From Paracoccus suum (GTDB lineage: Bacteria > Pseudomonadota > Alphaproteobacteria > Rhodobacterales > Rhodobacteraceae), in contig NZ_CP030918.1 in the NCBI RefSeq assembly GCF_003324675.1, forward strand, positions 2,520,001 through 2,552,000: a stretch of 32,000 nucleotides of DNA, written 5' to 3'. The notes under the pieces were generated by a model that was not told where the DNA came from, made no database searches, and saw only the letters and a program-made list of their open reading frames with translations. Position 1 is the stretch's first letter, and each line of letters starts with the position of its first letter. Of this stretch, positions 1-32,000 are shown in pieces. The position numbers were made by a program, and so were the translations under genes.

Positions 1-64
1 GGCCGACATGGTGGCGACACTGGCCGCCGAATTGCGGCAGGCCCAGTCAGCGTTGAACGGCTAA
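1..64 (+). CDS. 3' end of an unidentified upstream gene (partial at window edge)
   Basis: Frame 2 is open from the window edge (..ADMVATLAAELRQAQSALNG*) to TAA at 62-64. Only 20 codons are visible, so no product call is possible. Confidence 0.25.
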   Translation, partial: ADMVATLAAELRQAQSALNG

Positions 65-87
65 AGTTGCGCCGCTTGATTTCAGGA

Positions 88-161
88 TGGAGCGGGTGAA
101 GGGAATCGAACCCTCGTCGTAAGCTTGGGAAGCTTCTGCTCTACCATTGAGCTACACCCGC
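88..161 (-). tRNA. tRNA-Gly (anticodon CCC)
   Basis: Reverse complement reads GCGGGTG-TA-GCTC-AATGGTA-GAGC-A-GAAGC-TTCCCAA-GCTTA-CGAC-GAGGG-TTCGATT-CCCTT-CACCCGC-T-CCA. That gives a 74-nt cloverleaf with a 7-bp acceptor stem, canonical T loop, CCC anticodon and encoded CCA. It closely resembles the E. coli tRNA-Gly(CCC) sequence as I recall it. Confidence 0.9.
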
Positions 162-271
162 GCGCGCCCTGACTAAGGTCCCGCGCCGCGCCGGTCAAGC
201 GCACGGGCAATCTGATCCGCAAATCGCACCAGCGCGTTTCCCGACGAAATACGCCGCGCACCTGCGACGCG

Positions 272-691
272 TCAGCGCAGGCCCATCTCGGCCAACTCGC
301 GCAACAGATGCGGCGGCAGCACCGGCTCGGCCGCGCGCTCCTCGGACACGTCCTGCGGGGAATCGGCCTGCCTGAGGTAGCGCCAGCCCTGGAACGGGCG
401 GCGCGGCATGGCCGAGGTGCGCACCACCCGCCGGTCAAGGATCAGCGCGCAGCGGCGAATGCCGTCGGTGCCTGTGCGCTCGTCCAGCCTCAGCAGCCGC
501 TGGCGGGCCAGCATCACCCCTTTGAACACCCAGAAGATCGACCCCCCGGCCAGCAGTTCCGCCTCGCGTGTCGGCCACATGCGGGTGACATGTTCTGCCG
601 GCCCCTCGCCAAAGCGGCGCTGCCACTGTTCCAGCTCGCCGGGCGAGCCGCAGCCGACGCAAAGTTTCATCAGGTTGAGGTGCTGGGTCAT
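272..691 (-). CDS. DUF1489 family protein (conserved alphaproteobacterial hypothetical)
   Basis: 139-aa ORF. N-terminus MTQHLNLMKLCVGCGSPGELEQWQ and the overall length match my recollection of the DUF1489 family. The overlapping plus-strand ORFs are Arg/Pro-rich shadows. Confidence 0.7.
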   Translation of the reverse strand: MTQHLNLMKLCVGCGSPGELEQWQRRFGEGPAEHVTRMWPTREAELLAGGSIFWVFKGVMLARQRLLRLDERTGTDGIRRCALILDRRVVRTSAMPRRPFQGWRYLRQADSPQDVSEERAAEPVLPPHLLRELAEMGLR

Positions 692-804
692 GGTCGCAAG
701 TTATGGACCGGGGCGAGGGCGGACAAGGGCGCAGGGCCTGCCGGACGCTGCGAGCCTTCCGGCATCCACTGGTGCCGGGCGGCCTCATCCGCTATCCCTT
801 CGCC

Positions 805-1398
805 ATGAGCGATTTTCCGCCCCCCGCCGCCGGTCACAACCGCGGTCCCGCGACCGCCGGGGCCTCGTGGCGCGCCACCTGCTGGCGGCACGCGCGGGCC
901 GAATTGTTGCCGAATCTGCCGATCGAGGTGGTGCGGCTGCAGGTCCGCCGCGCCAAGGCGCTGGGCCTGCCCTACAAGACCTATGCCGGGGTTCGAGCGA
1001 GCACCGGGTGCGATCTGGTGGCCTTCCTGTTCTCGTCCAACGGTTTGGGACTGTTCCGCCAGACCGACCGATTGGCGGCCGGCCGGGCTGGTACGCTCGC
1101 GCGCCTCGCCGTCCGCCGTGATCTGGGGTGCGCGCCGGGCCTCAGCCCCAACAGCCTTGCGGACAGACTTGCGCTAGACGGCACGACCTTTGCCAGCGCC
1201 CGGGCGCTGCCGCCGTTCGGCGCCAGCTGGGGCGCGATGCGCACCGAAATGAAAAACTGGCTGGCTCGCGAAGGGCTGCCGGGTGATGCCGTGCTGTTGA
1301 TCGGCGCGACCGATCACGAGGCTGAAATGGCCGGGGCAGGGGGCCTTGCCGCCTTCCTGCCGGGCGAGACATATTTTGCGGAGGCTTGCCATGTTTGA
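805..1398 (+). CDS. hypothetical protein, translationally coupled to ribB
   Basis: ORF 703-1398. The first plausible ATG is at 805 (MSDFPPPAAG...). Its stop overlaps the ribB start (ATGTTTGA at 1391-1398). No recognisable domain. Confidence 0.5.
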   Translation: MSDFPPPAAGHNRGPATAGASWRATCWRHARAELLPNLPIEVVRLQVRRAKALGLPYKTYAGVRASTGCDLVAFLFSSNGLGLFRQTDRLAAGRAGTLARLAVRRDLGCAPGLSPNSLADRLALDGTTFASARALPPFGASWGAMRTEMKNWLAREGLPGDAVLLIGATDHEAEMAGAGGLAAFLPGETYFAEACHV

Positions 1399-2518
1399 AC
1401 AGCCCGGCCCGGTGGAGCGGGACTGGTCCGATGCCATCTCGAACATCGAGTCCATCATCGAGGACGCCCGCAACGGCCGGATGTTCATCCTTGTCGATCA
1501 CGAGGACCGCGAGAACGAGGGTGATCTGGTCATACCGGCGCAGATGGCGACGCCGGATGCGATCAACTTCATGGCGACCTATGGCCGCGGGCTGATCTGC
1601 CTTGCCCTGCCGGGGGCGCGCATCGACGCCCTCGGCCTGCCGCTCATGTCGCCGCGCAACTCCAGCCGGCACGAGACAGCTTTTACCCTGTCCATCGAAG
1701 CACGTGAGGGGGTCACGACCGGCATCAGCGCCCATGACCGCGCCCGGACCGTCGCCGTGGCTATCGACCAGGCGCATGGCGCGGCAGACATCGCCACCCC
1801 TGGCCACGTCTTTCCGCTGCGCGCCCGTGACGGTGGCGTGCTGGTGCGCGCCGGGCATACCGAGGCTGCGGTCGATATCGCCCGGCTCGCCGGGCTGAAC
1901 CCTTCGGGCGTGATCTGCGAGATCATGAAGGACGACGGCAGCATGGCCCGGTTGCCCGACCTGATCGCCTTTGCCCAGCGGCACGGCCTGAAGATCGGCA
2001 CGATCAGCGACCTGATCGCCTACCGTCGCCGCCATGACAACCTGATTGCCGAGCGCGGGCAGGCGCGCGTCACCTCGGCCCATGGCGGCGACTGGATGAT
2101 GCGTATCTTTGCCGACGAGACGCATGGCGCCGAGCATCTGGTCCTGACCCGCGGCGATCTGACTGCGCCCGGCCCGGTCATGGTGCGGATGCATGCCCTC
2201 GATCCGATGCACGACGTGCTCGGGATCGCGCGCCCCTCGGCCGGGGATCTGCCGCAAGCCATGCGCATGATCGCTGAGGAGGGCCGTGGCGTGGTGGTCC
2301 TGCTGCGTGATGTCGAGCCGCGCGTCACCCGGCCGGGCGAGGTCTCGCCCCAGGTGCTGCGGCAATATGGCGTCGGGGCGCAGATCCTGTCGGCGCTCGG
2401 CCTGTCCGAGCTGATCGTCCTCAGCAATACCGATCGCAGCCGCGTGGTCGGGCTTGACGCCTACGGGCTTTCCATCCATTCCACCCGCCCTATACCTCAG
2501 ACCGACCCCAAGGATTGA
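1391..2518 (+). CDS. ribB: 3,4-dihydroxy-2-butanone-4-phosphate synthase with a degenerate GTP cyclohydrolase II-like C-terminal domain
   Basis: The N-terminal half carries DHBP synthase motifs (ILVDHEDRENEGDLVIPA, GHVFPLRARDGGVLVRAGHTEA, ICEIMKDDGSMAR). The C-terminal half aligns to the RibA fold but lacks the Cys zinc triad: VRMHALDPMHDVLG sits where RibA has VHSECLTGD...CDCG. Start taken at ATG 1391 rather than 1346. Confidence 0.9.
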   Translation: MFEQPGPVERDWSDAISNIESIIEDARNGRMFILVDHEDRENEGDLVIPAQMATPDAINFMATYGRGLICLALPGARIDALGLPLMSPRNSSRHETAFTLSIEAREGVTTGISAHDRARTVAVAIDQAHGAADIATPGHVFPLRARDGGVLVRAGHTEAAVDIARLAGLNPSGVICEIMKDDGSMARLPDLIAFAQRHGLKIGTISDLIAYRRRHDNLIAERGQARVTSAHGGDWMMRIFADETHGAEHLVLTRGDLTAPGPVMVRMHALDPMHDVLGIARPSAGDLPQAMRMIAEEGRGVVVLLRDVEPRVTRPGEVSPQVLRQYGVGAQILSALGLSELIVLSNTDRSRVVGLDAYGLSIHSTRPIPQTDPKD

Positions 2519-2524
2519 CGCCGC

Positions 2525-3082
2525 ATGGCCGAGACTGCCGAGCATACCAGCCTGCCCTTGCCCCGGATCGACGGACCGGTGCGGCTGCTAATCGTCTGCG
2601 CGCCCTACTACCGCCGCATCGCGGACGATCTGATTGCCGGCGCGCGTGCCATGGCGGCCGATGGGGGCGCCTCGGTTGACCTGATCGAGGTGCCGGGGGC
2701 GCTGGAAATCCCGCCCGCAATCGCGATCGCAGCGCGGTCTGAGCGCTATGATGGCTATGTCGCGCTTGGCTGCGTCATCCGCGGCGAGACGACGCATTAC
2801 GACACTGTCTGCAATGACAGCTCGCGCGGGCTGACGGAACTGGGGCTGGCCGGATTTGCCATCGGCAACGGCATCCTGACGGTCGAGAACATGGACCAGG
2901 CCGCTGTGCGCGCGGCACCGGACGGCCAGAACAAGGGTGGCGGCGCGGCCGCGGCGGCGCTGCATCTGGTGGCGCTCGGCCGCCGCTGGCAGGGCCAGTC
3001 CGGGCGTCCCGACCGACGCCCGGCGGCGCACCGCGACCCGTTCCGCTTGGCGGTCGATCTGGACGGAAGCAGCCGTTCATGA
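2525..3082 (+). CDS. ribH: 6,7-dimethyl-8-ribityllumazine synthase
   Basis: Motifs VPGALEIP, YDGYVALGCVIRGETTHYDTVCN and GNGILTVEN. Position between ribB and nusB is conserved synteny. The last ~30 codons form an Arg/Pro-rich tail overlapping the nusB start (ATGA at 3079-3082). Confidence 0.9.
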   Translation: MAETAEHTSLPLPRIDGPVRLLIVCAPYYRRIADDLIAGARAMAADGGASVDLIEVPGALEIPPAIAIAARSERYDGYVALGCVIRGETTHYDTVCNDSSRGLTELGLAGFAIGNGILTVENMDQAAVRAAPDGQNKGGGAAAAALHLVALGRRWQGQSGRPDRRPAAHRDPFRLAVDLDGSSRS

Positions 3083-3576
3083 GCCAACCCGACCAGTCAG
3101 AGCGCCGAGCCCGCATCCAGCGGCGCAGCAGCGCCGCGCGCATCTACGCCGTGCAGGCCCTGTTCCAGATGGAGGCCGCCGGCCAGTCGGCCGAGCGTGT
3201 CGAGACCGAGTTTCGCCACTGGCGCATCGCCGCGCCCGACGCCGATGGGCCGGGCATTGAATCGCCCGAGGCGGACGAAGAGCTGTTCGGCCGCATCCTC
3301 GACGATGCTGTTACCTGGCAGGCGCGGATCGACCAGATGACCGACCGTGCGCTCGTCGACCGCTGGCCGCTCGACCGGATCGACCCGGTCCTGCGCGCGG
3401 TGTTCCGTGCAGCTGGCGCCGAGTTGATGGCGGCCAAGGCGCCGTCACGCGTGGTCATTTCGGAATACATGCGGGTGGCCGAGGCATTCTTTGCCGAGGG
3501 CCCCGAAGTCAAGCTGGTGAACGCAGTCCTCGACCAGGTCGCGCGCGCCGCCAGGCCCGAGGCATTCGGGGCCTGA
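3079..3576 (+). CDS. nusB: transcription antitermination factor NusB
   Basis: 165 aa. The SAARIYAVQALFQME opening and the ribH-nusB synteny are typical of NusB. Confidence 0.88.
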   Translation: MSQPDQSERRARIQRRSSAARIYAVQALFQMEAAGQSAERVETEFRHWRIAAPDADGPGIESPEADEELFGRILDDAVTWQARIDQMTDRALVDRWPLDRIDPVLRAVFRAAGAELMAAKAPSRVVISEYMRVAEAFFAEGPEVKLVNAVLDQVARAARPEAFGA

Positions 3577-3729
3577 TCGGCCCGCCGCCTTGATCTGCCC
3601 ATTCCCCCGCTCGACTGCGTTTCTGACGTGTGGCGTCCCCTGGTCACCAATCAAGTCCATTCCGACGTGTGCTGCTCGCCTCTTCTCTGGCCACTGGCGC
3701 GTCATCCCGCCGCGGGCTAAGCCGCCGCA

Positions 3730-4641
3730 ATGCTGATCGTTCTCGCGACATTGCTGCCGGATCTTGCGCTGATCGCGCTGGGAGGCTGGCTGGTGCGGCG
3801 CACTGGCGCCGAGGTGTGGCGCGGAATCGACCGGATCAATTTCGACCTGCTGCTGCCGGCGTTGCTGTTTCTGGCGGCGGCACGGCGGCCTGCCTCGCTC
3901 GCGGATCTCGGCACGATAGGTTTGTCGATCTGGGCGCTCGCGGGGATCGGGCTGCTGGCGGGCATGCTGCTGATGCCGAACGCCGGCCCGCAGGCACGGC
4001 TGGATTTTGCCGGACAGTGGCAAACCTGCTGGCGCTTCAGCACGCCGCTGGCCTTTGTTGCCGTCGCCGCGTTCCCGGACCGGGTCCAGGGCTTGATGGG
4101 GGTCGCGGTCGGGGCAGGGGTGCCGATCTCGAATCTGCTGGCGGTGACAGTGCTGTCGCGTGGCGGCGGCCTTGGTTTCGGGGCGACGTTGCTGCGGGTG
4201 GCGTTGAACCCGTTCCTGCTGGCCAGTCTTGCCGGCCTCGCGGTCGGCCTGCTGGACCTGCATCCACCGGGGCCGTTGATGGCCATGGCGCAACGCCTTG
4301 CCGATGCGGCGATCCCGATGGCGCTGCTGTCAATGGGCGCGACCCTCGATTGGCAGGCGCTGCATCGCCCGCGCCCCCGCGAGGCAGCTTTCGTCGCGAT
4401 CAAGCTGCTGGCTCTGCCGCTTGCGGCCTTGGTTCTGGGATTGGTACTCGGCCTGCCGGCCGATCAGCGCGCGGTCCTGTTGCTGATCGCGGCGTTGCCG
4501 ACCGCGCCTTCGGCGCATGTCCTTGCCGGGGTCTTTGGCGCCAACCCGCGCCCTGTTGCCACTCTGATCGCGCAGGGCACCATCGCGGCCGCACTGACGC
4601 TGCCCGTCTGGATGGTGCTGGCACTGCATTTTCAGGGATGA
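3730..4641 (+). CDS. AEC (auxin efflux carrier) family transporter
   Basis: 303-aa polytopic membrane protein. The N-terminus MLIVLATLLPDLALIALGGWLVRR and repeated hydrophobic segments are typical of AEC/membrane transport family proteins. Confidence 0.75.
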   Translation: MLIVLATLLPDLALIALGGWLVRRTGAEVWRGIDRINFDLLLPALLFLAAARRPASLADLGTIGLSIWALAGIGLLAGMLLMPNAGPQARLDFAGQWQTCWRFSTPLAFVAVAAFPDRVQGLMGVAVGAGVPISNLLAVTVLSRGGGLGFGATLLRVALNPFLLASLAGLAVGLLDLHPPGPLMAMAQRLADAAIPMALLSMGATLDWQALHRPRPREAAFVAIKLLALPLAALVLGLVLGLPADQRAVLLLIAALPTAPSAHVLAGVFGANPRPVATLIAQGTIAAALTLPVWMVLALHFQG

Positions 4642-4906
4642 GGCGGCGGGAACCGATGCAACCGTGTCGGCGCGAAATCCCGAGAGCCTGGCGTACCAGG
4701 TGGGCGCCGGGTAACGAGGCCAGGACCTCGCCAGAGCCAGCACCCTCGGAATATTTATAGGCCACTGGGAAAAGGCCGAACACGAGAAGAGCAGAAACCC
4801 GCCTGCGACCAGAAATAGGACGGCACGCCCTGTCGATCAAGGGGTAGCCGCGATACGGGCCGTCCGCGGGCTTGCACGATGTTTACGTTTCGTTCAATTT
4901 GGCGCC

Positions 4907-5386
4907 ATGCCAGTGACCGCAGCAAACCCCGTCCCCGACGACCCGGCGCTGCCGCGCGAGGCCGGTCAGCGCCTTGCCCGCGGCGTCACCCGGTTGATGC
5001 GCGAGATGCATCACGCCGCGCTGACCGAATTCGTCCCGATCCCGGGCCTGCGGGTCGATGTCATGGCCCTGACCCCAGCGGGCGAGGTCTGGATCATCGA
5101 GTGCAAGAGCTGCCGCGCCGATTTTCTGGCTGACCGAAAGTGGCAGGGTTACCTTGAGTGGTGCGACCGCTTTTTCTGGGCCACCGACTGCCATTTCCCG
5201 ACCGCTCTGCTGCCTGAGGAAAGCGGCCTGATCGTGGCCGATGCCTATGCCGCCGAACTGGTTCGCCCGGCGCCCCTCACGCGGCTGGCGGCGGCGCGGC
5301 GCACGCGTCTGACGCGCGACTTTGCCCGGGTCGCCGCTTGGCGCGTGCAGGCGATGCTGGATCCTACGGGTTGGTCGGGAAGCTAG
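4907..5386 (+). CDS. mmcB: MmcB family DNA repair protein (PD-(D/E)xK nuclease fold)
   Basis: Motif VDVMAL...VWIIECKSCRADFLADRKWQGYLEWCDRFFWA matches the D...E-x-K core and the conserved KW..Y...CD.F motif of MmcB-like proteins as I recall them. Confidence 0.7.
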   Translation: MPVTAANPVPDDPALPREAGQRLARGVTRLMREMHHAALTEFVPIPGLRVDVMALTPAGEVWIIECKSCRADFLADRKWQGYLEWCDRFFWATDCHFPTALLPEESGLIVADAYAAELVRPAPLTRLAAARRTRLTRDFARVAAWRVQAMLDPTGWSGS

Positions 5387-5400
5387 GGCAGGGGGCCAGT

Positions 5401-5622
5401 TCAGCCCTTTCGGCCCTTTGGACCGCCCTTCGGCCCCGCGCTCAGCGCTTGTGCCGCCTCGATCGCGGCCTGCAGTTCCTCGACGATCTCGGCCGCCTCC
5501 TCGGGTTCGAAGTCGAGCGGCAGTTCGATCCCCTCGCCCTCCACATAGATTCGGACCATGCCCTGGTCGGTCGGACCGATCTGCAGGCTGGCAGAGATAT
5601 CGCTTTCGCGGTTGATACCCAT
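5401..5622 (-). CDS. small acidic hypothetical protein
   Basis: 73-aa ORF (MGINRESDISASLQIGPTDQGMVRIYVEGEGIELPLDFEPEE...) with gene-like composition. The overlapping ORFs on either strand are low-complexity. No domain recognised. Confidence 0.55.
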   Translation of the reverse strand: MGINRESDISASLQIGPTDQGMVRIYVEGEGIELPLDFEPEEAAEIVEELQAAIEAAQALSAGPKGGPKGRKG

Positions 5623-5690
5623 CTGGATTTCTTTCCCGGTGCTGTCGATATTCTGGTAACGGGACGTTTAAGCCGGGGCAAGCGCGCCCC

Positions 5691-5719
5691 TTGCATCGCC
5701 TGCGCAGAGGCGGTAATGC
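5691..5719 (+). promoter_or_regulatory. candidate sigma70-type promoter for tRNA-His
   Basis: TTGCAT (5691-5696), a 17-nt spacer and TAATGC (5714-5719), ending 10 nt upstream of the tRNA 5' end. Pattern match only. Confidence 0.3.
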
Positions 5720-5729
5720 CCGGTCCCGT

Positions 5730-5806
5730 GCCGCCTTAGCTCAGTTGGTTAGAGCGCTAGATTGTGGATCTAGAGGTCCCCCGTTCAAACCGGGGAGGCG
5801 GTACCA
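5730..5806 (+). tRNA. tRNA-His (anticodon GTG), alphaproteobacterial type; integration target of the element
   Basis: GCCGCCT-TA-GCTC-AGTTGGTTA-GAGC-G-CTAGA-TTGTGGA-TCTAG-AGGTC-CCCCG-TTCAAAC-CGGGG-AGGCGGT-A-CCA, 77 nt. It has G1:U72, discriminator A73 and T at genomic position -1, so no encoded G-1. Confidence 0.92.
5757..5806 (+). repeat. attL: 50-nt direct repeat (tRNA-His from the 5' anticodon-stem strand to CCA)
   Basis: CTAGATTGTGGATCTAGAGGTCCCCCGTTCAAACCGGGGAGGCGGTACCA recurs at 15468-15517 with one mismatch (A5789 versus G15500). Flanking bases differ on both sides of each copy. Confidence 0.9.
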
Positions 5807-5812
5807 ACAAAA

Positions 5813-6325
5813 TCAGTAAGTTAGACCATCTTTGTCCACCTGCGCCAAAGCTTGTGTAAGCGATGCGTAAGCAGATGCGGGGGTCTCGGCACTGATGCCG
5901 CCGAATCCATCGGATGCCGCAGGCACGCCGAGGAATTTGTGCGTCACCCCTAGCCCATCGGTTCCGATCCTCGACCGCAGCAGCGTGAGCATCGGGAAGG
6001 GCTGGCGAGGCTTGCTCAGCCGCAGGAGTAAGGTGCCGCCAAGGTCGGGCAGGGTGAGCGGCTGCACCTTCACGGCGTCCGGGATCACGATGACCTTGAG
6101 GTCTGACGTATAGATGCCGGTGACACCCTGAAAGCTGCTTCCGTCGCTGGCGCTATCGAAGACGGCATAGCACCCGCAGAGGTACTCAAAGCTAAAGTTG
6201 CCGTCCGCCTCGACTGTGGCAGCTCCTTGAGCGTCCCGCATGACATGGAACAGCGCCGCAGGCTGACATGCGGGATTTTGTCGGGCAGCCCGCCACGCGG
6301 CCATGAACAGACGTGATTGCATCAC
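5813..6325 (-). CDS. hypothetical protein, last gene of the head operon
   Basis: 170-aa ORF. Start is GTG 6325 or ATG 6322, overlapping the portal stop (GTGATG). Its stop lies 7 nt from the end of attL. No recognisable domain. Confidence 0.55.
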   Translation of the reverse strand: MMQSRLFMAAWRAARQNPACQPAALFHVMRDAQGAATVEADGNFSFEYLCGCYAVFDSASDGSSFQGVTGIYTSDLKVIVIPDAVKVQPLTLPDLGGTLLLRLSKPRQPFPMLTLLRSRIGTDGLGVTHKFLGVPAASDGFGGISAETPASAYASLTQALAQVDKDGLTY

Positions 6326-7377
6326 TCGCCCCCGGAGTTGATCGGCTTCGACGCGCCTTCGGGCAGGTCAACGTTGTCCCAGCCGACCAGCGACATGGCC
6401 GTGGCGAGGGGCACCCCTGACTGCACGAGGCTACTCACCGACCGCGCCCGGCCCGCCGTGTCAGCCGTGGCGAGGTCTTGCAGGCCAAGCCGGGTCACCC
6501 CGATCTTGCGGGCCAGTTCGGGCGTGATTGCCCTCGCCAGCGGGTCTAGCGTCAGGGTCGTGAACAAGCGCAGGGCTTCTCGGGATGCGCCAGCGTTGCC
6601 CGACGCCGTGAACAGGCTTGGCGGAACCCCCGCAGCCGCAAGGACACGCTCGTGAAGGTCGCGGGTCGTCTCGACCAGAGGGACCCCGGACAGATCGGGC
6701 GTGAGTTCGACCCGCTTAAACTCTGACCGGCTGCCGCCCGTGTGATGCCCAAAGTCCTCTTTCGACCCCACGACCGCCAGCGAGCCGTGCCTTAGCCCCT
6801 GTAGCGCCGTGGTCTTTTGGTCCTCAGGCACCGTGCTTGGAATGGGCAGCAAGCCCTTGCCCGTATAGGGCAGCGCGGATGACACGGTTTGCTCAAGGTC
6901 AGCCAGCAGGGAGGCTGACAAGCCCATCAGCGCGAGGGGGGACCTTCCCCGCCACGGGCTTTCCGGGGCGGCGTTGATCGTCAGCTTGACCACTTCATCC
7001 TCAAGGGCGCGCACCGTCTTGCTACCGCCCGGCGTCGAGAGGGCGAGGCTGTAACGGCCCCCGGCATACTCCGACCAGCTAGCCGCCCTCCGCAGGGTGA
7101 GGCGGGACTGGTCCAGCCCGATGTGCCAGAGGCTTTCGCCCCGGAAAAACAGGTCCAGCCCTACAGCCGCGAGAATGTCGGGTGTGAGGTCGTCAACCGG
7201 GTCGGGCACCAGCATGGCGAAGGACCGCGACCAGATACCAGCGCAGGTGCCCACGGTCGCGGACAGGCTGGTCGTGTCGCCAGCCACGGCAATGCCTCGC
7301 CGCGCGTCGATGTACTGCGCCGTCACCACGGGCGTGGATCGCGTCTCGACCTCTGGGGTCTGCCAAGGCCACCTCAT
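6322..7377 (-). CDS. phage portal protein (HK97 family-like)
   Basis: 351 aa. The C-terminal region ERVLAAAGVPPSLFTASGNAGASREALRLFTTLTLDPLARAITPELARKIG matches the conserved portal motif (..FGVPp.ll....e....f...tl.P....i..el..kl). Start overlaps the upstream stop (ATGA). Confidence 0.8.
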   Translation of the reverse strand: MRWPWQTPEVETRSTPVVTAQYIDARRGIAVAGDTTSLSATVGTCAGIWSRSFAMLVPDPVDDLTPDILAAVGLDLFFRGESLWHIGLDQSRLTLRRAASWSEYAGGRYSLALSTPGGSKTVRALEDEVVKLTINAAPESPWRGRSPLALMGLSASLLADLEQTVSSALPYTGKGLLPIPSTVPEDQKTTALQGLRHGSLAVVGSKEDFGHHTGGSRSEFKRVELTPDLSGVPLVETTRDLHERVLAAAGVPPSLFTASGNAGASREALRLFTTLTLDPLARAITPELARKIGVTRLGLQDLATADTAGRARSVSSLVQSGVPLATAMSLVGWDNVDLPEGASKPINSGGE

Positions 7378-7940
7378 CGCCGCACCTCGCTAGCCAGAAG
7401 CGCCCCCGCCCCGGACCCGTAAAACAGCCCCTGAACCGCCTCGCGCGTCAGGGTCACGTCAGCCATGGTCTGACTGCGAAACTCGCGCCTCTGGGGCTGG
7501 TGGATCAGTTGATAAAGCGTCAGGTTCGCCGCCGCCCGCCGGACACACTCCGGGATGCTCACCGGGGCAGGGGTAGGGGCTTGCGTCAGCCTGTAGAGAG
7601 TGCCGCCGCCAAAGGTGCAGCGCCCGTGCATGTAGCGGCAGGTGTCGGGCTGGAACGTCTGTGACCCCTCGTCCCACCTCTCGGCCGTAACAATCGCCGG
7701 ATAGGGAAACCTCGGCCACACGTACGTCATCGGCTCGCTGGCTTCGACCAGTACTGTGCCAGCGGCGGTAGCCCTGTAGCAGCGTCCCGTGAAGTTCTCG
7801 ATCATCTCCCACGACGCCCCCAGGAACGCTGTGGCAAGGTCCAGAGATGCCCCAGCCTCTAGGGCAATGTCGCTGGCGGCAGGAACCGCCGGAACCGGGC
7901 CGGGCGAGAAATCGACTTGCAGAAACGTAATGCCGTGCAT
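7374..7940 (-). CDS. hypothetical phage protein; possible gp6-like head-tail connector/adaptor
   Basis: 188 aa. The segment WEMIENFTGRCYRATAAGTVLVE...WPRFPYPAIVTAERWDEG resembles the (e..TGR.l..qt....l......L...Pv.sv..v) pattern of gp6-like connectors. This is a weak call from memory. Confidence 0.45.
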   Translation of the reverse strand: MHGITFLQVDFSPGPVPAVPAASDIALEAGASLDLATAFLGASWEMIENFTGRCYRATAAGTVLVEASEPMTYVWPRFPYPAIVTAERWDEGSQTFQPDTCRYMHGRCTFGGGTLYRLTQAPTPAPVSIPECVRRAAANLTLYQLIHQPQRREFRSQTMADVTLTREAVQGLFYGSGAGALLASEVRR

Positions 7941-7944
7941 GGGG

Positions 7945-8538
7945 TCACCAGATGTAATTCCGCCACGCGGGCGGGCGTGTCGGGTTCGTGTCCAGCGCCC
8001 GCAACTCGGCCCGCGATTGTTCGTAGGCGGGGCGGGTTACGAGGGAGAGTTCGAACAGCACAAGCTTGAATAGCTGCCGGATCATCACGCGGGGGTTGCC
8101 GGGTTCGGGCACCAGCTTTTCCGCATCCGGCACCACGTCCGAAGGGGGCACGCGGAATCCGGGTGACACCCCCGCAATCAGGCCCGCCCCCAGCATCGCC
8201 AAGGCGTCGGTGACGTGGGATGCGCGGTCTGCGCCCTCGGGGATCGAGGCGACAAATTCAAGGAAGTCATCTGTGTCCTGAAGCGTCAGGGAACCTGCCT
8301 TGCGACTGGCGAGAGGCCGGTTGAAGTCGTGTCCGAGCAGCAGGTGAATGTCGCGTGTGAGATCGCCAATGGCAAAGCCGAAGGCCCCCGGCTTGATCGT
8401 CTCTTTGCGGACGGTACCCCGGTCACTCATGGTCGCGAGCGAGTTATAGGGGAAGCGCCCGAAGATCGTCGGACGCCCCCCTTGCTGCCGCACTTCCAGC
8501 CCCTCAACCGGATAGACGTGAGATATCGCCCCGGTCAT
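7945..8538 (-). CDS. HK97 family prohead (capsid maturation) protease
   Basis: 197 aa. GRFPYNSLATMSD, ETIKPGAFGFAI, LLLGHDFNRPLAS and GVSPGFRV are typical of HK97 prohead protease (S78/U35). Lies 4 nt downstream of the capsid gene. Confidence 0.85.
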   Translation of the reverse strand: MTGAISHVYPVEGLEVRQQGGRPTIFGRFPYNSLATMSDRGTVRKETIKPGAFGFAIGDLTRDIHLLLGHDFNRPLASRKAGSLTLQDTDDFLEFVASIPEGADRASHVTDALAMLGAGLIAGVSPGFRVPPSDVVPDAEKLVPEPGNPRVMIRQLFKLVLFELSLVTRPAYEQSRAELRALDTNPTRPPAWRNYIW

Positions 8539-8542
8539 CGGA

Positions 8543-9802
8543 TCAGGCCCGATCCTGAACGTTGGTCAGCGCGAGGAAGTGGGTCGCAACCCGCTGCACG
8601 ATCACGTCCGCGAAGGCGAAAGTTGTGATCGCGATCTTGCCCGTCTTGGACTCGCTGTAAGGATCAACCAGAATCTCAGGCGCGCCCCAGAGCAGGATGT
8701 GCGCCAGCCCCTCGGGGGCACCTACGACAACCGTGCTGCGACCCTTTCCAGTGGCATCCCGCGCTGCGGTCGGGCTGACTTGGGGCGAGAAGATCGGGCT
8801 TCCAAACGCGGCCTTCAGGCGGTCGAAGGACGATACGGCCGTACCGCTCACCAGATCGTCGGCGGTGGTCTGCAACAGCACAGGCGCGCCAGCGATCTTT
8901 ACCTTGTCCGGTCCCGCCAGCCCGGCAGTCTCCCACAGGCTCACAGCCGCCGCCAGCAGCGTACCGAACGATGCCTTGGCACCGACATTCTGCACCCGGC
9001 CCGCGTCTGTCAGACGCTTCAGAATCCCGACCGGCTCAAGGCCGCCCTGTCCTTGGAAGGCCACCCGGTCCAGTTCCGCCGAGATCAGCCCCGCCAGATC
9101 GCGCCGCAGCGTGTCCTCCAACGCCGGGTTCTCTTTCGTCGCCTGCCGCGTGATGAGGTAGCGCGCCGTCACCGTCCGCATGACGGCAGCTTGGGTCAGG
9201 GTGGCGATATTCTGGGCATCGGTCCCGGCACCCTCGGCAACCCAAGTCGGGGTCGCGCCAGCGGTAATCTCGGGATAGGTCGGACGGCCAGTGACATTGC
9301 GAATATCGAAGCCAAAACGTTTGGCGGCGCTATCAGCAAAGATGCGTTCCAGCGGCCCGATCACCGGACGCGAAGTCAGGTTGTCGTCGGTGGCAGTCGT
9401 CACCACGGCGTCGGCGCGGGTTTCCAGCGCAGCCCACGGAACGATGACGCCACCTTGCTTGGCAGCACCCTGCCGCTTTTCGAGTTCCTGCGATACCTCG
9501 GCTTCTCGGCCGTCTAGCATCCGGCCGGACTCGGCACGTTCGACCACGCGGGCGAGGCTGAACGCCCGGCACTCACGTTGGAAAGCGTCCTCGCTTTTGT
9601 CCTCGGCCCGGATCGTGGCCCGGTCGCTTTCTTCCGTGAGAACGGCCGCGCGATATTCGACTTCGCCCCGCTCGTACGCGTCGGCGAGGGTACGAAGCTC
9701 GGCAATCTGGTCGTCAGACGGATCGCCTTCGGCTTTCTGAATCGCCGCCATTTTTTCGCGGCGGTGGCTTTGGGCAAGTTGGATGCTCTGGGACTTCAGC
9801 AT
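8543..9802 (-). CDS. phage major capsid protein, HK97 family, with N-terminal delta/scaffold-like domain
   Basis: 419 aa. The charged coiled-coil N-terminus (~120 aa, ...AELRTLADAYERGEVEYRAAVLTEE...) is followed by an HK97-fold body (..VTARYLITRQATKENPALEDTLRRDLAGLISAELDRVAF.G.G, ..ILVDPYSESKTGKIAITTFAFADVIV). Confidence 0.9.
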   Translation of the reverse strand: MLKSQSIQLAQSHRREKMAAIQKAEGDPSDDQIAELRTLADAYERGEVEYRAAVLTEESDRATIRAEDKSEDAFQRECRAFSLARVVERAESGRMLDGREAEVSQELEKRQGAAKQGGVIVPWAALETRADAVVTTATDDNLTSRPVIGPLERIFADSAAKRFGFDIRNVTGRPTYPEITAGATPTWVAEGAGTDAQNIATLTQAAVMRTVTARYLITRQATKENPALEDTLRRDLAGLISAELDRVAFQGQGGLEPVGILKRLTDAGRVQNVGAKASFGTLLAAAVSLWETAGLAGPDKVKIAGAPVLLQTTADDLVSGTAVSSFDRLKAAFGSPIFSPQVSPTAARDATGKGRSTVVVGAPEGLAHILLWGAPEILVDPYSESKTGKIAITTFAFADVIVQRVATHFLALTNVQDRA

Positions 9803-9814
9803 GGTCGTAATTCC

Positions 9815-10210
9815 TTAGATGACGATGACAGGGGCGGGGCTGGGGGGCTGGTCGGGTGCGGGAAAGCCCGCCGCCGCCAAAAAGGCTTCGCGGCCGGCTA
9901 TGGGGGCGCGGGCGTGTAGGGTTGAACGGGGCCGCTGGGGTCGTGCTGCCCGGCGCTCGGCAGCCGTCTTGCGGCTGTGGCAGCCGGGGCAGAGCCATTG
10001 CAGATTCGCTGTGTCCCACGGGCTGCCGCCGGTCTCGGCAAGCTTCCGGCGGCTAACGATGTGGTCGCACTCGCCATCCATGCCGGTGAAGCCGTGGCAA
10101 TGCTCGCAGCGGAAGGCCGCCCGCAAGGCGACGAGCGCGCGTACGTCCCGACGCCATGCGCTCAGTTGCAGGATGCGTTGTGTGCGGGGCAGAGGATCGC
10201 GGCGGGCCAT
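9815..10210 (-). CDS. HNH endonuclease (terminase-associated type)
   Basis: 131 aa. CEHCHG...CDHIVSRRKL...NLQWLCPGCHSRKT is the CxxC...DH...N...CxxCH HNH signature. Start overlaps the TerL stop by 1 nt. Confidence 0.85.
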   Translation of the reverse strand: MARRDPLPRTQRILQLSAWRRDVRALVALRAAFRCEHCHGFTGMDGECDHIVSRRKLAETGGSPWDTANLQWLCPGCHSRKTAAERRAARPQRPRSTLHARAPIAGREAFLAAAGFPAPDQPPSPAPVIVI

Positions 10211-11760
10211 CAGATCACCTCCACCGAATAGGTCGGAGCGACGGCCTCGCGGGCTTCCAGCAGCGCGCTACAGGCCAGCACGAGTGCTTGGGCGAGGTCG
10301 ATGCGGCTCATGCGGCTGGCCTTGTCCAGTTGCGCCGCGCCAGTTGTGGCAACCTTCACGTCGCTTTCGGCCAATGCGCCTTCCAAAAGTTGCGACCGTT
10401 GCAGCTTGAGGCTGCCCGCCAAGAACAGCTTTCGCGTCGCCAGAATGTCGGCGTTGCCGTCGCGCGGGCCACTGCCCCGGAAACGAGTTTTCCAGCTAAG
10501 CCCGGCACGGCGCAGCGCGGTCCATAACTCGCTTGAGCGGTATCGGTCAGAACTCACCGATACGACTTCATGCGGCCCGACGCGCTTGACCAGTTCCGCC
10601 AGAAACTCGGGAATGTCGGTGACGCTGCCGGAGGTCAGTATCAAGTCGCCGTCCCGCAGTCCGCGCAGGTACAAGTCGCCGCAGCCGTCCCGTCGCCCAC
10701 GCTCGGCCAGATCAATCGGCTGGTCGGGGAAGGCTGCCAGCAGCCGGACCACGCCGGACTCGTACGCGATTACCGCCGCCGACTGCGCCGCAGACCCGCC
10801 CAAATCGAGGCCGACCCAGCACCGTTCACCCTCAACCGGCTTAACCTCCGGATCGTAGGCGGCGGTTAGCTGGTCGTACGGGATCAGCAGTTCGCGGGCC
10901 GGGGTAAGCCGGGCATTGAGGTTCCATGCCAGAAACTCGCGCGTTGCCCCCGAAGCCTTTGCCTTGTCCCACGCGTCACGCATGAAGCGTTGGCTTTTGA
11001 TCGCCCCCATGCCGGGGTTGCACTTCGCCCAGACCGCAGGGTCGCCGGGGTCTTGGTCGCGCTCAAGTCCGTAGCAGTGGGCCACAACCCCACGCGGCGG
11101 CTCGTCCAGCAATTCGTTGAACAGTCGGCTTGCGCCTCGGGTCCCGGTCGCCAAAAGACGGCCGTTCTCGATGGCGAGGGCGTCCATGAAGTTATCGAGC
11201 AGCCCCGCGTTTCGGTCAGGCAAAAGGCCAAGTTCATCGACGATTGCCACATTGAGGCTGGCCCCATGCCCCGACAGTTTCGAACCGGAATATACGTCGC
11301 AGACTGCCCTACCAATTCGCAGGCTGCCCGGCTGGGGATGCGTGACAATTCTCGCTTCACCTTCCCGACCAACCGAAATCAGCAGGTCCATCGCACTGGT
11401 GAAAATGAACATGGCATGGCGGGAAGTCGGGGCGGCCAGTCCGACCTTGCAGCAAGGAATGGCAATCGGGCTATCTTCCAACATGAAGCCCAGAAGCAGA
11501 CAGGCCAGCACGAAAGACTTGCCGTTTTTCCTTGGCGTCGAAAACAGTGCCATCCGGTAAAGCGGATCAGCACCATCACGGGCAAGCACGTCGCGGACAA
11601 ATGCTCTCTGGAACGGCAACAGCGTTACGGGTTCACCCCGCCGTGGCCCCGCTGGAAATACGAATGAGGATTCCAGCCACGCGCAAAACCCGTCAACCGG
11701 ATCGGTGGCGGGCTTCGGTTTTCTCAGCAGCCGGATTTTGCCAGCCATGGGAGCCCTCAT
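10210..11760 (-). CDS. terminase large subunit
   Basis: 516 aa. Walker A-like STPRKNGKS, Walker B LNVAIVDELG and a C-terminal RNase H-like nuclease segment CWVGLDLGGSAAQSAAVIAYE. GGAGGG lies upstream of ATG 11760; ATG 11748 is an alternative start. Confidence 0.9.
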   Translation of the reverse strand: MRAPMAGKIRLLRKPKPATDPVDGFCAWLESSFVFPAGPRRGEPVTLLPFQRAFVRDVLARDGADPLYRMALFSTPRKNGKSFVLACLLLGFMLEDSPIAIPCCKVGLAAPTSRHAMFIFTSAMDLLISVGREGEARIVTHPQPGSLRIGRAVCDVYSGSKLSGHGASLNVAIVDELGLLPDRNAGLLDNFMDALAIENGRLLATGTRGASRLFNELLDEPPRGVVAHCYGLERDQDPGDPAVWAKCNPGMGAIKSQRFMRDAWDKAKASGATREFLAWNLNARLTPARELLIPYDQLTAAYDPEVKPVEGERCWVGLDLGGSAAQSAAVIAYESGVVRLLAAFPDQPIDLAERGRRDGCGDLYLRGLRDGDLILTSGSVTDIPEFLAELVKRVGPHEVVSVSSDRYRSSELWTALRRAGLSWKTRFRGSGPRDGNADILATRKLFLAGSLKLQRSQLLEGALAESDVKVATTGAAQLDKASRMSRIDLAQALVLACSALLEAREAVAPTYSVEVI

Positions 11761-12550
11761 TCATGTTAAGCCCTCCATGGCTGTGAGTTTCGTTCAGGTC
11801 GTCCTAGTGCGCTGTAGATAGGGGAAGCCAACAACAACCCCGGATGAACGCAAACCCCCTTCTTCTTCCGGGCAGGGGTCCCCTAGTCCCCTAGGTCGTT
11901 CCGTAATGCGTGACGAAGTCCAGTTCGGCTGGTAGCGCAAACATGTTGCACAAGTGCATTCACCCTTGGGGTGGTGAGGGCGGGTCGTCCAGTTCCCGCC
12001 CCCACCTTTGATCCCGAACAAGGAGAGTCTTACTCACAGCATTTCGGAGGTCGTGACACAAGTCATGCAGCCGCAAATGGGTCACTTCCAGCACCACTAT
12101 CGTAGAGGCAATATGCGGGCCGTGGAGCGGGGGCTTTCGTTTTCCGCATCCAACCCTCGGCCAGATACCGGAATGGCCGTCAGCGGGGCAAATTCGGGGG
12201 TCTCTGGACTCGCCCTGCGTTCCTGCTCAGCCAACTCAGCCGCTTGCACGAATACAGACGGATTGTCGGGATCATGCAATGAAGCGTGGGCGGGGGGTTT
12301 TGGGGGGTACTTCCCCTATAGCCTGATACATATTCGTATTCGAACCCACGTCTCACTTTCCTGAAATTCCTTAAGCTGAAATCCTCTCTGCCCGAAAGCC
12401 CAAGGCCGCAGGCCGCAGGGGTGACTACTCTAATGTCCCAACCTCCCTGTCCCCTGACAAGAAGAGTAGTAACCCTGTATCTACTATAACATTGGATACG
12501 GATAGGTAGGGACATTTCGGCTGACGGCCTGCCAGCCCTCGCAATGCCTG
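11761..12550. other. 790-bp ORF-free, lower-G+C structured spacer between the regulatory and head modules (candidate cos/ori/ncRNA region)
   Basis: No convincing ORF in six frames. Contains GC-rich hairpins, palindromes, tandem short repeats and G-tracts (coordinates in findings). Confidence 0.5.
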
Positions 12551-13243
12551 TCATTCATTTCGGTGGTGATAGTCGAAAGGCTGCCGCAGACCTTTCCCCG
12601 AGTTCTTGCTCTGCCATCGGGTGAGGTAAGCGTCCGCCACAGCATTGGGCCACCGTCGCATGACGCTGACGGAGGGATAGCGATAGAAGCGCACCGTGCC
12701 GGGGGTACCGTATGCGTCACGCTCAAACTCAATCCTGGCCTTCACCCCGGCGGCGTAGAACGGCCACTCGCCCAACGCATCCGCGAAGATCGTCAGTTGA
12801 TGCCCTTCCGGCCACGTCTCGGCTAGGCCCTTGAGCATTCCCCACTTGGCGTTGCCCAGCGTCCGGCCGGTCTTACTTTCGAACATCTTCCGCATGATGT
12901 TCGCCATGTGTCGGTGGCTCATACCCACCGGCTTCTCGCCGGGAAGCATGACCCGCAGGGCCAGCATCCTCACCGGAGTGCCGTTCGCGCCCTTTCGTCC
13001 GGTGTCCAGCCGTTCGATTGGAGCCTGCTGCGATAATCGCGAAACTGTCTTAACCTCGACCTGCAACCGAACGGCCCATTCTTTCCGGGGAAGCATGGCC
13101 CATATTCGACCATCAAGTTCGAAGGGGTGCGCGGCAACTTCAGCCGCGATCAAATCGCAGAAAGCTTGTAACCGCTTGGATGGCTGTGCCGTGTCGGGAA
13201 TGTCCACTGGCCGGCCCAGCGGAATTACAGACATAATGGACAT
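12551..13243 (-). CDS. hypothetical protein (orphan; possible DNA-binding/replication or regulatory function)
   Basis: ORF 12551-13555. I place the start at ATG 13243 (MSIMSVIPLGRP...), which has AAAGGGG about 8 nt upstream. The first 104 codons of the long ORF overlap the upstream gene and are Arg/Gly/Ser-rich. No domain recognised. Confidence 0.55.
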   Translation of the reverse strand: MSIMSVIPLGRPVDIPDTAQPSKRLQAFCDLIAAEVAAHPFELDGRIWAMLPRKEWAVRLQVEVKTVSRLSQQAPIERLDTGRKGANGTPVRMLALRVMLPGEKPVGMSHRHMANIMRKMFESKTGRTLGNAKWGMLKGLAETWPEGHQLTIFADALGEWPFYAAGVKARIEFERDAYGTPGTVRFYRYPSVSVMRRWPNAVADAYLTRWQSKNSGKGLRQPFDYHHRNE

Positions 13244-13328
13244 GGATTTTGCCCCTTTAATCGGGGGCAGGCCCTTGCAGTTGCCGTATCGGTCAGCTAA
13301 TTTTGAGCCTGCCAGTTGGATGGTATCG

Positions 13329-13365
13329 GAGGGGGTCGGCGTTTGCGGCGCGGCCCCCTCTTTTT
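13329..13365 (+). terminator. intrinsic-terminator-like hairpin oriented for the plus strand
   Basis: GAGGGGG (13329-13335) pairs with CCCCCTC (13354-13360), with extra inner pairs, followed by TTTTT (13361-13365). On the minus strand it is preceded by A5 and not followed by a T-run. Confidence 0.4.
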
Positions 13366-13368
13366 CAT

Positions 13369-13785
13369 TCAGCTTTCGTGAGAATCGGAGTCTCGGCGAG
13401 CCTTGAATGCATCGACCTGTTCTTTGACGTAGAACCGCTCTGACTTGCCGCCCTTCACTCGTACGAAGGCCCTCAAGTCCGGAAACGCCACCGGATCGAC
13501 CCCAAGAATTTCGCCCGCTTCGGCCTCGGAATACGTTTCCGCGTTCTGGAGCCATTTGGGCTTTCTCCCGCGCCGGAAGTTCAGTGCGCCCGTGGCCCGA
13601 TACGCGTCGAGGTCGCTCACCTTATATCGAACCGTAGGCCCGATTTGAACATGCGGAACTTTCTGGCTCTCGCCACCCTCGGCGGCATGAAGTCGGTCAA
13701 CCGACAGCCATCTGGGCGAAATACCTAGATAGGCAGCAGCCGTTTTCGTATTCAACAGGTCATTCGGATCGCGGCGGGGGTTCAT
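13369..13785 (-). CDS. tandem excisionase/AlpA-type helix-turn-helix protein
   Basis: 138 aa with two HTH_17-like units: LLNTKTAAAYLGISPRWLSVDR...VRYKVSDLDAYR and TYSEAEAGEILGVDPVAF...RFYVKEQVDAFKARR. Start overlaps the upstream stop (ATGA). Confidence 0.7.
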   Translation of the reverse strand: MNPRRDPNDLLNTKTAAAYLGISPRWLSVDRLHAAEGGESQKVPHVQIGPTVRYKVSDLDAYRATGALNFRRGRKPKWLQNAETYSEAEAGEILGVDPVAFPDLRAFVRVKGGKSERFYVKEQVDAFKARRDSDSHES

Positions 13786-14006
13786 TTCTGCACCTCCGGA
13801 CCAATCAGATTGTTCACTATATACGCGTCAATGTCGGCGGCGCGATAACGAATCATTCTCTCGCCCAACCGAACGAAGGGCACTTTCGGCTGTGTTCCGC
13901 TCTGACCTGCGATCATGCGGTCATTGGCCAGCCACCAAGCGGTTACGCCCAATCTTGCCGCTGCGGATTTTGCATTAATTAGGTTCGACGACGACACGGT
14001 TTCCAT
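13782..14006 (-). CDS. AlpA/excisionase family helix-turn-helix protein
   Basis: METVSSSNLINAKSAAARLGVTAWWLANDRM...VPFVRLGERMIRYRAADIDAYI fits the AlpA/Xis HTH pattern. ATG 14006 has GAAGG 8 nt upstream. The longer ATG 14081 start has no SD and would run through a structured region. Confidence 0.7.
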   Translation of the reverse strand: METVSSSNLINAKSAAARLGVTAWWLANDRMIAGQSGTQPKVPFVRLGERMIRYRAADIDAYIVNNLIGPEVQK

Positions 14007-14096
14007 CACGGATGCCTTCAAATGGAGGACTCGAACCCCCGCCCGGCTATCCCGGAAAGGGGAGGACCTACCGACCTCCATGTCGTGCGGCTTTGG

Positions 14097-15329
14097 TTAA
14101 CTTGGATCGCGATTGGTGGGAATGCAAGGGGGGCGCGATAGGCGGTCTATCTCGGCACCAATCCTCGCCATTGGCCCTCGTAAACGCTCGTGATCCGAGA
14201 TCACATAACCGGCCGTAACCGAACCCGCCCCAGAGGCCGTGGAATGGTTCAGCAGTTTCGCGAGAGTGAACCCGCTTAGGTCCAGTGCGTCCGCCAGCGA
14301 CGCGAAGGTTCTCCGCAGATCGTGCGCGCCGATATCTAGCCCGGCCTCGGCCCGCAGGTGCGCCCACGACTTGCGCGGATCGGGGACCGATCCTTTTGGA
14401 CCCGGCTGCCAGAACACGTGCTGGCCTTTGCTGTCCGCTCGTTGCGCCACAAGTAACTCCACGATCCGGGCGGTCAGCGGCAGGGTGTGCGGCTTGTAAT
14501 TTTTTGGCTCGGGCACTCGCAGGGTTCCAGCGTCGAAGTCGATGTCTTTCCACGTTAGGCCGACCGCCTCCCCCCGGCGTAGGCCGGTCCGGACAAGCAT
14601 CTCCACGTATCTGCCGAACACCCTGTGATCGACCAGACCGCTTGCCTGCATTTCCAGCACCGTCGCCATGAAGGCGGGAAACTCTCCGGGTCGGACGACG
14701 CCTTGCTTGCGGCTGGGCCGGTGCCAACGCTTGAGGGCAGAGAGTCGTGCGGCCGGATTCATCCGCAGGGTAGGGGTGCCGTCAGGTCGCGCGGTATGTG
14801 CGGCAGCATGGGCATAGATCACGCGGAAGTACCGGCAGGCCCCCGCCGCAACGGTAGGGCCGTTCTCGCACGTGATCTTGTCGAAGCGGGCCACCAGCAT
14901 GGCCGGGCTGACAAGTCCAAGTTCCCGACCGAGCCAGTCTCCGAAATACTTGGCGATATGGTATCGCGCTTGCTTGATTGTGCTGTCCTTGAGTTGCCGT
15001 CCGGTGACGTACAGGTCCAGCGCACCGCTCAGCGTGATGGTCCGCGACTTCGCCTCGGCCCTCTCCGCGTTGCGGTCACGGCCTTGTACCATCGCCGCCA
15101 ACTCGACCTTCGCCAGTTTGCGCGCCTGCTCGACCGTCATTGTGCTGACAGGGCCGATGGTAACCCGCCGCGACCTGCCGTTTAGGCGGCTCTGGACGAT
15201 GTATGCTTGTGAGCCGCCGCAGGACGTTCTCACGCCAAATCCGCTCACGGAGGCGTCCCAAGTGAACGTCTGCCCTGTAGCGGGCACCGGCAGAGCCAGA
15301 ACAATAGATTGATTCAGTTTGACGGCCAT
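14097..15329 (-). CDS. int: tyrosine-type site-specific integrase (P4-like, DUF4102 N-terminal arm domain)
   Basis: 410 aa. N-terminus FGVRTSCGGSQAYIVQSRLNGRSRRVTIG. Catalytic elements GLRRGEAVGLTW, HDLRRTFASLA and LLNHS...TAGYV. Lies adjacent to attR. Confidence 0.92.
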   Translation of the reverse strand: MAVKLNQSIVLALPVPATGQTFTWDASVSGFGVRTSCGGSQAYIVQSRLNGRSRRVTIGPVSTMTVEQARKLAKVELAAMVQGRDRNAERAEAKSRTITLSGALDLYVTGRQLKDSTIKQARYHIAKYFGDWLGRELGLVSPAMLVARFDKITCENGPTVAAGACRYFRVIYAHAAAHTARPDGTPTLRMNPAARLSALKRWHRPSRKQGVVRPGEFPAFMATVLEMQASGLVDHRVFGRYVEMLVRTGLRRGEAVGLTWKDIDFDAGTLRVPEPKNYKPHTLPLTARIVELLVAQRADSKGQHVFWQPGPKGSVPDPRKSWAHLRAEAGLDIGAHDLRRTFASLADALDLSGFTLAKLLNHSTASGAGSVTAGYVISDHERLRGPMARIGAEIDRLSRPPCIPTNRDPS

Positions 15330-15467
15330 TAGATGTTTCCCGCGTGTAAGCAGATAGTAACCAATCCTCCTGAATCACGGCCAATCGCAACGCAAGCTAA
15401 AAGTCAGCATTTGCACGGGTTTTCAATTAGCACCAACCAACGCCAACCCTAGCAAACCGACTATTTT

Positions 15468-15517
15468 CTAGATTGTGGATCTAGAGGTCCCCCGTTCAAG
15501 CCGGGGAGGCGGTACCA
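15468..15517 (+). repeat. attR: displaced 3' copy of tRNA-His (50 nt, 49/50 identical to attL)
   Basis: CTAGATTGTGGATCTAGAGGTCCCCCGTTCAAGCCGGGGAGGCGGTACCA. There is no tRNA 5' half upstream of it. Confidence 0.9.
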
Positions 15518-16046
15518 TTTTCCCAAGTGAGATGATGCGGGGTTTCGCGTCTCGCCGGTGCTGACGCGGCTTGGTCGAGTGGCGGTTGCCGTCAGTCCCC
15601 GACTATTCGCGGTTCAAAATTCCACCATCGCGCTTGTTCCTTCCGCAAGCCGCAATCTGCGCATAGGCTGGGTTCAGACCAACCTTTTGCGGAACTGCAG
15701 CCGGGACCGAGGGCGGCGGGAAGGGTGGGCGTATCCGGCATCTGTGGTGCTGCCGTCTTGTCCCGATAACAGCACCGCGAGCCGCTGAAGCCCGCACGCT
15801 GCCCGTCGAATTTTTCCTGCCTCAACGCCCCGCATATGCGTCATTCGCGCGCGTCGCGCTCGGGAACCGAACGGCTTGAACCTCGTTCTTTGGCGGTGGT
15901 GGACAATTTTTACCGCGCTCAGATGGGCAAGGTAAGCAGTTCCCAGCAAACGACTTTACAAACATCAAGTTGCGCGGGTGGGTGATGGTGCATAGCCACG
16001 CCGATACAAACAAAAGCAGAACGTCTGTTGGTCCGGGGAGGCTAGG

Positions 16047-17234
16047 ATGACCCGTCGCGTCGTAGCTATCTCGGACTTCTGCGACGAGGTTCCTCCTCTG
16101 CCGGGCGCCCTGACGGAGGCGGATTTCGCCGCTTTCTGGAACAGTCGGCCGCGAGCGATCACGCCGGATAACGGCGCCGTGCGCGTCGTCGGCGGATACC
16201 TTGAACGGCTGCCCTTGGCGGCGGTCGCACATGGACTCGCCGACGCGGCCGAGGTCTGGAGCTTTGTCGGTAGCGATAAAGGGCCGTTCGAGAGCGCGAC
16301 TGCGCTCGGCCGGACGGTCATCTCACTCCCGGCCCCGCGCGGCCTGACACGGCGCCGTTTTCGCGCTGATGCCCACGGCGCCCCCTATGGGTCGGCGGAT
16401 GCGATTGCCCACGTCCGTCGCCATGGGGCGCCTGACATTCTTTGTATCTGGGGCTTGGGGGTGAACGAGGCGCTGCTGGATGCCTGCCCAGGCAGCGTCG
16501 TGATCTACAATTCCATCGACGCGCCGGCGATCCGTATACCGCCCGAGGTCAGCCGCCACGTCGACCTCTTCCTGACGGGGGCCGAGTGGCAATCCGACGA
16601 GATCCGCGCCCGCCACCCAGGGGCGTTATGCGCGGTCCTGCCCATAGGACCGGAGTTCGCGTCGGACGAAACCTTTCACCCGACGGGCGCCCCCAAGGAA
16701 TTTGATGTCGTCTATGTCGCGGCAACGCAAAGCTACAAGCGCCACGACCTGCTGCTCGACACGCTCGCACGCCGTCCGGGCACGCGTGCCCTGTGCGTGG
16801 TCGGCTATGGCGAATTGACCGATACCCTCAGGGCCGAGGCCGAAGCTCGCGGACTGGACATCACCTGGGTCGGACCGGTCGATCATGACCAGGTGAATGC
16901 CCTGATCAACCGGGCGCGCGTCGGTCTCGTCTGCGGGGTCCACGATGGCGCGCCGGCGATCCTGACCGAGTACATGCTGGGTGGATTGCCGGTTCTCGCC
17001 AATGCCGGTCTTGTCTGTGGGCGGCAGTACATCACGCCGCAGACCGGGCTGATCGCCCAAGAAGACGACTTTGCCCAGGCGCTCGAGGTGTTGCTGTCGC
17101 GCGCCGACACCTTCGACCCGCGCAGGGTGGTGCAGGAAAACTGGACCTGGCCACGATCCATTTTGCGTCTCGAGGCGTTGATCAACGATGCCCTGAACAA
17201 GCGTGCAGAAAAGACCCGAAAGGACATTGCATGA
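16047..17234 (+). CDS. GT-B fold glycosyltransferase (GT4/GT1-like)
   Basis: 395 aa with GGAGG 5 nt upstream of the ATG. The C-terminal half (FDVVYVAATQSYKRHDLLLD..., VGLVCGVHDGAPAILTEYMLGGLPVLAN) resembles a GT-B donor-binding domain. Stop overlaps the next start (ATGA). Confidence 0.7.
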   Translation: MTRRVVAISDFCDEVPPLPGALTEADFAAFWNSRPRAITPDNGAVRVVGGYLERLPLAAVAHGLADAAEVWSFVGSDKGPFESATALGRTVISLPAPRGLTRRRFRADAHGAPYGSADAIAHVRRHGAPDILCIWGLGVNEALLDACPGSVVIYNSIDAPAIRIPPEVSRHVDLFLTGAEWQSDEIRARHPGALCAVLPIGPEFASDETFHPTGAPKEFDVVYVAATQSYKRHDLLLDTLARRPGTRALCVVGYGELTDTLRAEAEARGLDITWVGPVDHDQVNALINRARVGLVCGVHDGAPAILTEYMLGGLPVLANAGLVCGRQYITPQTGLIAQEDDFAQALEVLLSRADTFDPRRVVQENWTWPRSILRLEALINDALNKRAEKTRKDIA

Positions 17235-19615
17235 ACGAGGCTTTATCCGCGCAGGCACTGGCGGGCAGCCAGGGCACGCTGTCCGATGCGCCGCTGATCT
17301 GTTTTTCGCATCTACGCTGGGATTTCGTATTGCAACGACCCCAGCACCTGATGCGCCGCTTCGCCGCTGATCGCCGCGTATATTTCTGGGAAGAGATGAT
17401 CCCGACGGATCATCATCTGGCATATCTCGAATTTCATTCCTTCGATGGGACGACCGTGCAGGCCATTCGTCCGCGGGTGCCGCGGACACAGTGCGCGGCA
17501 GAGGCCGAGCGGACCTTGGCTCGACTTCTGGACCAGATGCTGGGGCTGATCGGTGCGGCGCGGCCGCCGGTTCTGTGGTTCTACACCCCGCAGATGTGGC
17601 CCATCGCCCGCCATGTCCCGGCCACAGCCGTCGTCTATGACTGCATGGACGAGTTGTCGAACTTTCGCTTTGCCCCGCCCGATCTGCGCCGCAACGAGGC
17701 AGATCTGCTGGCTGCGGCCGACGTCGTCTTTACGGGGGGCTATTCCATCTGGGAGGCAAAGCGCGACCGGCACGACAATATTCATCCATTCCCGTCGAGC
17801 GTCGATGCGGCCCATTTCGCCACGGCCCGCCGCGGGGCCCTCCAGCCCGCTGATCAAGCCGCCATCCCGGGTCCACGCCTCGGGTATGCGGGGGTGATCG
17901 ACGAGCGGCTGGACCTCGGTATTATCCGCGATCTGGCCACCGCGCGTCCCGATTGGCAGATCGTCATGATCGGCCCGGTCGTCAAACTCTCCGAGGCGGA
18001 ACTGCCGCGCGCGGCAAATATCCACTGGCTCGGTTCGCGCGATTACGCCGACCTGCCCGCCTATATGAGCGGTTGGGACGTGGCCCTGATGCCCTTCGCG
18101 ATGAATGAAGCGACGCGGTTCATCAGCCCGACCAAGACGCCTGAATATCTGGCGGCCGGCCTGCAGGTCGTCTCGACCCCGGTGCGGGACGTGCGGCGCC
18201 ATTACGGCGATCTCGCCGCGGTGCGAATTGCGGACGATGCCGCCGGTTTCGCGGGCGCCATCGAGACGGCGCTGCAGGGCAAAGAAAGCAGGGAATGGCG
18301 CAATGAGGCTGACCGGGTTCTGGCGACGCTCAGCTGGGATGCCACCTTCCGGCACATGAACCGCTTGCTGGGCGAGGCAGCAGGGCATCGCACCGCCGCC
18401 GCCCTTGGGCCGCAGGGCAGGCGGCCGCCGCGCTTTCCCGCGCCTGGAATTCGCCGCGGCAAGAGCCCTGCCTATGATGTTGTGATCGCCGGGGCAGGCT
18501 TTGCCGGCTCGGTGCTCGCGCAACGCCTTGCCGAAGGTTCAGGCAAGCGGGTGCTTGTTGTGGACCGGCGCGAGCATATCGGGGGCAATGCTTACGATCA
18601 CCTGAACGAGGCCGGGTTGCTGGTTCATCGCTATGGTCCGCATATCTTTCACACCAACAGCGACGATGTCGTGGCCTACCTCAGCCAGTTCACCCACTGG
18701 CGACCGTATGAGCACCGCGTCCTGGCCGACCTCGGCAACATGCGCGTGCCGATGCCGATCAACCGGACGACGGTAAACGCCGTCTACGGCCTCGATCTGA
18801 CCACTGACGCCGAGGTGGAGGCGTTCCTCGCCGCGCAGGCAGAGCCGGTGGCCGAAATCCGCACCGCGCGCGACGTGGTGGTCAATGCCGTCGGCGAGCG
18901 CCTCTACGAGACGTTCTTTCGCGGCTATACCCGCAAGCAATGGGGCCTCGACCCGTCCGAACTGGACAAGTTGGTGACCGCCCGCGTGCCGACCCGGACC
19001 ACCACCGACGATCGCTATTTCACCGACCGTTTCCAGGCGATGCCGGCCCATGGCTACACCCGCATGTTCGAGGCGATGCTTGACCATCCGCTGATCGACT
19101 TGGCGCTGGGAACCGATTTCCACGACCTTCCGCCGCGCGATCTGGCGCCACTGACGATCTATACCGGCCCGATCGACGCCTTTTTCGGCCATCGCTTCGG
19201 CAAGCTGCCTTACCGCAGCCTGACCTTCCGGCACGAGACGCTGGATCAGCGGCGGTTGCTGCCGGTGGGGGTCGTCAACTTCCCCTCCGAGGACGTGCCC
19301 TACACCCGGATCACGGAATACAAACACCTGACCGGGCAGGTTCACCCCCGCACGGCGATCACCTACGAAATCCCGTCGGACGAGGGCGACCCATACTACC
19401 CGGTCCCGCGCCCGGAAAACCAGGCGCTGTTCAAGCGCTATGAGGAATTGGCGCTGACTCGGCCCGACGTCATCTTTGCCGGCCGACTGGGCAGCTATCG
19501 CTATTACAACATGGACCAGGTGGTGGGGCAGGCGCTGTCGATCTATCGCCGGCTGGCCCCGCAACTGGACGCCCAGATGACCCGCGCGGTCGAGAGCGTC
19601 GGCATCGGGGACTGA
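17231..19615 (+). CDS. glf: fusion protein: N-terminal glycosyltransferase + C-terminal UDP-galactopyranose mutase
   Basis: 794 aa. The N-terminal ~390 aa carry LICFSHLRWDFVLQRPQHLM and RFISPTKTPEYLAAG, a GT family I recall being commonly adjacent to glf. The C-terminal ~380 aa carry YDVVIAGAGFAGSVLAQRLAE...HIGGNAYD...VHRYGPHIFHTN...GRLGSYRYYNMDQ, which are UGM/Glf motifs. Confidence 0.85.
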   Translation: MNEALSAQALAGSQGTLSDAPLICFSHLRWDFVLQRPQHLMRRFAADRRVYFWEEMIPTDHHLAYLEFHSFDGTTVQAIRPRVPRTQCAAEAERTLARLLDQMLGLIGAARPPVLWFYTPQMWPIARHVPATAVVYDCMDELSNFRFAPPDLRRNEADLLAAADVVFTGGYSIWEAKRDRHDNIHPFPSSVDAAHFATARRGALQPADQAAIPGPRLGYAGVIDERLDLGIIRDLATARPDWQIVMIGPVVKLSEAELPRAANIHWLGSRDYADLPAYMSGWDVALMPFAMNEATRFISPTKTPEYLAAGLQVVSTPVRDVRRHYGDLAAVRIADDAAGFAGAIETALQGKESREWRNEADRVLATLSWDATFRHMNRLLGEAAGHRTAAALGPQGRRPPRFPAPGIRRGKSPAYDVVIAGAGFAGSVLAQRLAEGSGKRVLVVDRREHIGGNAYDHLNEAGLLVHRYGPHIFHTNSDDVVAYLSQFTHWRPYEHRVLADLGNMRVPMPINRTTVNAVYGLDLTTDAEVEAFLAAQAEPVAEIRTARDVVVNAVGERLYETFFRGYTRKQWGLDPSELDKLVTARVPTRTTTDDRYFTDRFQAMPAHGYTRMFEAMLDHPLIDLALGTDFHDLPPRDLAPLTIYTGPIDAFFGHRFGKLPYRSLTFRHETLDQRRLLPVGVVNFPSEDVPYTRITEYKHLTGQVHPRTAITYEIPSDEGDPYYPVPRPENQALFKRYEELALTRPDVIFAGRLGSYRYYNMDQVVGQALSIYRRLAPQLDAQMTRAVESVGIGD

Positions 19616-19616
19616 G

Positions 19617-21716
19617 GTGGCGCGTCGCGTCATTCTGGCGACGGACAGCCCGGCGCCATCGGGCGTAGGCAGTCACATGCTGACGCTGGCTGCCGCGCTG
19701 GGCGAGGAGTGGCACGTCTCGCTGCTGTTTCCCGACCATGCCGAGGGCCGCGCCCTGGCCGACGAGGCAAGGGCGCGGGGACTGCGGGCGCGCGTGTTAT
19801 CGGCCGATGGGCCGGGAAATGCGGTGCATGCACTGGCGCAGGCCGATCTGGTCCATGTCCATGCCGGTATCGGCTGGGAGGGGCATGGCCTTGTGCACGC
19901 CGCCCGCGCCAACGGTGCGGCCGTGCTGCGCACCGAACACCTGCCCTGGTTGATCACCGATCCGCAGCAACGAGCGGATTACGCCGCCATGCTGCGTGAC
20001 GTGGACGCCGTTGTCGCGGTCAGCAAATCGGCGGCCGAGAGTTGGCGTCCGATCCTCGCCGAACTCGCACCGGAAATGTCGCTGAACTCAATTCCGAATG
20101 GCTGCGAACTGCCGCCCGGCGATCTGGCACCGCGCCAGCCGCGGGCGGCAGGCGCGTCAGCCAAGCTGCTCTGCGTCGCGCGATTCAGCCCGCAAAAGAG
20201 CCATGACGTCCTGATCGACGCCTTTTCGCTCCTCCGTGCCAACCACCCAGGCCTGCGCCTGCAACTGGTCGGCACTGGCGAGACCGAGGCGGCCGCGCGC
20301 AAACATGCAGAGGCGCTGGGCCTTCTCGACGACATCGACTTTCTTGGCACCCGCAACGATGTGCCCGCGCTCATGGCGGCGGCGGACCTGCTGGTCCTGC
20401 CATCGGCATTTGAGGGCCTGCCGCTGGTCGTGCTCGAGGCTATGGCCGCCGGCCTGCCGGTGGTCGCTAGCCGCATTGGTGGCATCATCGAGGCATTGGG
20501 CGACGATCACCCCGGGCTCGCCCCTCCGGGCGATGCCGCGGGACTGGCGCAGGCCATTGCCGATGCCCTCGCCGCGCCTGACGCAACCGCACGCAACGCC
20601 GTTCATCAACAGGCGCGGTTCCACGAATACTTCACCGCAACCCGCATGGGCGAGGATACCGCCCGGCTCTATGCCGACCTGCTGGACGGCCACACGAAGG
20701 ACAATACCACCATGACACGTCTCGGCTTTATCGGCGCGGGCGGCATCGCCCACCGCCACTTCGGAGTTCTCGAGACAATGCCGGACGTGCGCATTGTCGC
20801 CATCGCCGACCCGGACGCCGCACGGGCCGCCGAGGCCGCCGCCCGCTTTGGCGCCGAAGCCTTCGCCGACCATCAGGCGATGCTCGAGGCAAGTGATCTG
20901 GACGCCGTCTATATCTGCGTGCCCCCCTTTGCCCATGGCGCAGCCGAGCGGGCCTGCATCGCGCGCGGGCAGCCCTTCTTCGTGGAAAAGCCCCTGTCCC
21001 TCGACCTGAAGGTAGCCGAGGACATCGCCGCGGAGGTCGAGGACGCCGGACTAATCACCGCGGTCGGCTATCACTGGCGCTACCTGGATACGGTGGATGA
21101 GGCGCGGGCGCAGCTGGCCGTCAACCCGGCCCAGCTGATGACCGGTTTCTGGCTGGACCAGACGCCCCCGCCGCAGTGGTGGTGGCGCGAAGATGAAAGC
21201 GGCGGCCAGGTAGTCGAGCAGGCGACGCATATCATCGACCTCGCTCGGTTTCTGGCTGGCGACGTGACCGACGTCTTCGGCCTTTCCAGCCATCGCGATC
21301 GCGCCGATTTCGCTGGTCTGACGGTGCCCACCGCGACCACCGCGACGCTGCGCTTTGCCTCGGGGACCATCGCCAACCTCGCCGCGACCTGCCTTCTGCG
21401 TTGGAACCACCGGGTCGGGCTGCATGTGTTCGCCGACGCGCTCGCCATGGAAATCACCGATCATGACATCATGATCGATACCGGCCACGGCCGTCCGGTT
21501 CGTCACGCCGAGGGTGATCCCGTCTGGCGTGAGGACCGCGATTTCGTCGATGCCGTCCAAGGGAAAGAGAACCGTATCAGATGCCCCTATGCCGAGGCGC
21601 TGGAGACGCATCGCGTCGCGCTCGCCATCGGCAAATCCGCCCAAACCGGCGCCCTCGTGACCATGGAGGTGCTGCGGTCCAACCCGCAGCCGTTTTTTCG
21701 TCAAGCCACTGCGTAG
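19617..21716 (+). CDS. fusion protein: N-terminal GT4 glycosyltransferase + C-terminal Gfo/Idh/MocA family oxidoreductase
   Basis: 699 aa with a GTG start 1 nt after the upstream TGA. GT4 motifs are LLCVARFSPQKSHDVLIDAF and LPSAFEGLPLVVLEAMAAGLPVVAS. The oxidoreductase part starts near MTRLGFIGAGGIAHRH...VRIVAIADPD...FFVEKPLS. Confidence 0.85.
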   Translation: MARRVILATDSPAPSGVGSHMLTLAAALGEEWHVSLLFPDHAEGRALADEARARGLRARVLSADGPGNAVHALAQADLVHVHAGIGWEGHGLVHAARANGAAVLRTEHLPWLITDPQQRADYAAMLRDVDAVVAVSKSAAESWRPILAELAPEMSLNSIPNGCELPPGDLAPRQPRAAGASAKLLCVARFSPQKSHDVLIDAFSLLRANHPGLRLQLVGTGETEAAARKHAEALGLLDDIDFLGTRNDVPALMAAADLLVLPSAFEGLPLVVLEAMAAGLPVVASRIGGIIEALGDDHPGLAPPGDAAGLAQAIADALAAPDATARNAVHQQARFHEYFTATRMGEDTARLYADLLDGHTKDNTTMTRLGFIGAGGIAHRHFGVLETMPDVRIVAIADPDAARAAEAAARFGAEAFADHQAMLEASDLDAVYICVPPFAHGAAERACIARGQPFFVEKPLSLDLKVAEDIAAEVEDAGLITAVGYHWRYLDTVDEARAQLAVNPAQLMTGFWLDQTPPPQWWWREDESGGQVVEQATHIIDLARFLAGDVTDVFGLSSHRDRADFAGLTVPTATTATLRFASGTIANLAATCLLRWNHRVGLHVFADALAMEITDHDIMIDTGHGRPVRHAEGDPVWREDRDFVDAVQGKENRIRCPYAEALETHRVALAIGKSAQTGALVTMEVLRSNPQPFFRQATA

Positions 21717-21717
21717 G

Positions 21718-22827
21718 ATGGCGGCCCTGCCGCACCAAGATCGCCGCATTCGCTCGCTGGGGATAGAACGCCCGGGCGAGCCCTATTTCTTTGACTATCA
21801 GGAGGGTCCGGCAGGCGAGGGGCAGGTTCGCCTCGATCTGATGTATACCGGTCTTTCGGCGGGGACCGAGCTGACCTTCATGAAGGGGACCAACCCCTAT
21901 CTGCACAGCCGCTGGGACGAAGGGGCAGGGGTGTTCGTGCCCGGCGAGCCTTCGGCCCGTTTCCCGGTCAACTTCCTTGGCTACATGGAGGTCGGGCGCG
22001 TCATCGACAGCCGCGCAGGGGGTTTCGCCAACGGCGATGTGCTGGCGACGACCTTTGGCCACAAGACTGGTCACACGGCTAACCCCGACCACGACCTGCT
22101 GCTGAAACTGCCGCCGGGCATGGACCCGATGCTGGGCATCTTTGCTGCCCAGATGGGACCGATCGCCGCCAACGGCATCCTGCACGGCGATGTCGAAGAG
22201 TTTGGGCGCGCCGTTCCGTTCCTCGGGGCAGGGGTGCAGGGTCGCCCCGTTTTGGTTTGGGGCGGGGGCACGGTGGGCCTCTTCTGTGCGCTTTTTGCGC
22301 GCGTGGGCGGCGCTTCCGAAATCGTCATTGTCGATCCGTCGCCTTGGCGCCAGGACCTCGCCCGCCGCATGGGCTTTGATGCGATGGGCGAAGACGAGGG
22401 CTGGCGCCATGCCAAGGGACGCTGGCATTCCAAATCTGGGGGCAGGGGGGCCGAGATGGTCTTCCAGACCCGTGCCCGGTCCGAGAGCCTGAACCTCGCG
22501 CTGCGCGCGTTGCGGCCGCAGGGCGTGGTGATCGACCTGGCCTTCTACCAGGGCGGACTCGACGGCACGCGTCTGGGCGAGGAGTTCCACCACAACGGCC
22601 TCGCGATCCGCTGCGCGCAGATCAACCGCATGCCGCGGGCGGTGGCCGATGTCTGGGACCAGCGGCGGCTGGCGCAGGAAACCCTGCGCCTTCTGGAGGC
22701 CGAGGGTGATCTGATCCGGCGCGAAATGATTACCCATGTGGTGCCCTACGACGAGGCGCCGGCCCTCCTGCGCCATCTGGTCGCCGACCGGCCGGAGTTC
22801 CTGCAGGTGGTGTTCGCACATGAGTGA
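21718..22827 (+). CDS. MDR (zinc-type alcohol dehydrogenase-like) family oxidoreductase
   Basis: 369 aa. GroES-like N-terminus (VRLDLMYTGLSAGTELTFMKG) and Rossmann segment VLVWGGGTVGLFCALFARVGGASEIVIVDPS. Starts 1 nt after the upstream TAG. Confidence 0.75.
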   Translation: MAALPHQDRRIRSLGIERPGEPYFFDYQEGPAGEGQVRLDLMYTGLSAGTELTFMKGTNPYLHSRWDEGAGVFVPGEPSARFPVNFLGYMEVGRVIDSRAGGFANGDVLATTFGHKTGHTANPDHDLLLKLPPGMDPMLGIFAAQMGPIAANGILHGDVEEFGRAVPFLGAGVQGRPVLVWGGGTVGLFCALFARVGGASEIVIVDPSPWRQDLARRMGFDAMGEDEGWRHAKGRWHSKSGGRGAEMVFQTRARSESLNLALRALRPQGVVIDLAFYQGGLDGTRLGEEFHHNGLAIRCAQINRMPRAVADVWDQRRLAQETLRLLEAEGDLIRREMITHVVPYDEAPALLRHLVADRPEFLQVVFAHE

Positions 22828-25159
22828 CGCCGGTGCCGTCGAGGCACAGTTCGCCGACGCCGCCCCGCGCGAATTGACCGTGCGCGAACTCGAGGAGATG
22901 CGCGCCGCCGAGGTGCTTGCCTCGGGGCACATTCCCGAGCCGCATCCCGACGCTGGCAAGATCCGCATCCTTTGGGTCTTTGCCTGGCTGGTTGTGGGCG
23001 GCGAGGAGACCGAGGTACGCCTGCTTGCCCGCAACTTGCCGCGCGATCGCTACCGGATCGAGGTTTTGCCCTGCTTTCGCAAGGAGGGGATGCCTGACCA
23101 GAGCGCCGAACAACTCCGCGCCCTGGGTGTCCATGTGGACACGACCGCCTACAGCCTCGGGTTCGAGGAGACCGTCGATTACCTGCGCCGCAAGCTTGCC
23201 GGTGCGGATGTCGTCATCAGCTCGCAAAACGTGGCCGACATCTATCCCGCGCTCGAACGGCTGGCGATCCGCCCGCCACTGATCGAACATGGCGGCCTCG
23301 TCAGCGAGGCATTGGCGGGCCCAAAGCATTTCACAACCCGCTATGTAGGAGTGTGCGACAGCATCCGCGCCGCGGCGGCGGGCCGAATGAACCCGGCCCA
23401 TGCGCTGGAAATCCCATCGATGATCGACCTGGCCGAGTTCGACCCGGCGTCTCGCGGCTCCGTGCGCGCTGCGCTCGGGATCGGCGATGACCAACTGCTG
23501 ATCGGCTGGGTTGGACGGCTCGACCGCAAGAAGCGGGTCGAGGATTTCATCCGTGCCGCGGCAATCGCCGCTGCACAAGCGCCGCAGGCGCGGTTCGTCG
23601 TCGTGGGCGGTCCCGACGCCTTCATGCCGGAATATGCGGCCGAACTACGCCAGCTTGCGCGCGATCTTGGCCTCGAGGATCGCGTGATCTGGACCGGCGA
23701 CCGGCCCGACGTGCCAGACCTGCTGGCCGCGATGGACGTCTTTTGCTGGCTATCGCGCGGCGAGGGGATGCCGCATGTCATTGCCGAGGCGGGGGCCGCC
23801 GCGCTGCCGGTCATTGCGACCCCTGATAACGGCGCCTGCCAGCAGATCCGCGACGGGCAGACGGGCCTCTTTGTTGCGCACGAGGACCCCACCGCCGTCG
23901 CAACCGCCATGCTGCGGCTGATTGGTGACGCGCCTTTGCGCAAGCGACTGGGGCAGGGACTGCGGTCCCATGTCGAAGCCAGCTATTCGGCCGAGGTCGT
24001 GGTCCCAAAATGGCAGAGCCTGATCGACGAAGTCCTGGCCGCGCGCGCACCCGCGCCCCCCCTCAGCACCTTTGCCAGTTTCATCCTAGGCGGTTGGGAG
24101 GGCTCAACCCACCGACTGCGCGACGGGAGGAGGTTGGACCTGATCGCCTCGACCGGTCACGACAGCCATGCGGTGCAGGACTATCGCCAACTGGCCGGCC
24201 TCGGAATCCGCGCCTGTCGCGATTCTGCGCGCTGGCACCTGATCGAGAAATCCCCCGGTCGCTATGATTTCTCTAGCCTGACGCCGATGATCGAGGCGGC
24301 GCGTGACAGCGGCACCCAGGTCATCTGGGACATGATGCATTACGGCTGGCCGGACGATCTGGACATCTGGCAGCCGGGTTTCGTCACCCGTTTCGCCGCA
24401 TTTGCCCGTGCCTTGGCACTGCATCACCGCGCGCTCACCGACGCTGTGCCGTTCTGGTGCCCGATCAACGAGATCAGCTTCTTTTCCTGGGCAGGGGGCG
24501 ACGCGCGCTACCTCAACCCCTTTGCCGCAGGCCGCGGCTACGAGCTAAAGGTCCAGCTTGCCCGCGCATGGCTGGCCGCCGCCGCCGAAGCGCGGGCCGT
24601 CGACCCGCGTGCGCGTTTGATGCTGGCCGAGCCGATGTTGGGCATTCACCACGTCCATTGGACGGGCCGGCCACTTTATGAGGCGCATGGCCATCACGAC
24701 GCCCAATTCCAGGCGTTTGATCTGATAGCTGGGCGAATCTGGCCGCAGATCGGGGGCGCGCCCGAGTTTCTCGATCTGGTCGGTGTGAATTATTACTTCA
24801 ACAACCAGTGGATCCACGGCGGCAAGCCGATCGATGTGGACGACGTGCTGTATCGCCCGCTGTCAGACCTGCTGTTCGAGGTCGGCGCCCGCTATGATCG
24901 GCCGCTGCTGCTGGCCGAAACCGGCATCGAAGGGCCGCGCCGCGCGGCATGGTTCGACTACGTGACCGCGGAAGTCCCGCGCGCGCGCGCGCGCGGCGTC
25001 CCGGTCGAGGGGATCTGCCTCTATCCCATCGCCGAGCATCACGGCTGGGACGATGACCGCCTGTGTCCGAACGGCTTGCTGGGGCATGATCCGTCACCCG
25101 GCGCCAGGTCGCTGGAGGCGGATTTGGCCCGGCGCGTGCTCGCCGCCGCCCGCCGCTGA
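22820..25159 (+). CDS. fusion protein: N-terminal GT4 glycosyltransferase + C-terminal clan GH-A (GH1-like) glycoside hydrolase domain
   Basis: Start taken at ATG 22820 (MSDAGAVE...), overlapping the upstream stop (ATGAGTGA). GT4 motifs are IGWVGRLDRKKRVEDFIRAA and WLSRGEGMPHVIAEAGAAALPVIAT. The C-terminal ~370 aa form a TIM-barrel-like domain with candidate acid/base WCPINEISF and nucleophile LLLAETGIEG. Confidence 0.8.
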   Translation: MSDAGAVEAQFADAAPRELTVRELEEMRAAEVLASGHIPEPHPDAGKIRILWVFAWLVVGGEETEVRLLARNLPRDRYRIEVLPCFRKEGMPDQSAEQLRALGVHVDTTAYSLGFEETVDYLRRKLAGADVVISSQNVADIYPALERLAIRPPLIEHGGLVSEALAGPKHFTTRYVGVCDSIRAAAAGRMNPAHALEIPSMIDLAEFDPASRGSVRAALGIGDDQLLIGWVGRLDRKKRVEDFIRAAAIAAAQAPQARFVVVGGPDAFMPEYAAELRQLARDLGLEDRVIWTGDRPDVPDLLAAMDVFCWLSRGEGMPHVIAEAGAAALPVIATPDNGACQQIRDGQTGLFVAHEDPTAVATAMLRLIGDAPLRKRLGQGLRSHVEASYSAEVVVPKWQSLIDEVLAARAPAPPLSTFASFILGGWEGSTHRLRDGRRLDLIASTGHDSHAVQDYRQLAGLGIRACRDSARWHLIEKSPGRYDFSSLTPMIEAARDSGTQVIWDMMHYGWPDDLDIWQPGFVTRFAAFARALALHHRALTDAVPFWCPINEISFFSWAGGDARYLNPFAAGRGYELKVQLARAWLAAAAEARAVDPRARLMLAEPMLGIHHVHWTGRPLYEAHGHHDAQFQAFDLIAGRIWPQIGGAPEFLDLVGVNYYFNNQWIHGGKPIDVDDVLYRPLSDLLFEVGARYDRPLLLAETGIEGPRRAAWFDYVTAEVPRARARGVPVEGICLYPIAEHHGWDDDRLCPNGLLGHDPSPGARSLEADLARRVLAAARR

Positions 25160-25294
25160 CCGCATTCAGCACAGGAGGCCGCCGGACTTCCTCCGACCAA
25201 CAACAATTCCCGTGGGAATCGGGAACAAATGCCCGGCAGGCACCGTTCTCACCCCGAAGGCAAAAAGCACTGCCCGATGAAAGGAACGAACGCC

Positions 25295-25720
25295 ATGGCC
25301 ACGAACTATTCGTCCAACGACGCCCGCAACGACATCAAGGACGCGGCTCGCGATACCGCCCGCACGGTCGAGCAGGGCACCAAAGACCTCGCCCATGATG
25401 CCAAGCGCGCGATGGACGACGCCAAGGACAAGGGCGCCGACATGCTTGACCAGGCCAAGGCCAAGGGCGCCGAAGCCGTCGACATAGCCAAGGACAAGCT
25501 CGGCGTTGCCAAGGAAAAGGGCGCAGAGGTCTACGAGCAGGCCCGGGGCGAGGCCCAGCGCCTCTATCGCGCCGGCGAGCAAAAGGCTGGTGAGCTGGCT
25601 GAGCATGCCGAAGACTATTACGACGAGATGTCGGACTACGTGCGCCGCAACCCGGCCGCTGCGCTCGGCATGGCCGCCGGTTTCGGCTTCCTGGTCGGCC
25701 TGATCCTCGCCCGCCGCTGA
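25295..25720 (+). CDS. DUF883 (ElaB/YqjD/YgaM-like) C-tail-anchored membrane stress protein
   Basis: Lys/Asp/Ala-rich helical repeats (AKDKGADMLDQAKAKGAEAVDIAKDKLGVAKEKGAE) and a C-terminal anchor NPAAALGMAAGFGFLVGLILARR. ATG 25295 has AAGGA about 10 nt upstream; ATG 25277 is an alternative. Confidence 0.8.
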   Translation: MATNYSSNDARNDIKDAARDTARTVEQGTKDLAHDAKRAMDDAKDKGADMLDQAKAKGAEAVDIAKDKLGVAKEKGAEVYEQARGEAQRLYRAGEQKAGELAEHAEDYYDEMSDYVRRNPAAALGMAAGFGFLVGLILARR

Positions 25721-25721
25721 G

Positions 25722-26390
25722 ATGTTCGATTACGCGCGCAAAATGCAGCTTGCCGTCCAGGATATGGGACGGCGGGCCGGCCTCAAGGCCGGGGCAGGGG
25801 TCGTTGCCCTGCTCGCCTTGGGGTTTCTGCTGGCTGCACTCTGGACGTTCCTCGCCCGTAACCTCGGGTGGGGTCCGCTCGGCGCCTCGCTGGCTATCGG
25901 CATTCTGTTCTGTGTGATCGCCGGCGTGCTGTGGGCGACCAGTTCGACCCCCAAGCATACCGTCCCCAGCACTGATGAGTTGAAGCGAGAGATCGAGGCC
26001 CGGGTATCGCTGGCCACCGATGTCGCCTTGGACAAAGCCAAGGCCAAGGCTCGTGAGGTTGCCGATCTTGCTGGCAACAAGGCCAACGAGCTGATGGACC
26101 AGGCGGCGCTGAAAGCGAACAGTTTCGTCGATGGCACCGAGGCGAAGGTTCAGCAGTTTACGCGGAACGCCGCGCAGAACGCTGCGGAAAAGGTCGGCCT
26201 TACGCCGCAGTTCTTCAGCGAGGCGCAGGAGATGACCGACCGCGTCGTTCACTCACGCGCGATGCCTGCCGCAGGAGTGATCGGTGCCTTTGCCGTGGGT
26301 CTGACCCTCGCGTCAAAGCTGGCGGGGCGCCGGCGGGACGACGCCTGGGATGATTGGGACGGTGATGACTGGGACGAAGACCGGTACTGA
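25722..26390 (+). CDS. YqjE/holin-X-like membrane protein with extended helical C-terminal region and acidic Trp/Asp tail
   Basis: 222 aa, starting 1 nt after the upstream stop. The N-terminal two-TM hairpin (GVVALLALGFLLAALWTFLA...LAIGILFCVIAGVLWA) resembles DUF1469/YqjE. It is followed by Ala/Lys-rich helices, a third hydrophobic segment and the tail DDAWDDWDGDDWDEDRY. Confidence 0.6.
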   Translation: MFDYARKMQLAVQDMGRRAGLKAGAGVVALLALGFLLAALWTFLARNLGWGPLGASLAIGILFCVIAGVLWATSSTPKHTVPSTDELKREIEARVSLATDVALDKAKAKAREVADLAGNKANELMDQAALKANSFVDGTEAKVQQFTRNAAQNAAEKVGLTPQFFSEAQEMTDRVVHSRAMPAAGVIGAFAVGLTLASKLAGRRRDDAWDDWDGDDWDEDRY

Positions 26391-26396
26391 ACCGCA

Positions 26397-26422
26397 AAAG
26401 GCCGCCCCTTGGGGCGGCCTTT
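26397..26422. terminator. bidirectional rho-independent terminator
   Basis: Perfect palindrome AAAGGCCGCCCC-TT-GGGGCGGCCTTT between convergent genes (stops at 26390 and 26427). Both orientations have a U-rich 3' side. Confidence 0.75.
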
Positions 26423-26426
26423 CAAA

Positions 26427-26810
26427 TCAGCTTCCGGCCATCATTTGCCGCTGGCCAAGGGCACGCGTCGCGATGTCGTAGAGATCGGCATCGGTAAACG
26501 GCGCTGCAAGCGTCAGGAAACCGCGCGCGCGGACGGCCTCATCGGAATCCCAACCGGCGCGAACGACGATCTCAGCGCCCTCGGCCGCCGCCATGCCGGA
26601 CAGGCCGGACTGATCTATCGCGGTAATGCGCTCGCCCGTGATGAATATCCGGCGGTGAAGCGGATCGGGGGGCAGGGCGGCTGCGTCGCACATCTCTGTC
26701 AGGTTGGTAACGGTGCAATTGGGGCAAGCGCCACGCAATCCCTCAGCCATATCAGCCGCGATAAAGCTGTCCTTTTCGATGATGACGAAGTGCAGACTGG
26801 ACATCGGCAT
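26427..26810 (-). CDS. receiver (CheY-like) domain-like protein lacking canonical phospho-acceptor residues
   Basis: 127 aa. HFVIIEKDSFIAADMAEGLR resembles the beta1-alpha1 region and FLTLAAPFTDADLYDI resembles the K-P-F region of receiver domains. The acidic pocket/Asp positions are not conserved. Weak call. Confidence 0.45.
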   Translation of the reverse strand: MPMSSLHFVIIEKDSFIAADMAEGLRGACPNCTVTNLTEMCDAAALPPDPLHRRIFITGERITAIDQSGLSGMAAAEGAEIVVRAGWDSDEAVRARGFLTLAAPFTDADLYDIATRALGQRQMMAGS

Positions 26811-26921
26811 GATAAGACCTCCCAGCCACTTTTCATCCGCTTCAAGTATTTACCATGACTGCCGGATCACTTCCTGAACAGCAGGACCTTATTAACAAAT
26901 GCAACCGAAGGGCGATACCCG

Positions 26922-27281
26922 TCAGGCATTCGCCTCCCGGATCTTGTTGGCCGCGGCCTTGTCAAAGGCAATACCGTCCTTTTCGAGCAACTGGTCCAAC
27001 TCGCCCGACAGGACCATTTCGGTAACGATATCGCAGCCCCCGACGAACTCCCCCTTGATGAAAAGCTGAGGAATTGTCGGCCAGTCCGAGAAATCCTTGA
27101 TACCTTGTCGAACCTGCTCGTCCGACAGAACGTTCACGTCGCGATAGGCGATGCCCATGTAGTTCAGAACGCCCGCGACACGGCTGGAAAAGCCGCATTG
27201 CGGCATTTCGCGCGTGCCCTTCATGAACAGCACGACATCGCTGTCGTCGATGATTTCCTTGATACGGTCCTTGACGTCCAT
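26922..27281 (-). CDS. grxD: Grx4-family monothiol glutaredoxin
   Basis: 119 aa. [17 protein letters not shown] active site, [19 protein letters not shown]. Confidence 0.92.
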
Positions 27282-27326
27282 CAGATCATTCCTCGCGATC
27301 GGGCCACAGGACCCTGATATTTCAGT

Positions 27327-27581
27327 TCAAGCAGGCGCCTTGGTGGTCAGCGCCAAGGCATGCAGCGCGCCGTTCGGCCCGTCCATGCTGCCCTTGAGCG
27401 CCGCATAGACCGCGCGCTGCTGCTGAACGCGGTTCAGGGTGCGAAAGCTCTCGTCGACCACCTCGGCTGCGAAATGGTTACCGTCGCCGGCCAGATCGGT
27501 GATCGTCACCTTGGCTTGCGGAAAGGCCGCCCGGATCAGGTTTTCGATGTCCTGGGCTTCCATCGCCATGGCGCTCTCCAT
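27327..27581 (-). CDS. bolA: BolA/IbaG family protein
   Basis: IENLIRAAFPQAKVTITDLAGDGNHFAAEVVDESFRTLNRVQQQRAVYAAL is a typical BolA core. Lies adjacent to grxD, a conserved pair. The start is ambiguous among ATGs at 27581, 27569 and 27563. Confidence 0.85.
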   Translation of the reverse strand: MESAMAMEAQDIENLIRAAFPQAKVTITDLAGDGNHFAAEVVDESFRTLNRVQQQRAVYAALKGSMDGPNGALHALALTTKAPA

Positions 27582-27786
27582 TTCGTCACAGGTCGATCGA
27601 GATGTAGGGGGGGCGATGCAGGGGCGCAAGTCTGCGCGGCCGCAGGACGTGGCCGGACCAGGGGGGCAAAAGCGTGATAATTGGTATTATGCAAATAACC
27701 GATGTGTGCTGGCGCAGCGAGGCTAACGATTGGCATTCCCGCCCGTGCGCCGCTACCCTGGCGCAAACCTGTAAAGGAGATTGCCC

Positions 27787-28344
27787 ATGGCTGCCACGGC
27801 CCCGGTCTGCGATTTTGGCGCCGCTGCACCGGACTTCACGCTTCCGGATGTCGTGACAGGCGCGCGCGTGACGCTTGCCGATGTAGTTGGTCCGCGCGGA
27901 ACGCTGGTCATGTTCATCTGCAATCACTGTCCGTATGTGCAGGCGATCCTCGACAAGATCATTCGCGACGCGCGCGAGCTCGAGGCGCTGGGCATCGGCG
28001 TTGTGGCCATCAGCGCCAATGATGCGACCGCGTATCCCGAGGATGGGCCTGAGGCGATGGCCGCGCTTGCCCGGTCGCGGGGCTTTCCGTTTCCTTATTT
28101 GCACGACGCCGATCAAACTGTGGCGCGGGCCTACGATGCCGCTTGTACGCCAGATTTTTTTGGTTATAACAAGGGTTTAGAGTTGCAGTACCGCGGACGA
28201 CTCGATGCCTCCGGACGCCAGCCCGTGCCGGCCGATGCCCCAAGGGAGTTGTTCGAGGCGATGCGCCAGATTGCCGACACTGGCCAGGGCCCGCGCCAAC
28301 AAACCGCATCCATCGGCTGCTCGATCAAGTGGCGCGCCGCTTGA
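27787..28344 (+). CDS. thioredoxin-fold (AhpC/TSA-like) family protein
   Basis: APDFTLPDV...GTLVMFICNHCPYV (CxxC) and VVAISANDATAYPEDGPEAM. AAAGGAGA lies 6 nt upstream of ATG 27787. Confidence 0.8.
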   Translation: MAATAPVCDFGAAAPDFTLPDVVTGARVTLADVVGPRGTLVMFICNHCPYVQAILDKIIRDARELEALGIGVVAISANDATAYPEDGPEAMAALARSRGFPFPYLHDADQTVARAYDAACTPDFFGYNKGLELQYRGRLDASGRQPVPADAPRELFEAMRQIADTGQGPRQQTASIGCSIKWRAA

Positions 28345-28397
28345 AAACTCGGCACTGATGGCCGATACCAAAATCTACTTTGCCTGCCGAGAACATC

Positions 28398-29279
28398 ATG
28401 ACCCCCGCGCCCGACGTTACAGGCTTTTTCGACCCGGCCACCAATACGGTCAGCTACATCGTGCGCGACCCGGCCAGCAATCACGCGGCCATTGTCGATT
28501 CCGTCCTCGATTTTGACTACGCCTCGGGCAGCACCGATTTCAGCAGCGCCGACCGCCTGATCTCCGCTGTCGAAGCCGACGACTTGGTCATCGACTGGAT
28601 CCTGGAAACGCATGTCCACGCCGACCACCTGTCGGCAGCGCCTTATCTGCAACAGCGGCTGGGTGGCCGCATCGGCATCGGCGAGCGGATCACGGTCGTC
28701 CAGGACACCTTCGGCAAGATATTCAACGAAGGGACTGAATTTCAACGCGATGGTAGTCAATTCGACCAGCTGTTCTATGAGGGCGACGCGTTCTCGATTG
28801 GCGGCATGACCGGAACCGTGCTTCACACGCCGGGCCACACGCCGGCCTGCCTGACCTACCTGATCGGCGACGCGGCCTTTGTCGGCGATACGCTGTTCAT
28901 GCCCGACTACGGCACCGCGCGCTGCGATTTTCCCGGCGGCTCGGCCGAGGTGCTGTTCGCCTCGATCCAGAAGATCTTTGCGCTGCCGGACGAAACCCGC
29001 ATCTTTGTCGGGCACGACTATCTGCCCGAGGGACGCAGCGAGTTCCGCTGGCAGACGACGGTCGCCGACCAGCGCGCGGCCAACGTCCATGTCGGCGGCG
29101 GCCGCCCCAGGGACGAGTTCGTCGCCATGCGCGACGCCCGGGACGGGACGCTAGCGATGCCGCGACTGATCATTCCGTCCCTTCAGATCAACATGCGCGC
29201 CGGCCAGATGCCCCCGCCCGAGACGGACGGCACCCGTTATCTGAAAGTGCCGCTGAACCGCCTAGGAAAGGACAGCTGA
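28398..29279 (+). CDS. MBL-fold metallo-hydrolase, persulfide dioxygenase (ETHE1/Blh dioxygenase domain)-like
   Basis: ILETHVHADHLSAA (HxHxDH), HTPGHTPACLTYL and GDTLFMPDYGTARCDFPGGS. Start is ATG 28398, or TTG 28380 per the ORF track. Confidence 0.8.
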   Translation: MTPAPDVTGFFDPATNTVSYIVRDPASNHAAIVDSVLDFDYASGSTDFSSADRLISAVEADDLVIDWILETHVHADHLSAAPYLQQRLGGRIGIGERITVVQDTFGKIFNEGTEFQRDGSQFDQLFYEGDAFSIGGMTGTVLHTPGHTPACLTYLIGDAAFVGDTLFMPDYGTARCDFPGGSAEVLFASIQKIFALPDETRIFVGHDYLPEGRSEFRWQTTVADQRAANVHVGGGRPRDEFVAMRDARDGTLAMPRLIIPSLQINMRAGQMPPPETDGTRYLKVPLNRLGKDS

Positions 29280-29719
29280 TGATGCTCCGCCGCCTGTCGG
29301 ATGACGTGACGGTCTCTGACCAGATCACTGTCGAGGACATCCCTGCCCTGAAACAGGCTGGCGTTGCCACGCTGATCATCAACCGTCCCGACAGCGAAGT
29401 CGGTCCCGCCGAGGGCAGCGAGGCCATCAGCCGCGCGGCGCAGGACGCCGGCATGGAGGCGCGCTACATCCCCTTCTGCCCCGGCCAACTCGAGCCACGC
29501 ATGGTCGAGGATTTCGGCGCCGCCCTCGCCCGGCCCGGAAAGGCGCATGCCTATTGTCGCAGCGGAACCCGCTCGACCAATCTCTGGGGACTGTCGCAGG
29601 CGGGCGCGATGCCGACCGATGCCATCATCTCGGCAGCAGCGGCAGCCGGGTATGATCTGTCGCCGATTGCCGGGATGATCGACAGCCTCGCGCGCTCGCG
29701 CGGCGCCGCCCAGGGCTGA
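29279..29719 (+). CDS. DUF442/TIGR01244-type sulfurtransferase-like protein (Blh N-terminal domain homologue)
   Basis: 146 aa. VSDQITVEDIPALKQAGVATLIINRPDSE...AHAYCRSGTRST (Cys P-loop). Start overlaps the upstream stop (TGATG). Confidence 0.75.
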   Translation: MMLRRLSDDVTVSDQITVEDIPALKQAGVATLIINRPDSEVGPAEGSEAISRAAQDAGMEARYIPFCPGQLEPRMVEDFGAALARPGKAHAYCRSGTRSTNLWGLSQAGAMPTDAIISAAAAAGYDLSPIAGMIDSLARSRGAAQG

Positions 29720-29726
29720 CGCGCCG

Positions 29727-31553
29727 TTGCTAGATCGTTTCACCGACGCCATCGCGGCCCGCGCCGCTGCCGTACGTGCGCGGCCAGAGCGCGCCCTGCC
29801 CTTTCTCGGCTGGATGCGCGGCTACGACCGCACTACGCTGTCTGCGGACATGCTGGCGGCGGTGATCGTCACCATCATGCTGGTCCCCCAGTCGCTGGCC
29901 TACGCGCTGCTGGCCGGACTGCCACCCGAGGTCGGGCTCTATGCCTCCATCGCGCCGCTGCTGGTCTATGCGGTGCTCGGCACCTCGCGCACCCTCGCGG
30001 TCGGCCCGGTCGCGGTCGTCAGCCTGATGAGCGCGGCGGCCGTGGGAAAGCTGGCAGCGCAGGGCACGCCAGAGTTTCTGGGCGCCGCCATCGTACTGGC
30101 GATGCTTTCCGGGCTCATCCTGCTGGTGATGGGCGTGCTGCGGTTGGGGTTTCTGGCCTCGTTCTTGTCGCATCCGGTCATCTCGGGGTTCATCACCGCA
30201 TCGGGGCTGCTGATCGCCGCGTCACAGCTGGGCAATATCCTCGGCATCAAGGCCAGCGGCAGCACGCTGCCGGCAATCCTGACCGGGCTCGTCACGCGCT
30301 TCGGCCAGATCCAGCCAGCGACCCTCGCGCTGGGCCTGCTCGCGCTCGGCATGCTGATCTGGGCACGAACGCGGCTCGGCCCGCTGCTGAAGGCACGGGG
30401 CTGGGGCGAGACCCAGCGCCAGATCGTGACGCGCGCGGCGCCCGTTGCAGCGGTGGTCGTGACAACAGTGATCTCCTGGGCCTTCAACCTCGGCGCGCAT
30501 GGAACCTCGATCGTCGGCACGATTCCATCCGGTCTGCCGCGCCCGGCGCTGCCGCCCCTGGACCCCAGCCTCTGGGCGCAGATCGCCCTGCCGGCACTGA
30601 TGATTTCCATCGTCGGCTATGTTGAAACCATCTCGGTCGCGCAAACCCTTGCCGCCCGCCGCCGCCAACGCATCGACCCCGATCAGGAGCTTGTGGCACT
30701 CGGCGGGGCGAACATCGCCTCGGCCATATCTGGCGGCTATGCGGTGACGGGCGGCTTCGCCCGCTCGGTGGTCAATTTCGACGCGGGCGCGCGGACACCG
30801 GCCGCGGGCGCGTTCACCGCGGTGCTGATGTCCATCGGCACGCTGACGCTGACCGGAGCCCTTTACCACCTGCCGCAAGCAACCCTTTCCGCCACGATCA
30901 TCGTCGCCGTGCTGTCGCTGGTTGATCTGCGCGCCCTGCCCCGCGTCTGGCGCTATTCGCCAGGCGACGGCGCGGCGATGATCGTCACCATCGCAGCGAC
31001 GCTGCTGGAGGGGGTCGAGACCGGCATCGCCCTCGGCGTCATCCTGTCGATCGTGATTCACCTCTACCGCAGCTCGCGCCCGCATGTCGCGGTCGTGGGT
31101 CAAGTGCCCGGTACCGAGCATTTCCGCAACATCGACCGCCACCGGGTCGGCACCTCGTCCGCAGTGCTGTCATTGCGGATCGACGAAAGCCTCTATTTCC
31201 CGAATGCCCGTTTCCTCGAGGATTCGATCTACGACCGCGTCGCCGCCGACCCTGAGATTCGTCATGTGGTGCTGATGTGCCCTGCGGTGAATGCAATCGA
31301 CTCGAGTGCACTCGAAGCCCTTGAGGCGGTGAACGCGCAACTCAGGGACAGCGGCGTCACCCTGCACCTCAGCGAAGTAAAGGGCCCGGTCATGGACCGT
31401 CTGCGTCGCAGCGACTTCCTCGAACAGCTCAGCGGCGAGGTCTTTCTCAGCCAGGCCGACGCCATGGCGAAGCTGGCCCCCGATCTGACGGAACGGATGC
31501 GCCGACAGCCCCGGCGCGAAACTTCGCGCGAAGAGGCCCGGGCAAGCAGCTAA
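29727..31553 (+). CDS. SulP family anion (sulfate/sulfite-type) transporter with C-terminal STAS domain
   Basis: 608 aa. LPFLGWMRGYDRTTLSADMLAAVIVTIMLVPQSLAYALLAGLPPEVGLYAS is the SulP signature region. STAS segment VVLMCPAVNAIDSSALEALEAVNAQLRDSGVTLHLSEVKGPVMDRL. The TTG start at 29727 is implied because the only in-frame ATG lies inside the conserved region. Confidence 0.88.
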   Translation: MLDRFTDAIAARAAAVRARPERALPFLGWMRGYDRTTLSADMLAAVIVTIMLVPQSLAYALLAGLPPEVGLYASIAPLLVYAVLGTSRTLAVGPVAVVSLMSAAAVGKLAAQGTPEFLGAAIVLAMLSGLILLVMGVLRLGFLASFLSHPVISGFITASGLLIAASQLGNILGIKASGSTLPAILTGLVTRFGQIQPATLALGLLALGMLIWARTRLGPLLKARGWGETQRQIVTRAAPVAAVVVTTVISWAFNLGAHGTSIVGTIPSGLPRPALPPLDPSLWAQIALPALMISIVGYVETISVAQTLAARRRQRIDPDQELVALGGANIASAISGGYAVTGGFARSVVNFDAGARTPAAGAFTAVLMSIGTLTLTGALYHLPQATLSATIIVAVLSLVDLRALPRVWRYSPGDGAAMIVTIAATLLEGVETGIALGVILSIVIHLYRSSRPHVAVVGQVPGTEHFRNIDRHRVGTSSAVLSLRIDESLYFPNARFLEDSIYDRVAADPEIRHVVLMCPAVNAIDSSALEALEAVNAQLRDSGVTLHLSEVKGPVMDRLRRSDFLEQLSGEVFLSQADAMAKLAPDLTERMRRQPRRETSREEARASS

Positions 31554-31574
31554 GCTGACGCTGGCGGGGTGGTC

Positions 31575-31928
31575 TCAGGCCGGGACACCCAACGCGCGCT
31601 TGACGTTCGCAGTCCAGCCCAGCCAATGGCCGTCCTTGCCTGCATCCCCGGCAAGGATCGCCGGACGCTTCATCAGGGCCGGTTTCGCGCCAAGCTGGGT
31701 GATTGGGTCGGCCCCGCGCTCATCCTCGGTCATCGCGCGCCAGGTCAGGCTTGCGCGATTTACCAATTTCTCGCCGAACGTCGTCAACAACTCCTCGCGC
31801 TCGGCTTCGTTCAACGGCGTCTCGGTGACATCGCGGAACGTGATCTGATGTCCGGCGGCCTGCAGGTCCGCCAGAGCCTTCTGGCAGGTCGAGCACTTCT
31901 GCAGGCCCAGAATTGTCAGGGCCGCCAT
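31575..31928 (-). CDS. ArsC/Spx/YffB family protein (arsenate reductase-like thioredoxin fold)
   Basis: 117 aa. ILGLQKCSTCQKALADLQAAGHQITFRDV and KRPAIL are typical of the ArsC family. Confidence 0.8.
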   Translation of the reverse strand: MAALTILGLQKCSTCQKALADLQAAGHQITFRDVTETPLNEAEREELLTTFGEKLVNRASLTWRAMTEDERGADPITQLGAKPALMKRPAILAGDAGKDGHWLGWTANVKRALGVPA

Positions 31929-32000
31929 CAGATGAACGGTACCAGCGGGACGACGTTGCAGGCGGCCAGCAAGGCGGTGGCGGCGATCAGCACGGCAAGG
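31928..32000 (-). CDS. 3' end of an unidentified hydrophobic protein (partial at window edge)
   Basis: The minus-strand frame is open from the window edge (..LAVLIAATALLAACNVVPLVPFI*). Its TGA overlaps the ArsC-family ATG by 1 nt (TGATG). Confidence 0.3.
   Translation of the reverse strand, partial: LAVLIAATALLAACNVVPLVPFI

Follow-up and report, generated by a model that had tools for sequence, protein, structure and literature searches.

A tRNA-integrated head-gene island in Paracoccus suum and its relatives: a probable family of capsid-forming, tail-borrowing satellites in Rhodobacterales

What kind of element carries genes for a phage head and packaging machinery and none for a tail? We addressed this question at a tRNA-His locus of Paracoccus suum, within a 32,000-nucleotide stretch of DNA (the window). 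The original prediction had proposed a satellite resembling capsid-forming PICIs (cf-PICIs), an interpretation that our analysis supports. We consider it probable that the locus is an intact capsid-forming, tail-stealing satellite, working like cf-PICIs and representing a separate, smaller lineage.

Boundaries and gene content of the element

Two 50-nt direct repeats bracket the element as predicted, 9,711 bp apart from start to start (Table 1), and chromosomal genes of ordinary kind lie on both flanks. The proposed drop in G+C is also present: values of 0.57-0.67 inside compare with 0.68-0.70 in the left flank (positions 1-5000), the right flank being itself lower (0.63-0.68). The att sequence also ends a metagenome element, L002. 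A search for an empty attB found none, and circular overlaps were seen in no contig; L001 and L002 both stop within att, at breaks in the assembly. Among the contigs there was no metagenomic sign of excision, circular forms or packaging. This result and the missing attB count against a satellite.

Table 1. Features of the P. suum element, in window coordinates
Feature	Position	Strand	Size	Evidence or note
tRNA-His(gtg)	5730..5806	+		ARAGORN; Rfam tRNA 66.9 bits
tRNA-proximal att repeat (3' 50 nt of tRNA-His)	5757-5806	+	50 nt	Repeat family D1
Head-to-tail stopper / head-closure protein (SPP1 gp16 type)	5813..6325	-	170 aa	AF2 + Foldseek
Portal protein	6322..7377	-	351 aa	PF04860 E = 9e-10; phrog_12
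Head-to-tail adaptor with inserted beta domain	7374..7940	-	188 aa	AF2 pLDDT 90.9 + Foldseek
Prohead serine protease (S78)	7945..8538	-	197 aa	PF04586 E = 1.4e-15; phrog_80
HK97-fold major capsid protein	8543..9802	-	419 aa	PF05065 over residues 171-403; phrog_617
HNH endonuclease	9815..10210	-	131 aa	PF01844; phrog_589 E = 2.6e-17
Large terminase subunit TerL (HK97-like)	10210..11760	-	516 aa	phrog_9 E = 4.8e-49; PF20441
Low-G+C spacer/variable region	11761..12550	.	790 bp	G+C about 0.57
Conserved non-coding block upstream of terL	11815..11896	-		Core AGGGGACCCCTGCCCGG at 11884-11868
Orphan protein with winged-HTH-like segment	12551..13243	-	230 aa	Homologues in six other elements
HTH_17 (excisionase/AlpA-like) DNA-binding protein	13369..13785	-	138 aa	PF12728 E = 4.2e-6; phrog_66
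Small HTH-like protein	13782..14081	-	99 aa or shorter	PHROG excisionase, E = 0.026 only
Tyrosine integrase, P4/CP4-57-type architecture	14097..15329	-	410 aa	PF00589 + PF13356 (Arm-DNA-bind_3); phrog_1 E = 1.5e-38
Orphan att repeat, copy of tRNA-His 3' part	15468..15517	+	50 nt	49/50 identical

The minus-strand ORFs are those listed earlier, and HMM searches of Pfam and PHROGs upheld the names given to the integrase, HTH, TerL, HNH, capsid, protease and portal genes. Packing is tight, head-module junctions being overlaps or gaps of at most 12 nt. Contrary to the earlier claim, the array is not uninterrupted: it is broken by the spacer upstream of terL, which holds no credible minus-strand gene. 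This spacer contains inverted repeats (12419-12516) and may include a weak plus-strand ORF (12008-12364); the equivalent position varies among relatives.

The capsid protein is 100% identical to P. suum DRW48_12405, and its family profile matches the PDB capsids 8gta and HK97 gp5 (1if0). Its N-terminal ~170 residues, outside the capsid-fold match, would form a delta/scaffold domain, giving the protein its own scaffold. The 131-aa HNH protein is the packaging partner of HK97-type terminases. The portal scores 38.7 bits against PF04860, just below the 39.1 cut-off, and portal lengths span 336-358 aa across the family.

Two AlpA/Xis-type HTH proteins had been proposed beside the integrase. The 138-aa protein bears this out; it also has a weak TerS match confined to its HTH part (phrog_57, E = 0.006). 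The 99-aa protein is weakly backed by its own profile match and occupies a conserved slot adjoining int, with same-position tblastn matches in 11 of the first 23 loci. The 230-aa ORF occupies the distal portion of an open frame of 334 aa, the family alignment favouring the 230-aa start. Its gene lies at the opposite end in a Tateyamaria element (L004), and its match in L012 is weaker. HTH matches in this family are weak and come from other members, with none for the window's own protein; we regard it as a candidate replication initiator or regulator.

Tail, lysis, repressor, primase and TerS genes had been reported missing, and none has a match in Pfam, PHROGs or NCBIfam. Two of these absences weigh against a satellite: there is no TerS, which HK97-type cos packaging normally needs, and no replication gene was recognised. 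Could the locus instead be a miniature complete virus, with tail or lysis functions hidden in small ORFs that lack annotation? One example would be a very short, podovirus-like tail made from the variable genes close to the tRNA end. ORFs without assigned function do remain, including the 230-aa protein and, in relatives, variable small ORFs after the stopper and extra proteins beside the head genes. However, the unassigned proteins of the P. suum element are all HTH-type, and only 6 nt separate the stopper gene from the tRNA, leaving no gene beyond it. About 2.3 kb of non-head coding capacity is too little for a tail, receptor binding and lysis, and PHROGs gave no tail or lysis matches. We judge such a virus the least probable of the explanations considered.

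Recurrence across Rhodobacterales

We found about 75 clusters of major capsid proteins (MCPs) related to the window capsid (45-78% identity), many of whose members are whole contigs of 9.6-10.9 kb. Most clusters carry no source name; wherever one is given, it is Rhodobacterales/Paracoccaceae or a Pseudomonadota MAG without further classification. The head-gene order TerL-HNH-MCP-protease-adaptor-portal is kept at about 37 related loci in other genera; none of the 17 loci from Rhodobacterales genomes, the 20 from IMG/VR or the Logan contigs departs from it. Many Rhodobacterales genomes, MAGs and metagenome contigs carry the ~10-kb architecture at tRNA genes, a recurrence that the original prediction had suggested looking for. 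Ends defined by a tRNA and direct repeat could be mapped for 16 elements, at His, Asn, Tyr, Pro, Ser, Thr and Arg tRNA genes. Size is constrained: the 15 mappable elements from other genomes measure 10.3-11.2 kb and that of P. suum 9.7 kb. The set of head and packaging genes is complete and self-contained in these elements, which encode no tail, no lysis and no recognisable replication function. Some relatives have additional genes for 176-178-aa and 179-216-aa proteins of no assigned role beside the head genes, and small ORFs after the stopper vary. More distant relatives in other lineages (MCP 26-29% identity) are also head-only, about 10-12 kb long and arranged MCP-protease-neck-portal; one has a Replicase gene and another a Phage_HCP and a tail-terminator-like gene.

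This recurrence bears on whether the locus is a decayed prophage, the immobile head module of an HK97-like temperate phage whose tail, lysis and replication genes were deleted. The lack of those genes would fit, and relatives that have clearly decayed are known: the Cypionkella copy (L017) carries an MCP fused to the portal end, and the Thermohalobaculum copy (L046) breaks off after the MCP. Against decay, many genera have elements of 9.7-11.2 kb with this gene set in this order, bounded by intact att repeats and spread over seven different tRNA species; dN/dS is 0.04-0.37 across all six head and packaging genes, indicating purifying selection; and the window genes are full length relative to the family, none being truncated. 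Nor did a tailed parent emerge. No homologue lies within a 35-45 kb tailed prophage, longer contigs being tandem unrelated islands, and tail genes are absent near every family locus. Among 50,697 phage records there was no DNA match to the element. The best phage MCP is 25% identical and comes from a canonical siphovirus whose genes are ordered differently, tblastn with the portal gave no match in phages, and the best phage TerL matches, from the HK97 group, reach 26% identity over 92% of the query. The collections searched hold no close relative among sequenced phages and no related full-length prophage. A remnant is therefore largely refuted by the family survey and very improbable, and the claim of a complete element stands.

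Neck proteins and a candidate packaging site

The protein formerly called connector-like has a predicted adaptor fold (AF2, Foldseek). Its top PDB matches are the RcGTA neck (6toa_C, E = 1.9e-4, TM 0.58; 6te8_B), followed by the necks of phages Milano, T5, DT57C and 7-7-1; all of the best matches are phage or GTA neck adaptors. Relatives also have a short 115-aa form lacking the insert. The 170-aa orphan is the ORF described earlier, now with a stopper fold, and the distance from its stop to the tRNA end is 6 nt, where 7 nt had been given. It has no family match at the sequence level. Foldseek places it with the P1 connector (E = 5.6e-4), SPP1 gp16, the T1 stopper, the Douge connector and the RcGTA virion, and its named BFVD matches are mostly 'SPP1 head-tail adaptor / head-tail joining' proteins. 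Confidence in the model is moderate (pLDDT 74.5, TM 0.4-0.6), which we count against a satellite. An N-terminal RAARxNPA motif is common to the stopper and the 126-151-aa protein after the portal in other elements. Neck proteins diverge fastest, at 39-66% identity for the adaptor and at most 50% for the stopper, which is undetectable by tblastn in most loci. Adaptor and connector genes of cf-PICIs are reported to diverge likewise (10.1101/2025.02.11.637232).

These neck proteins also help to weigh an autonomous producer of tail-less particles, whose DNA-filled heads would transfer DNA or serve the host without ever being tailed, for example through natural-competence uptake of freed capsids or DNA or through a domesticated GTA-like function. 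Capsid-mediated gene transfer is common in Rhodobacterales (RcGTA), and no helper phage was identified for the P. suum element, a result that also weighs against a satellite. Spontaneous release of tail-less capsids is moreover known for cf-PICIs (10.1101/2025.02.11.637232). However, adaptor (dN/dS 0.16-0.29) and stopper are kept under purifying selection, and their sole known role is as a tail-docking neck. The element also appears to be selfish and mobile, not domesticated, because it has an integrase, att sites and a patchy distribution over multiple tRNAs. We therefore consider this alternative unlikely, though less so than a remnant or a miniature virus.

A motif within the spacer is conserved, 31 of 36 family loci having it upstream of terL; it matched 33 times on the forward strand and never on the reverse in 1.19 Mb counted over both strands. 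We guess from sequence that this GGGRACCC-containing site is a candidate cos or packaging-recognition site; it could alternatively be a late-operon control site, promoter or operator.

Relation to known systems and a proposed life cycle

The closest system is the cf-PICIs (prototype EcCIEDL933; 10.1101/2022.09.08.507074; 10.1101/2025.02.11.637232; SatelliteFinder cfPICI model, PMC10085698). Both groups integrate site-specifically, carry an integrase and AlpA/Xis-type HTH proteins, and encode their own HK97-type capsid, protease, portal, head-tail adaptor, connector/stopper, HNH and TerL. Both lack tail and lysis genes, their head genes are distantly related to phages, and neck proteins are the fastest-evolving of these. 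Proteobacterial cf-PICIs share the capsid-protease-portal-connector order (10.1101/2022.09.08.507074). The family differs in size, about 10-11 kb against about 15.4 kb, and TerS and primase/Rep, core components of cfPICI, went undetected; a possibly distinct lineage of smaller size had been suggested earlier. Its terL-hnh pair precedes the head genes, whereas cf-PICIs place hnh-terS-terL after them, and its adaptor sits between protease and portal, unlike in cf-PICIs. A further difference is that family proteins score under or close to curated HMM cut-offs, most of them being annotated 'hypothetical'. A smaller head, plausibly T=3, is predicted for the family, compared with the T=4 shown for EcCIEDL933. 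Its hosts are Alphaproteobacteria (Rhodobacterales), where the literature searched reports no satellites.

Other systems share fewer traits. Satellite phage P4 resembles the element in the type of its integrase, in integrating at a tRNA and in packaging a genome of some 11 kb into a small head. P4 has a primase-helicase and makes that head from the capsid protein of its helper P2 via Sid, whereas capsid, portal, protease and terminase genes are all present in our element. RcGTA has its own tail, lacks an integrase and att, is inherited vertically and fills its heads with random host DNA; our element is mobile and tail-less, with a conserved candidate packaging site. RcGTA (PDB 6TOA/6TE8/6TBA) is likewise alphaproteobacterial with a small HK97-fold head, and its neck is the adaptor's best structural match; a virion chain also matches the stopper (rank 15), with no similarity detectable at the sequence level. 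A GTA-like particle as tail donor, raised earlier, found no specific support. The Streptomyces satellites MulchMansion and MiniFlayer (PMC10690885) also encode encapsidation machinery and lack key replication genes, but have actinobacterial hosts, unrelated sequences and experimentally known helpers. Marine VEIMEs and PICMIs (PMC9618062; PMC10803314) are similarly small, tRNA- or site-integrated and phage-parasitising. VEIMEs, however, have no major capsid protein gene and enter the full-size heads of their helpers as concatemers (PMC9618062), and PICMIs lack capsid genes.

We infer the following satellite life cycle. On induction, the P4-type integrase and a small Xis/AlpA-like HTH protein would excise the element from the tRNA-His 3' end. 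TerL and HNH would cut the conserved GGGRACCC-containing site just upstream of terL and fill a small capsid, encoded by the element, with a single unit-length genome; 9.7-11.2 kb would suit a T=3 head, or a T=4 head that is not completely filled. Adaptor and stopper would close the portal and present a docking surface, where the tail of a co-resident or co-infecting phage could dock to yield an infectious particle. Helper or host would supply lysis and perhaps replication and TerS functions; the P. suum element presumably has such a helper. Together, these observations reveal a widespread family, not described before, of ~10-11 kb elements in marine Rhodobacterales; the family most likely spreads by borrowing the tails of other phages.

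Anatomy of the tRNA-His element

The element is bracketed by direct repeats: the last 50 nt of tRNA-His recur 9,711 bp away at 49/50 identity, as the original prediction had read them. The minus-strand gene list drawn up there was recovered by ORF calls, and HMM searches confirmed the integrase, HTH_17 protein, TerL, HNH protein, capsid, protease and portal. Two details were corrected. The gene array is interrupted, since 790 bp of it hold no credible minus-strand gene, and the gap between the stop of the last ORF and the tRNA is 6 nt instead of 7 nt. With these minor corrections the observation is confirmed, and the interpretation placed on it is supported computationally.

Chromosomal genes border the element, with MmcB and a transporter on one side and a glycosyltransferase cluster on the other. 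G+C is 0.57-0.67 inside against 0.68-0.70 in the left flank, and is lowest (0.57-0.60) in the half nearer the integrase; the right flank, at 0.63-0.68, is itself below the left. Outside the element, a gene for a 222-aa holin-like protein borders a low-G+C stretch (26000-29000, 0.59-0.62) with several small minus-strand ORFs.

Features of the window element, its surroundings and related loci (L-numbers denote related loci or contigs)
Feature	Location	Strand	Evidence or context
tRNA-His(gtg)	5730-5806	+	ARAGORN
Integration repeats	5757-5806; 15468-15517		
170-aa protein	5813-6325	-	public annotation DRW48_12385: internal-Met start, 142 aa
Portal	window element	-	PF04860 0.4 bits under Pfam cut-off; backed by phrog_12 and family synteny
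188-aa protein	7374-7940	-	
S78 prohead protease	window element	-	HMM searches
HK97-family capsid protein	window element	-	HMM; 100% identical to Paracoccus suum DRW48_12405
HNH protein	window element	-	HMM searches
TerL	window element	-	phrog_9, E = 4.8e-49
Stretch without credible minus-strand gene	11761-12550		
Conserved motif, GGGGACCCC	11884-11868		108-124 nt upstream of terL ATG
Interleaved 13-nt inverted repeats	12419-12431/12463-12475; 12432-12444/12504-12516		low-G+C spacer
230-aa protein	12551-13243	-	
HTH_17 protein, 138 aa	window element	-	E = 4.2e-6, 27.4 bits against cut-off of 27
Tyrosine integrase, P4-type	window element	-	PF00589 and PF13356 (Arm-DNA-bind_3); phrog_1, E = 1.5e-38
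222-aa holin-like protein, outside element	25722-26390	+	Phage_holin_3_6 (PF07332), E = 2.8e-8
570-aa recombinase, both at tRNA-Tyr	L005:3550-5262; L008:3310-5022		adjoins tRNA
Extra gene pair	L005:8809-9983; L008		between HNH and MCP
Extra gene pair and 152-157-aa protein	L011:2006-2950		upstream of terL
Decayed copy, Cypionkella aquatica	L017:10001-11243		MCP joined directly to C-terminal part of portal
Decayed copy, Thermohalobaculum MAG	L046:8570-11994		truncated after MCP, then response regulator
Integrase island	L038:7906-12138		directly behind element; AEP-primase (PriCT-2) protein
Integrase island	L039:14761-19506		directly behind element; 1067-aa metallophosphatase/STAND-NTPase protein
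Distant relative	L045		10,333-bp contig; PF03090 Replicase gene
Distant relative (also L049)	L048:2301-2756 and 5102-7353		Phage_tail_terminator_9 homologue, Phage_HCP head closure; IS21-type insertion (rve and IstB) between HNH and MCP
Distant relative, Afipia	tRNA-Arg		11,165-bp element

The head module is of HK97 type, comprising an HK97-fold major capsid protein (MCP), an S78 protease, a PF04860 portal and an HK97-like TerL with an HNH protein. Its gene order is non-canonical, with the portal behind MCP, protease and adaptor. The MCP profile matched only 8gta and HK97 gp5 among PDB sequences, and we infer that the protein carries an N-terminal delta domain. A 99-aa ORF gave only a weak excisionase PHROG match, and the AlpA profile PF05930 had no match in the element.

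We detected no TerS, primase, helicase, repressor, tail or lysis genes in the window element, and none of its ORFs matched a replication gene in Pfam, PHROG or NCBIfam. There is also no gene-sized room for TerS between the conserved site described below and terL. The 138-aa protein weakly matches phrog_57 (E = 0.006) within its HTH, and the HNH protein matches phrog_4581, a TerS-HNH PHROG; TerS function might reside in an HTH protein or in the HNH protein, or come from a helper. The 230-aa protein, which has a winged-HTH-like segment, is a candidate for initiating replication or for a regulatory role. Six other elements encode homologues, with a weaker match in L012 and the gene at the opposite end in the Tateyamaria element L004; others carry different winged-HTH proteins in their variable region. 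The interleaved inverted repeats sit just 3' of the 230-aa gene stop and could be terminator-like, or an origin or regulatory structure. An Rfam scan of the element returned the tRNA only, and promoter and terminator scans gave nothing above background.

No terminal overlaps indicative of circular or excised forms were found in 20 whole contigs. Overlaps of 12-13 nt in L001 and L002 were rejected as evidence of circularity since they lie inside the integration repeat (att) and are assembly breaks. An empty attB, sought by exact junction search of metagenomes, was not found.

Predicted neck proteins and a conserved site upstream of terL

Pfam, PHROG, NCBIfam and PDB sequence profiles returned no match for the 188-aa, 170-aa and 230-aa proteins, and structure prediction resolved the first two. 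An AlphaFold2 model of the 188-aa protein, built from 44 homologues (pLDDT 90.9), has its best PDB matches in the neck of the Rhodobacter capsulatus gene transfer agent, RcGTA (6toa_C, E = 1.9e-4, TM 0.58; 6te8_B) and in neck structures of phages Milano, T5, DT57C and 7-7-1. Because these best matches are neck adaptors, the protein is predicted to be a head-to-tail adaptor, carrying a beta-domain insertion that a 115-aa version in relatives lacks. The 170-aa protein retrieved only itself in a word-index homologue search, and its model (pLDDT 74.5) is based on 10 homologues from an exhaustive phmmer search. It matches the P1 connector, SPP1 gp16, the T1 stopper, the Douge connector and an RcGTA virion chain, along with many BFVD entries named 'SPP1 head-tail adaptor / head-tail joining / stopper'. 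By predicted fold, it would be an SPP1-gp16-type stopper or head-closure protein. An N-terminal RAARxNPA helix, conserved in the family alignment, is contained only in the 170-aa version with a GTG start.

The adaptor and stopper folds suggest that the element encodes the proteins that would close the head and present a tail-docking surface. Among the head genes, divergence across the family is greatest in those for the neck proteins. This divergence parallels the situation in capsid-forming PICIs (cf-PICIs), whose tail compatibility is set by adaptor and connector genes (10.1101/2025.02.11.637232).

Upstream of terL, 31 of the 36 loci covering the region share the motif AGGG(G/A)ACCC(C)TG. 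A TAYCGGAG-like block lies ~25 nt beyond it, and a second copy of GGGAACCC often accompanies this block. Near-variants occur in three of the five loci without the exact motif (L001, L007 and L008). In 1.19 Mb of sequence, both strands included in that total, it had 33 matches on the forward strand and none on the reverse. Conservation of this site among elements whose proteins are only ~45-50% identical implies that it is functional. We consider it a candidate cos or packaging-recognition site because it lies just before terL, has partial dyad symmetry and accompanies an HK97-like TerL and HNH pair; alternatively, it may be a late-operon operator.

A family of head-only elements in Rhodobacterales

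Capsid homologues at 45-78% identity form ~75 clusters. Most are unnamed metagenome sequences, and the named sources are Rhodobacterales genomes (Tateyamaria, Sulfitobacter, Roseovarius, Albibacillus, Mameliella, Antarctobacter) or Rhodobacteraceae/Pseudomonadota MAGs. Strikingly many homologues reside on whole contigs of 9.6-10.9 kb. Carriers with complete genomes include P. suum, Tateyamaria SN6-1, Sulfitobacter dubius and Antarctobacter heliothermus. We examined synteny in contigs encoding homologues, species-representative genomes (17 Rhodobacterales loci) and IMG/VR (20 loci), and found that the ~10-kb architecture recurs in the order int - small HTH - variable genes - TerL - HNH - MCP - protease - adaptor - portal - stopper-like - tRNA. 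Besides tRNA-His, the targets are tRNAs for Asn, Tyr, Pro, Ser, Thr and Arg. The 15 elements of other genomes with a mapped tRNA and distal partial repeat measure 10,322-11,167 bp versus 9,711 bp in the window, and the metagenome contig L002 terminates in exactly the window's tRNA-His att sequence.

In L005 and L008, a different recombinase of 570 aa lies beside the tRNA, and the rest of the family carries a 390-440-aa integrase at the tRNA-distal end, which indicates exchange of the integration module. Some members bear an extra gene pair (~1.2 kb in total) for a 176-178-aa protein and a 179-216-aa protein with the conserved motif 'FVPLP..DGTPKK..PRQW'. Neither these nor the 152-157-aa optional protein matched Pfam or PHROG; possible roles are as further neck proteins or in tail completion. 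By BLASTP, the 157-aa protein resembles neither the 178-aa protein nor the terminator-like protein of L048, and we rejected the optional genes as tail-terminator homologues.

We rejected a decayed prophage because the family is conserved and dN/dS is low, which supports the original prediction of a complete element. Purifying selection acts on all six head and packaging genes, with values of 0.04-0.20 in the two pairs that are not saturated and none above 0.37 overall. The att repeats are near-identical, and a check for truncation against full-length homologues showed that window gene lengths match those of the family. Tail and holin genes are absent from the window element and from the surroundings of ~37 related loci. 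The window element is unlike the decayed copies in Cypionkella and Thermohalobaculum. We also looked for homologues within a full tailed prophage in IMG/VR contigs of 21-51 kb, and rejected this possibility for their readable parts, which are tandem islands unrelated to the element (integrase with AEP primase; integrase with STAND NTPase) or other genes; the readable part of the 51-kb contig, a minor share, holds a DNA-methylase-like gene and an unidentified ORF. Tandem integrase islands beside elements suggest that the tRNA sites are integration hotspots.

Phage relatives are remote. Among 50,697 phage records, the window element has no DNA match and its portal no tblastn match. Its capsid is at best 25% identical to that of Roseobacter phage CRP-406, a canonical 29-kb siphovirus (order TerS-TerL-portal-capsid-tail), and HK97-group terminases share 26% identity with its TerL. 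Distant capsid relatives (26-29% identity) are themselves head-only integrative elements of ~10-12 kb with the unusual MCP-protease-neck-portal order. The deeper relatives come from Afipia and from metagenome contigs of no assigned taxon, and a Desulfovibrio MAG gives a partial match to MCP and protease. Since these relatives are head-only and share the order, the Rhodobacterales family looks like a single branch within an older clade of such elements.

A proposed capsid-forming satellite model

The best-supported model is a capsid-forming satellite. Int/Xis would excise the element, its own TerL and HNH would cleave cos and package a unit length into its own small head, and the adaptor and stopper would close that head. 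A tail would then be acquired from a helper, whose lysis functions would also be used. Elements packaged as unit lengths into small heads of fixed capacity would be expected to vary little in size, as these do. HK97 has a 39.7-kb genome and a T=7 head; T^1.5 scaling from these values gives ~11 kb for T=3 and ~17 kb for T=4. The T=4 head of a cf-PICI accommodates 15.5 kb (10.1101/2025.02.11.637232). Taken with the scaling, this makes a T=3 head plausible for the family.

Identity with an RcGTA-type gene transfer agent was rejected given the integrase, att repeats, variable tRNA targets and absence of tail genes in the element. Such agents are nearly universal in Rhodobacterales, and the RcGTA adaptor ranks first among structural matches to the element's adaptor, by only a slight margin over those of phages. 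The family might be satellites of these agents, with necks docking GTA tails, and would then be selfish elements parasitising a domesticated virus; and/or it might build isometric T=3 HK97-fold heads, which to our knowledge are not known for tailed-phage-type particles. We regard this proposal as improbable.

Functionally, cf-PICIs are the closest known system. The SatelliteFinder cfPICI model lists 11 core components, requires at least 9 and forbids tails and holins. Accepting fold-level calls and a borderline AlpA/MerR-type regulator, 9 of the 11 functional categories are present: integrase, HNH, TerL, portal, prohead protease and HK97-type capsid were all found, with no tail or holin, and the neck is assigned by predicted fold. 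TerS and primase/Rep are absent. The family shares the capsid-protease-portal-connector order of proteobacterial cf-PICIs (10.1101/2022.09.08.507074), but is smaller, has its packaging genes elsewhere, occupies another host class and bears no detectable sequence relationship in the databases searched. We therefore file it, by functional categories, as a new lineage or variant that works like a cf-PICI and not as a demonstrated member. VEIMEs and PICMIs were rejected because both lack capsid genes (PMC9618062, PMC10803314), and a P4-like identity because the element has its own capsid. Charybdis elements are unrelated.

Tail-stealing capsid-forming satellites have so far been documented experimentally in Gammaproteobacteria and Firmicutes. 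The family is a coherent and apparently undescribed lineage in marine Alphaproteobacteria, and our literature search returned no paper linking phage satellites with Rhodobacterales, Rhodobacteraceae or roseobacters. It is about one-third smaller than cf-PICIs, with no recognisable TerS or Rep, and its tightly constrained size predicts a very small self-encoded head. Because its genes are mostly annotated 'hypothetical', profile-based satellite finders may well miss it. If functional, these elements would add to the means of horizontal transfer available to roseobacters and Paracoccus. They would also provide a naturally minimal set of parts for HK97-type head assembly and for packaging by HNH and TerL, consisting of seven identified proteins (TerL, HNH, capsid, protease, adaptor, portal and stopper) and one candidate cis site. 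The question of the tail donor, GTA included, would then be directly testable.
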